Positions 1 to 64,000 of a DNA stretch of 64,000 nt are shown one piece after another. Below the pieces are notes generated by a model that did no database searches, was not told the DNA's origin, and saw nothing but the letters and a program-made list of their open reading frames with translations. Source of the DNA: Candidatus Kaiserbacteria bacterium (lineage in GTDB: Bacteria; Patescibacteriota; Minisyncoccia; Phycocordibacterales; UBA2100); NCBI GenBank assembly GCA_028286585.1, contig JAQBRI010000008.1, positions 84,476-148,475 of the forward strand. The letters run 5' to 3'. The translations under genes were made by a program, and so were the position numbers. Numbering within the stretch: the stretch's first letter is position 1; each line of letters starts with the position of its first letter.

Positions 1-590
1 CAGAAGTTGCGACCATGGGATATTACATGAACGAAGTAATCGAAAAAAGTACGCTTCCAGAAAAATTCCTTTCGTTTTCACCATGTTACCGCCGCGAGGC
101 AGGAGCGCATGGCAAGGATACTCGTGGATTGATACGTGTACACGAATTTTATAAATGGGAACAGGTTATATTATGCGAAGCATCACACGAGGAATCGGTA
201 AAATGGCATGAATGGCTCAACAGAAATACCGAAGAGTTTATCGAGTCTCTCAAAATTCCGTATCATACTGTTGTTAATTGTGGCGGAGACCTGGGGCTAG
301 GTCAGGTAAAAAAGTACGACATCGAATTATGGGTGCCGGGCGAAAATACATACCGAGAAATTGCTTCCACTTCATACTTTCATGATTTCCAAACTCGTCG
401 TTTAAATATCAGATACAAAGATGATGCCGGTATTATGCGATTTGCACACTCGATGAATTCGACCGCCGTGCCTACTCCTCGCATTTTGGTTTCAATTATT
501 GAAAACTATCAGCGTGCCGACGGTTCGATCGAGATACCTGAAGTACTTCGATCATTTATGGGCAAATATGCGATCGAAAAACGTAATTGA
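1..590 (+). CDS. serS: Seryl-tRNA synthetase, C-terminal part. The 5' end lies outside the window.
   Basis: The frame is open from the window edge. It carries class II aaRS motif 2 'FSPCYRREAG' and the C-terminal SerRS core 'GLGQVKKYDIELWVPGENTYREIASTSYFHDFQTRRLNIRY'. Confidence 0.85.
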   Translation, partial: EVATMGYYMNEVIEKSTLPEKFLSFSPCYRREAGAHGKDTRGLIRVHEFYKWEQVILCEASHEESVKWHEWLNRNTEEFIESLKIPYHTVVNCGGDLGLGQVKKYDIELWVPGENTYREIASTSYFHDFQTRRLNIRYKDDAGIMRFAHSMNSTAVPTPRILVSIIENYQRADGSIEIPEVLRSFMGKYAIEKRN

Positions 591-1494
591 TTTACGCAAT
601 AGGCGTACCGATACAAGAGCCCCGCAGCCAGCTCATGCGGTACGACTCAAGGATATTCGTCGCGCCTCACCAACTCGTGCACGCCGAAGACGGTTTCGTG
701 TTGTCGCACTGTGCATCGTATTCGCATTACTTGTTGCTGGTACCTACAGCGTACATGTTGCCTCGTATGCAGAAAGATTAACGGTACAAGACGCTGTAGT
801 TACTGGTGGTACTCCCACATTGCAAACCCAGGTGCATGATTTTGCACTGCAACAACTACAGGCATCGAGTACATCCTTTTTGTCTAAAAAGAATATATTT
901 TTGTATAATGTTACGCCTCTTGCGACAGCACTCTTTGCAGCATATCCGCAAATAGCTTCAATAAAGATAGAACATACGAGTCTTTTCTCGAGAACACTTA
1001 CAATTACCATCGTTGAGCGAACTATTTATGGATGGTGGTGCGACAACTTTGTTGATTGCTATGCTATGGACGCAACTGGAAAGATATTTGCCCAAGCAAC
1101 TGCCACGAGTTCACTGCAGCATTTTATTTTTAGAGGAGGCATTTCTGCGACATCAAGCCCGATAGGGCAGATGTATTTGCCTACACATATTAAGGCTGTT
1201 AATGAAATGTTGCAGGCGTTTATAGCGGCAGGAGTAACACCGCTTGGCGCAACCGCAGTTAATGATCAGGATTTTAATATAAATTTGTCGGACGGCTCCT
1301 ACATCAAGGCGTCATTTTCTGAAAATCCGACGGATGTCGTAAAAAATGTACTTTTAGTACGTAATTCCAATGAATTGGCGCACGCTACAAGCAGTATCGA
1401 CTATATTGACGCGCGATTTGGCGACCGTATTTATTACAAACTCAAAGTTGGAGAACCTGCCACCTCGACCGCAACATCAAGTCCGTTGCACTAG
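568..1494 (+). CDS. FtsQ/DivIB-like cell-division protein (POTRA-type). The start is uncertain: the track ORF begins at 499 inside serS.
   Basis: A basic cytoplasmic tail (RRASPTRARRRRFR) is followed by one TM helix and then an extracytoplasmic domain. The architecture and size match FtsQ. Confidence 0.5.
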   Translation: MRSKNVIDLRNRRTDTRAPQPAHAVRLKDIRRASPTRARRRRFRVVALCIVFALLVAGTYSVHVASYAERLTVQDAVVTGGTPTLQTQVHDFALQQLQASSTSFLSKKNIFLYNVTPLATALFAAYPQIASIKIEHTSLFSRTLTITIVERTIYGWWCDNFVDCYAMDATGKIFAQATATSSLQHFIFRGGISATSSPIGQMYLPTHIKAVNEMLQAFIAAGVTPLGATAVNDQDFNINLSDGSYIKASFSENPTDVVKNVLLVRNSNELAHATSSIDYIDARFGDRIYYKLKVGEPATSTATSSPLH

Positions 1495-1534
1495 CGATTA
1501 CTCAATTCTGCGCAAAATATGCTAGTGTATCTCC

Positions 1535-2497
1535 ATGGAATCGTTTTGGAACAAACTAGAAAAGCCTTTCTTTGTATTAGCGCCAATGGAAGACGTGACT
1601 GATGCCGCATTCCGCAAACTTATTGCAGAATACGGAAAGCCCGACGTTACCTGGACTGAATTTACATCTGCCGATGGCCTCGTACGTGCAAACGAAAAAG
1701 GCATGCGCCGGCTCAAACAAAAATTGCTGTACCAAGAGGGCGAGCGACCAATCGTGGCCCAGCTGTTTTCTGCTAATCCAGATAATATGGAAGTTGCGAG
1801 CAGACTGTGTGCAGAACTTGGGTTTGATGGGATAGACATCAATATGGGCTGCCCCGACAAGACTGTCGAAAAACAAATGTGCGGCTCGGGAATGATCAAA
1901 CACCCAGAACGGGCTATCGAAATTATCCGTGCTGCAAAAAGGGGAGCGGGCAGTGTGCCCGTAAGTGTTAAGACCCGCATCGGGTACGCAGGGGATGAAA
2001 TAGATACATGGATAGCGACTTTGCTTCGTGAAGACTTGGCCGCACTTACGGTGCATTTGCGTACTCGTAACGAAATGTCAGATGTGCCAGCACATTGGGA
2101 TCTTATGCCGCGCATCGTTGCCTTGCGAAATAATATTGCACCGCATACGCGCATAATAGGGAACGGTGATGTTCAAAACATTGCAGATGCAAAAAATAAA
2201 ATAGAAGAGAGCGGCTGTGATGGCGCAATGTTTGGTCGCGCAATATTTGGCAACCCATGGCTGTTCACAGGTGTCGACAAAGACACAATTTCACCAGACG
2301 AAAAAGTAAAGACCCTTATAAAGCACATTTCATATTTTCAGGAATTGCTTACAGGAATAGTAAGCGAAGCCGTGATGAAGCGGCATTTTAAGGCGTATGT
2401 GTATGGATGGCCAGGAGCGGTCGAATTGCGAAGCAAACTCATGGAAACAAATAATCTGGACGAAGCAAAAGAGATATTGAGTACGGTCACTTTGTAG
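1535..2497 (+). CDS. dusB: tRNA-dihydrouridine synthase (Dus family)
   Basis: It has the N-terminal Dus signature 'LAPMEDVTD', the 'INMGCP' motif and a catalytic Cys context; 320 aa. Confidence 0.85.
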   Translation: MESFWNKLEKPFFVLAPMEDVTDAAFRKLIAEYGKPDVTWTEFTSADGLVRANEKGMRRLKQKLLYQEGERPIVAQLFSANPDNMEVASRLCAELGFDGIDINMGCPDKTVEKQMCGSGMIKHPERAIEIIRAAKRGAGSVPVSVKTRIGYAGDEIDTWIATLLREDLAALTVHLRTRNEMSDVPAHWDLMPRIVALRNNIAPHTRIIGNGDVQNIADAKNKIEESGCDGAMFGRAIFGNPWLFTGVDKDTISPDEKVKTLIKHISYFQELLTGIVSEAVMKRHFKAYVYGWPGAVELRSKLMETNNLDEAKEILSTVTL

Positions 2498-2510
2498 TAT
2501 AATCATCATC

Positions 2511-3551
2511 ATGACAGAAACAGAGCATTCGACGCTTTATCGAACATACCGCCCGGGTACCTTCGAGGAAATGAAAGGGCAAGAGCATATCGTTACTGCT
2601 CTTACGCAGTCGATCAAGTCTGGCAAAATTGCTCATGCATATTTATTTTCAGGTGGACGAGGTACCGGCAAAACGACTGCAGCCCGAATCTTGGCCAAGT
2701 CGCTGGGTGTTTCGAATAAAGATATTATCGAAATGGACGCTGCAAGTAATCGCGGCATTGATGACATTCGCGAATTGCGCGAAGGTGTTTGGGTCATGCC
2801 TTTTGAATCTCCCTACAATCTATACATTATCGACGAAGCACACATGCTCACCAAAGAGGCATGGAATGCACTTTTGAAAACGCTTGAGGAACCGCCATCG
2901 CATGTGATATTTGTTTTAGCAACAACCGAGCGTGACAAAGTGCCCGAAACTATACAATCGAGATGCGAAATTCATACCTTTAGACAGCCTTCACGAGAAC
3001 TGCTTTTTGAAACCGTTACGCGTGTTGCAAAAGAAGAAGGCTTTGCGCTTGAACCAGCGGGAGCAGAGCTTGTTGCGTTACTTGCCGAAGGGTCTTTTCG
3101 TGATGCACTTTCGATTTTGCAAAAGGTGCTTGGTTCGGCATCCGGCAAAAAAATCGATATCGCACATGTTGAGCAAATGTCAGGAGCTCCACGTGGAGAA
3201 ATAGTGAGAACTTTTGTGCGAGCTATAGGCGAAAGAAATACGGCACAGGCACTTACTGCAATAGGGATAGCAGTCAAGGAAAATATCGATATGCGTACGT
3301 TCACAAAACTGATTATCAATCGATTGCGAATCGTCCTTCTCACACGTTTTGCACCGGATTTGGCAAATGACCTATCGGCTGAACTAACAGAAGCCGATGC
3401 AACGTTAATAACCGAATTGAGTAAGAACAAAAACGTTACCTCGGACACGCTCCGAACTATCCTAGAAGCCTATTCACAAATGGCATATGCCGCCGTCCCG
3501 CACTTACCGCTTGAGCTAGCAGTGGTCGATATGGCAAAAGAACCTTTGTAA
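2511..3551 (+). CDS. dnaX: DNA polymerase III subunit gamma/tau (short form)
   Basis: The N-terminus 'YRPGTFEEMKGQEHIV' is followed by Walker A 'GGRGTGKTT' and Walker B 'YIIDEAHML', then 'SRC' sensor motifs typical of clamp-loader subunits. Confidence 0.8.
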   Translation: MTETEHSTLYRTYRPGTFEEMKGQEHIVTALTQSIKSGKIAHAYLFSGGRGTGKTTAARILAKSLGVSNKDIIEMDAASNRGIDDIRELREGVWVMPFESPYNLYIIDEAHMLTKEAWNALLKTLEEPPSHVIFVLATTERDKVPETIQSRCEIHTFRQPSRELLFETVTRVAKEEGFALEPAGAELVALLAEGSFRDALSILQKVLGSASGKKIDIAHVEQMSGAPRGEIVRTFVRAIGERNTAQALTAIGIAVKENIDMRTFTKLIINRLRIVLLTRFAPDLANDLSAELTEADATLITELSKNKNVTSDTLRTILEAYSQMAYAAVPHLPLELAVVDMAKEPL

Positions 3552-3596
3552 TTCGGGCAAATTTAGGCTAAGATATTACTGTTTCAGTAAAAATAT

Positions 3597-3670
3597 TGGG
3601 AGATCGTCTAATGGTAGGACAGCAGCCTTTGAAGCTGTGAATCTTGGTTCGATCCCAAGTCTCCCAGCCA
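3597..3670 (+). tRNA. tRNA-Gln (anticodon UUG), with encoded CCA
   Basis: Manual fold: acceptor TGGGAGA/TCTCCCA, D-arm GTC-TAATGGTAG-GAC, anticodon stem GCAGC/GCTGT with loop CTTTGAA (UUG), T-arm CTTGG-TTCGATC-CCAAG, discriminator G, then CCA. Confidence 0.9.
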
Positions 3671-5359
3671 AGTTGGAACTCGATGAGGGAACGTGCCTGC
3701 AAGTCTTTCATTGAAGCCATCATTTGTAGGTTCGAGCGTCGAATGCAGTTTACGCTGCGTTTGTAATTCATTTTCTATCAATAAATACGGATGGAGCTTA
3801 TTAATCATAAGTTTTTTGTCTTTTAAGGTTAGGTTCGAGCCGATTGTCGAAAAAATACTTCGCCTCGTCTTTGTATCGCCGTTCATAAATTTCACTCGTG
3901 CCAAGTGGCAGAAATCGACGACTCGCACCGTTTCTTCAAGGGATTGCTCAAAATGATCACCTATTTCTATGATGCGCTTTTCCAGATTTCTTCGCTCTAT
4001 GGAAAGTTCATTTTTCTTAAATAGAAATTCATCAGGTGAAAATATCTCATGATTAGAATTGTGAGCAGATGTATATTCTCGCTCGAGGTTCTTAAAACGC
4101 GTTTGGCAATCTGCTAGGGCAGCATTTAGTGAATCTCGAATTTTCTTCTCATCGTTTCCATCATGTTTGCGTTTCTCTTGCAGATATTCCAGAGCAAGGT
4201 TCAGATAATCGTCGTCGATAGTAATGTCACCAAGAATGATATCAATTTGTCGTACTAGCTCGCTCTCCAGTATGCTACCTTGAGTACATTTCAAATTCTT
4301 TTTCTTTGTGCAATGGTAATACACATAATGCAAAGTCTTTGGCTCTTCCATTTTGTTTATCTTTTTACCACATTTTGGGCACTCAGTTTTATTTTTGTAT
4401 GAAAACTTGTTTTTGCAGTTCGTGCAGATCAGTTGATTTTTTATATCCACCGTGACAGATGAATCACATTCGCCACATCTTATGAGGCCTGTATATGAAG
4501 ATTCGTGTACGCGGCCTCTATGCTTTGATTTATTGCCAAGTAAGATTTGGATACGCAGAAACTCAGCTTCGGTAATCATTGGCATATGGTTACCTTTGTG
4601 AAGTTCACGCACGCTAGTTTCAGAATTTTTCCATTCGAAGTAGCCGTAATAGAACGGATTATTTAAAATTTGATATAAGTTGCTGAATACCAGTGGGCGA
4701 CCGCCAGATTTTTTCTTGTGCATAGTTCGGTACCCCCATTGGTTATTCATGATATCCAAAAGTTTAATGCCAGAGTATTCCCCAGTGAGATATAAACTAA
4801 ACATGCTACGAATTAAATCGAAACGCTCAGGATCGGGAATAATGGTGCGATTACCTTGCTCTCCGGTAAGTAAGTAGCCCGGAGCTGTTATACCAGGTCG
4901 CCAGCCATGCATAACACGGCTCTGTAGGCCACGTTTAACATTCTTCGACAGTCTCATCACATAATCCGTCGCACGACCTCCTTCGATGCTCATTAGTAAG
5001 CCTGCGTCCTCTGGGTAATATGCACGCCCTGGAGTCTTAATAACTTTAATCACACTTTTCTGTAGCATCCACTGGAGTTGTCCGTTGTCTATCGGATTAC
5101 GAGATAAACGATCGATGTCCCAGCATATTAATGCATTTGCTTCTCCTTTCTCAATACGACGTAACATTTCATTGAATATAGGTCGCCCTGGATCTTTTGC
5201 GCTGCGCACCTCAGTAAATGGAGTATTGACTAATGTGATACATTCACGCTCTGCCAGTGTTTGCAGAGCATGCACCTGGTCGCCAATGGATGCTATTTGT
5301 CGTTGTGAATCCTCGGAACTTTTTCGACAGTATGCAAAGTATTTTAATGAGGATTCCAT
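3608..5359 (-). CDS. Large serine recombinase (integrase). Its C-terminal ~20 codons are read antisense through tRNA-Gln.
   Basis: The resolvase-type catalytic domain has 'YCRKSSEDS' and 'DRLSRN'. A recombinase domain, a Cys-rich zinc ribbon (CGECDSS...CTNCKNK...CPKCGKK) and a coiled-coil tail follow; 583 aa. Confidence 0.85.
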   Translation of the reverse strand: MESSLKYFAYCRKSSEDSQRQIASIGDQVHALQTLAERECITLVNTPFTEVRSAKDPGRPIFNEMLRRIEKGEANALICWDIDRLSRNPIDNGQLQWMLQKSVIKVIKTPGRAYYPEDAGLLMSIEGGRATDYVMRLSKNVKRGLQSRVMHGWRPGITAPGYLLTGEQGNRTIIPDPERFDLIRSMFSLYLTGEYSGIKLLDIMNNQWGYRTMHKKKSGGRPLVFSNLYQILNNPFYYGYFEWKNSETSVRELHKGNHMPMITEAEFLRIQILLGNKSKHRGRVHESSYTGLIRCGECDSSVTVDIKNQLICTNCKNKFSYKNKTECPKCGKKINKMEEPKTLHYVYYHCTKKKNLKCTQGSILESELVRQIDIILGDITIDDDYLNLALEYLQEKRKHDGNDEKKIRDSLNAALADCQTRFKNLEREYTSAHNSNHEIFSPDEFLFKKNELSIERRNLEKRIIEIGDHFEQSLEETVRVVDFCHLARVKFMNGDTKTRRSIFSTIGSNLTLKDKKLMINKLHPYLLIENELQTQRKLHSTLEPTNDGFNERLAGTFPHRVPTWLGDLGSNQDSQLQRLLSYH

Positions 5360-5491
5360 AAAGGGTATATATTGATAATAACATTACTTATAAATGGGCT
5401 CAGTTGATCGGCAGAAAACGTACATTACTAATGTATTGCAATTTTGCTGAATTAATACCAGAAAGAGATAAGCAAAGTGGCAACACATATA

Positions 5492-7543
5492 CTAAAAGTC
5501 ATCTAATAGTTTTTGCAATTCATCAGGCTCTACAAGCTCGGGTCGTGGTGATACTTCATTTTGCATAAAGTATTCATCTCTTTTCCCTTTTTTTCTTTTT
5601 CCAATGATATTGGAAGTAAGTAAGCTTTTTAAGGCGTCCTGAACATTACGTTGCCCAATTTGCTTATTGGATTGACAAATACGTTTAATATCCGGAGTCG
5701 TTTGTGGTCCTTCAATAAGAATACTTGGAATGTATTCAATCGCCTCACTAATTTTAGATTCCTTTTCTTCAATTTCTCCATTGTAAATCAACGAAGTCTT
5801 TCGCTGAATTTGGCTTTCATCATCAACCATATCGACCTTAAAAGGTTCAATTTCCTTGTCTAAACGATTTTTTCGTTGATAGATAGTAATGCTGTCATTT
5901 GTTTTCTTCATCATTAACAATATATCTACGCTTGCTGCTTTATCTTGACTACCCAGGAGGTGTTCCTTTTTCGGGACGCCCCCATCGAATCTTTCCGGTT
6001 TGCGTAAATGGTCAAGCCAAATGAAGCACACATTATTTTCTCTCATCTTTTTATAACGGTTAAAGAATTTTCTGATTTCTTCGGCTTTTTGTTCTTCCAA
6101 ACCACCTGCAACAGCACGAAATGTATCAATTATGACAACATCTATTTTTTGATTATGTATCGTCTCAATCAATTCTTTTGCCCAGGCATCATCATTTAGA
6201 TTAATATCATCGGCAGGTAGAAAGATTAGGTTGTCTGAGTCTGTCATACCAAGCTGTCTGCCGCGACTTTGAATTTGCCGTTTGCCGTTTTCTGCATCTA
6301 CGTACAGCACTCGACCTTGCTGGGTTGGATATTTTTCTTCACCAAATAAAGGGGCACCGCTTGATATACATTTTGCAAATTCCATAGCCATCCAGGTCTT
6401 ACCTTCACCTGAGATTGAGGCGAGAATCACTATACCTGCTTTTGGAATAAGGTTCGGGATGCGCCATCGATTTGAAGGGAATTCAAGGGCATCGAGCTCA
6501 CTCCATCGCATCGTGCATATTTTTTTCGTTTTTTCTTCAATATCTGGCTTTTTTTCAGCAAAATTATTTCTTTTCGACTGATCTGGATACTTATTGCATA
6601 ACCACTTATAGGCCTCCTTGTTATCAATTTTAAGTGTTTCGGCAACATAAGTAATGGCATTACCTTTTGCCGGAAAGTCACTACTCGTTGTTGCAATGTA
6701 ATTTCCATCACCTTGGCGGCCTTTAAATGTAGCAGTAGTAACACCATCTATAACAAGATGCCCCTGTTTATTAAACTCGGCCTTTTTCCCAAGTTCTGCC
6801 CATACATCAATTGCGGTTTGTTGAATATCGAAACCCTCACGATCCGCGCTAGCTTCAGTGTTCTTCTGACTAACAGGCTCTTCTGCTTTAGATTGCGATG
6901 GAGTATAGGGAAAGTATTGTTCGAGTTCAGTAATCGTATATGTTTTCCCGTTACCATTTTCCTCAGTGATTAAATAAGGTTCAGATTTGTTGTGATAATA
7001 TCCTGGTTTTCTCAACACACGCGTTACGTCCTTTACAGGATCGCCTTTTGAACCATATTTTATTGACCATTGTATTACACCATTTACCACGTTCTTATAT
7101 CGCTCCTGAGTATGTGTATCAATTTTGTCTTCGTTCAACCACCAGAGTGGTTGTAGGCCATTTTTAGTTATAATCCACACTGAAGGTGAGCAGTGAGCTG
7201 TAAATGCCATTTTAAGGTCAGTCTTGCGACTTTCACGATCCGACTCACTAATTTTTTCGTCGTCCTTGCATACATCAAGATCAGCAAAAACTGCATTCAA
7301 TTTCGTTAAAAATTCTTTGTTACGCTTTGTTTTAGCACCAGATTCTCTTAATTGCTCATGTGTAGCAAAAAAAGAATTTGCTGTCTCAAAGATTCCATAA
7401 CCCTGTGCATTTATGGCCTTAAGTTTATCTTCATGAGGATTTTCAAGTGTAATAGGTATTTTTACCTTGTCTTTATCACTGAAACAAACGACTAGTCGTA
7501 TACCTTGGGTCTCGATTGCTTGAATCGAGCTATTAGTTTCCAT
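5492..7543 (-). CDS. Replication protein of the element: an N-terminal primase-like domain fused to a RepA/DnaB-family P-loop ATPase (helicase-like)
   Basis: The C-terminal half has Walker A 'ASISGEGKTWMAMEFA', Walker B 'VVIIDTF' and 'LDHLRK', as in AAA_25/RepA-like replicative ATPases. The N-terminal ~320 aa resemble phage/plasmid primase N-domains. Total 683 aa. Confidence 0.65.
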   Translation of the reverse strand: METNSSIQAIETQGIRLVVCFSDKDKVKIPITLENPHEDKLKAINAQGYGIFETANSFFATHEQLRESGAKTKRNKEFLTKLNAVFADLDVCKDDEKISESDRESRKTDLKMAFTAHCSPSVWIITKNGLQPLWWLNEDKIDTHTQERYKNVVNGVIQWSIKYGSKGDPVKDVTRVLRKPGYYHNKSEPYLITEENGNGKTYTITELEQYFPYTPSQSKAEEPVSQKNTEASADREGFDIQQTAIDVWAELGKKAEFNKQGHLVIDGVTTATFKGRQGDGNYIATTSSDFPAKGNAITYVAETLKIDNKEAYKWLCNKYPDQSKRNNFAEKKPDIEEKTKKICTMRWSELDALEFPSNRWRIPNLIPKAGIVILASISGEGKTWMAMEFAKCISSGAPLFGEEKYPTQQGRVLYVDAENGKRQIQSRGRQLGMTDSDNLIFLPADDINLNDDAWAKELIETIHNQKIDVVIIDTFRAVAGGLEEQKAEEIRKFFNRYKKMRENNVCFIWLDHLRKPERFDGGVPKKEHLLGSQDKAASVDILLMMKKTNDSITIYQRKNRLDKEIEPFKVDMVDDESQIQRKTSLIYNGEIEEKESKISEAIEYIPSILIEGPQTTPDIKRICQSNKQIGQRNVQDALKSLLTSNIIGKRKKGKRDEYFMQNEVSPRPELVEPDELQKLLDDF

Positions 7544-7819
7544 ATTTTTGAACAGCTAGAGGAACTGCATCCACAAGCGTCACCAATTTCTCAAAAAGCA
7601 GAAGAGTATCATCTTCAGATAAGATTTTGCCAGTCTTAATTTCGTGGAGATCTCTGAATTGGTTCAGATATTTTGCTTTATCTAGCATACATCCGCTCAA
7701 GGTTATGCAGGCTCAATCGTGGTGGACCTGCACACCCTTAAAAGGACGTACCCACGATTGATGGAACTCTTTTTTGCGGTGGATGAAGAATAGACTTCAA
7801 TCATTTCTAAACGCAAATA

Positions 7820-7883
7820 AGATAACAAACCAAAAGGTTTATCTTTAAAATTTATCTTATTTTTTATCTATGAAATTATCTTT
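7820..7883. repeat. Cluster of five TTATC(T) heptamer repeats (iteron-like or DnaA-box-core-like) upstream of the replication gene
   Basis: TTATCTT at 7839, 7852 and 7877, TTATCTA at 7864, and an inverted GATAAC at 7820, all in an AT-rich non-coding stretch. Confidence 0.4.
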
Positions 7884-8233
7884 TCTTCGAGAAGTCGGGT
7901 TTGGCATAAATGCCGCCGCCTGTATTCTCTGCTTTCCTAATAACAATATCACATAATATAAGTATGTAAAATTTGATACGTGTATAAGTAAAAAAATGTG
8001 CTTTTGTCATAAATTGTGTAAAATGTATATACACAACCAATATCGAGCCGAAAGGCAAGTGCCTAAACTATCGAGTAATCGATGGCATGGTGCAAAATCG
8101 CGACAAATGTAGAAAACCCGTTATCAGGGCGTTTGTCGCGTTATGCAGGGAAACTTGCATAGGGCCGCAAGGCCTCCTGGTAGCGGGCTTTATGTTGCCC
8201 AGCTATCAGCATTATCAGTAATGCAAAAAAGCT

Positions 8234-9394
8234 ATGAGCAAAATACTTTCATTTCTAAATTTGATCGGCGCTTTTTTAATTTTTTTAGTATATATCGCAA
8301 TAGCACTTACGCTACTTCTTTTTATACCCACATTACTCTTTGGAGGAGGAGTTTGGTTTTATACAGATTATCTTGCGCCTCTCTTAAAATATGTAGATTA
8401 CATAGCAGCCCTACTTTCTATAATCTTTTTGTTTCTTTGCATTTTTCGCAAGTACAGAATATTCGCTGGGTCGGCTCTAGTCTATTGCTCATATGCGATC
8501 GGTGTTGACCTGTGGTTTCAGTCACTCATTAACACCTACATTTCTTTCGGTCCTGTCGGTACTATATTAGGAGTGTTTTTTCTAGGAGTTGGTGTTTTCT
8601 TTACGGGACTTGTTGCACTATTATGGGCTCACTTATTCACCGCATTTTGGTCACTTCTTGGTTCGGGCTTATACATGATTGGAATACGATGGTTTGGTTT
8701 ATATATCGCACAAAATGAGACTGATAGTCAATATGATCCAAATTTGGACGAACCCGATGAGGATGGAATTACAGAGCGAATGATTCAGAAAATGATAAGT
8801 AAAAATGGGAGCAATAAAAATGTAATAGAAGATATTAGCACGGAATATATAGAGCCAAGGCAAGAGATTGTGAAATTCGACGCAGAAGAGTATCTCTCTC
8901 TGCTGAAAATTACAGAAACATTTATTAATAGAGGGAGATCGGACGATCCACCAAGATTTGTTATTTTTATGGGAGGAGTGGGTAGCGGAAAAACGACATC
9001 ACGCAGGGTGAATTTTTCTATCAACTACGTTAATTTTGATTTTGGAGAAATCCATCTCTCGCTAGAAAAAGCATTTGGTGTGAAATTTCCTCGAATTTCG
9101 GAGTATGCCTCTTATGTAAGTGATCTTGTCTTGCGGCAAGCTCTGCAAGAAAGAAAAAAAATCGTCATTGAAATTATAGGTGATAGCTACGCTCTGATTT
9201 CTCCGGTAATTAATGCAATGAAGGGAATCGGATATGACGTCTCTATAGAAGGTATCATAGATGACACTGTTGCAAGTTACGGAAGATATATGTATGCAGT
9301 GGATAAAGATCCTGACTATATCTCGGCAGCCGATACTCAGGAATTAACACTAAGTTTTTTCCATCACTATTTCGGACTGGTACCAGCGCCATGA
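8234..9394 (+). CDS. Membrane-anchored P-loop NTPase (kinase- or zeta-toxin-like C-terminal domain)
   Basis: About five predicted TM helices in the first 160 aa. The soluble C-terminal domain has Walker A 'FMGGVGSGKTTSRR'. Confidence 0.5.
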   Translation: MSKILSFLNLIGAFLIFLVYIAIALTLLLFIPTLLFGGGVWFYTDYLAPLLKYVDYIAALLSIIFLFLCIFRKYRIFAGSALVYCSYAIGVDLWFQSLINTYISFGPVGTILGVFFLGVGVFFTGLVALLWAHLFTAFWSLLGSGLYMIGIRWFGLYIAQNETDSQYDPNLDEPDEDGITERMIQKMISKNGSNKNVIEDISTEYIEPRQEIVKFDAEEYLSLLKITETFINRGRSDDPPRFVIFMGGVGSGKTTSRRVNFSINYVNFDFGEIHLSLEKAFGVKFPRISEYASYVSDLVLRQALQERKKIVIEIIGDSYALISPVINAMKGIGYDVSIEGIIDDTVASYGRYMYAVDKDPDYISAADTQELTLSFFHHYFGLVPAP

Positions 9395-9449
9395 ACCGAA
9401 TGTCTCAGAGGGCAATAGAGTTGCGGTATTAGCGAGACAAGTAGTATAG

Positions 9450-10508
9450 TTGCCTTCATGGAACTATTGGAACAGGAGAAAAATACTGCTTATACAGTCT
9501 AGACAGAATAAAGCCCGCATGAAACTATTCTCTGAACATTTTGCAGAATTAAAAAGCGACGAACAGCTCGAGGCGCTGCATATGGAATTTCCCCAATACG
9601 ATATTGCATACTTAGTACAAGGTGCGTATGGGCTCCGAAGACACACAAAGGAGTGGATGGAAAGCATGTGGACGCTGTATGAGCCATATGCTGATCCACA
9701 TTTCCTCAAGGAGTTCAAAAGGCATTTTACGCAGCGTTCCTGGGAATTGTATTTGGGCGTGACGCTTCTCAATCATGGTTTCAAGTTAGGCGAACATAAG
9801 AGTGCCGGCGCAGACTTTGATGTGCAGGACGTAAATGGTGAACGTATTATGTGGATAGAGGCAATTGCTGTAAACCCGGGAGATGGGGCAGACAGGGTAC
9901 CAGACCATGCGTATGAAGTTGTAAGAAGTATACCTGTGGATGAAATGCTTTTGCGCGTTGCAGCTGCCTTGGACACAAAGCATAAGAAATATCTTTCTGA
10001 TGTAAAAAATGACTTTGTTGCGAAGACGGAGGCATATGTCATAGCAATCGACCGTTCTGAATTGGGTCATGTGGAAATTCCCCCATCACTCATTTTAAAA
10101 GCTCTTTTTGGTGTCGGTCACCAAACGTTGAGTTTTCCAGTACCTGCCATGGACGAGCCTTCAAGAAGCGTCGAACCAAAAAGATCTTGGGGGGCACTAC
10201 CCGAAATTTCAAAGAAAAGTGGTAATCCAGTATCTATGCGTTTTTTCGAGAATCCCGCACATGCTGGTATAAGTGCTGTAATTTATTCCGTGCCGCATGT
10301 AATTAATAGTCCGCGTCTGCCGGATGAGATGGGTGAGCATTTCTACGTTGTCCATAATCCGCACGCTATAAATCCAATCCCCTTTGGCGTATTGCCATTT
10401 GGTGAAGAGTATCGAGTTGATGAGGATGTAATAAACATTATACGAGAAAGGATGGCATATCAATCACCTGATCCTTTTGAATACCTTGCGACTTCCAACG
10501 AAGAATAA
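9450..10508 (+). CDS. Hypothetical protein
   Basis: 352-aa ORF with no recognisable motif. It may contain a PD-(D/E)xK-like 'DFDVQD...IMWIEAIAV' segment, which is weak. Confidence 0.4.
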   Translation: MPSWNYWNRRKILLIQSRQNKARMKLFSEHFAELKSDEQLEALHMEFPQYDIAYLVQGAYGLRRHTKEWMESMWTLYEPYADPHFLKEFKRHFTQRSWELYLGVTLLNHGFKLGEHKSAGADFDVQDVNGERIMWIEAIAVNPGDGADRVPDHAYEVVRSIPVDEMLLRVAAALDTKHKKYLSDVKNDFVAKTEAYVIAIDRSELGHVEIPPSLILKALFGVGHQTLSFPVPAMDEPSRSVEPKRSWGALPEISKKSGNPVSMRFFENPAHAGISAVIYSVPHVINSPRLPDEMGEHFYVVHNPHAINPIPFGVLPFGEEYRVDEDVINIIRERMAYQSPDPFEYLATSNEE

Positions 10509-10509
10509 C

Positions 10510-11316
10510 TTACTTTGTAGGGTGTGCTTTCGTGATTTCACCTTTGTAGCCCAGAGAAGCAAATATTGCTTTCCAGCTCAGAAAAAGAATCTCACTCGGC
10601 GTTAAGTTCATATGCATCTGTATAACCGGATGACCAGTTGAATTTTTGATGACACTTGATTTCAAAACGATTGTGGAAGTTACTATGGAATCGAGTCCAG
10701 CAGCATGCAAAAAACCATTTCGTATTTTATCGTACAAGTCTTTAATGACATCATCTAGGTTATTTATTCTCAGATCGTCTCGCTCAGATGGTCTATAACA
10801 ACTTACAACCCTCTGCACTTCTTCTGGAGTTAGAAAGGTTGAATAAAACCATATTAGTCTTGCTCTCATGGATGGTGGGTGTTGAGCAGCATGCTCAGCA
10901 GCAAGTTTTTCAAGCGAATCGACGTTTTTAATTTCGTCAAATTTGTTTTTTAGAAAATCCACAAAACTTACACGAGGTTCCGCATGTTCTTTGGTAAATT
11001 TATCCACGATGGAAAACATCACGGCGATTGCTATGTTTGACCAGGCCATGTCCGCAAACATTTCGGGAAGGGTGCGACGTTTTCCTTCTTCTTCAACCAA
11101 TAGAACAGAAACGGACTCCATAATAACCTTGAAAAAAATAAGTAACATCCCAAGTGAGATGATTTCTTCAGATTTCAATTGTGATAGAAAAATATGTAGT
11201 TCTTTCTCGTTTTTGAAATCCATGGCCCAGCCATTTCCAAAACATTTGCTTCCTGGACCTAAAATTTCTAAGATTTGAGCAACCCGCTCTTTAATTGTTG
11301 GTACATCACCTATCAT
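10510..11316 (-). CDS. Hypothetical protein with a HEPN-like Rx4H motif (Abi-like candidate)
   Basis: The 268-aa alpha-helical protein carries 'RNGFLHAAG' (R-x4-H) in its C-terminal third, as in HEPN/AbiD-F-type RNases. Confidence 0.4.
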   Translation of the reverse strand: MIGDVPTIKERVAQILEILGPGSKCFGNGWAMDFKNEKELHIFLSQLKSEEIISLGMLLIFFKVIMESVSVLLVEEEGKRRTLPEMFADMAWSNIAIAVMFSIVDKFTKEHAEPRVSFVDFLKNKFDEIKNVDSLEKLAAEHAAQHPPSMRARLIWFYSTFLTPEEVQRVVSCYRPSERDDLRINNLDDVIKDLYDKIRNGFLHAAGLDSIVTSTIVLKSSVIKNSTGHPVIQMHMNLTPSEILFLSWKAIFASLGYKGEITKAHPTK

Positions 11317-11396
11317 AAATTCACATTATATAGACTATTAATCAAGTTAGAAGTACGCCATTTTGAACCTGATTAATTGATTTAATCATACTTTAG

Positions 11397-11810
11397 TTGT
11401 TATTCATGAGAGTAGCGTTACAATATTCACATATGAAAGCAAGAGGAGGATCACGGCCAAACGCAGGACGTAAAAGGGGCTTAGCAAGCATAACAGCTGA
11501 ACAGGCTAGAAACTATGCCATACAACGCATTACAGCCGAATTAGAACCAATTCTTACTGGGCAGATAGAGGCTGCAAAGGGAATGTATTACGAAGTCATC
11601 GATGACCAAGGTGAAAAAGTTGTTTACCAGCAGAAACCAAATGCACGGGTTGCAGAGTATCTTATCAGTCAGGTAATAGGAAAAGCAAAAGAAACTACGG
11701 ATCTAAATATTAAAGTACCATTTTCTCTATATGAGCTCGCAAAAATGAGGGATGCGGAGAGATTAAAAATGACTGATGGACAACACTATAGAGTTGTAAA
11801 TAATAAGTGA
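11397..11810 (+). CDS. Hypothetical small basic protein, possibly DNA-binding
   Basis: N-terminal 'GGSRPNAGRKRG' basic stretch (AT-hook or terminase-small-subunit-like); 137 aa. Confidence 0.35.
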   Translation: MLFMRVALQYSHMKARGGSRPNAGRKRGLASITAEQARNYAIQRITAELEPILTGQIEAAKGMYYEVIDDQGEKVVYQQKPNARVAEYLISQVIGKAKETTDLNIKVPFSLYELAKMRDAERLKMTDGQHYRVVNNK

Positions 11811-11819
11811 AAATACACA

Positions 11820-12440
11820 ATGAGCTGGATATCAAACAATATTATTGGAATTATAGGAATTGTCGTAGGCGGTTTTATTGCATACCATGTATATTTTTTG
11901 TCTCTGCAGCTCAACTTGAAGGACAAACTCGTATACAAAGACAGTGTGCGAAAGAAAGTTGAACCCTTATTGGCCAGAATAAATAATGGTATTAGTAGTA
12001 AATGCGAACTAGTCAACGTTAAGAAGTATTTGAAATACTATCCGCACAATAATGACTTGAATAAAGATGGCTACACATATCTGGGTGCAGAATTGAAAGC
12101 ATTGCAGTTTGATGGTGTTGAATTTTTTTGTGGCGTGAGAGAGCTCTTCAAAAAACCGGATGGCAGCTATACACTCAAAAAAGAGGAAAGTACAGTGCGT
12201 GAAGAGTATAATGCTCTAGAGGCGGGTGTAATCCCTTATGAGTGGATTGAATATATAGATGGCAGAGGTGATGAGTATAGTTATCGTCCGCAGTTTTTCA
12301 CCCAATTTAAGGGTGAAAGGAAGTCGCCATATAAACACCTGTCATATTACATTCAGAGTGATACGTATTACGAAGGTAGAGATCCAATGGATTTTAAGTG
12401 GCGTAGAATAGAAGTAGAACAAAATAAGTCACTAGTTTGA
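11820..12440 (+). CDS. Hypothetical membrane-anchored protein
   Basis: N-terminal TM helix followed by a 206-aa ORF. It sits 10 nt after the upstream gene. Confidence 0.4.
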   Translation: MSWISNNIIGIIGIVVGGFIAYHVYFLSLQLNLKDKLVYKDSVRKKVEPLLARINNGISSKCELVNVKKYLKYYPHNNDLNKDGYTYLGAELKALQFDGVEFFCGVRELFKKPDGSYTLKKEESTVREEYNALEAGVIPYEWIEYIDGRGDEYSYRPQFFTQFKGERKSPYKHLSYYIQSDTYYEGRDPMDFKWRRIEVEQNKSLV

Positions 12441-12465
12441 ATATGAAGCAGTTTTATGAACAAAA

Positions 12466-12495
12466 AAGGTTCGAATAGCCTCTACAGTGTCCAGC
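12466..12495 (+). repeat. Degenerate copy (copy 0) of the cassette-boundary repeat
   Basis: AAGGTTCGAATAGCCTCTACAGTGTCCAGC against the consensus GGTTCCAACATCGTCCCAGACTGCCAGC. Confidence 0.4.
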
Positions 12496-12549
12496 AAAAT
12501 TAAAAACGGTATCTGACATCGTTTCCACTACATTCACACTACATAAAAC

Positions 12550-12580
12550 AAATCGCCCGAGAACATCGGGCGATTGTGGC
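12550..12580 (-). terminator. Rho-independent terminator for the minus-strand receiver-domain gene
   Basis: Hairpin AATCGCCCGA-GAACA-TCGGGCGATT, followed on the minus strand by a TTGTTTTAT run. Confidence 0.5.
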
Positions 12581-12596
12581 ATTAATTTCCGGCATG

Positions 12597-12938
12597 TTAC
12601 GCCAGCAACTTTCGTAAGTAGTCTGGCACATCATCTTTGTTTACCGAGTGGTCGCAGCCATAGTGCATAAGACGTCTCCTGAGATCCTCGTCAGAAGACG
12701 TTGCTAGCATCGGACCTCTATAGCCTTGTTCACGGAATGATGCAGCCAAGGCATGCCCATATTCGTACCGAGAAAGTTTGCCGTCGAGTACGATTGCTGC
12801 GAGTTCATTCTGGTGAGCGTGGAAGTGTTCCGAGGCTTCCTTGAAGTTAAACGCTTGGAGAAGCTCGAAATTTGGCATGTTTTCCGCATACCGATCTTGT
12901 TCGTGTATCAAATCTTCGACAATCAAAATTTTAAACAT
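12597..12938 (-). CDS. Stand-alone response-regulator receiver (REC) domain protein
   Basis: 'KILIVEDL' acidic pocket, phospho-acceptor Asp in 'AIVLDGK', and conserved Ser/Thr and Lys positions; 113 aa. Confidence 0.5.
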   Translation of the reverse strand: MFKILIVEDLIHEQDRYAENMPNFELLQAFNFKEASEHFHAHQNELAAIVLDGKLSRYEYGHALAASFREQGYRGPMLATSSDEDLRRRLMHYGCDHSVNKDDVPDYLRKLLA

Positions 12939-12986
12939 GGTGACCTCCTTGATGATCTGGAGAGAACTCTAACATAGTTGTAAAAA

Positions 12987-13014
12987 GGTTCCAACCTCGT
13001 CCCAGGCAGCGAGC
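12987..13014 (+). repeat. Cassette-boundary repeat, copy 1
   Basis: GGTTCCAACCTCGTCCCAGGCAGCGAGC, 20 nt upstream of the ATG at 13034. Confidence 0.6.
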
Positions 13015-13033
13015 AATCTGATATAGTTATGTC

Positions 13034-13432
13034 ATGAATCCCGATCCACGCCTACATCACACAGCAAAGCGTATACAACGAGGAAGCCTAGGGAATGTAA
13101 TCGAAATGTTTGCATTACTTGGTTGTAAAGTGTCGTATCGCCCAGAAGGCAATGGTTGGGCAATGATTGGCCAAGAGGGACTTAATTTTGATATCCAGCT
13201 CATTGAGGTAGATGGTATACCGTTAGAAGGTGAGACTCGAAGAGATTCACAAATCTCCTTTGTTTCTGAAAATCCTACTGATCATATTAATAAAGTCCAT
13301 ATATGGGCTGAAGAAAAAAACCTTACATTTATTCAAAAGTCATGGAACGAACGTGAGCATTACTTTGATTTGCCTGATCTCTTTGTTGACTGGGTTGTAG
13401 AAGTAATGCATATATCGGTTGTTGAAAGCTAA
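13034..13432 (+). CDS. Hypothetical protein (cassette gene)
   Basis: 132-aa ORF bounded by repeat copies 1 and 2. Confidence 0.4.
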   Translation: MNPDPRLHHTAKRIQRGSLGNVIEMFALLGCKVSYRPEGNGWAMIGQEGLNFDIQLIEVDGIPLEGETRRDSQISFVSENPTDHINKVHIWAEEKNLTFIQKSWNEREHYFDLPDLFVDWVVEVMHISVVES

Positions 13433-13433
13433 A

Positions 13434-13461
13434 ATTCTAACATCGTCCCATACAGCCAGCC
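13434..13461 (+). repeat. Cassette-boundary repeat, copy 2
   Basis: ATTCTAACATCGTCCCATACAGCCAGCC, starting 2 nt after the stop at 13432. Confidence 0.6.
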
Positions 13462-13485
13462 AATATTGTTTTTTTAATGTAAACT

Positions 13486-14004
13486 ATGTCGATGACACTT
13501 ATTATTATCCTGTTAATCATCATAGGGTTAGCAGTTGTATTTTCTTTAATTCAAAAGGGCGAGAATGTGGAAGTCGAGCATCCGGAAGTACATTCTATTC
13601 AAGAGCAGAAAGATCCCATGCCCTATGTAAGGAAGCAGTATTTTATGACAAATTCAGAGTTAAATTTTTTTAGAAATCTTGAAAAAATAAACCAAAATAA
13701 ATATTTTATTGTTCCTCAAGTATCGTTATCCGGACTAGTTTCAGTTGCTGATAATGAATTGATGAGAAAAACATATAACAATAAAATCGATAGAAAGTCA
13801 GTAGATTTTGTTCTATTTGATAAAGCTACTTTCCTTCCAAAATTGGTAATCGAATTAGATGATAGATCTCATGATAGATATGATAGAAAAATAAGAGATG
13901 AATGGGTCGATGATGTAATGAAGAAGGTGGGTATAAGGATAGTTCACGTCAAGGCTTCTTATTCCTACAATTTGGTGCCAATCGAAGGTCTTTTAGCTGG
14001 TTAA
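13486..14004 (+). CDS. Membrane-anchored DUF2726-like protein (PD-(D/E)xK nuclease-like fold)
   Basis: N-terminal TM helix, then 'FMTNSELNFFRNLE...FIVPQVSL...VDFVLFDK...LVIELDD', which matches the DUF2726 / restriction-endonuclease-like core. Confidence 0.5.
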   Translation: MSMTLIIILLIIIGLAVVFSLIQKGENVEVEHPEVHSIQEQKDPMPYVRKQYFMTNSELNFFRNLEKINQNKYFIVPQVSLSGLVSVADNELMRKTYNNKIDRKSVDFVLFDKATFLPKLVIELDDRSHDRYDRKIRDEWVDDVMKKVGIRIVHVKASYSYNLVPIEGLLAG

Positions 14005-14016
14005 GTATTTTAAAAT

Positions 14017-14045
14017 AGTTCCAACGTGGTCCCAGACTGTCAGCC
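14017..14045 (+). repeat. Cassette-boundary repeat, copy 3
   Basis: AGTTCCAACGTGGTCCCAGACTGTCAGCC. Confidence 0.6.
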
Positions 14046-14114
14046 CTTGACTTAAGTATTTTTGAATGGTAATTTCTTGAAAGAAGTTTCCACTCCCATA
14101 AGGAGCAATTAAAG

Positions 14115-14459
14115 ATGAAGTTCGTTTTCATAGCACATCCAATGTCGGGAGACATAGAAGGAAATATGCAGAAAGTTGTTGCTATCTGTAGAAGTATTCA
14201 TTCCGAAGAAATTATTCCCGTCTTTCCAAGTGCACTGACAAGGAGATATCTCACGCCAGATCCACGAGACCGCGCACTCGCCCAGACGATGATCGAAGAA
14301 TACTTTCGTCGAAGGATCATCGATGAAGTCTGGCTCTATGGCACTGATTTAACAGATGGCATGAAGAGAGAGGTGCGTTTTGCGGTTACCTACAACATTC
14401 CTGTTGTGGCACAGACACCTCAAATGCAACTTTCCCTCGACACATACTTAAAAGTTTGA
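14115..14459 (+). CDS. DUF4406-like (nucleoside 2-deoxyribosyltransferase-like fold) small protein
   Basis: 'MKFVFIAHPMSGD' N-terminus and 'DEVWLYG', typical of the DUF4406/NDT-like family; 114 aa. Confidence 0.4.
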   Translation: MKFVFIAHPMSGDIEGNMQKVVAICRSIHSEEIIPVFPSALTRRYLTPDPRDRALAQTMIEEYFRRRIIDEVWLYGTDLTDGMKREVRFAVTYNIPVVAQTPQMQLSLDTYLKV

Positions 14460-14526
14460 CATCACCTTCGTTTGTATTAAAAACCCTCCGGTCTACATTG
14501 ACGGCGGGTTTTCATTTATCCAAAAA

Positions 14527-14554
14527 GGTTCCAACATCGTCCCAGATTGCAAGC
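14527..14554 (+). repeat. Cassette-boundary repeat, copy 4
   Basis: GGTTCCAACATCGTCCCAGATTGCAAGC. Confidence 0.6.
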
Positions 14555-14612
14555 TAGACGTGTTATTGCAAACGTGGTATTGTTTTGTTCAGAACACAGG
14601 AGGAGAGAGATT

Positions 14613-15032
14613 ATGTCTCAAAATGTTCGCTCGTACTGCGACGCGATTTTCGCGTCAATTCCGACGACCACGATCGAAGTCAAGACTATCGAAGGCACCA
14701 AACGCTTTGTCTTTGGTTTGGTTCAAAGTCAAACGTTGTGCGGCGACGATCTGGGAACATACAACAACTACCAAATCGTCGAGATACGAAGAAGGGGCGA
14801 GGCATCGACGGCAATACTCTCTCTTCAAATGGACACGCGACAATGTGGGCCGACACAAGTCTACATTCGCGGTGAGGCTGCCAAAGATTGGTTTGCTGCG
14901 TCTTCAAAGTGGTTTCCAATCCTTGAAATAACAGCAGATATGTTCGAGGAAGGTGATACACTGATCGTTCCTGTTGCGATCGAGTTTCTCGCACGACTGG
15001 TTCTTTATCGCATCCGAAAACAGGCCTCATAA
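14613..15032 (+). CDS. Hypothetical protein (cassette gene)
   Basis: 'AGGAGGAGAGAGATT' RBS precedes the ATG at 14613. The track ORF starts upstream at 14547 without an RBS. Confidence 0.45.
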   Translation: MSQNVRSYCDAIFASIPTTTIEVKTIEGTKRFVFGLVQSQTLCGDDLGTYNNYQIVEIRRRGEASTAILSLQMDTRQCGPTQVYIRGEAAKDWFAASSKWFPILEITADMFEEGDTLIVPVAIEFLARLVLYRIRKQAS

Positions 15033-15053
15033 ACTTGAGTACACGAAAATCAA

Positions 15054-15092
15054 AAAGGCCGCCTCACCAGTATTGGTTTGGGCGGCTTTTCA
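15054..15092 (+). terminator. Rho-independent terminator after the 14613-15032 gene
   Basis: GGCCGCC...GGCGGC stem followed by TTTTC. Confidence 0.4.
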
Positions 15093-15102
15093 TATGGCAA
15101 AA

Positions 15103-15129
15103 ATTCCAACATCGTCCCAGACTGCCAGC
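15103..15129 (+). repeat. Cassette-boundary repeat, copy 5
   Basis: ATTCCAACATCGTCCCAGACTGCCAGC, the closest match to the consensus. Confidence 0.6.
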
Positions 15130-15190
15130 AGGCATTTTTTAAAAAGAAAACGCCCCCGAAAGAGAGCGTCTCCGTCGGCGGGCAGTTTAG

Positions 15191-15559
15191 TTAGGGTCGT
15201 AAGTACAAATTTCTGTCCTTGAGTCGTTTACATATTGCGCCAATAATATATGAGCTAAAACCGGCTGCGTGTAGGTCAGACCGGGTCTTTTTCAACAGGT
15301 CGCTCACAGTCACAATATTGTTTTGTTCAAGCTTATTGGTTGTAGTTATGCTCAGATCAAGTACATGCACTCCTTCATTGGTCATCGCATCTTCAACATG
15401 CTCGTCAGGAAGAATATCACTGGCCTCGCTTAGTAGTGCTTGGTAGACTTGAAATGCTTCAAGCGTCATTGAATTGCGAAGATGGCCGACTAACCGGCAT
15501 GCTATACACGGCTCAAGCGGCATACAGCCTGCTCGATGGTCAAGAACTAGCACTTTCAT
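15191..15559 (-). CDS. Small protein with an RNA polymerase alpha-subunit C-terminal-domain-like (HhH) domain
   Basis: The C-terminus 'LDLSITTTNKLEQNNIVTVSDLLKKTRSDLHAAGFSSYIIGAICKRLKD' aligns with alpha-CTD '[48 protein letters not shown]'. Start taken at MKVLVLD. Confidence 0.45.
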   Translation of the reverse strand: MKVLVLDHRAGCMPLEPCIACRLVGHLRNSMTLEAFQVYQALLSEASDILPDEHVEDAMTNEGVHVLDLSITTTNKLEQNNIVTVSDLLKKTRSDLHAAGFSSYIIGAICKRLKDRNLYLRP

Positions 15560-15620
15560 GTCATGACTCCCTAAAGGTTCTTTTATATTTATTGCATGAT
15601 AAAAACATTTTGTCAAATAA

Positions 15621-15647
15621 ATTCCAACATTGTCCCATGTTGTAGCC
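15621..15647 (+). repeat. Cassette-boundary repeat, copy 6
   Basis: ATTCCAACATTGTCCCATGTTGTAGCC, lying between two minus-strand genes but still in + orientation. Confidence 0.55.
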
Positions 15648-15759
15648 AACAGCAAAATGAAAACCTCGGTCTGGATATAGATCTAGTCCGGAAGCGATTA
15701 TGTAAAAAAATAAACGGCACCCAAAATTAATCGGGTGCCGTCAGTTTATAGCAAAGAAC

Positions 15760-16290
15760 TTAGATTCTGTAGGTGACCTCTCGCGGGCCGTTGTCCCGAA
15801 GGAAATTCGAAATCCCTTTGAGGTTAGGTCGACTATCTTCCTTGGAGCTTGCAATGTGGCGTAAGAAGCTACGAACGAAATGGAATGCCTGGCGCCCGGG
15901 CCAATATTCGACGTACACTTCCATACTCTCGACTTCCCAGAGATAAAATCCGGAAGTCTGGCTGACGAGTGTCATTAGGACCACGGCACGAGGAAGATTG
16001 GGAAGCTGGTTCTCGCGCCCAAAGGGAGTGCGAACCGACGGCGAGGCAAAAAGAACCTCCGCTTGCACCTTCCTTACCGCTTTGACAGCCCACAATTCTT
16101 CTGCAGGAGGAAGAGCAATATTGAACGCCGCGGAGTTGTCGCGAGAGATGATGGATTCATAGTCGAGTCGGTACTGTGTGAGGAAAATCTCTGTATTGAG
16201 ATTATCCTTAAGCACCTGGGCGATCATGTTCAGCACGTACAGATCGGTCGCGCTGCCAGTCTGTGGCTTGGCTTTCTTTCTTCCAAACAT
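15760..16290 (-). CDS. Hypothetical protein
   Basis: 176-aa ORF with no recognisable motif. Confidence 0.4.
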   Translation of the reverse strand: MFGRKKAKPQTGSATDLYVLNMIAQVLKDNLNTEIFLTQYRLDYESIISRDNSAAFNIALPPAEELWAVKAVRKVQAEVLFASPSVRTPFGRENQLPNLPRAVVLMTLVSQTSGFYLWEVESMEVYVEYWPGRQAFHFVRSFLRHIASSKEDSRPNLKGISNFLRDNGPREVTYRI

Positions 16291-16461
16291 TTTATACCTC
16301 TTTCAGGTATATAGAGCCATATTGCTCCATACCTGCCCTTTCGGCAGTGAATATATTCTACGACTATAATGCTATTTAGTCAATGATTCCTGTAAGCGGG
16401 TCAGTATCGATATTGTTCAAGGAATAAGCAAATTGTTTCAAAAATTTGCTATAATCTCTAT

Positions 16462-17031
16462 ATGAGAAAAGTTGTACTATTTTTGCATCAGTCACTTGAT
16501 GGCTATTGTGGCACCAAAGAGGGAGGATTAGATTGGATTCCTTTTACTCCGGCACTTGAAAAGTATGCTGAACGACTCGTGCAAACAGTCGGATCTCCAA
16601 TGTATGGACGTGTCACATATGAACTAATGAAAAGCTGGTGGCCGACTCTTTTAAATGATGCCTCAGCATCAAAGCATGATAAAAAACATGCTGAATGGAT
16701 TGAAAATGTAGAGAAAATCGTTTTCTCTACTACACTTGGCGAACAAGACTGGAATAATACAAGAGTAATAAGTAGCAATGTAGAAGAAGAGGTTAAGAAA
16801 CTTAAAATGGGTGAAGGGAAAGACTTGGTAATATTTGGCAGTCCAACACTTGCTCGTTCATTAATGGAAATGGATCTTATCGACGAGTTTCAATTTACCA
16901 TTAGTCCAGTTATTCTTGGAGACGGAATAACCTTTATGAGAAGTATTACAAATCGAGTGAATCTTGAGCTTTTGAATTCCGAATCACTAGACGGTGGAAT
17001 CGAAGCACTTCACTACAAGATTGTTAGATAA
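16462..17031 (+). CDS. Dihydrofolate-reductase-like protein (RibD C-terminal domain family)
   Basis: 'LDGYCGTKEGGLDWIP...DLVIFGSPTLARSL', as in YwjB/RibD_C reductases. Confidence 0.65.
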   Translation: MRKVVLFLHQSLDGYCGTKEGGLDWIPFTPALEKYAERLVQTVGSPMYGRVTYELMKSWWPTLLNDASASKHDKKHAEWIENVEKIVFSTTLGEQDWNNTRVISSNVEEEVKKLKMGEGKDLVIFGSPTLARSLMEMDLIDEFQFTISPVILGDGITFMRSITNRVNLELLNSESLDGGIEALHYKIVR

Positions 17032-17089
17032 TAAATTTAAACTATCTTAATGATGGTCAAGGTTTCAAAATAATCGTATAATTATATAT

Positions 17090-17515
17090 ATGACAACAAT
17101 AAGTCCTTGGATTAATTTTAATGGTAATGCAGAAGAAGCATTTACTTTTTATAAATCTGTTTTTGGTGGAGACTTTACAAAGTTGGTTCGTTTTAGTGAT
17201 CTTGCCGGTCCGGAATTTCCGGTTGCAGAAGAAGAGGCGGACAAAATCATGCAAATTGTTTTGCCTATTGGTGGCGCGATGCTTATAGGAAATGATGTAC
17301 CTGCAATTATGGGAAAAGTAAGTGAAAATGAAAATAGAAGTAAAATTCATCATGCAGTAGAAAGCAAAGAGGAGGCTGAAAGAATATTTAATGAGCTTTC
17401 TGTCGGAGGACAAGTAGAGGGGGCAATGGGGGAAAGTCCTTGGGGCACAGACGCCGGTATGTTTAGAGATACATATGGTATTGAGTGGATTATAGAATTT
17501 AATCCGAACAAATAA
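17090..17515 (+). CDS. PhnB-like / VOC (glyoxalase) superfamily protein
   Basis: 'WINFNGNAEEAFTFYKSVFGG' N-terminus, typical of PhnB/3-demethylubiquinone-9 3-methyltransferase-like VOC proteins. Confidence 0.65.
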   Translation: MTTISPWINFNGNAEEAFTFYKSVFGGDFTKLVRFSDLAGPEFPVAEEEADKIMQIVLPIGGAMLIGNDVPAIMGKVSENENRSKIHHAVESKEEAERIFNELSVGGQVEGAMGESPWGTDAGMFRDTYGIEWIIEFNPNK

Positions 17516-17552
17516 ACCAATATAGAACCGGATTTTTACATAAAAAAATCGC

Positions 17553-17813
17553 TTACTGAATGCGATCATCAGTAAGCGATACATTTTCTCCCCAATGTAC
17601 GTATTCAGGATTTTCGGGTCCAGAATATATCATGTATTGTTCGATGTCACAGCACGGACAGTTGTGAGCATCATCAAGCAATTCATTCTTGGAATTATGC
17701 TCCCAGATACACTCGCAAAAGCTACATTTATGCTTATGCGAGCCTTTTAGTAGCTCTATCAGCAGTTGGAAAAGCACAACAACTATGTAGCATATGAGAA
17801 AAATAATATCCAT
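17553..17813 (-). CDS. Small membrane-anchored Cys-rich protein
   Basis: A TM helix, then the CxxC...CPCC cluster 'CSFCECIWEH...HNCPCCD'. Confidence 0.3.
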   Translation of the reverse strand: MDIIFLICYIVVVLFQLLIELLKGSHKHKCSFCECIWEHNSKNELLDDAHNCPCCDIEQYMIYSGPENPEYVHWGENVSLTDDRIQ

Positions 17814-17834
17814 GGCTTGCCACTCCCTGGTTAT

Positions 17835-18218
17835 TCATTCCGATATATTCAGGCCCACAATTCTTGAAGGATCCAGCGTACTGCCGCCTTGCGGAAACAG
17901 TGTGACCGCCTCTCCCGAGATCGGTGAGAGTAAGAAGAGGCGTCCTTCTTCGGCATCCGAAACATTGTAGATAAGCAGGCTTGCGGAGTAGTCGAGGCGG
18001 TCACTGACATTCCATTCACCACCGTCCTCCATCTTGGCGACCCATTTGAGTGTGATATTGAGATCCCCGCAGTTGTCGGATGGAAAACCGGGGACTGGTT
18101 TACCTTCGGTTACCTCGACGGCGGCGATTTCTCCACGGTAGAGATAGTCTTCACCCTCATTTCGAACTTCGAGCTGACCACCTTTATAACGCTGAAGGTC
18201 TTGGGTAGTTAACTTCAT
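17835..18218 (-). CDS. Hypothetical protein
   Basis: 127-aa ORF. Confidence 0.4.
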   Translation of the reverse strand: MKLTTQDLQRYKGGQLEVRNEGEDYLYRGEIAAVEVTEGKPVPGFPSDNCGDLNITLKWVAKMEDGGEWNVSDRLDYSASLLIYNVSDAEEGRLFLLSPISGEAVTLFPQGGSTLDPSRIVGLNISE

Positions 18219-18330
18219 GACGGAATCCTTCTTTCGCCCAGAACAGGCTGGACAGAATGTAGCATATGTTGCACAAAAATTCCACTACTATTCCATGCTG
18301 CCATTGGCTACAGTTTGGTATACTTTGTAT

Positions 18331-18966
18331 ATGAAGTTACTACTTACATCTGCGGGAATAACAAATCAGTCAATTGCCGATTCGTTGATTGATCTTGTTG
18401 GTAAAAAAGTCGAAGATATAAAAATTGGTTTTATTCCAACAGCAGCAAATATTGAAAAGGGAAATAAGGATTGGTTCATTCGGCAATTTATAGATCTCTA
18501 TGCGTATGGATTTACTTGGATCGATATTGTTGATATTTCGATTCCAGAAATTGATTGGAAGAATCGCTTTGCCGAGACGGACGTAATTATGGTAAGCGGA
18601 GGTAATACTTTTTACTTACTCGAGCAAATTCGTAAAGCCGGATTTGCCGAATGGCTTAAAACGATACAGGATACAAAAGTATATGTGGGAATTAGTGCAG
18701 GAAGTATTGTTGCCACCCCTTCAATTGCGATAGCCGCTGTAGATAATGGTGATATCAATTATTCGAATCTAACAGATCTGAATGGTTTTGGATTAGTAGA
18801 TTTTGAAGTTTCGCCTCACACTCCTGAACAGGTAAGTAACGAAGGGAATCTGAATTATATAAAATCTTCGGGAGCAAAGCTATATGGAATAGACAATCAG
18901 AGTGCTATTAGGGTTGTGGATGGGGAAGTAGGCGCTGTCTCCGAAGGTGTCTGGATTGAGTACTAA
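18331..18966 (+). CDS. Peptidase E-like (S51 family, class I glutamine amidotransferase-like fold)
   Basis: 'MKLLLTSAGI' N-terminus and 'SGGNTFYLL...GISAGSIV' catalytic Ser context. Confidence 0.65.
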   Translation: MKLLLTSAGITNQSIADSLIDLVGKKVEDIKIGFIPTAANIEKGNKDWFIRQFIDLYAYGFTWIDIVDISIPEIDWKNRFAETDVIMVSGGNTFYLLEQIRKAGFAEWLKTIQDTKVYVGISAGSIVATPSIAIAAVDNGDINYSNLTDLNGFGLVDFEVSPHTPEQVSNEGNLNYIKSSGAKLYGIDNQSAIRVVDGEVGAVSEGVWIEY

Positions 18967-18989
18967 AAAAGTGTAGCATTATCATAATT

Positions 18990-19013
18990 AAAAAAGCCGC
19001 TCGGAGGAGCGGC
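18990..19013 (-). terminator. Hairpin terminator (GCCGCTC-GGAG-GAGCGGC) with a T-run on the minus strand
   Basis: It lies downstream of the small minus-strand ORF 19056-19208. Confidence 0.4.
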
Positions 19014-19055
19014 AGAGAAATATTCCTCCGAGCTACTTCGAGCGGTACAATTGCA

Positions 19056-19208
19056 TCAGGCTTCCCGTCTCATTCTAATGAGAAAAGGAAGCGCGATGAG
19101 GATCAATACGATGATCGACAGAACAATGCTAGCGACTTGCGATCCGTGATGTGCCGTGCCTGTGGCGCTCACAATTGACCAGCCAAAAAAACCTGCCATT
19201 CCCATGAA
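19056..19208 (-). CDS. Small hydrophobic protein (~50 aa)
   Basis: 'MFMGMAGFFGWSIVSA...VLSIIVLILIALPF' forms two TM helices. It has its own terminator. Confidence 0.3.
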   Translation of the reverse strand, partial: FMGMAGFFGWSIVSATGTAHHGSQVASIVLSIIVLILIALPFLIRMRREA

Positions 19209-19228
19209 CATACTCCTTCTTGCTGCGG

Positions 19229-19612
19229 TTAGATATGGGGACCGTCTGGATCTTGGTATTTGATCCAAACCAGAGGCTGAGCAGGATCGAGTTTGACGCC
19301 GTTCGGATCGTCGGCCAACACATCAATGATGTCAAACTTGAGCTGACGAACCACGCTCTTGGTCAGTTTGGCCTTGCGATCAGGATAGCCAATGGTCTCG
19401 ACTTCGAATGAGAAAAGCGCCGACAATTGTGCACCGGGCGGATACATGAGTGGCAAAAAGTCGATGTCTTCGATTCCGAGGGTTGTGGCCTCGGTGCTGG
19501 CTGCATTAGCAACAAGTTTGCGGATAGCGAGGCCGGCCCTTTTGTGATCGAATTTGAGCATAAACATACTGGGCGCCAGATTGACGTCAATGTTCATAAA
19601 AACCTTAAGCAT
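19229..19612 (-). CDS. Hypothetical protein in the GC-rich block
   Basis: A good RBS (AAGGGAGATTT) precedes the ATG; 127 aa. Confidence 0.45.
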   Translation of the reverse strand: MLKVFMNIDVNLAPSMFMLKFDHKRAGLAIRKLVANAASTEATTLGIEDIDFLPLMYPPGAQLSALFSFEVETIGYPDRKAKLTKSVVRQLKFDIIDVLADDPNGVKLDPAQPLVWIKYQDPDGPHI

Positions 19613-19763
19613 CTAAATCTCCCTTGTTTGAACACGTTGAACTGCGTGCGTTATAATACCAATTTACCTATAAGTCAAGTCTTATGATTTCGATCCCCAC
19701 TAACTTTAATAGTCAGACGCGGGCACTGGCAGTACGTTTTCTAACGCCATAACACTTTTATAT

Positions 19764-19792
19764 TTGACATATGTATAATTAATATGTAATAT
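19764..19792 (+). promoter_or_regulatory. Sigma-70-type promoter TTGACA-N17-TAATAT
   Basis: Exact -35 element with 17-nt spacer, about 45 nt upstream of the ATG at 19838. Confidence 0.45.
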
Positions 19793-19837
19793 AAATTCGG
19801 AGCTAATTGAGGCTTGGAACCAAGAAGGGATTCTAAA

Positions 19838-20323
19838 ATGAGCGACACAAGGACCCGATTGAAAATTCGCAAAATTGCTATTCCAGTCATCGTCGACATT
19901 GGTCGCGACTGGAAACAACTTGTTCGTGCTATGGCACCTGAAACTGGCTCAGAAGTGCCGCAGGAACTCATCTCAAAAGATATTGTTCCTGCACGAAAAG
20001 TCCTACTCGTCAATTTTGGCGAAGATACTTTTAACAATATCGGAGAAGATCATTATCAATCCTGGCATGTCGCCTGGGGTCGCAAAAACGGTCTGCGTCC
20101 AGCAACAGACCGCGAAGTCATGTCGACTGGTTCTGCCGATCTGGAAAGTGATCTCGGCTCGGAACCGGTCGCAATCGTCTTGTTTCAAGTCGAGACGTGG
20201 GGCAATATGCCTTTTGGGCGAACCTTCCAGTTCGCAGGCGGTAGACGCCGTCTCCATTCAGAACTTTTGCTTCTTGGGATGTACCCCAGCTCTTGGTGGT
20301 TTCCGTATGTTCGTGAAGCCTAG
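19838..20323 (+). CDS. Hypothetical protein in the GC-rich block
   Basis: 161 aa from 'MSDTRTRLKI'. Other frames in this GC-rich region are also open. Confidence 0.35.
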   Translation: MSDTRTRLKIRKIAIPVIVDIGRDWKQLVRAMAPETGSEVPQELISKDIVPARKVLLVNFGEDTFNNIGEDHYQSWHVAWGRKNGLRPATDREVMSTGSADLESDLGSEPVAIVLFQVETWGNMPFGRTFQFAGGRRRLHSELLLLGMYPSSWWFPYVREA

Positions 20324-20450
20324 CATCACACCGCCACTTCAAAAGCCACCCTCCGGGGTTCGCTCTGGAGTGGTGGCTTTTTTGTATAATGCACCCTTCA
20401 TTTAAATAAGAATTCGCAAGGATCTTAGCTCTGTACCCGTGTCGCAAGTA

Positions 20451-20479
20451 TTGACAAATAATACATATAATCCTATAAT
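20451..20479 (+). promoter_or_regulatory. Consensus sigma-70 promoter TTGACA-N17-TATAAT
   Basis: Perfect -35 and -10 hexamers with a 17-nt spacer. It reads into the GC-rich unit. Confidence 0.55.
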
Positions 20480-20625
20480 ACTAGCGGGAAATGGGAACTT
20501 CGCATCATGGTAAGCATAGGCATACTTGAATAAAGTTTCTACGGTTACTCCAACAGGAAGGTGAAAGCCAAACTTGTTAGCTAGAAGTCACAACATAGTG
20601 TTGTGATTCTCGCGGAGCCGCCCCC

Positions 20626-20877
20626 ATGACCCAGCATGCAATCGTGGTAGTCCACGCCGCTTCCAACACGGTCATAGTTGGAACCCACTCGTTTACCGAT
20701 GGATTCAAAGTCTCTCGCAGGCAATGGATCATTAGGACAGACGAAGACGCTGTTGCGTATTGTTCATGGCTTACAAACCATGGATTTGCACATCAAAGCG
20801 ACGATTTCCTCGATCGTTGGGTTGAGCGAGGAAGCATTCCGACAATTGGTCTCCCTCGATCAGCGTTTGCGACGTAG
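20626..20877 (+). CDS. Possible small ORF (83 aa) inside the promoter-to-terminator unit. Coding status is uncertain.
   Basis: The region is GC-rich (~50%) with several overlapping frames, and there is no clear RBS. Confidence 0.25.
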   Translation: MTQHAIVVVHAASNTVIVGTHSFTDGFKVSRRQWIIRTDEDAVAYCSWLTNHGFAHQSDDFLDRWVERGSIPTIGLPRSAFAT

Positions 20878-20888
20878 GGGGATCGAAC

Positions 20889-20926
20889 AAAGCCGAACAC
20901 CCCTCTCGGGTAAGTAGGCTTTTTTC
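20889..20926 (+). terminator. Terminator-like repeat element, copy 1 (AAAGCCGAACACCCCTCTCGGGTAAGTAGGCTTTTTT)
   Basis: Outer stem AAAGCC/GGCTTT enclosing inner stem ACCC/GGGT, followed by a T-run. Confidence 0.5.
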
Positions 20927-20961
20927 ATTTTAAATATTATTTATACTGATATACTTACTAG

Positions 20962-21342
20962 ATGAAACTCGATGCAATTGGGGTTGTGAGCAAAGATATT
21001 AAAAAGTCGGTAGCGTTTTATAAGCTGCTTGGTTTTGAATTTGGCGAAGTACCAGACGATGCAATGCATATTGAGGCCAAGCGCCAAAATGATTCTGTAC
21101 GATTCATGATTGATAATTATGAAATGATTAAGGAACATACGGGTATCGATACAGAGCCGTCAAACATGTCTTCGTTTGCAATCTTGTGCGACAATCCAGC
21201 AGATGTTGATTCTGCGGTACAAAAAATAAAAGACGCAGGCTACACAATTGCCAAGGAGCCATGGGATGCGATGTGGGGTCAGCGATATGCCGTTGTGATT
21301 GACCCGGACGGCTACGGAGTCGACTTGTTTGCCACACTCTAA
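20962..21342 (+). CDS. VOC / glyoxalase-bleomycin-resistance family protein
   Basis: The 126-aa protein has a 'MKLDAIGVVSKDIKKSVAFYKLLGF' beta-alpha-beta-beta-beta module. Confidence 0.65.
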   Translation: MKLDAIGVVSKDIKKSVAFYKLLGFEFGEVPDDAMHIEAKRQNDSVRFMIDNYEMIKEHTGIDTEPSNMSSFAILCDNPADVDSAVQKIKDAGYTIAKEPWDAMWGQRYAVVIDPDGYGVDLFATL

Positions 21343-21408
21343 AATATAAAAATACCCAGGCCTTTAAACTCGTTTTACAAACGACACAGGGCACTGTAGA
21401 GTTTAAAA

Positions 21409-22269
21409 ATGAACAGTCTACTAAAGAAATGCCACTCTTTAATAGCCTCTATTGCTGCAATAAAATGGCAGTCACTCGATTTAAAGTTTCTCATAGAGGA
21501 ACTTTTTTTCTTTACTCTTAAAGAATTGCGTGCCGTTTTATTTCCCGGGCTATTTCTTTTGCTGCTACTTATATCAAATTATGTTTTGGTAGGTAACATT
21601 TATAGATATGATTTTCTCTTTGTGGGTGCAGTGCTAATACAAGTTGTGCTACTTGTTTTAAAACTTGAAACCGTAGACGAGGCAAAAACTATATTTTTAT
21701 TTCACATAGTCGGCCTGTGTCTCGAAATCTATAAGACAAATCCAGCAATAGGTTCATGGTCGTATCCAGAACCAGGCTATCTTAAAATTGCCGGCGTGCC
21801 CTTGTATAGCGGATTTATGTACGCGGCAGTTGGTAGTTATATTGCTCAAGCATGGAAGTCTCTACATCTAAGACTTTCTGTTCATCCATCATATTCGATA
21901 AGTATTATTTTATGTATTTTGATATATCTTAATTTTTTTACTAATCATTTTATATATGACTATAGAATGTTTCTTTTTGCAGCCATATTTGTACTCTATT
22001 ATCGAACGAATATTTATTTCACTCCGCGCAAGAGGGAATACAGAATGCCTTTAATTGTCGGCTTCTTACTCATTGCTTTTTTTGTTTGGATCGCAGAAAA
22101 TATTGCTACTTTTTATGGAGCGTGGAAGTATCCAAGCCAAATTCATGCGTGGGAAGTCGTGGGCTTTCAAAAGATTACTTCTTGGTTTTTGCTGGTAATA
22201 ATATGCTTTATCATCGTTGCATATCTCAAACATTTTAAACAAAGTCGTGCTATAAAAGTAAAAGAATGA
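21409..22269 (+). CDS. Polytopic integral membrane protein (DUF817-like)
   Basis: About 8 TM helices; 286 aa. Confidence 0.5.
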   Translation: MNSLLKKCHSLIASIAAIKWQSLDLKFLIEELFFFTLKELRAVLFPGLFLLLLLISNYVLVGNIYRYDFLFVGAVLIQVVLLVLKLETVDEAKTIFLFHIVGLCLEIYKTNPAIGSWSYPEPGYLKIAGVPLYSGFMYAAVGSYIAQAWKSLHLRLSVHPSYSISIILCILIYLNFFTNHFIYDYRMFLFAAIFVLYYRTNIYFTPRKREYRMPLIVGFLLIAFFVWIAENIATFYGAWKYPSQIHAWEVVGFQKITSWFLLVIICFIIVAYLKHFKQSRAIKVKE

Positions 22270-22281
22270 CAAATCGCTGTT

Positions 22282-22313
22282 CAATAGACAGGAGGTAAAA
22301 TAGTGGTAAGCTG
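22282..22313 (+). repeat. Conserved leader CAATAGACAGGAGGTAAAATAGTGGTAAGCTG, copy A
   Basis: Identical 32-mer also present at 22767-22798. Confidence 0.5.
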
Positions 22314-22345
22314 TTTTTAGCTGCTGATAACGTGGGAAGATAGAA

Positions 22346-22684
22346 ATGCAAATCGATCCAAAAGCTGCACTAATGGCAATCGCCATATGCATACTAATGT
22401 ATATTCTGTCATCTTCTTTAGGCTTCAGGGAGGCAAGGCAAGAACTTAAAATCTTGAGAGTGTTATCAAAAAAAGGGCGGGCAAAGAGTCATGAGATTAT
22501 AAACATCGACCGTAAGATTGGATCTATTGCAATTTATGCTCGTCTCACAAGAATGGAGCAATACGGATTTATAGCTGGAGAAGGTCCATCCAAACCCACG
22601 CAATCTCGCGATCCTACAAAAATATGGTGGATCACAATGCGCGGAGCTACGAGACTAAAATATCTGGAAAAGAATTATAGATAG
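22346..22684 (+). CDS. Membrane-anchored winged-helix (PadR/MarR-like) small protein, paralog A
   Basis: TM helix, then 'QELKILRVLSKKG...W.ITM.G..RLKYLE'. Paralogous to 22831-23172. Confidence 0.5.
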   Translation: MQIDPKAALMAIAICILMYILSSSLGFREARQELKILRVLSKKGRAKSHEIINIDRKIGSIAIYARLTRMEQYGFIAGEGPSKPTQSRDPTKIWWITMRGATRLKYLEKNYR

Positions 22685-22729
22685 CATTCGCTGATACTTA
22701 TCATATATGTGATCGTCAAGAGTTCATTT

Positions 22730-22766
22730 AAAGCCGAACACCCGCTCTGGGTAAGTAGGCTTTTTT
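22730..22766 (+). terminator. Terminator-like repeat element, copy 2
   Basis: AAAGCCGAACACCCGCTCTGGGTAAGTAGGCTTTTTT. Confidence 0.5.
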
Positions 22767-22798
22767 CAATAGACAGGAGGTAAAATAGTGGTAAGCTG
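22767..22798 (+). repeat. Conserved leader, copy B
   Basis: Identical to the 32-mer at 22282. Confidence 0.5.
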
Positions 22799-22830
22799 CC
22801 CTCAGTCGCCAATAACTCAGGGAGATAGAA

Positions 22831-23172
22831 ATGTCATTTTATCTTGGAATGGGATTCGTGATGATTGTAATAGTCGTCGCGATACTTGTTTGGCTTTCCT
22901 TGTTACATTCTCGGGAGCAAAAGCAGGAACTCAAGATTCTGGCATTGTTGTCAGACCTTGGTCGGCTTAACGGCCTCGAAATGTTTGAGTATGACAACTC
23001 CATTAGTCCTTCGAATCTCTACAAACGTTTATTAAGATTAGAGCAGGACGGAGTTATTTGCGGAGAGAATTTTGTCCACTTACCGGGAACTGCTCTGCCT
23101 GTTAAAAGGAAATTCTGGATTACTATGAAGGGAAACTCCAGGCTTAAGTATCTGGAACTGAACTTTAAGTGA
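22831..23172 (+). CDS. Membrane-anchored winged-helix small protein, paralog B
   Basis: TM helix, then 'QELKILALLSDLG...FWITMKGNSRLKYLE'. Confidence 0.5.
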   Translation: MSFYLGMGFVMIVIVVAILVWLSLLHSREQKQELKILALLSDLGRLNGLEMFEYDNSISPSNLYKRLLRLEQDGVICGENFVHLPGTALPVKRKFWITMKGNSRLKYLELNFK

Positions 23173-23213
23173 CATACGCAGTATACTTATCGCGAATAGG
23201 CGATAAGCTGATT

Positions 23214-23255
23214 GAAAGCCGAACACCCCTCTCGGGTAAGTAGGCTTTTTCTTTT
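23214..23255 (+). terminator. Terminator-like repeat element, copy 3
   Basis: AAAGCCGAACACCCCTCTCGGGTAAGTAGGCTTTTTC. Confidence 0.5.
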
Positions 23256-23310
23256 TATAATTTAAACATGGCCTACCTGTATAAAATTTAATTCATGCTA
23301 CAATTTTGGC

Positions 23311-23643
23311 ATGACTTTTTTTACAATACTTCCGTTATGGGTATGGATCACAATTTCGGCATTATTCTTTGCTGCTGGTGAATTTCTTTCAAAAAAGTTT
23401 GCGCTAAATCCTGGTTGGGTCTTGTTTACACTTTTTATTCTTGTCGACATCGTTAGTGCAGCGTCGTGGCTCCCGGCAATTTACGAAAAGAATCAGCTTT
23501 CGACCACTGGCGTTATCTGGTCAATTGTTTCTCTTGTTGCAACGATAGGTATCGGGGTTTTTGCGTTCAATGAAAGGCTGACACTTGTACAATCTATAGG
23601 AGTTGCCCTGGGAGGTGTTTCAATTATCCTTTTGAGTTTATAA
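23311..23643 (+). CDS. Small 4-TM membrane protein (SMR/EamA-like)
   Basis: 110 aa with four hydrophobic helices. Confidence 0.45.
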   Translation: MTFFTILPLWVWITISALFFAAGEFLSKKFALNPGWVLFTLFILVDIVSAASWLPAIYEKNQLSTTGVIWSIVSLVATIGIGVFAFNERLTLVQSIGVALGGVSIILLSL

Positions 23644-23650
23644 TGCTGCA

Positions 23651-24289
23651 ATGAATTCCGAAATACAACTCGTCTGTTTTGATCTTGATGACACGCTGAT
23701 TACTCATAATAGCTGGAAGGAATTAGGAGTAGCGCTCGGCGTAACTCTAGAGCAAGATCAGCAATATTTTCAAGAATATATGGACGGTCATATCAACAAT
23801 GATCAGTGGAACGAAAAATTGCTACAAATATATAAACTGCACGATGATGCCAGTCGAGATGGAATTAGCCACATTCTTTCAAAATATACATATGCACCGC
23901 ATGCGCGACAAGCTGTAGCCTATGTTCAGTCGCAGGGATACAAAGTTGCACTAGTATCAGGCTCGATAGACATTTTGGTTTCGATGGTAGCAAAGGAATT
24001 GGGCATAGAAGACCATAAAGCAAATCACACGATGGTTTTTGGGGAAGACGGCAGACTTTCAACCATTCTTTCTGGCGGTAACGACACTTTGGCAAAGTTA
24101 GGATATTTGGAGGCAATAGCAGAAGAACTTTCTGTACCCTTGAGTGCCTGCGCCTGTATTGGAGATGGTGCAAACGACATTGAGATGTTTAAAAAAACTA
24201 ATAGGGGAATTACATTTACCGGCTCTCCAATAGAAAAATGCGCGTGGAAAGTCATTGATACATTGTCAGACATAGAGTCTATTCTTTGA
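23651..24289 (+). CDS. HAD-IB family hydrolase (SerB-like phosphatase)
   Basis: Motif I 'FDLDDTL' and motif IV 'GDGANDIEM'. Confidence 0.75.
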   Translation: MNSEIQLVCFDLDDTLITHNSWKELGVALGVTLEQDQQYFQEYMDGHINNDQWNEKLLQIYKLHDDASRDGISHILSKYTYAPHARQAVAYVQSQGYKVALVSGSIDILVSMVAKELGIEDHKANHTMVFGEDGRLSTILSGGNDTLAKLGYLEAIAEELSVPLSACACIGDGANDIEMFKKTNRGITFTGSPIEKCAWKVIDTLSDIESIL

Positions 24290-24320
24290 GCAGTAGCTCA
24301 TATTCAATACACGTTCAGCG

Positions 24321-25262
24321 TTACTGTAAGCGACACACACGATCAAGCTCTGCAATATCTTGGGATGACGCAACAAGACTTGTACTCGTATTGATTTTAT
24401 ACATGATCGACTTTGAATTATCCACGTGCTCGAGGCCAAGTGCATGACCCAATTCGTGGGCAAGTACGCGTACCAGCTGAATATGATTTGAATATTCATA
24501 AATATTGATTGTCTGTATGTAATTTTTTTCTTCGTAGACGCCCTCTTCAAAGGTTCCGCCTGATGATCCTGTTTGGTTGTACTGATCAACGTTCAAATTG
24601 AGCTGCACAATCTGTTGATTCAACACAGTAGCCTCGGCGTTAAGGGTATCGATGTCAGAATTTAATTTTGATTGAAGAGCCTTAAGATGTGCGTATTTAG
24701 CTTGGAGAGCAATTTTTTGCTGCTGAAGTTGTGCGTAGGCAGATCCAGGCGCACCACCTTTTTGGTTCCATTGTTCGACTTCGGCGTTGTAGGCTGCCTC
24801 CTCGTCTGAGTAGTCCGAGGTCTCACTATCATATGTTTTTTGTTCGTTCGCTACCTGCGCATGCAGGGCTGCATACTTTTGTTTAATCTCGTTATAGTTA
24901 GCTAGGCTCGAATCTACCTCAAGACCAATGTTTTTTAAAGCGTCCGTAGATGCTTGCCTGTTGTCGTATATCAGATTTACCGTCACGTCGCCACCGGTTG
25001 CGACATATGTAAAAAGCTCTTTTTTAGCAGGTGTTTCCCAAACGTCTTCAGCTTCTGCCAGATCTTTGATTAACATATCTTTTTTAATCCCAAAATGTGA
25101 ATCCACCGTACCAATAGAATATGTGAGCGGTGTCGAACATGGAGCAACGCTCGAGCGAGCCTCGCGCAGCATTGCCCATGCCTGATTCTTGTGTGTAGAG
25201 TAGAGATATACTCCGATACCGAGAACTACGACCAAGATAAGTATGTCGTACATTCGACGCAT
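24321..25262 (-). CDS. Membrane-anchored matrixin-like zinc metalloprotease
   Basis: 'HELGHALGLEH' (HExxHxxGxxH) near the C-terminus, an N-terminal TM helix and a Q-rich coiled-coil middle. Confidence 0.7.
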   Translation of the reverse strand: MRRMYDILILVVVLGIGVYLYSTHKNQAWAMLREARSSVAPCSTPLTYSIGTVDSHFGIKKDMLIKDLAEAEDVWETPAKKELFTYVATGGDVTVNLIYDNRQASTDALKNIGLEVDSSLANYNEIKQKYAALHAQVANEQKTYDSETSDYSDEEAAYNAEVEQWNQKGGAPGSAYAQLQQQKIALQAKYAHLKALQSKLNSDIDTLNAEATVLNQQIVQLNLNVDQYNQTGSSGGTFEEGVYEEKNYIQTINIYEYSNHIQLVRVLAHELGHALGLEHVDNSKSIMYKINTSTSLVASSQDIAELDRVCRLQ

Positions 25263-25316
25263 CTATACAGTATAACGGTATCTATAAAACCAACAACAGT
25301 ATGCTAGTATCAATAC

Positions 25317-25862
25317 ATGAACATTCAGAAAATCTTGATCGCACTGGTCGCTATTATCGTTCTTGCGGCACTTTGGTTTTTTGTTACTAAACAAGAAACT
25401 TTAGCTCCAGCTACTGATACAAGTAAAATTGCAACAACAACTTCCGAACAGCCAACGGCGTGCTTTGCTGATGCAAAAATCTGTCCCGACGGTAGCGCAG
25501 TTGGTCGTGTTGGTCCAAACTGTGAATTTGCAGCATGTCCTTCAGTAAATGCAACTTCTTCAACTGTTCACACAACCGTTGGACAAAAAGTTACTGGCCT
25601 CGGTGTCACTATTACACCAATTGAGGTAGTCGAAGACAGTCGATGTCCTGCAAATGTAAATTGTATCTGGGCAGGTACTGTAAAGGTTCGCACCAAAATA
25701 ACCAGTGCAATGGGAACGTCCGAAATGGTATTGGAGCTTGGCGTTCCTACTACAACAGAAGCAGAGATTGTCACTCTTACCGAAGTTACTCCACAAAAAG
25801 TTCCGCAAGAGACAATACCAATATCTTCATATCGTTTTGTTTTTACAATAACGAAAAAATAA
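25317..25862 (+). CDS. Secreted/anchored hypothetical protein
   Basis: Signal/TM helix followed by a Cys pattern; 181 aa. Confidence 0.4.
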   Translation: MNIQKILIALVAIIVLAALWFFVTKQETLAPATDTSKIATTTSEQPTACFADAKICPDGSAVGRVGPNCEFAACPSVNATSSTVHTTVGQKVTGLGVTITPIEVVEDSRCPANVNCIWAGTVKVRTKITSAMGTSEMVLELGVPTTTEAEIVTLTEVTPQKVPQETIPISSYRFVFTITKK

Positions 25863-25914
25863 TTAATAAAAAAGCGCTCGCGTCGAGCGCTTTTTTATTT
25901 GAATTCGCTACAAG

Positions 25915-27312
25915 TTAGTAAAGCGGTGTAACATTTACTGTCGCCGAAACTGTTGCTGAACGACCGTTGTCATCAGTAACTGTAAACATTGGTGTGTAAA
26001 TGCCAGACCGGCTATACGCATGAGTAAATGTCGCACTTGTCTGGACAGTGGTAGGGGCAGGAGCCATTATCTGACTCGCCGCCATATTGTTTTCGTCACC
26101 CCATACGACTGAGTAGTGCAAGTTACTGGTTGCGTTTGACATGGTTGCTGTATGCACTGTCCATGTGCCCTGAGTACCGAGAGCGAGTGTTGTTGGTGCG
26201 TCTATTCCGCTAATCGAAGGACCAGTGTTTGAAGTACTACCGCCTGTCACGGTAAATGTAACCGAGTTACTGGTACCGTTTTCGTTTTGGACGTAGATAG
26301 TGTAGGTTCCCGGAGTAATCAACTGCATGTACATTGCACACATGGAGTTTGGAGGGCAGTACGGACCAATGGATGAAGGAACTGTAATCGTAAGTGTCTG
26401 ATTAATTCCGCCATGGCAGGTTGGGTCGGTTGTACATGCAATCGCTATACTCGATGTTATCGGAATATTTCCAAACGCACCGGCTCCAAAGTGGACGGTA
26501 TTATTTGAAGTAAATCCAAAACCTCGAATGTTGATCGTTGTACCAACTGGGCCTTGTGTTGGAGTTATTGAGTAAATTGTTACGGGAGTCTGAGTAGTTG
26601 TATCGTTGGTCACCGTAAAGCTTACTGCATTACTGGTGCCGTTGGCGTTTTGAACTGACACTTGGTAATCGCCTGGTGTTGTTTGTCGGGAAAGAACAGC
26701 GCACATTGGTGAGGTAAATCTACAAGCTGGGTCAAGAGAACTTGGAACAGTAAATGTAAGAGTGCTTCCATCGTTTGATACAGCGTGCACTATTGCTCCG
26801 CCACCAAAGAGAATCGTATTGTCAGATGTAAACCCTGAACCATGTATGGTTACAGTTGCACCAACTGGTCCTGTATTTGGAGAAACATACTGTAGCTGCA
26901 CGACTCCTGCTTGAGGATAGTTACAATATTTTGCTGCCATATGCGCACGTGTCTGTACGCCAACATATCCGGTTGAACTTACTCCGTTGTCACGCTGAAA
27001 GTTCATGACTGCACGCATGGTAAGTGCACCAAAGTATCCGGTTGCACCTTGAGAGAAGTATCCTTGTGACGCAAGAAAGTTCTGCAAGTTTGTTACTTCT
27101 CCTGCGGTTGACTGATCACGAGTGCCTACGTAAAGGTTACGTGTGAAATTGAAACATCGTTGCTGCTGTGGGGCAATAAGAGTCCCTACGGAGGATGACG
27201 TTTGAGAACCAATGACCTGAGCGCCAACCGATGTTGCGAATACAAGTCCTAATAATGCAAAAAGCGTTGCAAGAAACAAGCTCGCGATATAGGTGTTTTT
27301 TGAAATAGTCAT
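25915..27312 (-). CDS. Secreted protein with a peptidoglycan-binding domain and two IPT/TIG-like Ig repeats
   Basis: Signal peptide, then PG_binding_1-like 'NLQNFLASQGYFSQGATGYFGALTMRAVMNFQRDNG'. Two 'SPNTGPVGATVTIHGSGFTS' / 'TPTQGPVGTTINIRGFGFTS' repeats follow. Start taken at MTISKN. Confidence 0.6.
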   Translation of the reverse strand: MTISKNTYIASLFLATLFALLGLVFATSVGAQVIGSQTSSSVGTLIAPQQQRCFNFTRNLYVGTRDQSTAGEVTNLQNFLASQGYFSQGATGYFGALTMRAVMNFQRDNGVSSTGYVGVQTRAHMAAKYCNYPQAGVVQLQYVSPNTGPVGATVTIHGSGFTSDNTILFGGGAIVHAVSNDGSTLTFTVPSSLDPACRFTSPMCAVLSRQTTPGDYQVSVQNANGTSNAVSFTVTNDTTTQTPVTIYSITPTQGPVGTTINIRGFGFTSNNTVHFGAGAFGNIPITSSIAIACTTDPTCHGGINQTLTITVPSSIGPYCPPNSMCAMYMQLITPGTYTIYVQNENGTSNSVTFTVTGGSTSNTGPSISGIDAPTTLALGTQGTWTVHTATMSNATSNLHYSVVWGDENNMAASQIMAPAPTTVQTSATFTHAYSRSGIYTPMFTVTDDNGRSATVSATVNVTPLY

Positions 27313-27502
27313 ATAAGTATAAGTAAATTGATAATTAGTCATGATGCATAAAGGGTATGTAAGTATGACGTCTGTGTACACTATATCTTACGAAACGGTG
27401 CTGATAATGGATAACCACATACCTGCACTTTTTTGCTTACTATTGACAAAAACGTCTCAACGTTATAGGTTGAAATAGGGGTAATAACTATGGAGATGCG
27501 TA

Positions 27503-27988
27503 GTGAAGTCAATGCATATCGTTAAGCTGGTCGTACTGTTCGCTCTCGGACAAGTATGGCTGACTCAAGTAGCACAAGCAGATCTTCTGACAAAGATTGG
27601 TATGTGTGAATCGCATGGTCAGCAATTTGCCGGTAACGGCCGTGTGTTGCGCAATCGGCAAAATCCGCACGTCGTTGGTATATTCCAGATCAACGAAAAG
27701 TACCACGCACGAAAAGCATTTAGCCTGGGGATGAATATCTATACCCCAACAGGTAACAGGGCATTTGCGCAGCATCTGTTTGCCACCCAAGGTGCACGTC
27801 CGTGGCTCGCATCTGCTGGCTGCTGGAATCATCGCGGCGGCTCTACGATAGTCGGGCATAGATCTCGCACTCGCGCGCGAACTGCCACCTACATGCCGAC
27901 GTACACGTCGGGTGACGGTTCTTATTGGCCAACATATGATCGGAGACAGCGTGTGTCGGCGGCTGGAAGTTATTTGCCGCGACAGTAA
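27503..27988 (+). CDS. Secreted transglycosylase-like (Rpf/SLT-like) domain protein
   Basis: Signal peptide, then 'IGMCESHGQQF...GIFQINEKYH', resembling the transglycosylase-like domain. Confidence 0.5.
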   Translation: MKSMHIVKLVVLFALGQVWLTQVAQADLLTKIGMCESHGQQFAGNGRVLRNRQNPHVVGIFQINEKYHARKAFSLGMNIYTPTGNRAFAQHLFATQGARPWLASAGCWNHRGGSTIVGHRSRTRARTATYMPTYTSGDGSYWPTYDRRQRVSAAGSYLPRQ

Positions 27989-28082
27989 TCTAGTTCTTTA
28001 GATCTTTGAAATGAAAACCTGCCGGGTAATACTCGGCAGGTTTTTTGTTTTTAGCGTCCCTTGTCGGTATACTTCTGTTTAT

Positions 28083-28544
28083 ATGAATTATTGGCTTATT
28101 AAGTCCGAAGCAGAGATGTATTCCATCGATGATCTTGAGCGAGACAAGATAATATCTTGGGAAGAGATACGCAACTACCAAGCGCGAAATTATATGCGAC
28201 AAATGAAAACAGGTGATTTGTTGCTTTTTTATCATTCGATGAGCAATCCAACTGGGGTCGCAGGAATAGCAAAGGTTGCCTCACCTATACATGCCGATCA
28301 GTCTCAATTTGATACCGCGAGTGAATATTTTGATCCGAAAGCAACTTCGGACTCTCCAATATGGGAATGTGTCGATGTACAGTTTGTAGAAAAATTTGCA
28401 CACACTGTTTCTTTGGAAAGTATCAAGGCGGACGCACTACTTGATGGAATGCTTGTGCGTGCACGCGGTTCACGACTCTCTGTACAGCCGGTCTCTCATG
28501 CTCACTTTGAGCATATTGTTGGACTGGGTCAAAAAAAGAACTAA
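28083..28544 (+). CDS. EVE (PUA-like) domain protein
   Basis: Canonical EVE N-terminus 'MNYWLIKSEAEMYSIDDL'. Confidence 0.7.
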   Translation: MNYWLIKSEAEMYSIDDLERDKIISWEEIRNYQARNYMRQMKTGDLLLFYHSMSNPTGVAGIAKVASPIHADQSQFDTASEYFDPKATSDSPIWECVDVQFVEKFAHTVSLESIKADALLDGMLVRARGSRLSVQPVSHAHFEHIVGLGQKKN

Positions 28545-28580
28545 GAAGCCATTTGGTCCAAGTTGGTGTACACTCTCAGC

Positions 28581-29162
28581 ATGGAAATCAAATCAGCTAC
28601 ATTCATCAAAGGTGTTCGGGGTACAGATGATGTTGTTACCGACGGAATACCGCAAGTTGCCTTTGTGGGACGATCGAATGTTGGCAAATCCAGCGTTATC
28701 AATAGCCTGTGTAATAACGGTGGATTGGCAAAGACGGGCAAAAAACCAGGTAAAACAACCGAAATAAACTTTTTTTCAATAAACAAAGACGAGCTATACA
28801 TTGTGGATCTTCCTGGGTATGGTTATGCAAAAGTAGGACCCAAGGAAAAAGAAATGCTCAAAAAGTTAATCTATTGGTACGTTGCAGACGCTGGTGTTAA
28901 GCCGCGTGTCATTGTAGTCGTGATTGATACAAAAGTGGGAATCACACGCTATGACACTGAAATGATAGATCTTTTGAAAGAGTGTGGGCAAAACTATGTC
29001 ATTGCGGCTAACAAATCAGACAAGCTTACACAAAAGGGGCTTGCAGATCAGCTAAAGATTATCAAGCCGCTCGCACAAGGCGCACCGGTTATTCCATGCA
29101 CCACAACAAAACAAAACGGCACCAAGCAGTTATTTGAAAAAGTATTTAACGAAAACGTATAA
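28581..29162 (+). CDS. engB: Ribosome-biogenesis GTPase EngB/YsxC
   Basis: G1 'GRSNVGKSS', G3 'DLPGYGY' and G4 'NKSDK'. The alignment with YsxC starts at 'MEIKS'. Confidence 0.85.
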   Translation: MEIKSATFIKGVRGTDDVVTDGIPQVAFVGRSNVGKSSVINSLCNNGGLAKTGKKPGKTTEINFFSINKDELYIVDLPGYGYAKVGPKEKEMLKKLIYWYVADAGVKPRVIVVVIDTKVGITRYDTEMIDLLKECGQNYVIAANKSDKLTQKGLADQLKIIKPLAQGAPVIPCTTTKQNGTKQLFEKVFNENV

Positions 29163-29165
29163 AAT

Positions 29166-30275
29166 TTAACGGATCGATTGGTATCCACCAATGGTTCCAT
29201 GTTTTGAAAGTACAATCTGCCACAATTCAATCTGTCCGCAGCGAAATCCTCCCGCACAAGAGAGTAGATAATACTTCCACATACGATAAAAACGATCGTC
29301 ATATTTGTCGCGCAGCTCTGGCCAGTGTGTATCAAAATTCTTAAACCACTGCATTAGGGTCAAATCATAATACGGTCCAAAATTATGCCAGTCTTCCATG
29401 ATGAAAAGTTTCTCAATCGCGGTACCAATCTGCGCAATTGACGGAAGCATTCCGTTTGGAAATATATATTTGTCGATCCATGGGTCAGCATGCGTTGTGG
29501 TCACATAGCTGCCAATAGTGTGTAGCAAAAAATAACCGTCGTCTGAAAGTACGTCATATACCTTTTGCATATAACTCCGATAGTTTTTGTAGCCGACGTG
29601 TTCGAACATGCCAATGGAGACAACGTGATCAAACGTACCTTGTACATCATGATAATCCATAAGACGGCTTTCAACCTTGTCTGAGACTCGCACACTATTT
29701 GCATATGCCACCTGCTCTTTTGAGACCGAAACACCAATACCGCGTGCATCGTATTTTTCACCTGCAAAATTAAGAAAACTACCCCAGCCGGATCCAATAT
29801 CCAGTATATTTTGCCCAGGTTTTAATCCAATCTTGCGGCATACCAGGTCGAGCTTGGCCTCTTGTGCTTCATCGAGGGTGTTGGCGTCTTTCCAATATCC
29901 ACAGGTATACGTCATCCGTCTATCCAGCATTGCCTTGTATAAATCGTTGCCGGCATCATAGTGTTTTTCTCCAACCTCGAACGCACGCGTGAGCTGTAAA
30001 TTTGTTATGCGCGCCTTTAACGCTGTCCAAACTAGTACCGGATTATACATAAATCGTGAAGGAATCTTGGCCGACATAAGATGAACAAAAAACTGATCAA
30101 GCTCGATCGCGTCCCACCAGCCATCCATATACGCTTCTCCAAGCCCAAGAGAACCCTTTGCCAGTACTTTATCGTAGAGTTTCTCATTATGTACCTGTAT
30201 ATCCCAGGGCCGTGTACCATTAATTGTGATATCTGCCGTCGTTAAAAAGTCTTGTATAAAACCCTTTGAACTCAT
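29166..30275 (-). CDS. cfa: Cyclopropane-fatty-acyl-phospholipid synthase
   Basis: N-terminus 'GSLGLGEAYMDGWW', SAM-binding motif 'VLDIGSGWG' and a conserved C-terminal Cys. Start set at 'MSSKG'; alternative ATGs lie at 30284 and 30344. Confidence 0.85.
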   Translation of the reverse strand: MSSKGFIQDFLTTADITINGTRPWDIQVHNEKLYDKVLAKGSLGLGEAYMDGWWDAIELDQFFVHLMSAKIPSRFMYNPVLVWTALKARITNLQLTRAFEVGEKHYDAGNDLYKAMLDRRMTYTCGYWKDANTLDEAQEAKLDLVCRKIGLKPGQNILDIGSGWGSFLNFAGEKYDARGIGVSVSKEQVAYANSVRVSDKVESRLMDYHDVQGTFDHVVSIGMFEHVGYKNYRSYMQKVYDVLSDDGYFLLHTIGSYVTTTHADPWIDKYIFPNGMLPSIAQIGTAIEKLFIMEDWHNFGPYYDLTLMQWFKNFDTHWPELRDKYDDRFYRMWKYYLLSCAGGFRCGQIELWQIVLSKHGTIGGYQSIR

Positions 30276-30323
30276 ATATGTCATTTCTATCAGGAATCTG
30301 TAGAAAGTAAACAGGGATGTAGT

Positions 30324-30800
30324 ATGATCAATACCATGAAGCAAGCGACGCTAGCATACTGCATCCGTGAAAATGAAGTTCTTTTGGGTATGAAAAAGCG
30401 CGGTTTTGGTGTTGGTAAATGGAACGGCTATGGTGGCAAGGTCAACGAAAATGAATCGATTCTCGATGCATTGGTGCGCGAGGTCAAAGAAGAAAGCGGA
30501 CTTGTTATTTCGGAGAGTAATACCAAACAAATTGCACATCTAAAATTTTTCTTTGAAGATGTTCCTATATTTGAATGTCATACTTTTTTAATTACCGAAT
30601 GGAGTGGTATTCCAAAAGAGACCGATGAAATGAAACCACAGTGGTTTGCAGTCGATACACTTCCGTATGAAGACATGTGGTCATCTGATATACATTGGCT
30701 GCCGCAGGCGCTTTCGGGTAACAAAGTTTCAGCCACCATACGATTTGATGCAAAAGGGGACACAGTACAAGAATATATTGAGAACGATGTCGATTTTTAA
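30324..30800 (+). CDS. NUDIX hydrolase (MutT-like)
   Basis: Nudix box 'GKWNGYGGKVNENESILDALVREVKEESGL'. Confidence 0.8.
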   Translation: MINTMKQATLAYCIRENEVLLGMKKRGFGVGKWNGYGGKVNENESILDALVREVKEESGLVISESNTKQIAHLKFFFEDVPIFECHTFLITEWSGIPKETDEMKPQWFAVDTLPYEDMWSSDIHWLPQALSGNKVSATIRFDAKGDTVQEYIENDVDF

Positions 30801-30836
30801 ATGATACCTATTTTTGAGTGTTACTATATATGCATG

Positions 30837-32312
30837 CAACACATACTTTCAAAACAGGGGATATTATTCGTGTATTTTTTTATATCAATAATTATACTTT
30901 TACCGATCTCATTTGCGCATGCAGATGGAACAGTATCAATTCAAGGGCTTAATCCTGGAACAGTCGTAACACCCGGAACAACCGTCTCATTTTTTGCTGC
31001 AATAACGGGCTTCACAAGACCATCATTTACTGTTGTTGATTCCGCATCAAGCACTTTGCGCGCAGATGATATTTTTAATTCGGGGACTTTTTACTGGACC
31101 CCGGCGATGAGCGATGTGGGGCCACATACTCTGACGGTCTCGGTGAGTGACTTTTATGGTAACGCAGCTTCTGCAAGTCAAGTAATAACCGTCAGCGCCA
31201 CATCTTCATTAAGCGTTCCCTCGACTATCCCGGGCAGTTCTATAACGACTGGTCAGCCGTTTACATTTTCTGTAACGCCGCAGGGAATACTTAATCCAAA
31301 CTATACAATTAAGGATTCATTTGGTAACTCTTCAATCTCGAGCACGAATATTAATGTATCGGGTACTGTTGTTTGGACACCTGCAAATTCAGACGTTGGA
31401 CAGCATACTTTGCAAATTATTGGTACCGACTATCATGGAGTAATTGCATCAGTTTCCATTCCTATTACGGTAGTTGGAATATCAGCAACTGTCCAAAATG
31501 AGAGCGCAAGCAGTACCGTAGTTGGAATACCGTTTACATTTCAAATAGACACAACCGGATTTACCACTCCAACCTATCTTGCATATGATTCTACCTTCGG
31601 ATCATCGTTTAATGGATCAAACATTGACGTCTCAGGTAAGGTGACATGGACACCAACTTCAATTGATTCAGGAACACATACATTAAATATTATAGTGAGT
31701 GATTTGTTAGGTCATTCAACAACAGTCAGAAAGGTAATAATTGTAGGACAGCCAAGTCTCACTATCGGATCATTGTCACCAGGCGCGGTTGTTGCTGTTG
31801 GTACTCCAGTTACCTTTAATTTATTGCAAAATAGTCTTGCCTCACCAACATATGTGATAAGCGATAGTATGTACAACACATCAATTGCAAGTACGAGTAT
31901 AAATAGTCTGGGTATCTTCAACTGGACACCGGTTGTTACAGACATTGGTACACATGTTTTGAACATTACCTTCTCTGACGTTCCAGGGCATTATGTTGCA
32001 ACCTCACTTGGTCTTCGGGTTGTTGCAAGCGGCACGCCTATTTCTATTACAGCTCCGGCTGCTCCACAAACAGGAACTCCTCATTCGTCTACCAAATATG
32101 TATTTACAAAGGTTCTGTCATTGGGATCGAGCGGCGCCGCCGTAACAGCGCTACAAAATCTACTAACAGTTGATGGCGTGTATTCCGGTCCTATTATTGG
32201 AACATTTGGACCTCGTACACAAGTAGCGGTAAAACTTTTTCAAAAGAAACATGGTCTTTCACAAGTGGGTAGTGTAGGCCCGGCAACGCGCGCTCTACTT
32301 AACCAGCTTTAA
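30837..32312 (+). CDS. Secreted protein with five tandem Ig-like repeats and a C-terminal peptidoglycan-binding domain
   Basis: Signal peptide, then a ~90-aa repeat ending in 'WTP..SDVG.HTL' five times, then PG_binding_1-like 'LQNLLTVDGVYSGPIIGTFGPRTQVAVKLFQKKHGL'. Confidence 0.6.
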   Translation, partial: QHILSKQGILFVYFFISIIILLPISFAHADGTVSIQGLNPGTVVTPGTTVSFFAAITGFTRPSFTVVDSASSTLRADDIFNSGTFYWTPAMSDVGPHTLTVSVSDFYGNAASASQVITVSATSSLSVPSTIPGSSITTGQPFTFSVTPQGILNPNYTIKDSFGNSSISSTNINVSGTVVWTPANSDVGQHTLQIIGTDYHGVIASVSIPITVVGISATVQNESASSTVVGIPFTFQIDTTGFTTPTYLAYDSTFGSSFNGSNIDVSGKVTWTPTSIDSGTHTLNIIVSDLLGHSTTVRKVIIVGQPSLTIGSLSPGAVVAVGTPVTFNLLQNSLASPTYVISDSMYNTSIASTSINSLGIFNWTPVVTDIGTHVLNITFSDVPGHYVATSLGLRVVASGTPISITAPAAPQTGTPHSSTKYVFTKVLSLGSSGAAVTALQNLLTVDGVYSGPIIGTFGPRTQVAVKLFQKKHGLSQVGSVGPATRALLNQL

Positions 32313-32410
32313 AATCTGCGTGAGTAGGGCAGGCTTTTAGCAGAATATATTTGGAATGAGGTGTAAATACCCGCATGCTGTGCTACTATGCAAGTGACAA
32401 ATCACATGGT

Positions 32411-33244
32411 ATGAACAGACATCCTAAAAAAACCAATAAAAACGCGCCTAAAACGACAATTTCTCGTACCGGCAGGCGCGTATCACGTACGCAGCGTGCG
32501 ATGAAGCCTGCACCGGTGCAATCAAGCACCGAGGCCACCTTTCCAATGCGCGTCAATAAATATTTGGCATTTACCAATCACAGTACTCGCAAAGGGGGTG
32601 ACGAACTTGTCGAAAAGGGTATGGTCTTCATAAATGACCGAAAGGCTGTTCTTGGCGACATGGTGCAAGAGACCGATCGTGTAGAAGTGCGGAGAAAAGG
32701 AAAGCAGCCAACATATCATTACTTGGCACTCAACAAACCACCGGGTGTAAACACACACAAAGAATCGATAGACGACACCGACGTGCTTGATCTTGTTCCA
32801 AAGGAGATGCGCATGCATAAGTTTTTCCCTATAGGAAGACTCGACAAGGCCTCGGAAGGGTTGATTATTCTCACCGACGACGGCCGCGTAACCGACAGAC
32901 TGCTCAATCCAAAATATGATCATGATAAAACGTACGAAGTAAAAGTTAAGATGTCGCTCCGTACAAACTTTAAAGAAAAGATGGAAGGTGGCGTTGATAT
33001 CGAAGGATACGAAACCAAACCGTGTGAAGTTACAATTACGGGTGAAAAATCATTTCGCGTTGTACTTACTGAAGGAAAGACGCATCAAATTCGCCGCATG
33101 GTTGCAGCACTCTTTAATGAAGTTGTCTCTCTCAAGCGGTCAAGAATTCTAAATGTAAAACTCGGCACAATGCCGGCGGGAGGACACCGAATAATCCAGG
33201 GTGACGAATTGCAACTTTTCCTAAAAAACTTGAGTCTTGTGTAA
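32411..33244 (+). CDS. Pseudouridine synthase (RsuA/RluB family) with an S4 domain
   Basis: S4 segment 'RVNKYLAFTNHSTRKGGDELVEKGMVFIND' and catalytic 'GRLDKASEGLIILTDDG'. Confidence 0.8.
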   Translation: MNRHPKKTNKNAPKTTISRTGRRVSRTQRAMKPAPVQSSTEATFPMRVNKYLAFTNHSTRKGGDELVEKGMVFINDRKAVLGDMVQETDRVEVRRKGKQPTYHYLALNKPPGVNTHKESIDDTDVLDLVPKEMRMHKFFPIGRLDKASEGLIILTDDGRVTDRLLNPKYDHDKTYEVKVKMSLRTNFKEKMEGGVDIEGYETKPCEVTITGEKSFRVVLTEGKTHQIRRMVAALFNEVVSLKRSRILNVKLGTMPAGGHRIIQGDELQLFLKNLSLV

Positions 33245-33257
33245 TATACTAGTAGGT

Positions 33258-34373
33258 ATGCCTCGATTGTACGTGATTCTAATCTTTGTATGCATCATAT
33301 TGTGCATATTGAGTTTCGGCATCTTATCTATATTTGAATTTTTGCTGCACTCATTTTCAAATGCGTCGCCCTTTTTCTTTGTACTGTTATTGTCATTGCT
33401 TTGTTTTTGTACATTTGGTTTTATTGCAATGTCGGTAGTGTCACAATACTATTACAATACAGTAAGCCGAGCACTCTACACACTCTCTGCAATATGGATG
33501 GGACTCTTTGCGTATCTCCTTATGGGTTCGGCATTGGGAAGTGTTGGTGAAATGATTTTTGGAATATATGGGCAACAGGCCAGAGAAGTTATTGGAGTAG
33601 TAGTGGTCCTGGGGGCATGCATTGTCACTTGGTACGGAGTGAGGCGAGCAAAGCAAATATATACTCACTCGGTATCAGTTACGATACCCAACTTGCCCGC
33701 GGCATGGAAAGGGAAAAAAGCGGTATGGGTGAGCGATCTTCATCTGGGTCAAATATATGGTTCGAAGCATGCACAAAAGGTGGTTTCGTCCATTCAAAGT
33801 CTTTCTCCGGATATCGTATTTGTGGGTGGAGATGTGTTTGATGGGACAAAAGCGCCGGACTTACATGTACTTGTCGCACCGTTTAAAACTGTTAAGCCAT
33901 CGGAAGGTATTTATTATATAACCGGCAATCATGAAGAGTTTGGAGATAAAACCATTTTTCTTGATGCTATTAGGGGTTCTGGTATGCAGGTATTGATGGA
34001 TGAATGCCGCACAATAAATGGCATGCAAATCATTGGTGTGGATTATGCGCACGCATCCAAGGAAAAGGATTTTAGAATGCTGCTCAAGAATATTGCATAT
34101 GATCCTGCACTCCCATCGATATTACTTAAACATGAACCAAAACATTTAGATGTTGCCGAGGACGCGGGAATATCCCTTCAGATATCGGGTCATACACATC
34201 GCGCACAAATGTGGCCGCTTGAATACATTGCACGCCTTGCCTACAAGGGATATTCATACGGTTTAAAATCATATGGCAAGATGCATGTACTTGTATCAAG
34301 TGGGGCGGGAACATGGGGGCCGCCATTGCGCGTTGGTACCGAATCAGAAGTTGTACTGATAACGTTTACGTAG
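33258..34373 (+). CDS. Membrane-anchored calcineurin-like metallophosphoesterase
   Basis: TM helices followed by 'VSDLHLG', 'GGDVFDG', 'GNHE' and 'GHTHR' motifs. Confidence 0.75.
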   Translation: MPRLYVILIFVCIILCILSFGILSIFEFLLHSFSNASPFFFVLLLSLLCFCTFGFIAMSVVSQYYYNTVSRALYTLSAIWMGLFAYLLMGSALGSVGEMIFGIYGQQAREVIGVVVVLGACIVTWYGVRRAKQIYTHSVSVTIPNLPAAWKGKKAVWVSDLHLGQIYGSKHAQKVVSSIQSLSPDIVFVGGDVFDGTKAPDLHVLVAPFKTVKPSEGIYYITGNHEEFGDKTIFLDAIRGSGMQVLMDECRTINGMQIIGVDYAHASKEKDFRMLLKNIAYDPALPSILLKHEPKHLDVAEDAGISLQISGHTHRAQMWPLEYIARLAYKGYSYGLKSYGKMHVLVSSGAGTWGPPLRVGTESEVVLITFT

Positions 34374-34376
34374 GAT

Positions 34377-34637
34377 ATGTATTACGTCTATATTGTTCAG
34401 TGTCGTGACGAAAGTCTCTATACTGGCATCACGACCGATACCAAACGGCGCGTACACGAACATAATACGTCCAAAAAAGCAGCGCAATATACCAAGTCAC
34501 GCCGCCCGGTGACACTTGTATTTGCCAAAAAATGTTCAACACGATCGGTCGCTCAAAAGTATGAATATCGTATAAAAAACCTTACCCGAGAGGAAAAAAT
34601 GATTCTTATTGCAAAAAAACGAATTTCCGCTGTATGA
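34377..34637 (+). CDS. GIY-YIG nuclease-family small protein
   Basis: 'MYYVYIVQCRDESLYTGITTDTKRRVHEHN' is a GIY-YIG signature. Confidence 0.7.
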   Translation: MYYVYIVQCRDESLYTGITTDTKRRVHEHNTSKKAAQYTKSRRPVTLVFAKKCSTRSVAQKYEYRIKNLTREEKMILIAKKRISAV

Positions 34638-35227
34638 TGGGGTATATGACAAACATCGACCTTTCTTTATTTTATTCGTTACATAATCTCGCCGGACAAT
34701 CAAAGTTCATGGACTATGTAATAGTTTTCTTTGGACAATACGCGCTCTACCTCTATATTCTCTGTCTTGCGTATGTGTTGTACCGACACTATTCGTCAAA
34801 AGGTACAGGGGATATTGTACTGTATATACTTGCGATTATTAGTGCACTTTTTGCTCGTTTTGGTGTTGCAAGTTTAGTACGCTATTTTTACCATCACGCG
34901 CGACCCTATACCGCACTGCAAATTCCACATCTTTTGACTGATACGTCCAGCTCTTTTCCTTCGGGACATACGATATTTTTCTTTGCGCTTGCAACGGGTC
35001 TCTTGTTTGTAAACAAGCATCTTGCGTATGCTACGTATGCTCTTGGACTTATTGTGGGAATTGCACGCGTCATGGGCGGTGTTCATTATCCTTCTGATAT
35101 TGCTGGAGGAATCATACTCGGACTCATATCTGGATATCTCGTTTTTCAGGGGTTGTATTACGCGCTCTTTGGAAAAACGACATCAATCAACGTTGGCGCT
35201 GCAAACTCTATTGCAAGACGCTCTTAA
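34634..35227 (+). CDS. PAP2-family phosphatase (undecaprenyl-diphosphatase-like)
   Basis: 'SFPSGHT' and 'GVHYPSDIAGG' motifs; multi-TM. Confidence 0.75.
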   Translation: MMGYMTNIDLSLFYSLHNLAGQSKFMDYVIVFFGQYALYLYILCLAYVLYRHYSSKGTGDIVLYILAIISALFARFGVASLVRYFYHHARPYTALQIPHLLTDTSSSFPSGHTIFFFALATGLLFVNKHLAYATYALGLIVGIARVMGGVHYPSDIAGGIILGLISGYLVFQGLYYALFGKTTSINVGAANSIARRS

Positions 35228-35831
35228 GTACCGGATACACTTTGTCTGCTATTCGTGCATAGCCAATATCATTTGGATGCACTTCATCGCTCATCAGGTC
35301 TTTGTGGCCAATAAGTCCGTCGAGTACATCAGACACGTATGCACTTTTGGTCTGACTCGCAAGATCAGCAAAGGGGGACGCAAAATGATCAACGAGCACT
35401 CCGCCGCGAACTCCAAGTAATACAACGATGATCCCTTCTTTTTGAAAGGTCGAGATTATCGTCTTTAGATTTGCAAATGTAGTGTCCATTGGTACCCGCT
35501 GCAAATAGTCATTGCCCCCTAAAAGAAGTATGACTATCCGAGGGTGAAGCGCTTGTACTTCAGGTATTCGGGCAATGCCTTGTGCGGTTGTGTCTCCGGG
35601 CCTACCCATGTTTGTAATTGGCTGCTGTACCTTTTGCGAAAGGACGGAAACAAAGTCGTGTCCTTGCGTTGACCCTGTCCCGTATACCAAACTATCCCCA
35701 AATGCCACAATAGGGCCGGTTTGTGCTGTTGGGTAGTTCGTTATTTTTGAATTTCTTGGAAAAACAAAATATACACCAGCAATTACAACAATCATTATGG
35801 TACCTGCGACTATACATGTTCTTTTTTGCAT
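35208..35831 (-). CDS. SGNH/GDSL hydrolase (arylesterase-like)
   Basis: 'IVAFGDSLVYG', 'LLLGGNDY' and 'DEVHPN' blocks. Confidence 0.75.
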   Translation of the reverse strand: MQKRTCIVAGTIMIVVIAGVYFVFPRNSKITNYPTAQTGPIVAFGDSLVYGTGSTQGHDFVSVLSQKVQQPITNMGRPGDTTAQGIARIPEVQALHPRIVILLLGGNDYLQRVPMDTTFANLKTIISTFQKEGIIVVLLGVRGGVLVDHFASPFADLASQTKSAYVSDVLDGLIGHKDLMSDEVHPNDIGYARIADKVYPVLKSVLQ

Positions 35832-35837
35832 AGAATA

Positions 35838-36479
35838 TTATTTTCGTACAACAAGCTTTTTTACCGGCTTATGTTCGTCGGCAATGCGCCATAAATACCA
35901 TGATGCGAGGGACGCATGCGGGCGCCATTTTTTTGCCATTAGCTCCATTTCTTCGTGCGTAGGCAATGCCTCTAACTTATACATAATCTGAAATCCTTTT
36001 TTAATTCCCAGATCCAGCGTTGGAAGCACATCCTCTCGATGGAGAGTCGACATAAGAAACATTTGGGCTGTCCATACACCGATCCCTTTTACTTTTGTTA
36101 AGTGTTCAACAATTTGCTCATTAGTCATTTTGGCAAATGCTCGCGGCTTGATGGTACCATCGTTTATCTTGGTCGAAAGATCTAAAATATAAGAAACTTT
36201 TTGAGACGAGAGACCAGCCGTACGAAGTGTTGCTACTGGGGTTTGTAAAACTTGCTGCGGAGTGGGAAATTTTGTACCAAAGATACTTATAAACTTTTTC
36301 AAAATACTGGCGGCGGCTTTGCCAGAGACTTGTTGGTAAACAATTGAACGCACTAAGGATTGATACACGGTTCCTCGATTTTCCCAGCTGGGGACGCCAT
36401 GCTTCTTAATGACATGCTTAAAATACCTATTTTTTGCCAACAAATCAGGCAATGTTCTTACAGTTGTGTTTGCACGCAT
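35838..36479 (-). CDS. HhH-GPD DNA glycosylase (AlkA-like, 3-methyladenine)
   Basis: The HhH-GPD region has 'LTKVKGIGVWTAQMFL' and a catalytic Asp 'VLPTLDLGI'. Confidence 0.7.
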   Translation of the reverse strand: MRANTTVRTLPDLLAKNRYFKHVIKKHGVPSWENRGTVYQSLVRSIVYQQVSGKAAASILKKFISIFGTKFPTPQQVLQTPVATLRTAGLSSQKVSYILDLSTKINDGTIKPRAFAKMTNEQIVEHLTKVKGIGVWTAQMFLMSTLHREDVLPTLDLGIKKGFQIMYKLEALPTHEEMELMAKKWRPHASLASWYLWRIADEHKPVKKLVVRK

Positions 36480-36536
36480 AGTTTAAATGTAGCATTTTTT
36501 ACTTGGTTTTATAGCTTTTTTTGCTAGTATGGTTAT

Positions 36537-37037
36537 ATGACACCGGATACTCAGAATCGTCAACTCCATGAACTCTTCGAAATATCGCTTATTTTAAAGG
36601 GTGCTTTTGCGTTTCTTGAAACCGTATCCGGTATTTTCATATATATGATTAGCGGTGCATTTTTATCGAGGATGATCATTGCACTTACTCAGGATGACCT
36701 TTCACAGGACTCAAATGATTTTATCGCGCAGCATTTGGTCCAGTTTGGGCATAGTATATCGATAGGTTCAAAACACTTTGTCGGCATCTACCTGATGACG
36801 CACGGTATCATTAAATTGCTTATTATTATTGGATTGATGCGCAAGTATCTATGGTGTTATCCGCTTGCATTGGTCACATTTGGACTGTTTATCGTATACC
36901 AACTGTACCGGTATACATTTACGCATTCCATTTGGCTTCTTGTACTCACAGTCTTTGATCTCATCATCATGTACCTCATTTGGAGGGAATACTCTCAGCT
37001 CCGAAAGCTGGCATTATCTGTTACAATAGCAGAGTGA
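36537..37037 (+). CDS. DUF2127-like membrane protein
   Basis: Four TM helices; 166 aa; 'LHELFEISLILKG'. Confidence 0.45.
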   Translation: MTPDTQNRQLHELFEISLILKGAFAFLETVSGIFIYMISGAFLSRMIIALTQDDLSQDSNDFIAQHLVQFGHSISIGSKHFVGIYLMTHGIIKLLIIIGLMRKYLWCYPLALVTFGLFIVYQLYRYTFTHSIWLLVLTVFDLIIMYLIWREYSQLRKLALSVTIAE

Positions 37038-38305
37038 ATCCCGACACATTGCAAACATTAGTGCGAGAGACCGGAGTTTTGGCACAGGCTCGTGATTTTC
37101 CAATATTTGTCGGCGTTTTTTTCTTTTTTCTCGGGTTCATTTGGTTTGCAACGGCTCGCACTCGTGCCCGCAGACATTTGGATTATCTTCTAAGGACGTT
37201 TAATACTGTTACCGAAAAACTAAACGAAGCCGAAAAGATAGGACATTTTGGTAGCTTCAACTGGGACTTCGAAAAGAATTTTAAATACTGGTCTCAGGAA
37301 GTGTACAACTTGTTTGGTATTTATGGAGGTCAAAAAGTACCCGAAATTGGCTGGATTACATCAACCGTGCCCGAAAAAGAGCGCTCCTTGGCAGAAGAAA
37401 AATGGAATTATATTCAAAAAACTGTGGGACCGTTTGATATTACGATGCATATTATTCGACCAAGCGGAGAAGAAGCATACTTGCAGTTCATTGGAAAAAC
37501 CAAGATGACCACTGCTCATATGCTAGGAACAGTCGAAGGAATTGTACATGATGTGACTCATGAGGTGTCCGTCGATCGTGCAAAGACCGAATTTGTGTCA
37601 CTGGCGTCGCATCAACTTAAAGCACCGCTCACCTCTATTGCGTGGCTTGCCGAAGCACTGCTTACAAAAAAGCAGGGTGCTTTGACGCCCGATCAAGAAA
37701 AGTATATCGATACAATGCGGCAAACAAGTCACCAAATGATGGAAATGGTTAACGACCTTCTCAATGTTTCTCGAATCGAACTTGGTGTTCTCGCAATTCG
37801 TCCTGAAGATATAGACATTAGTGCGATGGTATTGAGCGTGAGTGCCGAGCAGCGCAAGATTGTAGAGGATAAACATATAACACTAACTATTGATTGTAGT
37901 CCAGAGATTCCGCATATGGTGGCAGATAAAAGCTTTTTGCGTATGATATTTCAAAACCTTCTTTCTAATGCAGTTAAATATACTCCGCCAAATGGAATCG
38001 TCAGATTTGAGGTCTCACTTGCGCCAACGCAAAAACAAACCATCATGCTGCACGTATCCGATACCGGCATCGGTATCCCTCATAAGGAGCAGATAAATGT
38101 TTTCAAAAAACTGTATCGTGCGACTAATGCTCAGAACACCGTTGCAGATGGAACCGGTTTGGGGCTGTATGTTATCAAATCAATTCTTGAGCGGGTTGGC
38201 GGAAAAATAACCTTTGAATCAATAGAAGGTAAAGGAACAACCTTCAATGTTACGATGCCTGTTGTGTGGCAATCTACAATTCCAACGTCCTTAGCGGAAA
38301 AGTAA
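36980..38305 (+). CDS. Sensor histidine kinase (TM + PAS-like + HisKA + HATPase_c). The start may be the in-frame TTG at 37079.
   Basis: H-box 'LASHQLKAPL', N-box 'LLSNAVKYT' and G-boxes 'DTGIGI'/'GTGLGL'. The first ATG overlaps the upstream gene by 58 nt. Confidence 0.75.
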   Translation: MEGILSAPKAGIICYNSRVNPDTLQTLVRETGVLAQARDFPIFVGVFFFFLGFIWFATARTRARRHLDYLLRTFNTVTEKLNEAEKIGHFGSFNWDFEKNFKYWSQEVYNLFGIYGGQKVPEIGWITSTVPEKERSLAEEKWNYIQKTVGPFDITMHIIRPSGEEAYLQFIGKTKMTTAHMLGTVEGIVHDVTHEVSVDRAKTEFVSLASHQLKAPLTSIAWLAEALLTKKQGALTPDQEKYIDTMRQTSHQMMEMVNDLLNVSRIELGVLAIRPEDIDISAMVLSVSAEQRKIVEDKHITLTIDCSPEIPHMVADKSFLRMIFQNLLSNAVKYTPPNGIVRFEVSLAPTQKQTIMLHVSDTGIGIPHKEQINVFKKLYRATNAQNTVADGTGLGLYVIKSILERVGGKITFESIEGKGTTFNVTMPVVWQSTIPTSLAEK

Positions 38306-38343
38306 ATTGTTATGTGTTTCAAACTGCAGTATACTAAGGACAT

Positions 38344-38739
38344 ATGACACACGATACTAAAAAAACGATACTCGTCGTTGAGGATGATCACTCGATGCAA
38401 ATGGCAGTCGTTGATATGCTTGCCAGTGAGGGATATACGGTACTCAAGGCAGGTGACGGAGAAGAAGGCCTTGGAATTGCACTTAACACGCACCCGGATT
38501 TGATATTTGCTGACGTACAGATGCCAAAAATGAGCGGCATAGACATGATTAAAGAACTTCATAAGGATGAATGGGGGAAAACTGCACAAGTTGTTATACT
38601 TTCGAATGTCTCGGATATTCACACGATTCAGGATGCAATGGTAGAAGGTTCGTTTTTTTACATGATTAAAGGTGATTCATCGATGCAGGATATTCTTGCA
38701 ATGGCGCAGACAAGACTACAGGAGCACAAAGAGGAATAG
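38344..38739 (+). CDS. Single-domain response regulator (CheY-like receiver)
   Basis: 'ILVVEDD...DLIFADVQMP' has the acidic pocket and a phospho-acceptor Asp. Confidence 0.8.
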   Translation: MTHDTKKTILVVEDDHSMQMAVVDMLASEGYTVLKAGDGEEGLGIALNTHPDLIFADVQMPKMSGIDMIKELHKDEWGKTAQVVILSNVSDIHTIQDAMVEGSFFYMIKGDSSMQDILAMAQTRLQEHKEE

Positions 38740-38792
38740 TTTCTAAAAGGATATTGTATATATCCACGCAAGATTGATCTAAGAATGTACGT

Positions 38793-39860
38793 ATGAATTT
38801 TAAACAAATACAGCATTTTTTATTTCCTTCAAGCGCTAATCAACGGCATCCAAAGTTGTTTCGATACGAGGCACTCGCGGTACTTTTACTTGTTGTATCT
38901 GTTTGTGAATTGGGCGCCATGGTAAGCACGACCCAAATGGGTCATGGTATTTTTGCTTCGGTCTTGCCGGCTACCCTTACTGATTTGACCAATAGTGAAC
39001 GCGTCCAAAACAGCGAGCCGACTCTTGTACTTAATGATGTGCTTACTCGCGCAGCGCAGGCGAAAGCCGATGATATGGCTCTGCACCAATATTTTGCACA
39101 TAATTCTCCTGATGGCCGCGAACCGTGGTGGTGGTTCGGGCAGGCGGGCTACGCCTATTCCTATGCAGGTGAAAACTTAGCAATTGATTTTAGTGATAGT
39201 CGTGAGGTTGTGGATGCATGGATGAATTCTCCAAAGCACCGCGAAAATATTTTGAAAGGGCAATATACGCAAATTGGAATAGGTATAGCGCAAGGCATGT
39301 ATGAAGGTCATTCCACGGTATATGTTGTTCAGTTTTTTGGAACTCCGGCACCAGTCGCAGCAGCACCAGCAAAAGCATCATTAACCGTCGCTACTTCATC
39401 ACTTCGTGCCGCAGTTAAACAATCTGCCGCTGCATCATCTACCATCGTTACTCATTCTGTTTCTGCGGCAAAAATTCCCGTAACTATTGCTACGACTGTA
39501 AAGACTCTTCAAATACCGGCTGTTCAAACAGCATCCACTACTGCTTCTGGCCAGGTTCTCGGAGCTGAGTCTTATGGCGTGAAAGGTTGGGCGTATGATA
39601 CTTTTTTGAACGAAATTATGGTTTCTCCTTTAACCTTTGTTAACAATATTTTCTATGTTATGACTGCACTTTTGTTGCTGTTGCTACTTGTAGGATTGTT
39701 ACCAATTCATGCGGAATGGATACATCGCTATGCGTTTGCAAACGGCATAAGTGCAATTGCAGTACTTGTATTTTGTATATTCATTAACACAAGTTACGCC
39801 TTATCTGTCCGTGTAGATGGAGTATCCTCCGAGCGCATAGCAATAGACACCACCTTGTAA
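38793..39860 (+). CDS. CAP/SCP (PR-1-like) domain protein with TM anchors
   Basis: 'HQYFAHNSPDG...AGENLA...WMNSPKHRENIL' are CAP-domain signatures. Confidence 0.65.
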   Translation: MNFKQIQHFLFPSSANQRHPKLFRYEALAVLLLVVSVCELGAMVSTTQMGHGIFASVLPATLTDLTNSERVQNSEPTLVLNDVLTRAAQAKADDMALHQYFAHNSPDGREPWWWFGQAGYAYSYAGENLAIDFSDSREVVDAWMNSPKHRENILKGQYTQIGIGIAQGMYEGHSTVYVVQFFGTPAPVAAAPAKASLTVATSSLRAAVKQSAAASSTIVTHSVSAAKIPVTIATTVKTLQIPAVQTASTTASGQVLGAESYGVKGWAYDTFLNEIMVSPLTFVNNIFYVMTALLLLLLLVGLLPIHAEWIHRYAFANGISAIAVLVFCIFINTSYALSVRVDGVSSERIAIDTTL

Positions 39861-39870
39861 TGATTGGGTG

Positions 39871-41679
39871 TTAGCCGAAAGTAAAGGTAAATGCCTGTAA
39901 TCCAGCTTGAGGAATTATGAGTTTAAGCGTATGACTACTCGCCGAACTCGCATCGATTAACTTATACAGTCTGTTCGTTTGAACGGTGACGTAGGATTTT
40001 CCATTCTTATAGATAATATCAGCGCCTTTCATGTTTGAAGGCATTGGAGATCCATCGAGCTGCACTTCCACAGTTATCGGATTATTAGCTCCAGCAACCA
40101 AATAGACGCCTTTTGCAGTGTATTTGTACGCAACCGAACTGTTTGCAATCGACTCAGCATATTCGTCCAAAATATTCCATGTGCCGCCGAGATAGAGCGT
40201 GTTATCGGCAATTGAATCTTGAATCGTAAATGTGTTTTTACCGCTTGTTCCAGGAATGCCATTTCCAAAAAACTCATTACGGCTTGCTCCAAAATATGTT
40301 TCGGGACTACCGGCCTCGATGGATACCGGAGGGGGAGTAGCAACTGTGCCAGATGGTATCGGTGCGGTTTGTCCCAATATTTGTGCACGTTCAGCAAGCG
40401 CTTTTTGGATGGCTTTTTCGGTTACATCGTAATTACCTTCGCCTGCGTGGTCGTACACAATAAAACCATCGCTATCAATAAGATACTTACGCGGCCAAAA
40501 CTGATTACCAAACGCATTCCAAGTTCCGTATTCATTATCCAGAACGACCGGCCACAAAATGCCAAAACTCTTTACGGCTTGTTCGACATTTGACTGCACT
40601 TTCTCAAATGCGAACTCGGGTGTATGGATTCCAATTATTTCAAGTCCCTGATCATGATATTTCGCATACCATTCCTTGAGGTAGGGAATTGTCCGTTGGC
40701 AGTTGATACAGCTGTAGGTCCAGATATCTACGAGAACGACTTTCTTGCCCTTGAATTCATTAATAGTTATGGGCTGCCCGTTGGTGTTGATATACCCGCT
40801 CGGGTTTGTGATTTCGGGTGCACGATTGTAATGCAAAGATTTTGCTGCAATGCGCGCTGCAGTTGAAAGCATATTTGTGGGTGAGGACGTTGCAGTTGAT
40901 GTGTCAGTCAAATAATCAGTCTGAACGGTGCCAGAAGCTGTTGTGGGCTGCGAAGGTATAAATCGAGGCAAAAGTGTTTGTTCTAACTGTGTCACATCAT
41001 AAATGTGTGAGGCGACTGCAAGTTCAACTGTTTTGTCGTATCCAAAAAATATTGCTATACCAACTGCAAGGAATACAACTCCGATCGCCCGTTTAAACCA
41101 GCCCCTGGGGTCAGACGCAACACCAAGGGATCCCATTATCCTTTGACCAATGATTGTAACGAGCAATAGCATGCCACAGAGTCCGACCGCGTATGCAAGT
41201 AAGTAAATAAATCCTTCAGCAAGGCTTCGTGGAAGAACAGTCGCCAAGATCAAGAAATATGTTGGACTGCAGGATGAAAAAACAGGACCAAGCGCCGCTC
41301 CAACCAAAATATCGCCTACGACATTTTGTTTATTATATCCAGTTGCAAGTATTCGATTTGAATCCTTATTGATGGTATTGAGGAAGGGTATGCTGTCCCA
41401 GAGTTTTGGAAATATCATCGTAACTCCAAGAACAATGATAATAATTCCCGAAACCTCTTCCCAAAAAGTCTGAGGAACGTTTACGAGTGTCGTACTTACT
41501 TTTAGCAAAATGGTAAAAGCAATAACAGAAATACCTAATGAAATGGTTACAACGAGGGCCCGCTTGAGGCTCGTCTCGCCCGAAAGGGAACCACCGACAA
41601 TGACAGGCAAAAGTGAAATCGTACAGGGGGCGAGCACCGTTAATATGCCTGCTAATAGAGAGAGCAAAAATAATATCAT
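39871..41679 (-). CDS. DsbD/CcdA-like thiol-disulfide transporter fused to a TlpA-like thioredoxin domain and an extra C-terminal domain
   Basis: N-terminal CcdA-type TM domain ('LAPCTISLLP'), then a thioredoxin fold with 'YSCINC' (CxxC). About 250 aa of beta-rich sequence follow. Confidence 0.65.
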   Translation of the reverse strand: MILFLLSLLAGILTVLAPCTISLLPVIVGGSLSGETSLKRALVVTISLGISVIAFTILLKVSTTLVNVPQTFWEEVSGIIIIVLGVTMIFPKLWDSIPFLNTINKDSNRILATGYNKQNVVGDILVGAALGPVFSSCSPTYFLILATVLPRSLAEGFIYLLAYAVGLCGMLLLVTIIGQRIMGSLGVASDPRGWFKRAIGVVFLAVGIAIFFGYDKTVELAVASHIYDVTQLEQTLLPRFIPSQPTTASGTVQTDYLTDTSTATSSPTNMLSTAARIAAKSLHYNRAPEITNPSGYINTNGQPITINEFKGKKVVLVDIWTYSCINCQRTIPYLKEWYAKYHDQGLEIIGIHTPEFAFEKVQSNVEQAVKSFGILWPVVLDNEYGTWNAFGNQFWPRKYLIDSDGFIVYDHAGEGNYDVTEKAIQKALAERAQILGQTAPIPSGTVATPPPVSIEAGSPETYFGASRNEFFGNGIPGTSGKNTFTIQDSIADNTLYLGGTWNILDEYAESIANSSVAYKYTAKGVYLVAGANNPITVEVQLDGSPMPSNMKGADIIYKNGKSYVTVQTNRLYKLIDASSASSHTLKLIIPQAGLQAFTFTFG

Positions 41680-41729
41680 ATACTAAGAAGTATAGGCCCA
41701 ACCAAATATATGTACAGTGCGAGAAGTGG

Positions 41730-42095
41730 CTATGTCCAGCTTTCTGCCCAACCAAAGTACAGCAGGATTCCACCAAGTAGGATAAAAATCACACTGAATA
41801 CCTTTATCAAAATCAAAAAGATTGAAAAATCACGATTGAATGCAATGTCATAGAAAAGAGGGTACGAAACCCAGATCGTATACAATCCCACAAGAATATA
41901 TACTATTCCAAAGAGAAACATCTTTCCGATGTAAAAACCATGTGATTGATCTCCGTCTGATTTGAACTTAGAGGTAAGGTACGCGTATCCAACTCCAAAA
42001 ATAATAAACACGCTTAAAAAGCCAATAATATAAATGAAGTTTTCTCCCGAGGAAAAATAGGTACCGATGGTTTGTATGAATGGCATATGACTCAC
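41730..42095 (-). CDS. Small membrane protein
   Basis: Three to four TM helices; 121 aa. Confidence 0.35.
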   Translation of the reverse strand: MSHMPFIQTIGTYFSSGENFIYIIGFLSVFIIFGVGYAYLTSKFKSDGDQSHGFYIGKMFLFGIVYILVGLYTIWVSYPLFYDIAFNRDFSIFLILIKVFSVIFILLGGILLYFGWAESWT

Positions 42096-42246
42096 TAACT
42101 CGTTCTCTAATGGCTAATACTCAAATGGAAGCTACAGGAATAGTATCATCTATCCTTTAAAAGAACACAATTATCCACATACTGGACAACCCCCTGTATC
42201 TGTAATACAGGGGGTTGTCTTAGGCAGGTGCTAGGTCACTCTAGAT

Positions 42247-42795
42247 TTACAATCCAAGGTTAATGCCAGATTGTACCGATGTATTGCTGCGAATCTTCGA
42301 TGACGAGGTGGATTGATTCTCTCCGGAAGATTCGTAATTCTCGGTTCCTACCGAGGTAGAACTTTCTATGAGAGAGTTTTTTCCGTTGTTTTCTGCCTGA
42401 ATCTTGGTAATGAGATTCTGATTGTTGGTAAGTATGTTCTTAAACTGAGCAGATATCTTTGCGGCTGTAGTTGCGTTTCCACTTTGCTGCAAGGCTGAAA
42501 TTTCTGCGGCTATATTTTGCGCATGCTCGTTAAGATTTGCTGTAATTTGCGCCCCAGTATCGGCTGTCAGTTTTCCGTCTGATGCAAGCTGTTCAGCTTC
42601 TGTAAGGCGCGTTTCTGCAGAAGTCATGTCCCACTGTGCACGAGATTCACTAGATAGAAAAAGTGCACCGTGCAACTTTTCTTCTACATTTACTTTGTAA
42701 CCATATAATGCATCTCCAGGAACTGTATTATGGGCTGCAATAGAAACACCTCCGAGTGATGCTGCTAGAACTAATGCTATGGCAATAAATGGCAT
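42247..42795 (-). CDS. Secreted DUF5667-like protein, paralog of the anti-sigma-like protein
   Basis: Signal peptide plus 'PGDALYGYKVNVEEKL...RLTEAEQLASDGKL', similar to the 42884-44002 protein. Confidence 0.5.
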   Translation of the reverse strand: MPFIAIALVLAASLGGVSIAAHNTVPGDALYGYKVNVEEKLHGALFLSSESRAQWDMTSAETRLTEAEQLASDGKLTADTGAQITANLNEHAQNIAAEISALQQSGNATTAAKISAQFKNILTNNQNLITKIQAENNGKNSLIESSTSVGTENYESSGENQSTSSSKIRSNTSVQSGINLGL

Positions 42796-42883
42796 ATGTT
42801 TGTTTTGTGAGGAATAAAGACATAGTGCGAAAATAAATTCCGCTCTATGCTGTTGGTAAGACGAGTTTAAAACCGTATTCTTA

Positions 42884-44002
42884 CTACTTTAACAGTGATT
42901 TTATTGCAGTTGGTGGTTGCACAGGAGAAATCGTAGTATTTAATTTCTTTTGGGTGTCTGAATTAACGTTTGATTGTGTGTCGTGATCCTCAACCTGAAT
43001 TGTGTCAGAAGCATGGATGGTGGTATTGGTTGATGTAGAACTTGTAGAAGTAACTGTAGTCGAAGCGCCCAAAGAAGTTAAGATTTGACCAATCGAATGA
43101 CTAACATCCTTAATTCCTTCTGATGATGAACTCGTACTCGCCGTGCCGGAAGAAGATATAGTAGAAGTTGATGATGAGGTTCGGACAGTTATGCCCCAGT
43201 GACGACTTCGGCTTGCAATATTGTCTGTGGTTTTTTCTGTGTTATTTTCTTGATCGGTATGACTTCGAAGCGCAATCACTGACTGCACATAATTAGAAAG
43301 TAAATTGGCGTTGTTCTTTGTCGCAGCATCCGTACTATCATCGCCAACCGTTGCGAGTACTGATGCCTTGGTAATAAGTGAAGAAAGTCCAGAGTCTCCA
43401 TTGTGCATAGGTTGACCTCGTTTCGCTTGGACAGAAAAAGCGGTAGCAATTTTTGAAGTGGTTGTTCCGGATGCTCCCGTATCGGAAGATGTTGTTCCTA
43501 CCGCAACATTCGAAGGATTGTTGCCGGATGTATTTGAATCAGACATATCAGCGGCAAATTGTGCAGCAAGTGCATGTTCGTCAAAGTTCGATTGTATTTC
43601 GGCTGTGGTTGTTGCGTCGAGTCTGCCTTCTGAAGCGAGAACTCGTGCTTCATCAAGACGTTCAGCAGCCAACTGGGTATGTACCTGTTCCTTTGCCTTT
43701 GGTCCAACGGCAAGCGCCACTTTGATGTTTTCGACAACATTAATTTTGACCTTATAGAGCGCGTCACCAGGAAGCGCCATTTCTGCCGCATATGTGGTGC
43801 CGCTGCCAACTACTGTCAAAAGGAGTACTAATGCAGCAGGTATTGCAAACTGAGGCATCGCCCACCATTGCAGCGGACTTTTTACCAAACGACCTGCCGG
43901 TGTCGCATATTTAAAAACCATTGCACGCATTGTTGCTTTTTCTTCGGTTGAAAGCGTATGTATGTTGGTTTGTGTTTTTAGTTTTTCTTCAAAATTGTTC
44001 AT
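42884..44002 (-). CDS. Putative anti-sigma factor. It has a single TM helix and an extracytoplasmic DUF5667-like domain with a Ser/Thr-rich tail.
   Basis: It overlaps the ECF sigma stop (ATGA). A ~50-aa cytoplasmic N-domain precedes the TM helix and 'PGDALYKVKINVVENI...'. Confidence 0.55.
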   Translation of the reverse strand: MNNFEEKLKTQTNIHTLSTEEKATMRAMVFKYATPAGRLVKSPLQWWAMPQFAIPAALVLLLTVVGSGTTYAAEMALPGDALYKVKINVVENIKVALAVGPKAKEQVHTQLAAERLDEARVLASEGRLDATTTAEIQSNFDEHALAAQFAADMSDSNTSGNNPSNVAVGTTSSDTGASGTTTSKIATAFSVQAKRGQPMHNGDSGLSSLITKASVLATVGDDSTDAATKNNANLLSNYVQSVIALRSHTDQENNTEKTTDNIASRSRHWGITVRTSSSTSTISSSGTASTSSSSEGIKDVSHSIGQILTSLGASTTVTSTSSTSTNTTIHASDTIQVEDHDTQSNVNSDTQKKLNTTISPVQPPTAIKSLLK

Positions 44003-44532
44003 ATGGTTTTGGTTTCTTCTTCGAGGATAGCACGTAATTTTTTGAGTCCCCGGTGTATTCGTACTGAAACTGCATTTTCTGTTTCGTTTGTGATTTTTGC
44101 TATTTCTTCTAATGTCAGACTATTAATATACCGATACATCAGTGTTTCTTTATACAATTCTGGCAATTTTTGCAAAGCCTCCAAGGTTCGAGCGCCATCA
44201 AATCTGTCCATGGCTTCTTCCATTTCGTCATGCTCGCTTTGAGGAATGTGCGACTCTATAACTGAATCTGTATCATCAGTAATCATCGCGTCCAAAGACA
44301 CGCTTTTTTTCTTCCGATACTCATCAATAATAAGTCGACGCAAAATTTGATAAAGAAAGGGCCTATATTCACGTACGGGTTCACCTTTCTGCAGATATTC
44401 CCAAGCACGTAAATATGTTTCCTGAGTAAGGTCGCGAGCCCGCTCGCGGTCGGAGATTCTTAGTGAACAATACCGAAAAAGCTCATCTACATGCTGTTCA
44501 AAAGCTATTTCAAATGTATTATTATCTCCCAT
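43999..44532 (-). CDS. ECF (group IV) sigma-70 family sigma factor
   Basis: The region 2 motif 'DLTQETYLRAW' and the region 4 HTH 'LTLEEIAKITNETENAVSVRIHRGLKKL' are both present. Confidence 0.85.
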   Translation of the reverse strand: MGDNNTFEIAFEQHVDELFRYCSLRISDRERARDLTQETYLRAWEYLQKGEPVREYRPFLYQILRRLIIDEYRKKKSVSLDAMITDDTDSVIESHIPQSEHDEMEEAMDRFDGARTLEALQKLPELYKETLMYRYINSLTLEEIAKITNETENAVSVRIHRGLKKLRAILEEETKTI

Positions 44533-44669
44533 ACTCTATGACGGTTTACCCTGTTAATTCTTTCACAGAATGCGTAAGTGGACAACAGTTGAGAAGGGGA
44601 GAGTGCATATGAAGAATATTCTGGACTAATCAATAAATATAGCATATTTTTCCTGTTATACTACGCACC

Positions 44670-44993
44670 ATGGCAGGTCTCTTTCATATACATAAACGCA
44701 AGCGGAGTGGGCTATACCCAGCACGGCAATGGAATATGAGACTACTCGACAGAGTGGTATATGTGGCAGGCATAATTGGTCCACTTTCAACAATCCCTCA
44801 AATATACAAAATTTTTGCCTTCCACAATGCAAGTGGTGTTTCTATTAGCACATGGGCGATATGCGCAGTCCTTGATATTCCCTGGATATTCTATGCCATA
44901 GCCCACAAATCCCGTCCGCTGTTTGTGTGTTATATGCTTTGGCTTATCTGTAACACGATAATAGCCGTTGGTGCCATACTGTACTCAATGTAA
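44670..44993 (+). CDS. SemiSWEET / PQ-loop family small transporter
   Basis: The 107-aa protein has three TM helices and the PQ motif 'IPQIYKIF'. Confidence 0.5.
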   Translation: MAGLFHIHKRKRSGLYPARQWNMRLLDRVVYVAGIIGPLSTIPQIYKIFAFHNASGVSISTWAICAVLDIPWIFYAIAHKSRPLFVCYMLWLICNTIIAVGAILYSM

Positions 44994-45030
44994 GTTAAAC
45001 CAAAATACTTGTCCTCAATAAGTATAAAAT

Positions 45031-46050
45031 TTATACTTTAGCTTTCTTTACCGTTTTTATTATCTGAGCTGCCACCTTGTATGGATCTGCTGCAGAATTT
45101 GGTCTACGATCTTCAAGCCAGCCCTTCCATCCGTGCTCGACAGTACTGATAGGTATTCTAATGGATGCACCCCGGTCCGAAATGCCATATGAGAATTGAT
45201 CGATAGACTGTGTTTCGTGATTACCCGTAAGTCGTAAATGGTTATCAGCGCCATATACAGCAATATGTTCTTTGACAACAGGAACAAAGGCCTCGCAAAT
45301 TGTTTCAAATGTCTTCTTTTTACCAGTTTTGCGCATAAGTCCGTTTGAAAAGTTTGCATGCATGCCTGAGCCATTCCAATCTGTGTTTCCAAGCGGTTTA
45401 CAGTGCCAATTAATCGCAACACCATATTTTTCTCCAACTCTTTCAAGCAGGTATCTTGCCATCCACGTTTGGTCCCCAGCATTTTTTGCACCTTTTGCAA
45501 AAACCTGAAATTCCCACTGGCCCGTTGCTACCTCGGCATTAATACCTTCTATATTGAGACCTGCATCTAAACACAAATCTAAATGCTCCTCGACAATATT
45601 TCTGCCATATGCATTATTTGCACCAACTGAACAATAATATTGACCTTGCGGGGCAGGGTAGCCTTGCGCTGGAAAACCGAGCGGTTTGTCTATTTTTGTG
45701 TCCCATAAAAAGTATTCTTGTTCAAAACCAAACCAAAAATCATTGTCATCATCTTGAATAGTTGCTCGACCATTACTTTCATGAGCTTTTCCATCTGCAG
45801 TTAAAACCTCACACATGACAAGATAGGAGTTCTTTCTCCCTGGATCAAGGCAGACAAATACTGGTTTCAAAATACAATCTGAAGAACCTCCCGGTGCTTG
45901 CTTGGTTGATGATCCATCAAATGACCATTTTGGGCAATTTTTTAACAAACCATCAAAATTTTCTACTATTTTTGTTTTAGAACGAAGGCTCTGGGTTGGT
46001 TTATAACCATCCAACCAAATATATTCAAGCTTTATTTTTGTATTTTTCAT
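45031..46050 (-). CDS. Glutamine synthetase type II (eukaryote-like GSII)
   Basis: GSII N-terminus 'LEYIWLDG', 'FGFEQEYF' and 'GSGMHANFS' catalytic motifs. About 340 aa from MKNTKIK. Confidence 0.75.
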   Translation of the reverse strand: MKNTKIKLEYIWLDGYKPTQSLRSKTKIVENFDGLLKNCPKWSFDGSSTKQAPGGSSDCILKPVFVCLDPGRKNSYLVMCEVLTADGKAHESNGRATIQDDDNDFWFGFEQEYFLWDTKIDKPLGFPAQGYPAPQGQYYCSVGANNAYGRNIVEEHLDLCLDAGLNIEGINAEVATGQWEFQVFAKGAKNAGDQTWMARYLLERVGEKYGVAINWHCKPLGNTDWNGSGMHANFSNGLMRKTGKKKTFETICEAFVPVVKEHIAVYGADNHLRLTGNHETQSIDQFSYGISDRGASIRIPISTVEHGWKGWLEDRRPNSAADPYKVAAQIIKTVKKAKV

Positions 46051-46303
46051 AATATATAAATTATAACCTAATTTCTGCCTCATTCGTACGCTCCTCATAG
46101 GACTTGATAGTATATTTAGTCGTACTACAATGTACGTATTACGACGAAGAAGGCTCCAAGCGGCTAATTACCTAAGGAGCCTTCTTCTTTTGTATCTTTT
46201 TCCTAGTATCCGTTAGCAGCATTGTAATAAATATTGCTCTAATACGACTCTATATGATGTAGTTAGGTAAACCGACGTATTTTATAATAAACAATACATA
46301 CAT

Positions 46304-46513
46304 ATGAAAACAATGACTTGTAATGAACTTGGCGGGGCATGTGATGAAAAGTTAACTGCTGAATCGTGGGATGAAATGGTAACAAAAATGACAAAGCATG
46401 TCATGGATAATCACCCAGATGTGGCTGAAGAAATGGAAAAAATGCACAACGAAGATCCTAAGAAATGGGGTTCCATCATGAAGCCAAAATGGGAAGCCGC
46501 TGATAGTAATTAA
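46304..46513 (+). CDS. DUF1059-family small protein
   Basis: 'MKTMTCNELGGACDEKLTA' matches the DUF1059 N-terminus. Confidence 0.55.
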   Translation: MKTMTCNELGGACDEKLTAESWDEMVTKMTKHVMDNHPDVAEEMEKMHNEDPKKWGSIMKPKWEAADSN

Positions 46514-46557
46514 ATCTCATTATCGGTGAGTTTAAATTCAAACACGAATCATAAAAA

Positions 46558-46586
46558 AGAACCATGTAAATATGGTTCTTTTTTTG
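46558..46586 (+). terminator. Rho-independent terminator (AGAACCAT-GTAAAT-ATGGTTCT followed by T7)
   Basis: Perfect 8-bp stem and a TTTTTTT run after the DUF1059 gene. Confidence 0.6.
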
Positions 46587-46590
46587 GGTG

Positions 46591-46664
46591 CGCGACCGGC
46601 CGGAATTGAACCGGTAACCTCCCGCGTGACAGGCGGGTGCTCTAACCAATTGAGCTACGGTCGC
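46591..46664 (-). tRNA. tRNA-Asp (anticodon GUC)
   Basis: Manual fold of the reverse complement: acceptor GCGACCG/CGGTCGC, anticodon stem CCCGC/GCGGG with loop CTGTCAC, T-loop TTCAATT. CCA is not encoded. Confidence 0.85.
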
Positions 46665-46738
46665 AATGTGGCATAGTATACGATAAATTTGCCTTTTTCG
46701 CAAAAAAAGAAATATGTCTCATTAGTTGTGCTAGAATA

Positions 46739-48016
46739 TTGCCAATGACAGAAATACAGGATCGCCTCATGCGCTATTGGAAAATTCTCGGTCCAGGTCT
46801 GATAACAGGAGCAGCGGATGATGATCCTTCAGGTATTGCTACTTATTCTCAAACTGGTGCGGCATATGGTTTTCAACTTCTGTGGCTCACGATTTTTACT
46901 TTTCCGCTCATGGGAGTGGTACAAGAAATGTGCGCACGCATAGGAATGGTTACCGGCCGAGGGCTTGCCAGTAATATTCGTCAAGAATACTCAAAAACAG
47001 TACTGTTGATTGTTGTAATACTTTTGGTCGCAGCAAACACTTTTAATATTGCGGCAGACATTGGTGCGATGGCACAAGCAGTGCAGCTCTTGGCTCCAAG
47101 GTTATCGTTTGGCTTTTTGGTAAGTTTTATTGTTGTCGGAAGCATTGCGCTCGAACTTTTTATAACCTATAAGATCTATTCAAAATATCTCAAATACCTT
47201 GCAATCGTACTTTTGGTCTATGTTGCAACCGGTTTTCTTATTAAGCCCGACTGGCATGCAGTCATGATAAACACATTGGTTCCCACAATTACATTTACAC
47301 GTGATCAATTGATTCTTATATGTGCGATTTTGGGAACAACTATTTCGCCCTACCTTTTCTTTTGGCAGGCATCGCAGGAAATCGAAGAAGAGATCGCAGA
47401 AGGCCGCGACTCAGAAGCGCAACGCCTCGACGCTACAAAAGACGAAATCCATTTTATGCGTGTCGATGTATGGAGCGGCATGCTTTTTTCTAATTTGGGA
47501 ATGTTTTTTATCATCCTTACTTGCGGAGCTGTCTTGTTTTCGCACGGAGTTACTAATATCCAAAGTGCATCGGACGCTGCAGAGGCATTGCGGCCTATCG
47601 TTGGTGATTGGGCGTACGTGCTCTTCTCTGTTGGAGTAGTCGGAGTTGGTTTGTTGTCGATTCCGGTTTTGGCAGGATCGAGCGCATATGCAATTGCCGA
47701 AATGATGGATTGGAAGGAAGGTCTCTCAAAAAAGCCGACACAAGCCTATGGCTTTTATGCTGTTATCGTATTTTCGATGCTGGTTGCACTTTTACTTAAC
47801 TTTATTGGACTCAATCCTATTAAAGCGTTGATTTATGCTGCAGTCGGTAACGGCGTCGTGGCACCTATTATGCTCTTTTTTGTGGTGATACTTAGTTCAG
47901 ACACAAGTCTTATGGGCGCATGGGTTAACGGAGTATGGCTCAAGACAATAGGATGGATTACAGTGGGCGTCATGGGTATTGTTGGCGTTGCAACAATTGC
48001 ATCAATCTTCATCTAA
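46739..48016 (+). CDS. mntH: NRAMP-family divalent metal (Mn2+/Fe2+) transporter
   Basis: 'GPGLITGAADDDPSGIATYSQTGAAYGFQLLW' is the NRAMP signature; about 11 TM helices. Confidence 0.8.
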   Translation: MPMTEIQDRLMRYWKILGPGLITGAADDDPSGIATYSQTGAAYGFQLLWLTIFTFPLMGVVQEMCARIGMVTGRGLASNIRQEYSKTVLLIVVILLVAANTFNIAADIGAMAQAVQLLAPRLSFGFLVSFIVVGSIALELFITYKIYSKYLKYLAIVLLVYVATGFLIKPDWHAVMINTLVPTITFTRDQLILICAILGTTISPYLFFWQASQEIEEEIAEGRDSEAQRLDATKDEIHFMRVDVWSGMLFSNLGMFFIILTCGAVLFSHGVTNIQSASDAAEALRPIVGDWAYVLFSVGVVGVGLLSIPVLAGSSAYAIAEMMDWKEGLSKKPTQAYGFYAVIVFSMLVALLLNFIGLNPIKALIYAAVGNGVVAPIMLFFVVILSSDTSLMGAWVNGVWLKTIGWITVGVMGIVGVATIASIFI

Positions 48017-48025
48017 TATATTTGT

Positions 48026-48472
48026 ATGGACACAATTGAACACTCTGCAGGTGTAATACTATTTCATTTTGATGGGTCAGAAAATCCACTGGTGTTATTG
48101 GTGCAACACACCGATGGACACTGGGGCATGCCAAAAGGTCATGTCGAATCAAACGAATCACTTTTGCAAACGGCAGTAAGAGAGCTGCGTGAAGAAACGG
48201 GAGTTGATAAAATTGAGATGATCTCTGGAATAACGCTTACCGAATCCTACAGTTATGAAAGAGAGGGGATACAATATGACAAACAGGTTGTCTATTTTGT
48301 TGCAGTTGCAAACACACGATCACTTCCAGAGCGAGAGAATGTATTCAAACAAGAGATACCCGACGTGTTGTGGGTACCGTTTCAGGAAGCACTTATAATC
48401 CTTTCGCACGAAGAATCGAGGGAGGTGCTGCGACAAGCGCAGCAGTATGCAGTCGATCAACTTCAAAAGTAA
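48026..48472 (+). CDS. NUDIX hydrolase
   Basis: Nudix box 'GHWGMPKGHVESNESLLQTAVRELREETGV'. Confidence 0.75.
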   Translation: MDTIEHSAGVILFHFDGSENPLVLLVQHTDGHWGMPKGHVESNESLLQTAVRELREETGVDKIEMISGITLTESYSYEREGIQYDKQVVYFVAVANTRSLPERENVFKQEIPDVLWVPFQEALIILSHEESREVLRQAQQYAVDQLQK

Positions 48473-48542
48473 GTTTCTTTGTGGTATTCTCACAAAGTTC
48501 TCGTGAGTGATGTACTACGCAATTTCGTAGTGAGTAAAAGAA

Positions 48543-48615
48543 GCCGATGTAGCTCAGCTGGTAGAGCGTCTCCATGGTAAGGAGGAGGTCGCCGGTTCGA
48601 TTCCGGCCATCGGCT
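48543..48615 (+). tRNA. tRNA-Thr (anticodon GGU)
   Basis: Acceptor GCCGATG/CATCGGC, anticodon stem TCTCC/GGAGG with loop ATGGTAA, T-loop TTCGATT. Confidence 0.85.
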
Positions 48616-48727
48616 CAACATGTTTAAATAGTGCAGTTAATTGACATACTGCATGATTTGATTTATAATCCGGCCGGTTAGTTCTGGATGCGCAGCAGCA
48701 TCCTTTCTCTTTTAGGGGGCAATTGCA

Positions 48728-49495
48728 ATGAATATTGTTGCGACAATTCGGGCACTTTTGGCACTCGTTGGTCTGCTTACCGTTTCAACCTACGTACGTG
48801 CAGGTGAAGCTCCACAATTTACTTGTGCAGCTTCGGAGTCAATCTGGTCACGCTATCTGGCAGGGCAAGGAGGATTCTGGAATACGCGATCGCCGACAAG
48901 TGTTACGTTCGGGGAATGCAGTCACGTGGAAAGCGGACTTTTCGCCAACTTCACGGTGCTCAAATCGCTCAATGTGACAAAGAAGGAGCCATGGGAAAGC
49001 GAAGTCGATTTTGCAATCGGAAAACGCGGTGCCCTCGGCGCATTTGATTACACTGCCATGGTGCAGTGGTATCGCGTAGACTTGGGTTCCAAATTCCATC
49101 TCGTCAACATTCTCAATGGGAATACCAGTTTGGGCTGGACAACAGCACTAAACGAGCGAACAAAATTGCGCTTGTACGCGGTGGCAGACATCATGTCGCC
49201 ACAGTCGGGACTGGCTGGAGGTGTTGCAACAAGCTTTGCGCTTGGCTCAACACTTACGTTCCAACTCTCGGAGCGCTGGTCGACGTCGACAACGGTCGAG
49301 GCGTGGAAATTCGTCAGCCACGGATTTCTGCAGAACACGAATTGGAATATCAAGGCCATCCAGGGCGTGAAATTCCAAATCAACGATGACTGGTCACTCA
49401 ATGTTTCAGCAATGCTGATGCACGGCAACATCACCGATCGACTTGATCATTCAACCAAGGGCGTAGTGAAGGTAGGATTCACAGCGAAGTTTTGA
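48728..49495 (+). CDS. Secreted hypothetical protein (possibly beta-rich; ends in Phe)
   Basis: Signal peptide; 255 aa; C-terminal '...VKVGFTAKF'. Confidence 0.4.
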   Translation: MNIVATIRALLALVGLLTVSTYVRAGEAPQFTCAASESIWSRYLAGQGGFWNTRSPTSVTFGECSHVESGLFANFTVLKSLNVTKKEPWESEVDFAIGKRGALGAFDYTAMVQWYRVDLGSKFHLVNILNGNTSLGWTTALNERTKLRLYAVADIMSPQSGLAGGVATSFALGSTLTFQLSERWSTSTTVEAWKFVSHGFLQNTNWNIKAIQGVKFQINDDWSLNVSAMLMHGNITDRLDHSTKGVVKVGFTAKF

Positions 49496-49614
49496 ATTAC
49501 GCTCGCAACAAACATGGGCCCCGACGAACATACACGTCGGGGCCCATACTTATTCTTATTTTGAATAAATCCATACATACAGGTAGAATGGTCACAATGT
49601 TTAAAGTGCTGTTC

Positions 49615-49685
49615 GCCGAAGTAGCTCAAGCAGGTAGAACTATGCTTTTGTAAATCGTTTGTGCGCCTTGTTGTTCGTATATTGT
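49615..49685 (+). pseudogene. Decayed tRNA-Thr-like remnant (UGU-type anticodon loop), in tandem upstream of tRNA-Thr(CGU)
   Basis: The 5' part GCCGAAGTAGCTCA is identical to the downstream tRNA. The anticodon arm is recognisable (TATGCT-TTTGTAA-ATCGT), but the D-stem has a mismatch and no T-arm remains. Confidence 0.4.
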
Positions 49686-49687
49686 TT

Positions 49688-49761
49688 GCCGAAGTAGCTC
49701 AGTTGGTAGAGCGACGCTTTCGTAAAGCGTAGGTCGCCGGTTCAATCCCGGCCTTCGGCTC
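49688..49761 (+). tRNA. tRNA-Thr (anticodon CGU)
   Basis: Acceptor GCCGAAG/CTTCGGC, anticodon stem ACGCT/AGCGT with loop TTCGTAA, T-loop TTCAATC. Confidence 0.9.
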
Positions 49762-49772
49762 AAAAAACTAGA

Positions 49773-49800
49773 TAAAATTAATGCCACACTTTTACATTTA
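49773..49800 (-). terminator. Hairpin GCCACACTTTTA-CATTT-AAAAGTGTGGC downstream of the minus-strand Nudix gene
   Basis: 11-bp perfect stem with a T-rich run on the minus strand. Confidence 0.45.
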
Positions 49801-49824
49801 AAAGTGTGGCTGGCGGTCCTAGGT

Positions 49825-50343
49825 TTAGCTAGACGGAACTGTTATTGGAGGACAGGGCAAAATAACTGAGAACTCGATAAGCTTGCGAAAATGTTCCGAC
49901 ATAAATTTGCCTTCTCTCACAAGCTCGTAAAATTGGTCGTAGGTGATGAATGATGCCTCCTCGCCCTCATTATAACTATGGTGCGGTCCCATCCACTTAA
50001 GTTCGCTATACTCGATGTTTCCAACAAAAATGTACTTTTCAAAACGAACACCATTCCTTTGGGCGACCCAATGACAAACATACGTCGTGTCTTTTTCTTT
50101 GACTGACAGTCCTGTCTCTTCGAGTACTTCCCGAATAGCCGTCTTTATGGGCCTCTCGTTATTTTTTCTTCCGCCTCCAGGTAATTTGAAAAGGGGATCT
50201 CTAGTGGCTCTTTCAATGACGACAACAATTCCAAGCGGAGGGGGAGGTGCTCGGTTGCCATCTTCATCGACAGCATTGCTGTATCCATCGGGGTACACTC
50301 GTATAAACATGAGTGCAGCGTGCTTGACACTAATAGTTGCCAT
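49825..50343 (-). CDS. NUDIX hydrolase
   Basis: Nudix box 'GGGRKNNERPIKTAIREVLEETGL'. Start taken at MATISV. Confidence 0.7.
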   Translation of the reverse strand: MATISVKHAALMFIRVYPDGYSNAVDEDGNRAPPPPLGIVVVIERATRDPLFKLPGGGRKNNERPIKTAIREVLEETGLSVKEKDTTYVCHWVAQRNGVRFEKYIFVGNIEYSELKWMGPHHSYNEGEEASFITYDQFYELVREGKFMSEHFRKLIEFSVILPCPPITVPSS

Positions 50344-50455
50344 TTTTGAACTCCTATACAGCATAGGTGCTATCAATTTTGCATCTGTTTTGCACTATGT
50401 ATTTTAAATCTCTCGGTGTCAAGGAATATCTCTACATGATATACTTGTCGCATCT

Positions 50456-51352
50456 ATGCAGAAAGCTGATATTGAGGCGCGATTGGCGCAAATTGAACAA
50501 GAAATGGGTGAGGCAATTTTTTGGACCGATAAAGAAAAGGCCCAGCAAACACTCAAAGAATATCAGGATCTAAAACAAAAACGCGATGGTGCAGGCGCAT
50601 ACGACAAGAGCGATGCAATAGTCACTATTATCTCAGGCGCTGGAGGCGACGACGCCGAAGACTTTACTCGGATGCTTTTTTCGATGTACTCAAATTTTGC
50701 ATCTTCTAAAGGCTGGTCGACCGCGCTGATTTCTGAAAACAAAAACACAATGGGTGGGTATAGAAGCGTTTCTTTTGAAATAAGCGGCTCAAACGCATAC
50801 GGAATGCTCAAACATGAAGCCGGCGTGCACAGACTGGTGCGAATGTCTCCATTTAATTCTGCAGGCAAACGACAAACATCATTTTGTTTGGTCGAAGTAC
50901 TACCGCGCCTTCCAGAGGGTGGCGACATCGTTATAGAAGACAAAGATCTTGATATATCAATAGCGCGATCCGGAGGCCCAGGTGGTCAAAACGTAAACAA
51001 GCGTGATACGGCTGTACGCATGACGCATATTCCAAGTAATTTTTCTGTGCACGTTACAAGTGAACGCAGCCAAGCTCAAAACAGAGAAAAAGCACTCGAA
51101 ATGCTGCGAGGTAAGCTCTTTCAGCAGCGCGAAGAAGCAGCAAAACTAGAGAGCCGAGGACTTTCTGTTGCATCTTCGACTAAGATTGAATGGGGAAGCC
51201 AGATACGTAGTTATACACTGCATCCATACCAACTTGTAAAGGATCATCGTACAGAACACGAGCGCCGTGACATCGAACAAGTACTTGATGGAGATATACA
51301 ATCTTTCATCACTGCGGAAAAGTCACTGGACATCTCAATTGAGGGAGTATAA
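50456..51352 (+). CDS. prfB: Peptide chain release factor 2. It is N-terminally short and has no programmed +1 frameshift site.
   Basis: The RF2-specific 'SPF' motif (MSPFNSAGKR) and the 'GGQ' motif (SGGPGGQNVNK) are both present. The 298-aa alignment starts near E. coli residue ~40. Confidence 0.85.
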   Translation: MQKADIEARLAQIEQEMGEAIFWTDKEKAQQTLKEYQDLKQKRDGAGAYDKSDAIVTIISGAGGDDAEDFTRMLFSMYSNFASSKGWSTALISENKNTMGGYRSVSFEISGSNAYGMLKHEAGVHRLVRMSPFNSAGKRQTSFCLVEVLPRLPEGGDIVIEDKDLDISIARSGGPGGQNVNKRDTAVRMTHIPSNFSVHVTSERSQAQNREKALEMLRGKLFQQREEAAKLESRGLSVASSTKIEWGSQIRSYTLHPYQLVKDHRTEHERRDIEQVLDGDIQSFITAEKSLDISIEGV

Positions 51353-52050
51353 TGGTTGAAAGACATATGATTTATTTCGATAAAGTTACAAAAATATATT
51401 CCTCAGGTTCAGCACCCGCAGTAGAAGACATTACTTTGGGCATTGAACCAGGAGAGTTTGTTTCGATCGTAGGACATTCGGGTGCAGGCAAAAGTACACT
51501 TCTCAAAATGCTATTTGCAGAAGTGTTTCCAACCGAGGGATCGGTCTTTTTTGGTTCTCGAGATATTAATGCACTCTCACAAAAGGATCTTCGTATTTTG
51601 CGTCGCAACATTGGAACGGTTTTCCAAGACTTTCGACTTCTTCAAACCAAGAACATTTTCGAAAATATTGCATTTGCCCTAGAGGTTGCAGGCAAAAGTG
51701 ATGCCGATATCGAAGCAGATGTACCACACGTGCTTGATCTTGTGGGACTTTCTGACAAAATCTGGAATTTTCCAAATCAGCTTTCGGGTGGAGAACAACA
51801 GCGAGTTGCTATCGCGCGTGCGATCGTTAACCAGCCAGACGTACTTATTGCCGACGAGCCAACCGGTAACCTTGATCCGGTAAACGCACACGATATTGTC
51901 GAGATCCTCAAAAAAATTAATGATCTTGGAACAACTATCCTTCTTACAACACACAACAAATCCATCGTTGATTCTGTCGGAAGGCGAGTAGTAACTATGG
52001 ATCGCGGACGTATTATTCGAGACGATTCTTCGGGTAAATACGTTCTTTAA
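51352..52050 (+). CDS. ftsE: Cell-division ABC ATPase FtsE
   Basis: Walker A 'GHSGAGKST', ABC signature 'LSGGEQQR' and Walker B '[11 protein letters not shown]'. The start overlaps the prfB stop (TAATG). Confidence 0.9.
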
Positions 52051-52070
52051 ACTTAAATTAATATATTCTT

Positions 52071-52991
52071 ATGACATTTTGGGTAACAATTAAACGGGTG
52101 ACACGATACGGACTTTTGGGCTTCTTCCGAAATGGTTTTGTATCGCTTTCGGCAATTTTTATCATGACGATTACGCTCTTTGTTGCTTCTGCACTGATTA
52201 TTTTTGGTGCAGCACTCAATTCAGTGCTTAAAGATCTTACTACCAAGGTTGATATCACCGTGTACATGATGGTTGATGCTACCGACGACCAAATTCAATC
52301 ATTGCAGCAGTCGGTAAAGACGCTCTCACAAGTCTCTTCTGTTGAATATATTTCTCGAGAATCCGCTCTTGCTACATTTGAAGAGCGTCACAAGAACGAT
52401 CAGCTTACATTGCAGGCACTTCAGAGTCTTCCTGACAATCCGCTGGGCGCATCGCTCGAAATTAGAGCGAAGGATCCAAGTCAGTACGCTGCTATTTCAA
52501 AATATCTTGAGGATTATCAAAATTCCAACAGCAGCAGCGGTATCGATCGCATCAACTTTGTGCAAAATCAGGTTGCTATCGATCGCCTTACCTACATAAT
52601 CGACGCTTCACATAAGACCGCTCTCACTATCGCTATCATTTTGGGCATCGCATCACTTCTTATTGCATTCAACACTATTCGATTGGCAATTTACATTGCT
52701 CGCGACGAAATAAGTGTCATGAATATTGTCGGTGCATCACATTGGTTTGTCCGAGGCCCGTTTGTTGTTTCTGGATTTATGTACGGAGTTTTGTCGGCAA
52801 TAATAGTGCTTGTCATACTCTATCCACTTACTGTATGGCTCGGTCCGCCTTCGGAGCACTTCTTTGGTACGTTTAATGTGTATTCATACTATGTGAGTAC
52901 GTTCCCACTGCTTGCTCTCATACTTTTGGGCACCGGTGCAATTCTTGGGTCAGCATCGAGTTACTTGGCAGTTCGTCGGTATTTGCAATAA
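52071..52991 (+). CDS. ftsX: Cell-division permease-like protein FtsX
   Basis: FtsX topology: TM1, a large periplasmic loop, then 3 TM helices. It is adjacent to ftsE. Confidence 0.85.
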   Translation: MTFWVTIKRVTRYGLLGFFRNGFVSLSAIFIMTITLFVASALIIFGAALNSVLKDLTTKVDITVYMMVDATDDQIQSLQQSVKTLSQVSSVEYISRESALATFEERHKNDQLTLQALQSLPDNPLGASLEIRAKDPSQYAAISKYLEDYQNSNSSSGIDRINFVQNQVAIDRLTYIIDASHKTALTIAIILGIASLLIAFNTIRLAIYIARDEISVMNIVGASHWFVRGPFVVSGFMYGVLSAIIVLVILYPLTVWLGPPSEHFFGTFNVYSYYVSTFPLLALILLGTGAILGSASSYLAVRRYLQ

Positions 52992-53019
52992 ATTATATAA
53001 CTAGTATCTTTACACAATC

Positions 53020-54675
53020 ATGTCGCGCGCGCTGAAAAGTAATCATAAATATATCTTTGTAGTTGGAGGGGTGATGTCAGGAGTCGGTAAGGGAATTTCG
53101 GTCGCTTCATTGGGCAAAATATTAAGTGCACGTGGCCTATCAGTCAACGTGATGAAAATCGACCCGTATCTTAACGTAGACGCGGGCACCATGAACCCAA
53201 CCGAGCATGGCGAGGTATTCGTACTCGACTCTGGGCTCGAGACCGATCAAGACATGGGTAACTATGAACGCTTTCTCAATATTGATATCGGAGCAAACGA
53301 CTACATGACCAGTGGCATGGTGTACAAGGCAGTGATCGAGCGTGAACGAGCTCTGGGCTATGGCGGTAAGTGTGTTGAGGCAATCCCGCATGTGCGCGAC
53401 GAAATAATAGGCCGCATCAAAAGTGCTGCAAAGGAATCCAAGTCCGACATAACTATTGTCGAAATTGGAGGAACTATCGGTGACTTTCAGAACGAACTTT
53501 TTATCGAAGCTGCCCGCGTATTGCACCTCGAGAACCCAGACAACGTTGTGTTTATCATGGTGTCATATTTGCCAGTTCCAAGTACCTTGGGCGAAATGAA
53601 GACCAAGCCAACACAAACTGCAGTGCGAGCTCTTAACTCGTATGGTGTACAGCCCGACATCATCATTGCCCGATCAAACCAGCCTATCGACCAGCGACGC
53701 AAAGAAAAGCTTGCTATTTGGTGTAATGTTCAGGCGGATCACATTATCTCGGCACCGGATGTTAGTTCTATTTATGATGTACCGCTCAACTTTGAGCGTG
53801 ATAAGTTCTCAGAAATTGTCCTCAAGCGACTCAAGAAGCGAGGCAAGCAAACTTCCGACCTTGAAAGCTGGAAAAGATTTGCAGCGCACGCGAGCAATGG
53901 CCACAAACAGGTCAAAATTGGCATCGTAGGCAAATATTTTGATACAGGGGACTTTGTCCTCTCGGATGCATATCTCTCGGTTATCGAGGCGCTCAAGTTT
54001 TCTTCGTACGAACTTGGAGTCAAACCAACTATTAGCTGGATCAATGCAAAGCACATTCAGGATGGCACTGTACCAATCAAGTCACTTTCTGAATACGACG
54101 GAATTATTGTGCCGGGTGGATTTGGCGAAAGTGGTATTGAAGGCAAAATCATGACTGCAAAATATTGCCGTGAACAAAAGATTCCATACTTTGGATTGTG
54201 CTACGGACTTCATATGCTTGTGATTGAGTTCGCACGACATGTTGCGGGCCTAACAGGCGCCAACACAACCGAAATCAATCCTAAAACTGCCTATCCTGTT
54301 ATCGATATTTTGAAAGAACAAAAAGAAAAGCTTGCTCATAAGGATTACGGTGGATCGATGCGCTTGGGAGCATATCCATGTGAATTGCTCGAAGGCAGTA
54401 TCGTACGAAGTGCATATGGCGAGGCTGTTGTATCGGAGCGTCATCGACATCGATACGAAGTAAATCCAATCTATGTAGAACAGCTCGAAAAGGCTGGCCT
54501 GGTATTTTCTGGCATTTGGAAAGGAGGTCAACTTAAAGAAATTGCAGAGCTTCCAAAGAAAGTGCATCCATTTATGGTAGGTACGCAATTCCACCCAGAA
54601 CTCAAGGCACGACCACTGAGCCCACACCCATTATTTACCGCTTTTATCAAAGCTGCTCTTTCGGGCAAGAAATAG
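53020..54675 (+). CDS. pyrG: CTP synthase
   Basis: N-terminus 'KYIFVVGGVMSGVGKGISVASLG', a glutamine-amidotransferase domain 'GGFGESGIEGK' and a Cys 'GLCYGLH'. Confidence 0.9.
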   Translation: MSRALKSNHKYIFVVGGVMSGVGKGISVASLGKILSARGLSVNVMKIDPYLNVDAGTMNPTEHGEVFVLDSGLETDQDMGNYERFLNIDIGANDYMTSGMVYKAVIERERALGYGGKCVEAIPHVRDEIIGRIKSAAKESKSDITIVEIGGTIGDFQNELFIEAARVLHLENPDNVVFIMVSYLPVPSTLGEMKTKPTQTAVRALNSYGVQPDIIIARSNQPIDQRRKEKLAIWCNVQADHIISAPDVSSIYDVPLNFERDKFSEIVLKRLKKRGKQTSDLESWKRFAAHASNGHKQVKIGIVGKYFDTGDFVLSDAYLSVIEALKFSSYELGVKPTISWINAKHIQDGTVPIKSLSEYDGIIVPGGFGESGIEGKIMTAKYCREQKIPYFGLCYGLHMLVIEFARHVAGLTGANTTEINPKTAYPVIDILKEQKEKLAHKDYGGSMRLGAYPCELLEGSIVRSAYGEAVVSERHRHRYEVNPIYVEQLEKAGLVFSGIWKGGQLKEIAELPKKVHPFMVGTQFHPELKARPLSPHPLFTAFIKAALSGKK

Positions 54676-54681
54676 GTGGTG

Positions 54682-54706
54682 CGGGTTTGTATAAAGCCCG
54701 ATTTTC
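54682..54706 (+). terminator. Rho-independent terminator after pyrG (CGGGTTT-GTATA-AAGCCCG then ATTTTC)
   Basis: 7-bp stem with one G-U pair. Confidence 0.5.
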
Positions 54707-54757
54707 ATATATTCTACTGATTAACAGGGGATTTATCCCGCTGAAATTGTGTAAATC

Positions 54758-54775
54758 TTGCGGGATCGTCTAATG
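54758..54775 (+). repeat. 18-nt partial copy of the tRNA-Gln(CUG) 5' end (TGCGGGATCGTCTAATGG)
   Basis: Exact 18/18 match to 54888-54905, 112 nt upstream of the intact tRNA. Confidence 0.6.
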
Positions 54776-54887
54776 GCGCCATTTTTCAAGAAGTACACGA
54801 CTATGAAAAATGAGTGTCTCTAGGTAATCCTAGAGGAAGGAAGTTTGTTCGCGTGAAGAAAGTAATGGCCTTGGAAAATATATAATT

Positions 54888-54958
54888 TGCGGGATCGTCT
54901 AATGGTAGGACATCTGCCTCTGAAGCAGAGTATCTTGGTTCGAGTCCAAGTCCCGCAG
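54888..54958 (+). tRNA. tRNA-Gln (anticodon CUG)
   Basis: Acceptor TGCGGGA/TCCCGCA, D-arm GTC-TAATGGTAG-GAC, anticodon stem TCTGC/GCAGA with loop CTCTGAA, T-arm CTTGG-TTCGAGT-CCAAG. Confidence 0.85.
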
Positions 54959-54999
54959 CAAGTCAGTTTCTAATTTATGAAATGTTTTCTAAATAAATT

Positions 55000-55722
55000 A
55001 TGGATTATACAAAACTCAGTTCAGAACATCAGATTAAAGAGCTTTTATCTGCAATCACTCATGTACTTGGAAAATACCAAGATTTGCGAGCAATAATTTC
55101 CTTACCTAATGAAGATGGTCGTAATGTTGGTATATACGGAATCCAAACCACAATATTTTCTTTAGGTCTAACATACCATGCGATAATCGGTGCTGGACTT
55201 ACTCCACAAAGAACAAAAGATGAAGTACTTGCGTCATTTAAGCATTATCACACATTCGAAGGAAAGACTGATGATCAAATGATTGATTTAGCGGCAGATT
55301 TCTGGAAGAACAGCGTGCTAAGTCTGACACATTTTAGACTAGATTCGCTGTTTAGAAATCTCATAAAAGCTCTGGGAGGAAATCCTGGATCTCAAGGATT
55401 TGGCCCGAACACAACATTGCTATTTAACTTAATCACTCTTCGTGACCGGACTACGAATGAAAATATTCTAGATATATTTAGTGCGATGAGAAATTCCCTT
55501 CACAATAATGGAATTCATATAAAAAACCCAATACCACTGACTATTTTTTACGGTATGCAATATGAATTTCAACCAGAAATAGACATCAAATGTGCGTCCT
55601 TCGGACATATTTTTGCCATATTGGAGGCAACTGCCGATGTTCTGACTGATGTGTTAACATCACCCGAAATTATCGCTTTGCCGAAAGTGGAAGATTTGTA
55701 CGCTGATCTTAATCCGGAATAA
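55000..55722 (+). CDS. Hypothetical protein
   Basis: 240-aa ORF, the first gene after tRNA-Gln(CUG). Confidence 0.4.
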   Translation: MDYTKLSSEHQIKELLSAITHVLGKYQDLRAIISLPNEDGRNVGIYGIQTTIFSLGLTYHAIIGAGLTPQRTKDEVLASFKHYHTFEGKTDDQMIDLAADFWKNSVLSLTHFRLDSLFRNLIKALGGNPGSQGFGPNTTLLFNLITLRDRTTNENILDIFSAMRNSLHNNGIHIKNPIPLTIFYGMQYEFQPEIDIKCASFGHIFAILEATADVLTDVLTSPEIIALPKVEDLYADLNPE

Positions 55723-55735
55723 GTCTATACAATAA

Positions 55736-55764
55736 AGTTCTAACATTGTCCCACACTCCCAGCC
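55736..55764 (+). repeat. Cassette-boundary repeat, copy 7 (island 2)
   Basis: AGTTCTAACATTGTCCCACACTCCCAGCC. Confidence 0.55.
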
Positions 55765-55808
55765 ATCTTAAGTGCAGTTTCGAGTCGAGGGGACTATATA
55801 ATGAAATT

Positions 55809-56090
55809 ATGGACGAACAGAAAATAATTGATAATTTTAAATCAGAAGGGTACCAAAAGATATACATATGGGATGCAGAACCCGGAGAAATAGACGAGGA
55901 ACATCAGCATGACTTTGATACTTGTTTAATTATTCTTAAAGGAAAAATTAATATTACTTCTTTAATAGACGCTGTTGTTACTAATACGGCTCATCAGGCT
56001 GGGGCACATATTTTTATTGAAAAGAATAATCCTCATTCTGCAAAAGTCGGTCCAGATGGCTGTCGATACCTAGTTGCTGAAAAACATTAA
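55809..56090 (+). CDS. Cupin-fold small protein
   Basis: 'EHQHDFDTCLIILKGKINI' is a cupin motif. Start taken at MDEQKII. Confidence 0.45.
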   Translation: MDEQKIIDNFKSEGYQKIYIWDAEPGEIDEEHQHDFDTCLIILKGKINITSLIDAVVTNTAHQAGAHIFIEKNNPHSAKVGPDGCRYLVAEKH

Positions 56091-56094
56091 TGTA

Positions 56095-56120
56095 AAAATG
56101 GGGTCTGACCCCATTTTCTA
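56095..56120 (+). terminator. Hairpin terminator AAAATGGGGTC-T-GACCCCATTTT (family copy 1)
   Basis: 11-bp perfect stem followed by TTTTC. Confidence 0.55.
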
Positions 56121-56195
56121 TTTAGAAACTCAAAACTTTTTCCTGAATATAAATCTCACGAAAGATTTAGTATTTCTGACTTAACGGAGGCGGTT

Positions 56196-56414
56196 ATGTC
56201 TGGATATTCCAGAGGACACCAAGAAGATGCGAGAATTAGTTGCATTATTGATTTTATTGATTCTTTCAGAGATAGCAGAGAGGCGCAATCGGATATTCTT
56301 TCTCACGAGAAAGGAACTCGATTGCTCGCTGCCGTGTATGAATCAGAAATCAAGCGGTCACAGGGAGAAAATCCTGTTGTAAATATAAAATTCAATAATC
56401 CGTCTGCAAGTTAA
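56196..56414 (+). CDS. Hypothetical small protein
   Basis: 72-aa ORF preceded by an 'ACGGAGG' RBS. Confidence 0.35.
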   Translation: MSGYSRGHQEDARISCIIDFIDSFRDSREAQSDILSHEKGTRLLAAVYESEIKRSQGENPVVNIKFNNPSAS

Positions 56415-56585
56415 TTTCTCCGAGCTCCGTCAATTATATGTGCCCAAAGATCTCTCGTTAAATTATAAAAAAGTACAAAATGGGTCAAGGAATAATGGGA
56501 TCATGTCCCAATTTATCTATTGACAAACTACGTATAAGATGTACTCTGTATACCAGAAAGAACTGCAGCTCTCGAGGAAAACGCC

Positions 56586-56888
56586 ATGCCCAAACAACGA
56601 ACTGTTGTATCGGATGAGCAATATATCTCAAATGGACTCCTGACTCCTAAAGAGATCCAGGAGCTAAGATGTAGACTCAATCTCACGCGCCTGCAACTTG
56701 CAGAATTAACAGGATGTGGCTCCTCCTCTATCCAACGATGGGAAGCCGGTACATCACTCCAAAATCTGCAAGCTGATAGATTTCTACGACTTTTGGAAAA
56801 GCCGGGGATACTCAAAGAACTGATCCTACTAAACTTTGAACATACAATGCGCTTGTCCCACAAGCAGCAAAGAAGGAGAAAAGGGTGA
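56586..56888 (+). CDS. XRE-family HTH DNA-binding protein
   Basis: 'LTPKEIQELRCRLNLTRLQLAELTGCGSSSIQRWEAG' is a helix-turn-helix. Confidence 0.6.
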   Translation: MPKQRTVVSDEQYISNGLLTPKEIQELRCRLNLTRLQLAELTGCGSSSIQRWEAGTSLQNLQADRFLRLLEKPGILKELILLNFEHTMRLSHKQQRRRKG

Positions 56889-57280
56889 ATCAGATAGAAA
56901 TAGCGGCCGGCAATTTAGTGGCAAAAATCGTCCAAGCGAGCGTGCCAATAGGCGAGTGGTATGCAGACTACTACACGATGCTCACTAATGCCCTCAATAG
57001 ACCCTGGAGTAACAATGTAACAGGGCAAGAAAGTAACATCGAGTTCTTTGCTATGTCTCTCGTGTGGGAGATCTCTGAAGTAGCAAAGGATCCGATCCAT
57101 CAACTCGAAGAGTACAACATCCTGGCTGCGCTTTTTGAAGAGAAAGGCTTCACTGTCGATGCCAGAAAAATGAGCTCTACGGAATATAGCGACTTCGTTC
57201 TCGAAATCTCCTGCACTTGCCCATCAGCTATCAGCGTGCAAATATTCGAAGCAATCGCCAAAAAAAGTCGGCTCCACTAA
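56885..57280 (+). CDS. Hypothetical protein. Its GTG start overlaps the XRE gene stop (GTGA).
   Basis: 131 aa; translationally coupled to the XRE gene. Confidence 0.4.
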   Translation: MNQIEIAAGNLVAKIVQASVPIGEWYADYYTMLTNALNRPWSNNVTGQESNIEFFAMSLVWEISEVAKDPIHQLEEYNILAALFEEKGFTVDARKMSSTEYSDFVLEISCTCPSAISVQIFEAIAKKSRLH

Positions 57281-57406
57281 GCAGATTACTGGAGAGAATA
57301 AATCAAGCGTCTCATTACGAGACGCTTTACCCTTTTATGTACATGGATGAAAATGTAAACTGATCAAATCATTTCTTTTTTCCAGTGCCTGCTGTACTAT
57401 AAAGTT

Positions 57407-57970
57407 ATGGAAATAGGAATTTGGGGTGACAGTATAACCTACGGGGAATGTGATAGTGAAGGACTTGGATGGGTCGGGAGATTTCGTAATTCTTTTTCTC
57501 TTGAAGAATACGTCGGCGTATATAACCGCGGTATTTGTGGAGACACTACTAAAGACTTACTAAAACGCTTTTCAACTGAAGCTGAGTCTATAAAGCCGAA
57601 CAAAATAGTCTTTGCTATCGGTATCAATGACTCAAAGTATCCTATGGAACAGACTTCCAACAACGTTCCACTTCATGAGTTTAAAGAAAATATGCGTTCA
57701 CTTATCGAGCAGGCAAAAGCCTACACCAAAGATATTTATATTGTTGGTGCTACCAAAGTTGATGACGCATTTGCCCTTCAAAGTGGTACTTGTTTTGTAA
57801 ACAAGGATATTCAACTTTACAACGATTGTCTGAAAGAACTTTCCAGCAGATTGAATTTTATAGATGTATTCGACGTTCTTGACCCCGTTACTGATTTACA
57901 TGACGGTTTACATCCAAATGCAGGCGGATATCAAAAGCTTTTTATAGAGATTGCTCCAAAAATTAAATGA
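57407..57970 (+). CDS. SGNH/GDSL-family hydrolase
   Basis: 'IWGDSITYG', 'GINDS' and 'DGLHPN' blocks. Confidence 0.65.
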   Translation: MEIGIWGDSITYGECDSEGLGWVGRFRNSFSLEEYVGVYNRGICGDTTKDLLKRFSTEAESIKPNKIVFAIGINDSKYPMEQTSNNVPLHEFKENMRSLIEQAKAYTKDIYIVGATKVDDAFALQSGTCFVNKDIQLYNDCLKELSSRLNFIDVFDVLDPVTDLHDGLHPNAGGYQKLFIEIAPKIK

Positions 57971-57974
57971 TATA

Positions 57975-58145
57975 TGAAAAAAATCCAAATCCTTATGGTT
58001 CATGGAGGCATGACCTTCAAAAACGAGAAGGACTATTTGCACTACCTAAAAACTAAAAAGGTCACAACAGCCAAAAAGATATACTGGGATGTAGACTTTG
58101 AAGAAAAATTGGGAAAAGGATTTGTAAGAAATGGGGGCTGACCCC
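57975..58145 (+). pseudogene. 56-aa ORF 'MKKIQILMVHGG...' ending inside a terminator hairpin. It may be a truncated hydrolase N-terminus.
   Basis: It resembles the start of an alpha/beta-hydrolase-type esterase but stops after 56 codons within AATGGGGGCTGACCCCATT. Confidence 0.25.
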
Positions 58146-58148
58146 ATT
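58130..58148 (+). terminator. Hairpin AATGGGG-GCTGA-CCCCATT (family copy 2)
   Basis: Same family as the hairpins at 56095 and 59472. Confidence 0.4.
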
Positions 58149-58209
58149 ATCTTGAGTAAGCAAAAAGTGCAGCTGTCTGCAAAATAAACACATATGCTAC
58201 ACTTTTTGA

Positions 58210-58674
58210 ATGACTGAGCGGAAATGTTTGGAATGCGGTTCACCACTTGAGAGCGTAGCTGGGTGCCGTGATTATTTGAACGAGATGATCAAATGGGATT
58301 TTGAGGATTTTACTGGTGTTGGAAAGGTACATCATCTAACAGTACTTTCTTATAATCTCCAGCATCCAAGTTTATATTCTCCCAAGGGCTTGGAGGATGC
58401 AAAAGCTTCATTGCAAGAGTTTTTCAGACATCCAGAATCCTTTAATAGGCATAATGAATGGAACAAGAAAAAGCTTGCATCAAACGTGCGGGATTGGAAA
58501 ATAACTGGTACATCTGAAAATCATGGTGTCTATGTATCAGTGCCCACCTGGAAGATTACTGCTTCTGATGTGGTAAGAGCCGGTCTGCCGCACTATGTCG
58601 AAAATGTAAAAGCTTGGACAGATTCTGTTCTTAAATCTCTTATAGAATCGGGAAATATTGATTCGACTTCCTAG
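58210..58674 (+). CDS. Hypothetical protein with an N-terminal CxxC pair
   Basis: 'CLECGSPL...GC' then a 154-aa ORF. Confidence 0.4.
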   Translation: MTERKCLECGSPLESVAGCRDYLNEMIKWDFEDFTGVGKVHHLTVLSYNLQHPSLYSPKGLEDAKASLQEFFRHPESFNRHNEWNKKKLASNVRDWKITGTSENHGVYVSVPTWKITASDVVRAGLPHYVENVKAWTDSVLKSLIESGNIDSTS

Positions 58675-58691
58675 CGTGTATAATCTTTGAT

Positions 58692-58955
58692 ATGAAAGCA
58701 GTCTTAATTGGGGAACCATCAGGCGTGTCCATGGAAACTATAATGGCTGTGTATCCTCGCCATAAAGAAGTTGTTGATATGTTTATTAAGCGTGGCGAGG
58801 TAATAGGAATAGGCCCTTTCACAGACTTGGGCAATATGGCAATTTTTAGAAGCCGAGAGGCTGCTGAAGAATTTGCGACACTCGATCCATTTATTCTTGA
58901 GGGGATGGTGAAATCATTCACAATTCGAGATTGGAATGATGCAATACTCACATAG
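58692..58955 (+). CDS. YciI-like small protein
   Basis: 'GIGPFTDLGNMAIFRSREAAEEFATLDPFILEGMVKSFTIRDW' matches the YciI-family pattern. Confidence 0.55.
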   Translation: MKAVLIGEPSGVSMETIMAVYPRHKEVVDMFIKRGEVIGIGPFTDLGNMAIFRSREAAEEFATLDPFILEGMVKSFTIRDWNDAILT

Positions 58956-58999
58956 ATTCCTTAAAAAATGTAGTTCGAAAAAAACTGTATACTATTTGT

Positions 59000-59470
59000 A
59001 TGAAATATGTTGCATTGTTGCGCGGCATAATGCCAACAAATCCAAACATGCGCGGCGAAAAGTTGAGAGCCGTATTTGAGGGACTGAAATTTAAAAACGT
59101 GCACACGGTAATTGCAAGTGGGAATGTGGTGTTTGATTCATCTAGCAAAAATACTACCGAGCTTGAAACAAAGATAGAAAAGGAACTTCTCAAAAAGCTT
59201 GGTTTTACAAGTACTACCATGATTCGAAACCACGCAGAATTCGAAGCGTTGGTTAACAAAAAACCATTTAAAGGCGTGAAAGATGAAAAGCCAAACTATC
59301 TTGTTGTGACATTTTTTAAAGACCGACGCAAAGATCTCTGCACAGTTATTGACCTTGGCGCGAGTAAAACACCCAAGTTTATGGCCTATATTGAACGAAA
59401 GCACGGCAAGGCCATGACTACCCGCACGTGGAAGACTGTCAATCGCATACTTAAACAGATGGAAACATAA
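59000..59470 (+). CDS. DUF1697-family protein
   Basis: 'MKYVALLRGIMPTNPNMRGEKLRAVFEGLKFKNVHTVIASGNVVF' is the canonical DUF1697 N-terminus. Confidence 0.65.
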   Translation: MKYVALLRGIMPTNPNMRGEKLRAVFEGLKFKNVHTVIASGNVVFDSSSKNTTELETKIEKELLKKLGFTSTTMIRNHAEFEALVNKKPFKGVKDEKPNYLVVTFFKDRRKDLCTVIDLGASKTPKFMAYIERKHGKAMTTRTWKTVNRILKQMET

Positions 59471-59471
59471 G

Positions 59472-59492
59472 AAATGGGGTCAGGGCCCATTA
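59472..59492 (+). terminator. Hairpin AAATGGGGTCAGGGCCCATT (family copy 3, imperfect)
   Basis: It immediately follows the TAA stop of the DUF1697 gene. Confidence 0.35.
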
Positions 59493-59524
59493 TCGTGTGT
59501 CGATATTTAGAATATACTTACTAT

Positions 59525-60574
59525 ATGCGTCTCTCTACTCAATCAAAATACAAGATATTTGTTCTAGCCTTTTGCTTTCTGGCCATCCTTGCCCTGGTCG
59601 CAGTTGCATACGCGGTGTGGTATTCGTACGAACGTCACGAGAAGCTTGTTCAATCAGAAGTGTGTAAAGAAACACTCGCGAATCCTGCCAAGCCAACTAT
59701 GGTCAAGGGTCCTGACGGCAATCCTGCACCGCTGTACACAATAAATGGATGCACTACCGTAGTGGTACCGCCAACTTTATGGAATCTCATTCGTGGCCGA
59801 ATGGTGTTTGATAACGTACCTAACCGCATGAAGGTAAACCCGTATTCATTTTCAGACATTCTGCGAGGCAGCTATACGTTTGGACCAACTGATATTGTTT
59901 GTGATCAATCTGCGACAACGACTGATTGTTCACAATTTGGGGTAACCTTGAAACCACCTATTGATAGGGCAGCGCTCGCTCAGGAAGCACTAACGCGACT
60001 ACAGGCAAATATCAAAAACGTTACGCCTCATTTTGTCGATGTCAGCAGACTAAACTCACAATCCCTTACCCCCGAAGAATCCGAAATAAAAGACGACATA
60101 ATAGGGGTTTTCATTACAGAAAATCCTGGAGAGAGTGAAGACTATTACTCGACCATCTGGCTCATTGCTGTTGGAAAACGATACATACTTGCATCAAAGC
60201 CAATGGCCGAAAGTTCGTACGATGAAATAATCGATTCACAAACAGGAAAGGTCACCATTATTCCTGGTGAATCGCGATACTATCTTGCATCGAGTGGAAG
60301 AAACACTGCTCTCTATATCGATTATCAAGCTATTCGTACGTATGCACTCGACGCGGCCGACGCTGTGATTGTGCCTGGTTCACAACTTTCTGGAAACGAA
60401 ACGTATCACTCGGGTACTTCTGACGCATATCTTGCCTCTATTCAAACGCATACTAAAAATTCTATAGATATTTCCATTTTTGATTCTTCGCAGATCGTTC
60501 AGAATCCCGATGCACAACCAAATGCCATGCAGACGATGAATAAGAAAATACGGACAGCTACTTTCTTATTTTGA
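59525..60574 (+). CDS. Secreted/anchored hypothetical protein
   Basis: N-terminal TM/signal helix from 'MRLSTQSKYKIFVLAF'; about 350 aa. Confidence 0.4.
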   Translation: MRLSTQSKYKIFVLAFCFLAILALVAVAYAVWYSYERHEKLVQSEVCKETLANPAKPTMVKGPDGNPAPLYTINGCTTVVVPPTLWNLIRGRMVFDNVPNRMKVNPYSFSDILRGSYTFGPTDIVCDQSATTTDCSQFGVTLKPPIDRAALAQEALTRLQANIKNVTPHFVDVSRLNSQSLTPEESEIKDDIIGVFITENPGESEDYYSTIWLIAVGKRYILASKPMAESSYDEIIDSQTGKVTIIPGESRYYLASSGRNTALYIDYQAIRTYALDAADAVIVPGSQLSGNETYHSGTSDAYLASIQTHTKNSIDISIFDSSQIVQNPDAQPNAMQTMNKKIRTATFLF

Positions 60575-60578
60575 GTGG

Positions 60579-60598
60579 TGTTTCAACATCGTCCTAGG
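60579..60598 (+). repeat. Cassette-boundary repeat, copy 8 (island 2, partial)
   Basis: GTTTCAACATCGTCCTAGG. Confidence 0.45.
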
Positions 60599-60658
60599 AA
60601 ATAATAAGGTACCATCAATATAGGTAGTCTTTTTGATATTTTCGGCTATAGTTCCCAT

Positions 60659-61249
60659 ATGATAAAAGCAGTCATATTCGATTTGAATGGAGTCTTTATT
60701 CATAGTCCTAAATTAAGTGATCGTTTTGAGAAAGACTTTGGAATTCCGACAACCATATTCCTTCCCAAGCTTGGAGAAATAATGGACAAAGTCCGCAAGA
60801 CAAACGCTGGAAACGCATTTACGTACTGGGAACCTGTTCTTAAAGAATGGAATATTCAAATGTCAGAGAAAGAATTTTGGGACTATTGGTTTAGTGCAGA
60901 AACTCCTTCGGAAGAAATGATTGCCCTCGCAAAAGAATTAAAAGGAAGGGGAATCAAAATAGTTACACTCTCGAATAACTTTAAGGAGCGGACGGAATAC
61001 TACGGCCACTATCCATGGATGAATGATGTCATGGATAAAACATACTTTTCTTGGCAAACAGGATTGGTAAAACCAGATGTTGAGGCTTGGAATCTGGTCT
61101 TGAAAGATTTGTCACTTGATGCAAGTGAATGCATTTATTTTGATGATCAAGAGAAAAATCTTAAAGCTGCCGAAAGTATTGCAATCAAAGCATATATGTT
61201 TACAAATCCAAAGGACACAAAAGTTCAAATAGAGTCTCTTTTGGAATAA
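60659..61249 (+). CDS. HAD-superfamily hydrolase
   Basis: Motif I 'VIFDLNGV' and C-terminal 'YFDDQEKNL'. Confidence 0.7.
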   Translation: MIKAVIFDLNGVFIHSPKLSDRFEKDFGIPTTIFLPKLGEIMDKVRKTNAGNAFTYWEPVLKEWNIQMSEKEFWDYWFSAETPSEEMIALAKELKGRGIKIVTLSNNFKERTEYYGHYPWMNDVMDKTYFSWQTGLVKPDVEAWNLVLKDLSLDASECIYFDDQEKNLKAAESIAIKAYMFTNPKDTKVQIESLLE

Positions 61250-61296
61250 TAGTTGTGAAAATGGTGCCTGATTGGTAATTCTGTTTAATTCCTAAC

Positions 61297-61325
61297 AAAG
61301 AAAAAGACCCGGCTGTATGCCGGGT
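61297..61325 (-). terminator. Hairpin GACCCGGC-TGTAT-GCCGGGTC with TTTTTCTTT on the minus strand. It is the terminator of the GcrA-like gene and the left copy of a 30-bp direct repeat.
   Basis: 29/31 identical to 63480-63510. Confidence 0.55.
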
Positions 61326-61338
61326 CGGAAGTTATTAT

Positions 61339-62127
61339 TCAGCCATTTATGTAAGAACTATTTGCTTGCCACCTTGTCAGATTTTTACTTTCTTCTAGAG
61401 GTAGGGGCCGGTGCAGTAAGCCTGCGTGGTATGCGCAGTACTGATCGCGCTTTCCCGACGTTGCATTACCGCAGTATAAAGCGCTCGCTCCGCTACCAGC
61501 AACCACTGTTCGGCATGCTCCAGTTTCAGGCATGCCGAAGAATGAGAAATTTTTGAACTTGGGCTTTGTTAGCACAAGAACAGTTTTTTGCACTTGAGCG
61601 GGCACAAATGTTTCCAGAATAATTTCAGGAGCCAGCTGAGGCTTTTTTGCTTTTGGTCGTGATCTTCTTCTTTTCGAGTTATTTCGCGCAGCACTTTGTG
61701 GCTTTTTCCTTGCGCTATCATCTAGTTCACCCGCTTCACGCATTCTGTTAATCCGACCTATAACCGCAGACCGGGTTAGATCAGGTATACCAAGAAGCCG
61801 CTCTTCCAAAACGGCACTCTGTGCCTTGGCTTGAAAGTGTTTTGCAATAACCTCTCCGCTTAGTCCTTGCATCCAAAGCGTTTTTGCTAATTCACTATGT
61901 TCTGGGGTCCAGATTGTATCCCTATTCGTACCCTGAGTCGACGGGTGGGTTCTCCCTCTGTCGTGCAGTCTCCCTTTCTTTCGCATTGTTCGAAGGCGAC
62001 CAAGAATTGTATTCCTGATTACAGTAAGGTAGCCCATACTTCGAAAGTAGCCTGCAATATCTTCCGCACTCATCCCTCCCAGCCAGAGCTTAACTAGAAG
62101 TTCTTCTCGCTTTATAGTCCAATTCAT
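61339..62127 (-). CDS. GcrA-family cell-cycle-regulator-like protein with a tandemly duplicated N-terminal DNA-binding domain
   Basis: Two repeats, 'WTIKREELLVKLWLGGMSAEDIAGYF...TVIRNTILGRLRTM' and 'WTPEHSELAKTLWMQGLSGEVIAKHF...RSAVIGRINRM'. A GcrA-type C-terminus '...YCGNATSGKRDQYCAYHAGLLH' follows. Confidence 0.6.
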   Translation of the reverse strand: MNWTIKREELLVKLWLGGMSAEDIAGYFRSMGYLTVIRNTILGRLRTMRKKGRLHDRGRTHPSTQGTNRDTIWTPEHSELAKTLWMQGLSGEVIAKHFQAKAQSAVLEERLLGIPDLTRSAVIGRINRMREAGELDDSARKKPQSAARNNSKRRRSRPKAKKPQLAPEIILETFVPAQVQKTVLVLTKPKFKNFSFFGMPETGACRTVVAGSGASALYCGNATSGKRDQYCAYHAGLLHRPLPLEESKNLTRWQANSSYING

Positions 62128-62286
62128 CAGAACCCCCTAATCATTTCAGAGAGCAAGAGTAGTCTGCCAGAACTCTACAACAAGAATATAGTTTTTGCTA
62201 CTCAGCCTCGACGTATTGGTTTTTTTACTGTAGATTGCTGGCAGAGATGATCTCTTGTTTTAATCTAACCCGTAAGGAGTGGAACG

Positions 62287-63417
62287 ATGTCAAATACGCA
62301 AGTTATCAAGCCAGGTTCAACCCTGGGCATTTTGGGTGACGGCCAGCTTGGCCGAATGCTCGCAATGGCTGCTGCGCAGCTGGGATATAAAGTTGCGGTA
62401 CTTGGGCCTGGCGGGCGTGAGAGCCCCACAGGTCATGTGTCCTATTGGGCAAAAGCATGGGGCCCAAATGTCGAAGTGAGCGAAGAGCTGCTCGATGAAT
62501 TTTGCGCACTTGTGTCGGTAGTGATGATTGAATGGGAAAATATTCCCATTGCACTCGTCGAGCGCATCAAGAATAAAGGCATACCAGTGAGGCCCGATAG
62601 TTCGGTACTGGCTGTCGCGCAAGATAGAATGCTCGAGAAAGCTGCTGCGCAGTCAGTAGGCATTAAGACACCTCATTATAAGCATTTGGAATGGGGGCTT
62701 GGTATATTGACTGCAAAAAGCCTCGCCTTGGAAGATGGTATTCTGAAGACTTGCCGCGACGGCTACGATGGCAAGGGCCAGGTACGCGTCAAGGCAGGCG
62801 AGAAGCTTGAAAAAGCATGGGCACAACTTAAAAATGTGCCTTGCGTTCTCGAGGAGCTAGTTGACTTTGCATGTGAAATTTCGATCATCGTTGCTCGTGC
62901 GCCTGGTCAGGTTCCAAAAACATATGGCCCGTTCCAGAACGAGCACGTGAACGGAATTTTAAAAAATGCCACCAAATATGCAAAGGGGACTTCGCTACTC
63001 GGATATTTTTGGAAAGAGAAAAGCGAACAAATTGTCCAGAATGCAATTAAGGCCACCACTTCGCTAGCAGCTCACCTCGATGTGCATGGGCTCCTCGCTG
63101 TTGAGTTCTTTGTTCTTCATGACGGCACGGTCCTTTTCAACGAGATGGCGCCCCGGCCTCACAACTCGGGGCATCTCACCATGGAATGCTGCTACACGAG
63201 CCAATTCGAGCAGTACGTCCGAGCAGTATGTAACTTGCCGTTCGGATCAAGCGAGTTTCACTCTTGGGGAACTATGCACAATCTCCTTGGAGACGAAGAA
63301 GGGGAATTGCAAAGCCTCTATCATTCAGAGAGAACCTCCTTTCATCTCTATGGTAAGAAGGGAGAGAAGACTGGGCGCAAGACGGGTCATGTGGTTTACT
63401 ATCGAATCGATACCTAG
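62287..63417 (+). CDS. purK: N5-carboxyaminoimidazole ribonucleotide synthase-like ATP-grasp enzyme (PurK family)
   Basis: 'LGILGDGQLGRMLAMAAAQLGYKV' N-terminus and an ATP-grasp core; 376 aa. Confidence 0.75.
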   Translation: MSNTQVIKPGSTLGILGDGQLGRMLAMAAAQLGYKVAVLGPGGRESPTGHVSYWAKAWGPNVEVSEELLDEFCALVSVVMIEWENIPIALVERIKNKGIPVRPDSSVLAVAQDRMLEKAAAQSVGIKTPHYKHLEWGLGILTAKSLALEDGILKTCRDGYDGKGQVRVKAGEKLEKAWAQLKNVPCVLEELVDFACEISIIVARAPGQVPKTYGPFQNEHVNGILKNATKYAKGTSLLGYFWKEKSEQIVQNAIKATTSLAAHLDVHGLLAVEFFVLHDGTVLFNEMAPRPHNSGHLTMECCYTSQFEQYVRAVCNLPFGSSEFHSWGTMHNLLGDEEGELQSLYHSERTSFHLYGKKGEKTGRKTGHVVYYRIDT

Positions 63418-63435
63418 TTATGTTCACTTGTTAGA

Positions 63436-63477
63436 ACTCGTCTGTAATGTATACAGACGAGTTTTTCTGTTTTTTTA
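63436..63477 (+). terminator. Rho-independent terminator after purK
   Basis: Stem ACTCGTCTGTA/TACAGACGAGT (11 bp) followed by TTTTTCTGTTTTTTT. Confidence 0.65.
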
Positions 63478-63479
63478 AA

Positions 63480-63510
63480 GAAAAAGACCCGGGCGTATGC
63501 CGGGTCTCTA
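63480..63510. repeat. Right copy of the 30-bp hairpin repeat AAAGAAAAAGACCCGGGCGTATGCCGGGTC
   Basis: Near-identical to 61297-61325. No minus-strand gene lies to its right, so it is not obviously a functional terminator here. Confidence 0.5.
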
Positions 63511-63597
63511 TAGTAAAGGAATTTATCTGCAAAGTATCCATACACTTCTTCGCTCAAAATTGAAGGGACCAGGTATAGAGGTGATATAATTTCATTC

Positions 63598-64000
63598 ATG
63601 ATACTAAATAGGCAAATTCTTTTTGGTCAAAGAATTCTGTTTGTAGCTGCCGCTCTATTTTTTGTAAATGCTAGTTTTGCTTTTGCTCACGAAAGAGAAG
63701 TGATAAATGTAGGCGGTACAGACTATCTTTTTGTGGTTGGATCACTTAACGAGCCGGTTGTTGTCGGAGATAAAACAGGTATTGATTTGCGGGTGTATAT
63801 ACCAGACCCAAAAGACATTGGAAATTCATCGGCAACAAACACAAAGCCGGTACTTGGACTTGAAAAAACATTAAAAATAGAAAATATTTCGGGTAGTAAG
63901 AGTAAAGAATTTCCACTCGAGGCCTCGTGGGGAAAGGAGGGAAGTTATCAGACTGTATTTTATCCCAGTAGTGCGGATGATTTTTCGTACAGAATATTTG
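63598..64000 (+). CDS. Secreted hypothetical protein. The 3' end lies outside the window.
   Basis: ATG at 63598 with the signal peptide 'MILNRQILFGQRILFVAAALFFVNASFAFA'. The frame is open to the window edge and is not in the ORF track because no stop is present. Confidence 0.4.
   Translation, partial: MILNRQILFGQRILFVAAALFFVNASFAFAHEREVINVGGTDYLFVVGSLNEPVVVGDKTGIDLRVYIPDPKDIGNSSATNTKPVLGLEKTLKIENISGSKSKEFPLEASWGKEGSYQTVFYPSSADDFSYRIF

Follow-up and report, generated by a model that had tools for sequence, protein, structure and literature searches.

The locus lies in a window of 64,000 nucleotides (the whole stretch of DNA that was analyzed) and consists of a promoter, a folded leader, a gene for a small protein, and a terminator hairpin (Table 1). 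The perfect TTGACA-N17-TATAAT reported in the first-pass annotation was borne out by a promoter scan, in which it matched at 12 out of 12 positions. The -35 and -10 hexamers are separated by 17 nt, inside the 16 to 18 nt that define a sigma-70 promoter, and the window has two perfect matches of this kind, where dinucleotide shuffles predict 0.01. Transcription would start near 20486 and give a transcript of roughly 440 nt. The upstream open reading frame (ORF) is closed by a separate terminator, so the segment from 20451 to 20926 forms a transcription unit of its own. The unit had also been described as richer in GC than its surroundings, and this holds: the GC content is 0.49 for 20486 to 20926 and 0.50 for the coding sequence (CDS), compared with 0.42 for the whole window.

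Table 1. Features at the locus, with positions counted from the first nucleotide of the window
Feature	Position	Strand	Details
Intrinsic terminator of the upstream ORF (19838-20320)	20341-20383	+	Sequence AAAAGCCACC...GGTGGCTTTTTT; generic terminator-type match to covariance model R1, 12.3 bits
Sigma-70-type promoter	20451-20479	+	-35 TTGACA at 20451-20456, 17-nt spacer, -10 TATAAT at 20474-20479
Structured 5' leader, ~140 nt	20486-20625	+	Minimum free energy, -43.2 kcal/mol; z, -2.96
Short upstream ORF, MGTSHHGKHRHT*	20491-20529	+	Significance uncertain
Anti-Shine-Dalgarno candidate CUUCGC, 5' proximal	20498-20503	+	CUCCGU in L001 and L048
Conserved box CUCCAACAGG	20548-20557	+	Shared by the three close loci; in the window, its CUCC is predicted to pair with the Shine-Dalgarno sequence
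Leader hairpin, 8-bp stem and 3-nt loop, UCACAACA-UAG-UGUUGUGA	20588-20606	+	Just upstream of the Shine-Dalgarno sequence
Shine-Dalgarno sequence GGAG	20614-20617	+	8 nt upstream of the ATG at 20626
CDS of an 83-aa soluble small protein	20626-20877	+	NCBI hypothetical protein JWO50_595, Candidatus Kaiserbacteria MAG
Spurious overlapping 79-aa ORF, other frame	20678-20917	+	Without family match
Intrinsic terminator with sarcin-ricin-type internal loop	20889-20925	+	R1, 69.9 bits
Second copy of the terminator hairpin	22731-22767	+	R1, 62.3 bits (E, 1.6e-12); after gene 22346-22684
Third copy of the terminator hairpin	23216-23252	+	R1, 70.9 bits (E, 1.4e-14); after paralogous gene 22831-23172

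Two overlapping small ORFs without ribosome-binding sites had been noted in the unit. Both ORFs exist, one of 83 aa and one of 79 aa that runs through the terminator, but the 83-aa ORF is preceded by a GGAG Shine-Dalgarno sequence, and the hexamer GCGGAG before its ATG is kept in two close loci from other sequences (L001 and L048). The 79-aa ORF had no family match in our searches, and its tail, EQSRTPLSGK*, is translated terminator. The real gene of L001 and L048 reads in frame into the terminator and stops within the hairpin (...SR[KT]PPG*). The window copy carries an indel in the variable C-terminal tail that moved the real stop 11 nt upstream of the hairpin, and this is why the 79-aa frame is the one that reads through the terminator.

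NCBI holds an exact copy of the 83-aa product and a 54%-identical homologue of 79 aa from another metagenome. From these two sequences we built a family profile and searched it against 1.8 billion cluster representatives, which yielded 47 proteins at an E value of at most 1e-3, 45 of them 56 to 102 aa long. In the family alignment, the proteins begin with a conserved M-[PST]-Q and follow the consensus SFTxG(F)...TExDALAxALWLExHG..EAxxFLDxY. The named sources are metagenome-assembled genomes (MAGs) of Kaiserbacteria, Paceibacterota, Gottesmanbacteria, Moraniibacteriota, "Saccharibacteria," and Patescibacteria, together with two MAGs labeled Bdellovibrionales. When the two-sequence alignment served as the query, no relatives were recovered from genome or metagenome contigs; an 11-sequence subfamily alignment led to 10 related loci. 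The window itself contains a single family copy. These proteins are an uncharacterized small-protein family found mainly in Patescibacteria (CPR), and our literature search found no description of the family or of the terminator motif presented below.

The promoter recurs with the family. L001 has a TTGAC[AT] promoter at the equivalent position and with the same spacing (10 out of 12 in the scan), and in L048 a promoter of the same form, spacing, and place, below the scan threshold, was read by eye. Among the 17 family loci scanned, 12 have a TTGACA promoter scoring at least 10 out of 12 upstream of the gene. In three loci, the -10 hexamer ends 8 nt before the ATG, implying leaderless mRNAs, and in seven the leaders measure 106 to 298 nt.

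AlphaFold2, run with the family alignment, returned a model with a mean pLDDT of 85, with strands at residues 4 to 12, 15 to 22, and 26 to 29 and helices at 39 to 51 and 55 to 68. In the predicted fold, a beta-meander of three strands leads into a TPR-like helical hairpin. No family match was obtained in Pfam, NCBIfam, PHROG, PADLOC, PDB, or BFVD: no member reached the curated cutoffs of the first four, the only signal being subthreshold TPR matches in 3 of 45 members, and the PDB sequence-profile search gave nothing below an E value of 0.18. Tandem helical-hairpin repeats with a repeat signature are lacking, and we rejected classification as a TPR or PPR repeat protein. Members of the family are soluble, mostly slightly acidic (median pI, 6.0), and not hydrophobic. 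The 83-aa product has a GRAVY score of -0.10 and a pI of 6.5 and lacks a hydrophobic segment; these values, and a model made of beta-strands and amphipathic helices, speak against a type I toxin or membrane micropeptide. As a best guess from the slight acidity, the protein is more likely an adaptor that binds other proteins than an enzyme or a nucleic acid binder.

The leader of the window copy folds more stably than all of 200 shuffled sequences (0/200), and the leaders of L001 and L048 (z, -3.5) have a similar architecture. Common to the three leaders are the boxes GGAAnnGGGAA at the 5' end, CU[UC]CG[CU], C[UA]CCAACA[GA]G, CUUGnUAGCnAG, and GCGGAG before the ATG, and it is on these shared boxes that their presumed homology rests. 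An nhmmer profile of the three aligned leaders finds all three again (E, 1e-27 to 1e-46), which is a self-match and not independent evidence, and has no further match within the window. The three leaders also share an 8- to 9-bp hairpin with a U[AG]G loop, which in L001 and L048 keeps its position, stem length, and loop with unrelated stem sequences. Across the three loci, six of seven aligned pairs of this hairpin change type and the sole broken cell is a C-A mismatch in L048, as counted in a hand-anchored alignment of three sequences only. In each of the three close loci, the leader has an AUG close to its 5' end, and the peptides that this AUG opens (12, 33, and 11 codons) are unconserved.

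The Shine-Dalgarno sequence is predicted to be paired in the three loci (P, 0.98 to 0.99; ~0.99 in the window). When the upstream leader was shuffled, mean pairing was 0.59 in the window (~0.6 overall), and the observed value was reached by 3% of the shuffles (1 to 6% across loci). The predicted partner differs between loci. In the window, GGAG pairs with the internal CUCC (P, 0.90 to 0.94), whereas in L001 and L048 the dominant partner is the 5' CUCCGU box (P, 0.93 to 0.99); the RNAalifold consensus of the three leaders pairs the CUUCGC/CUCCGU box with GCGGAG. Occlusion of the Shine-Dalgarno sequence was not seen in the more distant leaders of L073 and L096. Sequestration of the Shine-Dalgarno sequence probably gates translation, a reading to which the predicted pairings lend modest support.

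At the 3' end, the structured terminator described earlier proved to be real: AAAGCCGAACACCCCTCTCGGGTAAGTAGGCTTTTTT forms a hairpin in two tiers (-13.8 kcal/mol) with a T-run behind it. It is built of an outer stem (AAAGCC/GGCUUU), an internal loop with GAA(C) opposite (A)AGUA, an inner stem (ACCC/GGGU), a CUCUC loop, and six U's. This is the stable hairpin directly before a U-tract (T6 in the DNA) that characterizes intrinsic terminators, and a simple terminator scan missed it because of the internal loop. A profile of the three close-locus terminators first revealed the two additional copies in the window. Run unfiltered, covariance model R1 finds exactly three hits in 64 kb at 62 to 71 bits, with ordinary terminators scoring no more than 17 bits. 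The second and third copies each lie ~45 nt past a gene for a membrane-anchored, winged-helix (PadR-like) protein; the two genes are paralogous, with weak Pfam matches to PadR and HTH_24.

Outside the window, the R1 motif directly follows family genes in six independent loci (L001, L048, L073/L074, L096, L099, and L100), whose proteins share only ~30 to 35% identity with the window protein. A related copy without a U-tract, retrieved by a search pattern that itself prescribes some of the pairing, lies in a viral contig (L091) behind a 102-aa ORF that is unrelated. The GAA/AGUA hairpin is present in about one-third of the family loci that we inspected (7 of ~21); the others have plain terminators, and one subfamily has a different conserved 3' element.

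Ten aligned instances share the order outer stem, GAA(N), inner hairpin, (N)AGUA, outer stem, and U-tract. Two strands, C[CU]GAA and AGUAGG, stay invariant as both stems change, with outer stems such as AAAGCC/GGCUUU, ACAGCC/GGCUGU, AAGACC/GGUCUU, and GGAGCC/GGCUCC. Of the aligned cells, 99% are paired, 7 of 10 pairs changed on both sides, and none of 500 shuffles reaches the covariation score, in an alignment that is model fitted and in which related sequences inflate the counts; slid controls collapse. AGUA opposite GAA is the canonical sequence of the sarcin-ricin (loop E, bulged-G) motif (PMC1865062), and in 10 of 10 instances this signature lies invariant between two Watson-Crick helices. 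We rejected a K-turn reading of the internal loop, which has no tandem G-A pairs beside a 3-nt bulge, and also a DNA uptake sequence or REP-like repeat, given that there are only three copies in 64 kb, all sense oriented at gene ends. The hairpin has no match in Rfam, and a 16-base terminator-prefix pattern gave 45 matches in viral contigs, all unrelated on inspection. As far as our searches of Rfam and the literature show, a conserved sarcin-ricin terminator is undescribed. The hairpin appears to have been kept by selection across family members that are ~30 to 35% identical.

The first-pass annotation left the unit as either a structured noncoding RNA (ncRNA) or a horizontally acquired micro-gene. 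As an ncRNA, the ~440-nt transcript would be the functional product and its ORFs accidental, in line with the fold of the whole unit (z, -3.2) and with the clean bracketing by promoter and terminator. The intuition of structured RNA holds for the untranslated regions, where we find the folded leader and the covarying terminator hairpin, but not for the body, since the CDS taken as RNA has no significant excess fold (z, -1.29). Homologous loci encode a conserved protein and differ mainly at third, synonymous positions: differences by codon position number 18/19/33, 24/22/43, and 15/15/31 in the comparisons among the window, L001, and L048, and 1/1/7 in their most conserved block. This pattern had been named beforehand as the mark of a plain small coding sequence; we looked for it and found it, which refutes the ncRNA alternative for the unit body. 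The Shine-Dalgarno sequence and the confident AlphaFold2 model of the product speak for a protein as well, and since leaders are short or missing altogether in several members of the family, what is conserved is the ORF. The absence of RNase P, tmRNA, and signal recognition particle RNA hallmarks was upheld by an Rfam covariance scan of 20300 to 21000, which had no match at the gathering threshold and nothing relevant at E values up to 10 (the best was a nematode snoRNA at an E value of 1). We consider it extremely unlikely that the unit is an ncRNA and are confident, short of certainty, that the gene at 20451 to 20926, with its folded leader and GAA/AGUA terminator, is self-contained and monocistronic and encodes a cytoplasmic protein of 83 residues.

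Of the other alternative, the micro-gene is supported and the acquisition is undemonstrated. A recently acquired mobile cassette, with promoter, leader, ORF, and terminator moving together, would explain the GC excess; these elements do accompany the ORF in three loci of 42 to 58% GC, and the window between 17.8 and 20.9 kb has several GC-rich ORFs without a Pfam or PHROG match. The nearest homologues stand in unrelated neighborhoods. In the window, the neighbors are ORFs without a family match and then a glyoxalase-family gene; L048 lies beside an MmeI-type restriction(-modification) gene and an AAA_13 gene; and more distant family members adjoin TIM/PGK or ClpP/RNase Y genes. No conserved gene neighborhood was found among the family loci compared, and this missing synteny is compatible with mobility but is not proof of it. 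However, we found no flanking direct or inverted repeats (the repeat search gave only short chance pairs), no integrase, and no transposase. Phage or viral homologues were not found either: tblastn against phage genomes gave nothing, and a back-translated VGTHSFTDGF pattern had no match in viral contigs. The CDS exceeds its locus in GC by 3 to 10 points in seven of seven family loci compared, including those among housekeeping genes, and high GC is therefore a family trait and not evidence of recent transfer. The terminator copies of the window are, moreover, closer to each other than to their orthologues, which suggests long residence. Recent arrival as a cassette is thus unlikely in our view.

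In the mechanism that we propose, the consensus sigma-70 promoter would start the ~440-nt transcript near 20486, and the first 140 nt would form a stable multihelix leader with GGAG paired to the conserved CUCC or to the CUUCGC box. The folded leader would probably gate or throttle translation, and the product of the ORF would act as a small protein-binding adaptor. Transcription would end at the hairpin and U-tract. The invariant GAA/AGUA loop lies in the stem of this hairpin, which recurs behind two further small genes 2 kb downstream.

The leader could go beyond gating and be a dedicated translation-on sensor, whether a riboswitch, an RNA thermometer, or a control by the short upstream ORF. 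In favor are its length and fold, its two alternative anti-Shine-Dalgarno boxes, and its conserved hairpin; strongly folded long leaders with different, very stable hairpins occur in other subfamilies too (L049, z of -7.9; L068, z of -5.1); and the more distant L099 and L100 have upstream ORFs of 4 to 5 codons with a strong Shine-Dalgarno sequence. Yet Rfam gave no aptamer match, and in the sequences searched the leader did not recur ahead of any other gene. A leader-box pattern had 12 matches in metagenome contigs, all unrelated, 8 of them being one repeat sequence in three JGI metagenomes. The subfamilies have different leader sequences, three members of the family lack a leader, the upstream ORF peptides are not conserved, and three sequences are too few to define a binding pocket. 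On balance, we find a dedicated sensor rather unlikely and prefer gating by Shine-Dalgarno sequestration as described above. The GAA/AGUA hairpin, for its part, probably does more than terminate, because it is kept across distant family members and reused after two other genes; it may be a 3'-end stabilizer or a docking site for a factor. Were the small protein itself to bind the hairpin of its own mRNA and those of the two winged-helix genes, the three would form an autoregulatory posttranscriptional circuit, but the protein is acidic and many family members lack the hairpin, and we hold this to be very unlikely. More tentatively than the unit itself, we put forward the possibility that the hairpin belongs to an undescribed class of cis-acting 3' RNA elements in Patescibacteria: a sarcin-ricin module set in an intrinsic terminator, coinherited with a lineage-specific small-protein family, shared with other small genes of the same genome, and serving as the docking site of a dedicated mRNA fate factor. 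If this is true, the docking factor would define a small posttranscriptional regulon in organisms about whose gene regulation hardly anything is known.

The gene itself is ordinary, and its hypothetical small protein is already in NCBI. Its analysis removes one false ncRNA candidate and delineates an uncharacterized family, mainly of Patescibacteria, whose near-consensus promoters suggest that these organisms, with their tiny genomes, express it at a high level. Terminator sequences usually drift without constraint. A terminator that stays constant across proteins of ~30% identity and is reused within a genome points to an RNA-recognizing factor or a 3'-end function in CPR bacteria, and covariance model R1 makes this reading directly testable.

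Several known systems resemble parts of this unit. With Shine-Dalgarno-sequestering leaders (riboswitch platforms, RNA thermometers, and ribosomal protein leaders), it shares a long fold and a predicted pairing with an upstream CUCC; unlike them, it matches no recognized aptamer or thermometer family, and its conservation is drawn from three loci. Like intrinsic (Rho-independent) terminators, the 3' hairpin contains GC and is immediately followed by a U-tract at the gene end, in the three window copies and in L001, L048, L073, L096, L099, and L100. Ordinary intrinsic terminators conserve shape, not sequence. The hairpin described here, in contrast, keeps an invariant GAA/AGUA loop and CC/GG closing pairs across distant genomes while its stems covary, and the related copy in L091 departs from intrinsic terminators by having no U-tract. 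The exact strand signature and the flanking Watson-Crick helices are those of the sarcin-ricin/loop E module of 23S and 5S rRNA (PMC1865062), whereas the putative module here, recognized by its sequence signature, sits in the 3' terminator hairpin of an mRNA. Finally, the lineage-specific "genomic unknown" small-protein families of Patescibacteria have been cataloged (PMC9132574), and the present family is like them in being short, without Pfam matches, labeled simply as hypothetical in annotations, and for the most part confined to CPR MAGs. It differs from them in its unusually strong consensus promoters and in the conserved RNA elements of its untranslated regions.

Three genes of the small-protein family (L060, L071 and L077) have a TTGACA-N17 promoter whose -10 hexamer ends 8 nt 5' of the ATG, and a Shine-Dalgarno sequence is absent from these three genes. 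Judged by sequence, their mRNAs are probably leaderless. In contrast, other family members have leaders of 106 to 298 nt. We observed short upstream ORFs in leaders of family genes, including that of L073 and those listed in the table. The ORFs in L099 (MSKR-stop) and L100 (MCRTN-stop), two distant family loci, have strong Shine-Dalgarno sequences of the AGGAGG type. In the window, the predicted transcription start and the beginning of the upstream ORF are 5 nt apart. Among family leaders, the encoded peptides are not conserved. Besides the unit's promoter, the window has just one more perfect TTGACA-N17-TATAAT, which falls between a tRNA (48543-48615) and an ORF (48728-49495).

Directly 5' of the unit, three GC-rich ORFs are scattered among AT-richer genes; none had a Pfam or PHROG match. 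This stretch is possibly variable or acquired. Farther away, the LOOT RNA is matched over its full length just 5' of ORFs at 8143 and 8234, and the match overlaps their start. On the contig of a close homologue (L048), an MmeI-family restriction-modification enzyme and then an AAA_13/SMC-like ATPase come directly after the small gene. That neighborhood is a defense-island-like context, which we did not see at the other loci.

Coordinates of features in the window and at other loci
Feature	Locus	Position (strand)	Detail
Upstream ORF	Window	20491-20529	12 codons
Upstream ORF	L099	60-95	
Upstream ORF	L100	60-105	
GC-rich ORF	Window	17835-18218 (-)	GC 0.50-0.55, 127-161 aa (range of the three)
GC-rich ORF	Window	19229-19612 (-)	
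GC-rich ORF	Window	19838-20320 (+)	
Defense-island-like neighborhood	L048	589-5467	
LOOT RNA (RF03000)	Window	8060-8175 (+)	84.4 bits vs gathering score 46.4
Second perfect promoter	Window	48641-48669 (+)	
Subfamily 3' element	L049	after 875	
Subfamily 3' element	L070	after 2701	
Subfamily 3' element	L069	after 2707	
Subfamily 3' element	L071	after 2701	
Subfamily 3' element	L068	2705-2767	
GAA/AGUA hairpin, second copy	Window	22731-22767	3' of gene 22346-22684
GAA/AGUA hairpin, third copy	Window	23216-23252	3' of gene 22831-23172
Related hairpin	L091	1696-1740	R1 (covariance model) 31.5 bits

A separate subfamily of the same protein family has another conserved 3' element, GGCCGGGAUGYUAUCGCAGUCCUGGGAACAGAAAWUGCRUACG. 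It forms a hairpin whose paired strands are CCGGGA/UCCUGG; in L069 a compensatory change turns them into CCGGGG/CCCUGG. Its conceptual translation reads G-R-D-V-I-A-V-L-G-T-E-N-A-Y, in a frame that varies among loci: L049 has it past the stop and out of frame (+1), and L068 has it as an in-frame fusion (protein P0015). The element could be an RNA element of the 3' UTR, or an extension produced by recoding.

The GAA/AGUA terminator hairpin has two further, near-identical copies in the window, each following one of two tandem paralogues whose product combines an N-terminal transmembrane helix with a PadR-like winged helix. The three window copies are more similar to one another than to their orthologous counterparts in L001 and L048. 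A related hairpin in an IMG/VR viral contig (L091) has the same architecture (outer stem, GAAC, inner UUCG hairpin, UAGUA, outer stem). Since this copy, unlike the terminator copies, lacks a U-tract and sits after an unrelated 102-aa ORF, the GAA/AGUA motif may extend beyond terminators or beyond this small-protein family.

Follow-up and report, generated by a model that had tools for sequence, protein, structure and literature searches.

Organization of the locus

The locus lies in a window of 64 kb (the whole stretch of DNA that was analysed), and its genes and other features are listed in Table 1. Two paralogous genes, A and B, are each preceded by a block of 34 nt and followed by a hairpin with a T-run, and block, gene and hairpin together form a head-to-tail duplication with a register of 485 bp, which bears out the tandem duplication of such a unit proposed in the initial annotation. 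The two copies of the block are identical at 34 of 34 positions and are the only ones in the window; the leader of 32 nt that had been placed at 22282 and 22767 is indeed the same in both copies, and the full identical block extends it to 34 nt. The hairpin element, AAAGCCGAACACCC-N5-GGGTAAGTAGGCTTT, is present in exactly three copies in the 64 kb, all on the forward strand, against a chance expectation of 0. A covariance model of the hairpin scored the three copies at 63-66 bits and the next best match at 15.5 bits. The threefold terminator-like element described earlier is therefore real, as a hairpin of 34 nt plus T-run, the third copy starting at 23215 and not at 23214. When the two cassettes were compared by blastn-short, the block and the hairpin were the sole sequences common to both.

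Table 1. Features of the locus, with positions in the window
Feature	Position	Strand	Remarks
ORF83, unrelated 83-aa ORF	20626-20877	+	stop 11 nt before T1
Hairpin T1	20889-20925	+	stems AAAGCC/GGCTTT and ACCC/GGGT, internal loop GAAC/AAGTA, then TTTTTT
Glyoxalase-family gene	20962-21342	+	between T1 and block A
DUF817 membrane protein gene	21409-22269	+	between T1 and block A
Block A, candidate promoter	22280-22313	+	TAGACA 22285-22290, 16-nt spacer, TGgTAAGCT 22304-22312
Paralog A (JWO50_598), 112 aa	22346-22684	+	SD GGGAAG 22334-22339
Short conserved post-stop block of A	22685-22702	+	CATTCGCTG-ATACTTATC (alignment, read from sequence)
Hairpin T2	22730-22766	+	apical loop GCTCT in place of CTCTC, then TTTTTT; abuts block B
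Block B, candidate promoter	22765-22798	+	identical to block A; TAGACA 22770-22775, TGgTAAGCT 22789-22797
Paralog B (JWO50_599), 113 aa	22831-23172	+	SD GGGAG 22820-22824; architecture as paralog A
Post-stop block of B, counterpart of that of A	23173-23191	+	CATACGCAGTATACTTATC
Hairpin T3	23215-23250	+	same hairpin as T1, then TTTTT
SMR/EamA-like 4-TM protein gene, 110 aa	23311-23643	+	directly downstream of T3

The blocks, the genes, T2 and T3 all fit the duplication of a cassette, but the first hairpin follows an unrelated gene and is left unexplained by it. A tblastn search of the window with both paralogs found no degenerate third gene copy near T1. The gap between the DUF817 gene and block A is 10 nt long and holds no terminator, so that transcripts of the glyoxalase and DUF817 genes would read into paralog A. 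A separate array of small genes, parted by a 33-nt repeat, lies in the same window at 12982-15129.

The sequence comes from a metagenome-assembled genome, which speaks for an artefact by collapsed or mis-joined repeats. Against this, the repeats of 34-37 nt are far below read length, which makes an assembly artefact unlikely, and the genes between them are 51% identical in nucleotides and so cannot be duplicated reads. The independent k-mer assembly of SRR13312974 (Logan) breaks one unique base outside each shared stretch: contig L009 runs from within T1 into leader A, the end of L011 lies in T1 and the start of L010 in T3. A graph with a k of 31, the value we assume for Logan, would be broken in this way by true repeats of 34-36 nt. 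All the testable unique junctions (ORF83/T1, T1/glyoxalase, DUF817/leader and T3/SMR-like gene) are present in that assembly, which branches exactly at the repeat edges. An exact look-up of the two paralogs in assemblies gave none on record, which may be explained by the shortness of any contig between the repeats, which would span only about 480 nt. The check for an artefact that the initial annotation had asked for thus gave no sign of one, and we regard its chance as next to negligible.

The paralogous proteins and their relatives

The two genes are paralogs, as had been proposed, with 42% protein identity by BLASTP (E 5e-24). Each protein starts with a hydrophobic segment of 19 aa (Kyte-Doolittle means 2.26 and 2.95 in the two paralogs). 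The AlphaFold2 model of paralog A (pLDDT 91.4) consists of a helix, a helix-turn-helix (HTH), a two-strand wing and a C-terminal helix, with the transmembrane (TM) helix running without a break into helix 1 of the winged helix (helix 5-43); its winged helix-turn-helix (wHTH) with C-terminal dimerisation helix is like that of solved PadR structures. Foldseek searches of the PDB with the model gave members of the MarR and PadR families at E values of about 1e-4, with rmsd of 2.9-3.2 Å over 88-94 residues, and the best superpositions were on entries of PadR subfamily 2 (6abt, 2.9 Å; 5h20, 3.2 Å). A profile made from the four TM-bearing proteins only reached the PadR-like 3l7w at E 6.7e-5; with soluble relatives added the E value was 1.4e-8, and the PDB matches were led by PadR-family entries. 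With Pfam PF03551 the paralogs score 17.0 and 16.4 bits (E 0.006 and 0.009), below the cut-off of 27, and their scores against the PadR-type models of NCBIfam are far under the cut-offs, while one relative (P0010) carries a precomputed PF03551 match. As modelled, the paralogs are an N-terminal TM helix joined to a PadR/MarR-like winged helix, which agrees with the architecture first read from the letters.

The earlier remark that such membrane tethering is unusual is a fair one. Word-index protein searches of public data found five such proteins, which makes the family almost an orphan, and protein-guided locus searches of genome and metagenome collections gave no confirmed relatives. In the literature that was searched, no TM-fused PadR-like protein is described. 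Scans of the paralogs and their neighbours with PHROGs and PADLOC were empty, and a phage or defence link was rejected on this ground.

Two relatives are informative about the locus. A related genome (L001) has a single wHTH gene at the syntenic site, 29-32% identical to A and B; its downstream neighbours are 74% and 58% identical to those in the window, and the first value is that of the SMR-like gene, which thus stands next to the wHTH gene in both genomes. A distant genome (L006) has a second tandem pair of TM-wHTH genes, which are 17 nt apart, 25% identical to each other and both provided with the same ribosome binding site (RBS), GGAGGTTTACATG. This pair looks independent of the A/B pair.

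Among known regulators, the closest in form are those of the small PadR subfamily 2, such as LmrR of Lactococcus lactis, SMU.1704 (PDB 3l7w) and the Listeria (6abt) and Bacteroides (5h20) proteins, which also have about 100 residues and the order helix, HTH, beta-wing and C-terminal helix, and which have the wing motif '(K/R)xYxIT.xG' in common with the paralogs. LmrR controls a multidrug transporter, and the conserved neighbour of the genes described here is SMR-like. The differences are the N-terminal TM helix that runs into helix 1, the scores below the Pfam and NCBIfam cut-offs, and the occurrence in diverged tandem pairs. In the membrane-integrated one-component regulators ToxR, CadC and TcpP, too, a single TM helix keeps a winged-helix DNA-binding domain on the cytoplasmic side of the membrane (PMC6320335, PMC10629549). 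Their order is an N-terminal OmpR-type domain, the TM helix and a periplasmic sensor domain, whereas in the paralogs the TM helix comes first, only about 6 residues are extracellular, a sensor domain is absent, and the fold is PadR/MarR-like. A PadR-like wHTH is coupled to the membrane also in the HAAS-PadR-like dyads of envelope-stress systems, which have been proposed as an alternative to two-component signalling (PMC11237479). There the membrane link is a separate partner (a HAAS domain with PspC, LiaF or Toastrack), whereas in the paralogs the wHTH itself carries the TM helix, and a domain scan of the neighbours found no HAAS, PspC or Toastrack gene adjacent to the paralogs.

The hairpin and the conserved block

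The hairpins stand 11 (T1), 45 (T2) and 42 (T3) nt past co-directional stop codons, and 5-6 T follow directly after the stem. Their folding energies are -15.2, -12.5 and -13.4 kcal/mol for T1, T2 and T3, respectively, with z from -2.4 to -3.7 (T1, -3.7). A simple terminator scan missed all three on the forward strand because of the 4x5 internal loop that splits the stem into 6 bp and 4 bp. A stable stem with a T-run behind a co-directional stop looks like an intrinsic terminator, as the initial annotation had suggested; the hairpin with its T-run (37 nt) would be the predicted terminator of the duplicated unit, and a copy of it would also end the unrelated upstream unit. All three copies have the same stems and the same bases on either strand of the internal loop, and they differ in the apical loop alone; T1 and T3 are identical over 36 nt, apical loop included. 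No Rfam family was found at these elements, either in a search of the window at the gathering thresholds or in a permissive search of 20300-23350. The exact hairpin pattern had zero matches in collections of genomes, metagenomes and viral contigs (apparently without this metagenome-assembled genome), the exact leader pattern had zero in the viral contig collection, and the hairpin was absent from the related loci examined.

The 34-nt block is best read, from its sequence, as the candidate promoter of the genes themselves, with TAGACA, a 16-nt spacer and TGgTAAGCT. In both A and B, TGGTAAGCT lies 33 nt before the ATG. In a survey of the gene starts in the window, the extended -10 motif TGNTANNNT (TGnTAnnnT) appeared as the dominant promoter signal of the genome: the 80-nt regions ahead of 71 gene starts contain it 27 times, about 5-fold over the 5.1 expected, although by chance it would be met about once per kb. 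Its positions peak at 6-7 nt before the ATG, in leaderless genes, and a second group is found 27-40 nt before genes led by a Shine-Dalgarno sequence (SD); the motifs of A and B, at 33 nt, are within this second group. SD-led starts are the minority, 14 of 72 crude gene starts. A simple sigma-70 consensus scan (-35 hexamer at 16-18 nt, at least 4/6 match per hexamer) missed the site: TAGACA matches the -35 consensus at 5/6 with 16-nt spacing, and TAAGCT matches TATAAT at 3/6 only. The predicted transcription start would be the conserved A at 22319/22804, and the 5' UTR would then be about 27 nt long and contain the SD GGGA(A)G. In L001 the single-copy relative has a predicted promoter, TCGACA-16-TATTAT preceded by TG, 30 nt before the ATG. 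A MAFFT alignment with the block was suggestive, but 71 of 2000 shuffles did as well for A and the result for B was not significant, so we do not claim homology.

The initial annotation had taken the block for a leader with a strong SD and a GTG-started upstream ORF (uORF). The elements it named exist: AGGAGGT lies inside the block in both copies, a perfect 7-nt SD 6 nt before the GTG, and the GTG at 22303 opens a 5-codon uORF (MVSCF-stop, 22303-22320), while that at 22788 opens an out-of-frame ORF of 60 aa (22788-22970). The role given to the uORF is probably wrong. A leader acting in the mRNA, in which the SD and GTG or the ribosomes loaded there control translation of the wHTH gene, would have to work on read-through transcripts, from DUF817 for copy A and through T2 for copy B, and the block probably is on some transcripts, there being no terminator between DUF817 and block A. 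It is also supported by the perfect SD before the GTG in both copies and by the conservation of the four codons of MVSC. These four are all that the two uORFs have in common; they are 5 and 60 codons long, the latter out of frame and overlapping, and have no common peptide or stop position. The 5' regions of both copies folded no better than shuffles (z +0.48 to -0.63), and a riboswitch or attenuator was rejected for this reason; neither an attenuator nor a switch sequestering the SD was seen, and alternative RNA structures linked to the RBS, which with a conserved short ORF would mark a leader-peptide attenuator, were not evident either. A leader also gives no reason for the 11 conserved nt that precede the SD, whereas a promoter covers the whole block, with the GTG overlapping the TG of the extended -10 motif; moreover, only a minority of gene starts in this genome use an SD. 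We therefore consider such a leader unlikely. A perfect AGGAGGT followed by GTG within a promoter spacer is an odd coincidence, which counts against the promoter. No inverted or direct repeats were found within the block, and no obvious palindromic operator.

Two further readings concern the hairpin. It might be more than a terminator, which would be compatible with the duplication of a transcription unit: it might be recognised by its sequence, as RNA or as DNA, for instance as a loop-E/bulged-G module that binds a protein or as a palindromic operator, and would then tag three units in a row, ORF83, glyoxalase-DUF817-A and B, for shared control of termination, of mRNA stability or of the activity of the promoter downstream. 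The stems and internal loop are invariant, with no compensatory changes despite the saturated adjacent genes, and each copy is 0-45 nt upstream of the promoter of the next unit. The pattern 5'-GAAC / 5'-AAGUA, invariant in all three near-identical copies, holds the AGUA/GAA of what we take to be the loop-E/sarcin-ricin consensus, and its orientation relative to the outer helix is the correct one. With three copies, two of them identical, there is however no covariation, recent copying would look the same (T1 equals T3), and neither Rfam nor the other collections and related loci contain a match, which leaves this a minor possibility, somewhat better than the leader. A K-turn was rejected, as unpaired bases are on both strands and tandem G.A/A.G pairs are absent. 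A mobile or recombining cassette with hairpin or block as boundary (integron-attC-like, REP/MITE-like or att-like) would account for an imperfect palindrome at cassette-like boundaries, for T1 next to a non-homologous gene and for the perfect direct repeats formed by T1 and T3 around 2.3 kb, and the other small-gene array of the window would be in keeping with it. However, attC sites are about 57-141 nt long and these elements 34-37 nt; GCCGAAC matches RYYYAAC at 6/7 and has no GTTRRRY partner; the neighbouring ORFs scanned carry no integrase, transposase or RAYT-like domain; the three copies are all within 2.4 kb of the 64-kb window, unlike dispersed repeats (REP/BIME, MITE, uptake sequences); and the wHTH-SMR adjacency is ancestral, being common to L001. 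Such a cassette is very unlikely. Insertion of the glyoxalase and DUF817 genes into an ancestral hairpin/block junction was also looked at and set aside as a weak lead: only 'TTCA' is shared, and junction microhomology explains it equally well.

Age of the duplication and its meaning

The duplication had been called recent, and the 485-bp head-to-tail register, the identical block and the near-identical hairpin would agree with young copies of a regulatory cassette. The genes tell otherwise. In the dN/dS analysis that had been called for (Nei-Gojobori), synonymous sites are saturated, with pS 0.70 and dS of about 2, and dN is 0.63; the coding sequences are 51% identical in nucleotides and 44% at third positions, and the sequence between the blocks has diverged as well (the remaining 5' UTR is identical at 20/32 positions, and the 3' UTR at about 30%). 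A young duplicate should be similar throughout, and a recent event could be rescued only if a distant donor had replaced one coding sequence exactly between the flanks. A recent duplication is thus highly improbable.

Conservation between the copies is confined to patches of 10-35 nt, namely the promoter block, GATAGAAATG at the RBS, the post-stop block and the hairpin stems, and the stretches between them, including the apical loop, have diverged; this mosaic looks like the footprints of functional elements. The block is identical at 34/34 positions and the hairpin at 34/34 non-loop positions, against 0.44 per neutral site, and by our own arithmetic the chance of 34/34 at that neutral identity is about 1e-12. 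Since neutral decay could not leave signals identical to the base beside saturated coding sequences, purifying selection, short-patch gene conversion, or both, must have kept them, and one genome cannot separate the two; we infer that either acted for matched co-expression. The noncoding signals have stayed identical while other sites diverged, as in concerted evolution and phylogenetic footprints of duplicated bacterial genes, and the repeats, being short, close and on the same strand, offer a setting that permits short-patch conversion. In textbook cases of concerted evolution the coding regions are the part that is homogenised, whereas here only non-coding blocks of about 35 nt are identical and the coding sequences are saturated.

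We conclude that the locus probably arose by an ancient duplication of one complete transcription unit, with predicted promoter, 5' UTR, gene and terminator. As a gene duplication it is ordinary, and what is unusual is how well the expression signals have been preserved. T1, beside a non-homologous gene, demands an extra copying event that this explanation does not cover.

What the pair does can be proposed from these signals. Identical signals would mean that A and B need matched expression, most simply for a joint action such as that of a heterodimer, which is suggested because dimerisation is obligatory in proteins of the PadR/MarR type. The identical promoters of the two genes may also contain an operator for A and B themselves, and the conserved neighbouring SMR-like transporter gene would be a plausible target; matched co-expression or a heterodimer, autoregulation and this target are all inferred. 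Since L001 manages with one copy, a heterodimer is not obligatory for the family. A more far-reaching proposal, which we hold to be doubtful and less probable than the uORF leader, is that A and B form a membrane-anchored PadR-like heterodimer that senses an intramembrane or lipophilic cue and binds its own promoters, with the hairpins as further recognition sites and the glyoxalase, DUF817 and SMR-like genes as a local regulon. It would need no extracellular sensor, would read the hairpins as DNA palindromes or loop-E RNA, and would cover the detoxification and transport genes. If true, it would be an undescribed design of sensorless one-component signalling, recurring as tandem pairs in unrelated lineages.

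The repeats themselves are everyday parts, a predicted promoter and a predicted terminator, and the suggestion of an unusual uORF-based cassette is removed. The locus gives a clean natural example of expression signals that are identical to the base across a duplication with saturated coding sequences, and such signals on saturated paralogs point to selection for matched expression. The survey indicates that this Kaiserbacteria genome uses TGnTAnnnT promoters and largely leaderless mRNAs, which can help in the annotation of genomes of this kind. The direct fusion of a TM helix to a PadR-like winged helix is a very rare architecture, and in two of the three lineages that have it the genes form tandem pairs. 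It may be a minimal membrane-tethered transcription factor of the reduced CPR genomes, which have few regulators, and those little understood.

Layout of the tandem cassette and assembly check

The region covered by the locus tags JWO50_595-600, on a contig of 149 kb from a Candidatus Kaiserbacteria genome assembled from a metagenome, contains a hairpin element, AAAGCCGAACACCC-N5-GGGTAAGTAGGCTTT followed by a T-run, in three copies (T1 to T3), all on the plus strand. No further copy is present in 64 kb, and none is expected there by chance. The three copies were used to build a covariance model, under which they score 63-66 bits, and the next match, at 15.5 bits, was an ordinary terminator. 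T1 and T3 are identical over 36 nt, and T2 deviates in the apical loop only. A 34-nt block, TTCAATAGACAGGAGGTAAAATAGTGGTAAGCTG, occurs in two identical copies (blocks A and B), associated with two paralogous ORFs (A and B). Since every shared part (block, gene and hairpin) lies in the same 485-bp register, the architecture is that of a whole unit duplicated head to tail. All the repeats reported in the initial annotation were recovered, and the tandem cassette that it proposed is borne out by the common register.

An assembly artefact is probably not the source of the repeats. These are 34-37 nt in size, which is shorter than the read length, and the two genes between them have only 51% of their nucleotides in common. 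In the independent Logan assembly of SRR13312974, the contigs end exactly one unique base past each shared stretch; one (L011) stops in T1, another (L009) runs from T1 to block A, and a third (L010) begins in T3. We take the Logan assembly graph to have k=31, at which true repeats would make contigs break in this manner. The unique junctions confirmed by these contigs are those on both sides of T1, 5' of block A and 3' of T3.

Coordinates of the features described in the text
Feature	Position	Strand	Remark
Hairpin T1	20889	+	
Hairpin T2	22730	+	
Hairpin T3	23215	+	
Block A	22280-22313		
Block B	22765-22798		
Gene A	22346-22684		112 aa
Gene B	22831-23172		113 aa
Candidate transcription starts	22319, 22804		conserved A
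Unit closed by T1	20451-20888		promoter at 20451
ORF JWO50_595	20626-20877		83 aa
Genes with TGnTAnnnT before ATG (examples)	1535, 16462, 20962, 23311, 25317, 36537, 58210		
AAAAAGTTCCAACATCGTCCCAGACTGCCAGC repeats	12982-13014, 13428-13460, 14012-14044, 14522-14554, 15097-15129, 55731-55763		70-85% identical to reference copy
LOOT RNA	8060-8175	+	Rfam RF03000
ORFs next to LOOT RNA	8143-8508, 8234-9394		
AAAGAAAAAGACCCGGCTGTATGCCGGGTC hairpins	61297-61326, 63477-63506		
Accessory gene set, window	18000-22280		
Accessory gene set, L001	1-4900		
Tandem pair, L006	5001-5802		121 and 139 aa

Age of the duplication and nature of the 34-nt block

The duplication had initially been regarded as recent, but the divergence of the two genes indicates that it is old. 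The proteins A and B are 42% identical, their coding sequences are 51% identical overall and 44% at third positions of the codon alignment, and Nei-Gojobori analysis of the same alignment gave a pS of 0.70 (dS about 2, saturated) and a dN of 0.63. Synonymous positions are unlike even within the conserved C-terminal peptide, and the 34-nt block and the hairpin were the only common parts detected by blastn-short between the cassettes. Conservation is a mosaic: on the 5' side, the block is conserved at 34/34 positions and the remaining 5' UTR at 20/32, where GATAGAAATG at the RBS is the same in both copies; on the 3' side, about 18 nt just past the stop codon are kept, the other 3' UTR sequence is about 30% identical, and the hairpin is identical except for the loop. 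By our own arithmetic, the chance of 34/34 by neutral retention at an identity of 0.44 per site is about 1e-12. As neutral retention cannot yield such a match, either purifying selection or short-patch gene conversion, or a combination of the two, has preserved the flanks.

The block had been read as a leader with a strong SD followed by a GTG-initiated uORF. The sequences AGGAGGT and GTG are present, but the GTG ORF has 5 codons in A versus 60 out-of-frame codons in B, and the 5' regions of A and B fold no better than shuffled sequence. The block also contains TAGACA (5/6 of TTGACA) and TGgTAAGCT, with a spacer of 16 nt, and extends 5 nt beyond the -35 element on the upstream side and 1 nt beyond the -10 element on the downstream side; it is probably a promoter, and the uORF reading is probably wrong. 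A crude survey of 71 gene starts in the window counted 27 occurrences of TGNTANNNT within 80 nt before the start, versus 5.1 expected. Eleven of these matches are separated from the ATG by exactly 6-7 nt, a spacing typical of leaderless mRNAs, and a second group, into which A and B (33 nt) fall, lies 27-40 nt before SD-bearing genes. Among 72 crude gene starts of the window, SD-like sequences were seen at only 14. A related genome (L001) with a single wHTH gene at the syntenic site has a predicted promoter, TCGACA-16-TATTAT with TG in front, 30 nt before the ATG, although its sequence similarity to the block is not statistically solid. The -10 hexamer of the block is a weak match, and a consensus promoter scan did not list the block. 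If transcription starts at the conserved A, the GTG would be absent from the genes' own mRNAs. The DUF817 gene is separated from the block by a 10-nt gap with no terminator, so read-through transcripts would carry the SD and GTG, which may exert a secondary translational effect alongside the probable promoter.

In many genes of the window, an SD is lacking and a TGnTAnnnT motif ends exactly 6-7 nt ahead of the ATG, an arrangement implying that leaderless mRNAs are widespread. A repeat family of about 33 nt, with the consensus AAAAAGTTCCAACATCGTCCCAGACTGCCAGC, has one copy per intergenic gap in a series of small genes (132 aa, DUF2726, DUF7768 and 161 aa), a short way upstream of their -10 elements, and may mark a cassette boundary or be a site upstream of the genes through which they are regulated in common. 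A LOOT RNA (84 bits versus a gathering score of 46) is located just upstream of two ORFs.

The hairpin element

The hairpins, which had been described as terminator-like, are situated 11-45 nt past a co-directional stop codon, have folding energies of -12.5 to -15.2 kcal/mol and are followed by 5-6 T; they are most plainly read as intrinsic terminators. A simple terminator scan missed them because of an atypical 4x5 internal loop, whose strands, GAAC and AAGUA, are invariant in the three copies and resemble loop-E/bulged-G modules in their AGUA/GAA pattern, a resemblance that we treat as a lead only. No match to the hairpin was found in Rfam, the related loci or the three large collections scanned (genome, metagenome and viral contigs).

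T1 closes an unrelated unit, an 83-aa ORF behind a perfect TTGACA-17-TATAAT promoter. No degenerate third paralog was found near T1, which therefore requires an additional copying event covering about 36 nt. In this unit, a leader of about 146 nt lies between the promoter and the orphan ORF, the stretch is richer in G+C (47%), and the predicted fold of the 445-nt transcript is more stable than those of shuffled sequences (z -3.75). The transcript may have a structured 5' UTR or may be an ncRNA. Elsewhere, a hairpin with a preceding A-run, AAAGAAAAAGACCCGGCTGTATGCCGGGTC, is present in two copies 2.2 kb apart and 93% identical, which are probably minus-strand terminators; near-identical terminators therefore recur elsewhere in the genome.

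Proteins A and B, their relatives and a proposed role

In both proteins, positions 7-25 form a hydrophobic segment of 19 residues that is followed by positive charges, which predicts an N-out, C-in topology leaving only about 6 residues extracellular. The AF2 model, from a 12-sequence alignment (pLDDT 91.4), has a long helix (5-43) from the membrane into helix 1; an HTH, a wing of two strands and a C-terminal helix follow. Foldseek matched MarR and PadR structures, with the tightest superpositions on small PadR proteins, and PDB profile searches placed PadR entries on top. These results agree with the TM+wHTH architecture originally assigned. As the Pfam and NCBIfam scores are below the curated cut-offs, we term A and B PadR-like rather than PadR family members.

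A HMMER search of 1.84 billion representatives returned A, B and ten weak matches only, among which P0003 and P0010 alone have the TM+wHTH architecture. The neighbour gene of P0010, P0019, is a fifth member, and three word-index protein searches added no further ones. P0003 occupies the syntenic position in L001-L005, and its identity to A and B is only 29-32%; the gene is present once, and its promoter sequence and terminator are unlike those of the A and B genes. These observations indicate that the wHTH gene is ancestral at the locus and fast-evolving, and that the duplication is lineage-specific. Downstream in L001, the SMR-like gene is 74% and the M10 peptidase 58% identical to the window counterparts, whereas the sequence 5' of the wHTH gene is wholly different. 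The accessory small-gene sets there are entirely different (S51 peptidase, orphans, glyoxalase and DUF817 in the window; HTH_31, DUF8412, OmdA, DUF6199, DUF5946, YCII and DUF1761 in L001), and this variable region borders a conserved block.

In L006, a distant genome, P0019 starts 17 nt after P0010; both are TM+wHTH proteins, 25% identical, with the same RBS, GGAGGTTTACATG. This bicistronic tandem adjoins gatC/gatA and ligA on an unrelated metagenomic contig. Two of the three lineages thus contain a tandem pair whose members have identical expression signals.

We propose that A and B are separate transcription units, driven and terminated identically, and that L006 would reach the same end through one operon with identical RBSs. 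The simplest reason for identical signals would be a requirement for matched amounts of both proteins, which would fit dimer partners, because PadR and MarR proteins act as dimers. It is common for PadR-type repressors to control their own expression as well as transporters; autoregulation through an operator within the shared promoter would also be plausible, and the conserved SMR-like neighbour would be a candidate target. We infer all of these, from matched dosage to the target. The DNA elements are probably ordinary parts, and the architecture of A and B is a rare variant of known regulators.

Follow-up and report, generated by a model that had tools for sequence, protein, structure and literature searches.

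Serine integrases normally need two-sided attachment sites and leave no conserved direct repeats behind. The attP half-sites of these enzymes are reportedly ~5 bp longer than the attB half-sites (Rutherford et al. 2013). Growth of islands at tRNA genes is known from the tycheposons of Prochlorococcus, in which islands form by successive insertion of tRNA-targeting elements (bioRxiv 10.1101/2020.12.28.424599). In the literature, we found no description of integron-like single-gene cassette stacks in Patescibacteria such as those analyzed here.

Using a 64,000-nt stretch of DNA from a Candidatus Kaiserbacteria bacterium (hereafter, the window), we followed up an earlier note on a repeat shared by two islands, one behind tRNA-Gln(UUG) and the other behind tRNA-Gln(CUG) (Table 1). 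The observation was partly confirmed and its interpretation, i.e., common mobilization, common regulation or repeat-mediated exchange, was partly supported, with common mobilization as the best explanation. In the ultra-small Patescibacteria, the repeat probably represents that half of a serine-recombinase attachment site which small tRNA-targeting elements bring with them, and it marks the distal end of such elements at tRNA 3' ends.

Repeat copies and organization of the two islands

Copies were scored with a 35-nt weight matrix derived from 96 copies, all in other genomes, and the maximum scores over 200 Markov-simulated windows served as the null (highest value, 11.8 bits with the full matrix). 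The conserved unit, ANAAAGGTTCCAACATCGTCCCAGACNGCCAGCAA, spans ~35 nt instead of 28 nt. It occurs in the window only 3' of the two tRNA-Gln genes, with six copies at 12982-15649 and one at 55731; beyond these seven, the scan of the 64 kb with the 35-nt matrix yielded no copy of at least 5 bits, in agreement with confinement of the repeat to tRNA-associated islands.

Table 1. Features of the two tRNA-Gln islands (positions in the window)
Feature	Position	Strand	Evidence or remark
tRNA-Gln(UUG), island-1 anchor (putative chromosomal attachment arm)	3597..3670	+	ARAGORN, Rfam
Large serine recombinase gene, 583 aa	3608..5359	-	Pfam Resolvase+Recombinase+Zn_ribbon_recom
Putative integrative element between tRNA-Gln(UUG) and array	3671..12462		boundaries predicted from tRNA end and repeat-like sequence 12463-12497
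Divergent repeat-like sequence AAAAAGGTTCGAATAGCCTCTACAGTGTCCAGCAA	12463..12497	+	-3.8 bits vs -20 to -40 in ordinary gaps
Six one-ORF cassettes between repeats	12498..15614		ORF calls, family search
Repeat copy	12982..13016	+	45.3 bits; 28-nt core from 12987
Repeat copy	13428..13462	+	34.5 bits; 28-nt core from 13433
Repeat copy	14012..14046	+	39.4 bits; 28-nt core from 14017
Repeat copy	14522..14556	+	47.0 bits; 28-nt core from 14527
Repeat copy	15097..15131	+	44.7 bits; 28-nt core from 15102
Repeat copy, right half decayed	15615..15649	+	19.5 bits; 28-nt core from 15620
Island-1 stretch beyond array	15650..18966		homologues in repeat-bounded cassettes of other genomes
tRNA-Gln(CUG), island-2 anchor	54888..54959	+	ARAGORN, Rfam
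First unit of island 2, tRNA end to repeat	54960..55730	+	ORF 55000-55722, 240 aa, no family match
Repeat copy 1 of island 2	55731..55765	+	41.3 bits; AATAAAGTTCTAACATTGTCCCACACTCCCAGCCA
4.8-kb stretch, ~ten accessory genes	55766..60573		no repeat detectable in gaps
Putative decayed half-copy	60574..60608	+	left half 14.7 bits; right half lost; GTTTCAACATCGTCCTA at 60580
HAD hydrolase gene behind half-copy, cassette-type	60659..61249	+	Pfam

The earlier note had placed two + strand copies of the island-1 repeat in intergenic gaps of island 2. Island 1 indeed contains six + strand copies (19.5-47 bits), and 55736 is a genuine copy (41 bits compared to a null maximum of ~12): exactly as described, its 28-nt core AGTTCTAACATTGTCCCACACTCCCAGCC lies on the + strand between the first ORF of the island and a cupin-like ORF (55803-56090). 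The second copy, GTTTCAACATCGTCCTAGG, starts at 60580, not 60579, and is only a half-site, with a match limited to the first ~18 nt (-0.7 bits with the full matrix). Its left-half score is no higher than the 95th percentile of the maxima obtained over whole null windows; thus, the half-copy alone is not significant. A left-half score of 15.0 bits is also found at 57653, within the SGNH hydrolase gene, so such scores are possible without a real site. Among the 11 intergenic gaps of island 2, the half-copy is a clear outlier (left-half scores of the other gaps, -29 to -10), and homologues of the HAD gene behind it are located in repeat-bounded cassettes (L191; L-numbers denote compared sequence stretches from other genomes) or form the first unit after tRNA-Gln (L284). 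Together, these two observations favor the interpretation of 60580 as a decayed left half of the repeat, which is marginal on its own.

The two islands were said to follow their tRNA genes in exactly the same way, which does not hold. Island 2 starts at tRNA-Gln(CUG), with ~0.8 kb between the tRNA and the first repeat (usual range elsewhere, 0.4-1.3 kb), whereas an 8.8-kb recombinase element separates the island-1 array from tRNA-Gln(UUG). The 3' end of its recombinase gene overlaps the tRNA-Gln 3' end, and the protein is identical to the database record 'Resolvase protein [Candidatus Kaiserbacteria]'. The element also carries an AAA_25 replication-type ATPase (5492-7543), a LOOT RNA (8060-8175), and five further ORFs without family matches. 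The sequence at its far end has 28 nt from GGTTC to CAGC, as in the repeat, and is a candidate distal attachment arm of this element. The clade of the window recombinase differs from that of the canonical-repeat recombinases (~30-35% identity); three relatives examined overlap tRNA-Gln or tRNA-Asn 3' ends, and in none of them was the canonical repeat present within 10 kb. The cognate recombinase, i.e., one of the canonical-repeat clade, is absent from the 64-kb window, both islands included.

The six island-1 cassettes contain ORFs 12597-12938 (- strand), 13034-13432, 13486-14004 (DUF2726), 14115-14459 (DUF7768), 14613-15032, and 15191-15559 (- strand); DUF2726 homologues adjoin repeats in L036 and L042. 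Beyond the array, three genes (16462-17031, 17835-18218, and 18217-18966) have homologues with a repeat on one or both sides in L241, L104, L072, and L102, and the scored gaps of this stretch contain no detectable repeat; it is probably an older part of island 1 that lost its repeats. The 4.8-kb stretch of island 2 encodes cupin-like, HTH/MqsA-like, SGNH hydrolase, DUF5946, DUF1697, and unknown proteins, and an SGNH hydrolase homologue adjoins a repeat in L289. The previous labels HTH, SGNH, DUF1697, and HAD were confirmed, the cupin match is sub-threshold only, and the 'YciI-like' gene (58210-58674) belongs to DUF5946. This stretch may represent either old cassettes with decayed repeats or one larger insert.

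Arrays in other Patescibacteria

The repeat is nearly identical in sequence across Patescibacteria, with sharp conservation edges at -5 and +29; comparison of the flanks outside these edges across copies revealed no conservation. Homology between otherwise unrelated arrays ends at the repeat edges (HSP ends at -1..+1 and +23..+30). The compared sequences establish the anatomy of the arrays, i.e., direct repeats separating mostly one-ORF units (77 units, median 540 bp; one ORF in 57, more than one in 12, and none in 8), with repeat-to-repeat intervals of 147-2353 bp. The ORF often reaches right up to the repeat and is encoded on the repeat strand in 45 of 69 cassettes and on the opposite strand in the other 24. 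Genes upstream of the anchors recur as well: homologues of SerS, Dus, and HolB-like proteins precede tRNA-Gln(UUG) and arrays in L007, L049, L110, and L077, and those of RF-1, FtsE, FtsX, and CTP synthase precede tRNA-Gln(CUG) and arrays in L036, L056, L378, and L379.

These features bear on the proposed common regulation, under which the repeat would act on the gene behind it as a regulatory or RNA signal, namely as a promoter, operator, leader, or tRNA-like processing site. Its position 20-100 nt 5' of + strand ORFs, in six of eight cases in the window, is as expected for such a signal; however, the inverted ORFs and the ORF-less units are not, promoter-like and terminator sequences belonging to the units themselves flank the repeat, and homology blocks stop at the repeat. 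Furthermore, inspection revealed no sigma-70, sigma-54, or ECF spacing, and the repeat has neither an Rfam match nor a fold. A regulatory role is therefore hardly credible.

One unit occurs in two contexts: it is 97% identical over 480 nt behind tRNA-Gln(UUG) in L173 and behind tRNA-Gln(CUG) in L263, where it lies directly 3' of a 23-nt tRNA-like variant. The homology begins directly after ..CAAC and stops within the unit's own repeat, and the same two-context pattern was observed for L033/L253 and L229/L265. Thus, cassettes are shared between the two locus types across contigs; conversely, the repeat-mediated (homologous) exchange suggested in the earlier note found no support for the two islands of the window, as no cassette is common to both. 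More generally, the repeat could be a portable homology anchor, with cassettes swapped by natural transformation and RecA between 35-nt repeats. The near identity of repeats across lineages would fit such swapping, as would the competence genes of Patescibacteria and the DprA gene adjoining one locus. This explanation is nevertheless very unlikely: the left partners in L173 and L263 share only ~5-6 nt and the junction is exact, the last nucleotides of the repeat vary with the local tRNA (see below), and it would be left unexplained why the repeat is so strictly linked to tRNA 3' ends and a recombinase gene.

tRNA anchoring and the associated recombinase

The repeat, which in the earlier note linked the two tRNA-Gln islands, is associated with tRNA-Gln elsewhere as well: in 33 of the 36 cases with a tRNA seen upstream, the array lies directly 3' of an intact tRNA-Gln (UUG or CUG) on the same strand, and there are almost no tRNAs 3' of arrays. 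Apart from a net insertion of 5 nt, the repeat is similar to the 23 nt at the end of tRNA-Gln (alignment score 7.9, compared to 3.4 +/- 0.7 for shuffled sequences; none of 1000 shuffles reached 7.9), and tRNA-Gln scores above every other tRNA type. The span from GGTTC to CAGC is 28 nt in the repeat and 23 nt in the tRNA, which would fit the ~5-bp difference said to separate attP and attB half-sites.

Alignment to local tRNAs resolves the repeat into a constant 23-nt left module (ANAAAGGTTCCAACATCGTCCCA) and a right part of ~10 nt. The latter corresponds to the target tRNA at its 3' end, with matches at 12 of 12 nt for tRNA-Ser (L382), 10 of 12 for tRNA-Lys (L380), and 9 of 12 for tRNA-Gln (L381). 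Where the tRNA ends in ..AAC, all 10 repeats (6 arrays) end in AAC, compared to 0 of 68 (26 arrays) where it ends in ..AGC (Fisher's test, 8e-13 by site; ~1e-6 by our own arithmetic, with each array counted once). In most tRNA-Gln arrays, the right module matches the local tRNA in the last ~4 nt only (2.96 vs 2.61 of 6 variable positions, p=0.04). Only the right ~4-12 nt copy the tRNA end, the remainder being a non-tRNA module. True 23-nt tRNA-Gln 3' fragments occasionally occupy the repeat position (L033, L221, L229, L263).

The only recurrent recombinase at loci found through the repeat belongs to the L221 clade (L221, L226/L256, L240, L217, L247), which comprises large serine recombinases of ~490 aa, usually encoded beside a rolling-circle Rep gene. 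At these loci, the gene invariably runs opposite to the repeats and terminates on a GGTTC..CAGC element. Independently of the repeat, we selected six relatives (47-69% identity) solely by protein similarity and contig size. Each of the six adjoins the 3' end of a tRNA or a fragment of one (three at Gln, one at a Gln 3' fragment, one at Lys, and one at Ser; the L377 recombinase borders such a fragment and no intact tRNA). In every case, the repeats, numbering 14, 7, 8, 1, 2, and 1, are confined to the side and strand that had been predicted. The repeat lies at the distal end of these elements, the single-copy cases at tRNA-Lys and tRNA-Ser included. The association between repeat and recombinase clade is thus demonstrated at the level of sequence. 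It should be noted that a recombinase gene is present in ~10 of 184 repeat-containing stretches, always in the tRNA-proximal unit, and that more than 90% of the stretches contain none within the visible 1-14 kb.

The scarcity of recombinases near most arrays could mean that the repeats are sites of another enzyme encoded elsewhere, for example, an integron-like tyrosine recombinase, with serine elements merely sharing the tRNA-Gln hotspot. The layout, in which one-ORF units each close with a site at the 3' end and the repeat orientation is constant, agrees with this possibility, as does a conservation that is one-sided as in attI/attC. However, an enzyme of this kind is improbable, given the distal repeat in six of six recombinase-selected loci, including the array-less tRNA-Lys and tRNA-Ser singles. 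Among 148 + 135 large ORFs near arrays, no tyrosine recombinase family had more than two members, and the ORFs flanking both window arrays had no Phage_integrase match. No hairpin was found in either strand (single-stranded folds of six + strand and four - strand sites; z-scores -1.1 to +1.0, no common stem), and TTCYAAC has no inverted partner, which an attC site would have, within 140 nt.

Under the attachment-site explanation, elements with a ~490-aa large serine recombinase, usually with Rep, would insert at tRNA 3' ends, mostly of tRNA-Gln. Insertion would bring the tRNA end up against the recombinase gene at its 3' end (attL) and leave the repeat at the opposite end of the element (attR), directed outward. 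The constant left module is presumed to be the recombinase-binding part, and strand exchange would occur in the right ~10 nt, the putative copy of the acceptor-strand 3' end of the target tRNA. Repeated insertion at one tRNA would displace older units outward and thus produce a head-to-tail stack in which each unit is terminated by a repeat. The window would then contain two stacks, at 12.5-15.6 kb behind tRNA-Gln(UUG) and, behind tRNA-Gln(CUG), one unit plus a decayed trace at 60580. The L221-type recombinase is the likely catalyst of exchange at the repeat; the crossover, as judged from comparative boundaries, would fall within repeat positions ~18-28, and any origin proposed for the recombinase-less units is tentative.

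On the last point, a different origin of the stacks is possible, albeit less probable, in which the attachment-site identity of the repeat is kept: the one-gene units would not be mobile cassettes, but eroded cargo ends of successive recombinase-Rep elements that lost the recombinase and Rep genes by deletion. Complete elements hold one or two small cargo ORFs beside the repeat, and tRNA-Gln is still bordered by C-terminal remnants of a recombinase of 125 aa in L037 and 39 aa in L049, with cargo and repeats behind them. Repeat scores drop with distance from the recombinase, from 50 to ~19 bits (L378, L379), and the window has decayed copies (15615, 60574) and repeat-less stretches of genes that are cassettes elsewhere. 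Conversely, erosion is hard to reconcile with the tidiness of the 77 units and with the boundaries, exactly at the sites, of the unit shared by L173 and L263; moreover, a search of 1.05 Mb for pieces of recombinase or Rep genes between repeats, which would miss fragments shorter than ~30 aa, yielded none.

Comparison with known systems

Several repeat classes were rejected. In a CRISPR array, spacers would be 25-50 nt, compared to the ORF-containing intervals here; REP/MITE elements do not fit a non-palindromic repeat confined in the window to two tRNA-Gln loci. The ~28-nt repeats of Xer/dif modules (pdif, IMEX) similarly bound small accessory modules; however, the arms GGTTCCAACAT / CGTCCC / AGACTGCCAGC lack dyad symmetry, in contrast to the two partly palindromic 11-nt arms around a 6-nt spacer in such modules, and the repeats are direct, not inverted, chromosomal, and tRNA-anchored.

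Integrons and CALINs share with these arrays the head-to-tail, mostly one-ORF units of ~0.5 kb, each with a terminal recombination site, the constant site orientation with some inverted ORFs, the fixed chromosomal anchor, and the mainly small uncharacterized or toxin-antitoxin-like cargo. A crossover near the 3' end of the site, as in integrons, would make the site move with the upstream unit. Unlike attC, a folded imperfect hairpin with R''/L''/L'/R' boxes (R'', RYYYAAC; R', GTTRRRY) whose structure is conserved more than its sequence, the site here is linear, 35 nt long, and sequence-conserved across phyla. IntI is missing, and a large serine recombinase encoded within a unit is associated instead; the stack is anchored at a tRNA gene 3' end, not at attI.

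Tycheposons likewise insert at tRNA genes. Older elements are displaced into the island by newer arrivals, and partial-tRNA-like repeats and degraded remnants mark old events; their integrases, a minority of which are large serine recombinases, are paired with replication genes. Their repeats, however, are plain partial tRNAs, in contrast to a constant 23-nt module plus ~10 nt of tRNA end, and their units are multi-kb with integrases, whereas most units here are single genes without a mobility gene. One integrase per unit, the pattern of tRNA-anchored islands, was not observed, with a recombinase in only ~10 of 184 stretches.

Serine-integrase attP/attB systems (phiC31, Bxb1, A118/LI integrase) are similar in that the recombinase gene lies beside the attachment site and the window's own element is without long target duplications. 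From the outer (GGTTC) to the inner motif, both of which are shared, the putative element arm would exceed the putative chromosomal arm by 5 nt, which may be a further similarity. Known serine-integrase sites are two-sided and used once, whereas here one side is conserved and the same tRNA is apparently reused many times; since conservation ends at the right edge of the repeat, such reuse would require a relaxed right half-site.

Repeat copies in the window and in other genomes

A 35-nt weight matrix was built from 96 repeat copies in other genomes, so that the copies in the window could be scored without circularity. It gave seven matches in the window, all on the + strand (see the table), compared to a top score of 11.8 in 200 simulated windows that served as the null; no further site of at least 5 bits was found in the window. 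A degenerate 15-mer had 8 matches on the + strand of the window, compared to ~1 expected, and six of these are located at 12988-15635 with a spacing of 446-584 bp. The earlier note had placed two copies of a 28-nt repeat in the island behind tRNA-Gln(CUG) (island 2). Both lie downstream of this gene, and the copy at 55736 has the sequence reported there; the second copy is present, but its start is at 60580 and its likeness to the copy at 55736 is limited to the first ~18 nt. Its overall score is -0.7 bits, and its left half, at 14.7 bits, equals the 95th percentile of the null maxima; within the SGNH gene, the left half of the matrix gives a comparable 15.0 bits at 57653. The 60580 copy is the sole outlier among the other intergenic gaps of island 2, and homologs of the HAD gene behind it are repeat-bounded cassettes in other loci. 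With moderate confidence, we regard it as a decayed copy of the repeat.

Coordinates of features in the window and in comparison loci (L-numbers)
Feature	Position	Strand	Remark
tRNA-Gln(UUG), second tRNA-Gln of the window	3597-3670		start of island 1
Recombinase gene of the window	3608-5359		other clade, ~30-35% identical; paired with AAA_25 ATPase
LOOT RNA (Rfam RF03000)	8060-8175	+	full-length match, 84 bits vs gathering score 46
Divergent 28-nt arm	12463-12497		apparent end of the window recombinase element
Repeat copies	12987, 13433, 14017, 14527, 15102	+	34-47 bits
Repeat copy	15620	+	19.5 bits
tRNA-Gln(CUG)	54888-54959		start of island 2
Repeat copy	55736	+	41.3 bits
Island 1, order			tRNA-Gln(UUG), 8.8-kb element of the other recombinase clade, six canonical units (12498-15649), repeat-less stretch
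Island 2, order			tRNA-Gln(CUG), one unit (54960-55765), 4.8 kb of accessory genes without repeats, half-copy (60580), HAD gene
47-nt terminator-like repeat	20889-20935, 22730-22776, 23215-23261		three copies
69-nt leader	22280-22348, 22765-22833		83% identical; upstream of small ORFs 22346-22684 and 22831-23172
Duplicate of tRNA-Gln(CUG) 5' end	54751-54776	+	first ~21 nt (TTGCGGGATCGTCTAATGG), 135 nt upstream of the real gene
Hairpin AATGGGGNNNNNCCCCATT	56097-56115, 58130-58148, 59473-59491		followed by T-rich sequence
30-nt GC-rich hairpin and flank (AAAGAAAAAGACCCGGCTGTATGCCGGGTC)	61297-61326, 63477-63506		93% identity
Reverse-transcriptase genes (RVT_1, YxDD)	L017 1932-3206, L104 4064-4921, L217 8779-10068, L247 2662-3669		cargo

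Scanning one genome per species with TTCYAACATYGTCCCA, we found multi-copy arrays in Patescibacteria, including Saccharibacteria, Parcubacteria/Paceibacterota, Nomurabacteria, Berkelbacteria, Wolfebacteria, and others (the source genome of the window is Candidatus Kaiserbacteria), and single matches outside Patescibacteria that looked like chance. A metagenome scan added 120 stretches, for a total of ~430 sites in 184 stretches. The conserved unit is ANAAAGGTTCCAACATCGTCCCAGACNGCCAGCAA, with sharp edges at -5 and +29 and no conservation to the left or right of it. The units between sites are 147-2353 bp long (median 540 bp) and mostly contain one ORF, in the orientation of the site in 45 cases and in the opposite orientation in 24; eight units have no ORF. 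Promoter-like and terminator sequences of many units directly adjoin the repeat. Together with the ORF orientations, these sequences exclude that the repeat acts as a promoter, leader or terminator, and point to repeats as unit boundaries; an RNA motif was likewise rejected, there being no Rfam match and no fold. Single-strand folds of either strand contained no hairpin (z-scores -1.1 to +1.0), thus the sites are not attC; both attC and dif sites are contradicted by sequence and structure, the dyad arms of dif being absent.

A ~33-nt motif, TCT(A/G)GACAGAACC(C)TAACA(T/C)A(G/A)ATTGCATAAAGG, precedes a subset of repeats, ~10-15% by a rough estimate made by eye (examples: L069 5700-5760, L223 1400-1436, L033, L035, and L018). 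This motif begins with an incomplete inverted copy of the repeat (TCTGGAC..GAACC compared to GGTTC..GTCCCAGA), and it may be a promoter common to minus-strand cassettes, or else an inverted arm with a function.

A phage origin of the repeat was considered and rejected. A scan of viral contigs with a 16-mer gave 47 matches, mostly to one family of high-GC DNA cytosine-methyltransferase genes, and a 21-27-nt identity to the repeat (TCGAAGGTTCCAACATCGTCCCAGACA) was found in many contigs (L121-L167, which are viral, and L023, L061, L095, and L119). In the two contigs examined, which are high-GC and prophage-like, the match lies inside the methyltransferase gene and encodes ..VWDDVGTF.. on the opposite strand; the same gene accounts for the matches in Tabrizicola, Pannonibacter, and Azospirillum. 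The identity looks coincidental. It should be noted that even the third codon positions of the match do not vary among diverged copies, a nucleotide-level invariance that is odd despite this reading.

The genes in the repeat-less stretch of island 1 are cassettes in other loci. For the cassettes of the window, PADLOC gave no match and NCBIfam only one weak match (RpoA C-terminal-domain-like, cassette protein 15191-15559); ORF 55000-55722 had no match among solved structures. Reverse-transcriptase genes are recurrent cargo in or beside arrays and recombinase elements, and a tRNA-Asn element (L375) carries an HpaII restriction-modification system with Vsr, which suggests defence-type cargo, although PADLOC is blank on the cassettes of the window. 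Hairpin AATGGGGNNNNNCCCCATT occurs three times, compared to 0.13 expected, always in intergenic gaps of island 2, and is absent from 375 other loci compared; it may be a common terminator, or may mark the boundary of that part of this island which has no repeats. The 47-nt repeats and 69-nt leaders look like a tandemly duplicated small-gene family, and hairpin AAAGAAAAAGACCCGGCTGTATGCCGGGTC, located behind two convergent gene pairs, is probably a common bidirectional terminator.

The tRNA-Gln anchor and the probable exchange point

In 36 cases, a tRNA gene is located up to 3 kb upstream of the first site, and 33 of these genes are tRNA-Gln (21 UUG, 12 CUG), always on the same strand and usually 0.4-1.3 kb away, i.e., at the distance of one unit; downstream of arrays there are almost no tRNAs. 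Upstream of each of its two tRNA-Gln genes, the window shares housekeeping genes in synteny with array loci elsewhere; therefore, the two islands occupy the two standard array positions. For strain variants of the window, the records comprised only short contigs of the same sample, and these break at the tRNA-Gln genes; short-read assemblies of these genomes break there because of the repeats.

The repeat is similar to the 3'-terminal 23 nt of tRNA-Gln and contains, relative to these, a net insertion of 5 nt (GGTTC---GATC--CCTAGTCTCCCAGC compared to GGTTCCAACATCGTCCCAGACTGCCAGC), a likeness that exceeds that to every other tRNA type and that of all 1000 shuffles. Behind tRNAs ending in ..AAC, 10 of 10 repeats (6 arrays) end in AAC, compared to 0 of 68 (26 arrays) behind tRNAs ending in ..AGC. 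The terminal nucleotides of the repeat track the tRNA among tRNA-Gln arrays.

Loci L173 and L263 share one unit at 97% identity over 480 nt. In L173, it directly follows tRNA-Gln(UUG); in L263, it is located behind tRNA-Gln(CUG), and a 23-nt tRNA-like variant precedes it. The homology starts right after ..CAAC of the tRNA or of the variant and stops inside the unit's own repeat, at about position 20-29; the pairs L033/L253 and L229/L265 have the same pattern. When all shared segments are taken together, the ends of the alignments concentrate at positions -1..+1 and +23..+30 of the repeat. These boundaries indicate that a unit consists of a body with a repeat at its 3' end, that either the tRNA 3' end or a repeat can serve as its left partner, and that the exchange point probably falls within the final ~10 nt of the repeat; homologous cassette pairs confine the crossover to this interval, and no finer.

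The duplicated 5' end of tRNA-Gln(CUG) in the window, and a tRNA-Gln(CUG) pseudogene without its 5' end located just behind a repeat in L217, indicate that rearrangements also affect the 5' side of these tRNAs. A complete atypical tRNA-Gln(UUG) (L221 8-126; T-loop GGATCGTAC) is followed 15 nt on by a canonical tRNA-Gln 3' fragment abutting the recombinase gene, and in L033 a tRNA-Gln 3' fragment lies directly behind tRNA-Pro. Such loci suggest that whole tRNA genes can be imported or displaced.

Recombinases at the arrays

No tyrosine recombinase recurs near the arrays. The enzyme that does recur is a large serine recombinase, and a rolling-circle Rep gene (REP_ORF2-G2P/RepSA) usually lies in front of it; the recombinase gene is always antisense to the repeats, with the stop codon on the tRNA-Gln 3' end or on a GGTTC..CAGC fragment. 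Because these loci had been found through the repeat, an independent test was run on six relatives of the recombinase (47-69% identity), selected by protein similarity and contig size only. All six overlap a tRNA 3' end or a fragment (Gln in three, a Gln 3' fragment, Lys, and Ser), and in all six the repeats are confined to the upstream side of the recombinase gene and to the predicted strand (14, 7, 8, 1, 2, and 1 copies). The elements at tRNA-Lys and tRNA-Ser, 3.8-5 kb in size, each have one repeat at the far end, and it combines the canonical left module with a right module that is the end of that tRNA (10 of 12 nt for Lys, 12 of 12 nt for Ser).

Within the window, no cognate recombinase for the canonical repeat was found. 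The window's own recombinase was ruled out as the enzyme, since three of its relatives, located at tRNA-Gln or tRNA-Asn, lack a canonical repeat over a distance of 10 kb. The element that carries the recombinase seems to terminate in a divergent 28-nt arm of its own; a comparable arm was not found for locus L371, and only a weak candidate was found in L375. The LOOT RNA match lies inside this element, just upstream of ORF 8234-9394, and an orphan RNA motif inside a Kaiserbacteria mobile element may hint at the role of LOOT RNA.

A proposed modular attachment site and known systems

From sequence comparison, the best reading of the repeat is that it is the attachment-site arm which recombinase-Rep elements bring with them. 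Once such an element has inserted at the 3' end of a tRNA, this arm would remain at the distal junction; arrays would then be stacks of such distal junctions. The GGTTC-to-CAGC spacing is 28 nt in the repeat, compared to 23 nt in the tRNA. The attP half-site of serine integrases is reportedly ~5 bp longer (Rutherford et al. 2013), a rule that the difference in spacing would fit.

The one-gene units without a recombinase are candidates for mobilisation in trans, consistent with their tidy structure, with the L173/L263 pair, and with the finding of no recombinase or Rep fragments between repeats. Alternatively, the units could be eroded full elements: recombinase C-terminal remnants adjoin tRNA-Gln in L037 and L049, and repeat decay grows with distance.

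If the link to the recombinase is true, the system would be a natural serine-integrase system with two unusual properties: a short exchangeable module appears to set the target, with Gln, Lys, and Ser versions attached to the same constant module, and a single landing site can seemingly be used over and over. The two properties are relevant to integrase-based genome engineering. The genomes of Patescibacteria are tiny, and little is understood of how these bacteria exchange genes. The 35-nt sequence is a one-line search key for the main variable loci behind tRNA-Gln in Saccharibacteria, Parcubacteria/Paceibacterota, Berkelbacteria, and others, and gives access to a pool of hundreds of bounded accessory genes, mostly uncharacterised.

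More tentatively, Patescibacteria may have an integron-like gene capture that works on a different principle. A large serine recombinase of small Rep-encoding elements would insert single-gene circles serially at the tRNA-Gln 3' end via a site of two modules (a constant one for protein binding, and a short, target-setting copy of the tRNA end), the tRNA staying usable as a landing pad after every insertion. It is mainly in this way that these minimal genomes would sample accessory genes. Literature searches on the repeat sequence, on Patescibacteria/CPR with integron, attC, cassette or tRNA-Gln, and on Patescibacteria serine recombinases found no description. The nearest described concept is that of tycheposons (bioRxiv 10.1101/2020.12.28.424599), in which islands are built by successive tRNA-targeted insertions, and the nearest architecture is that of the integron.
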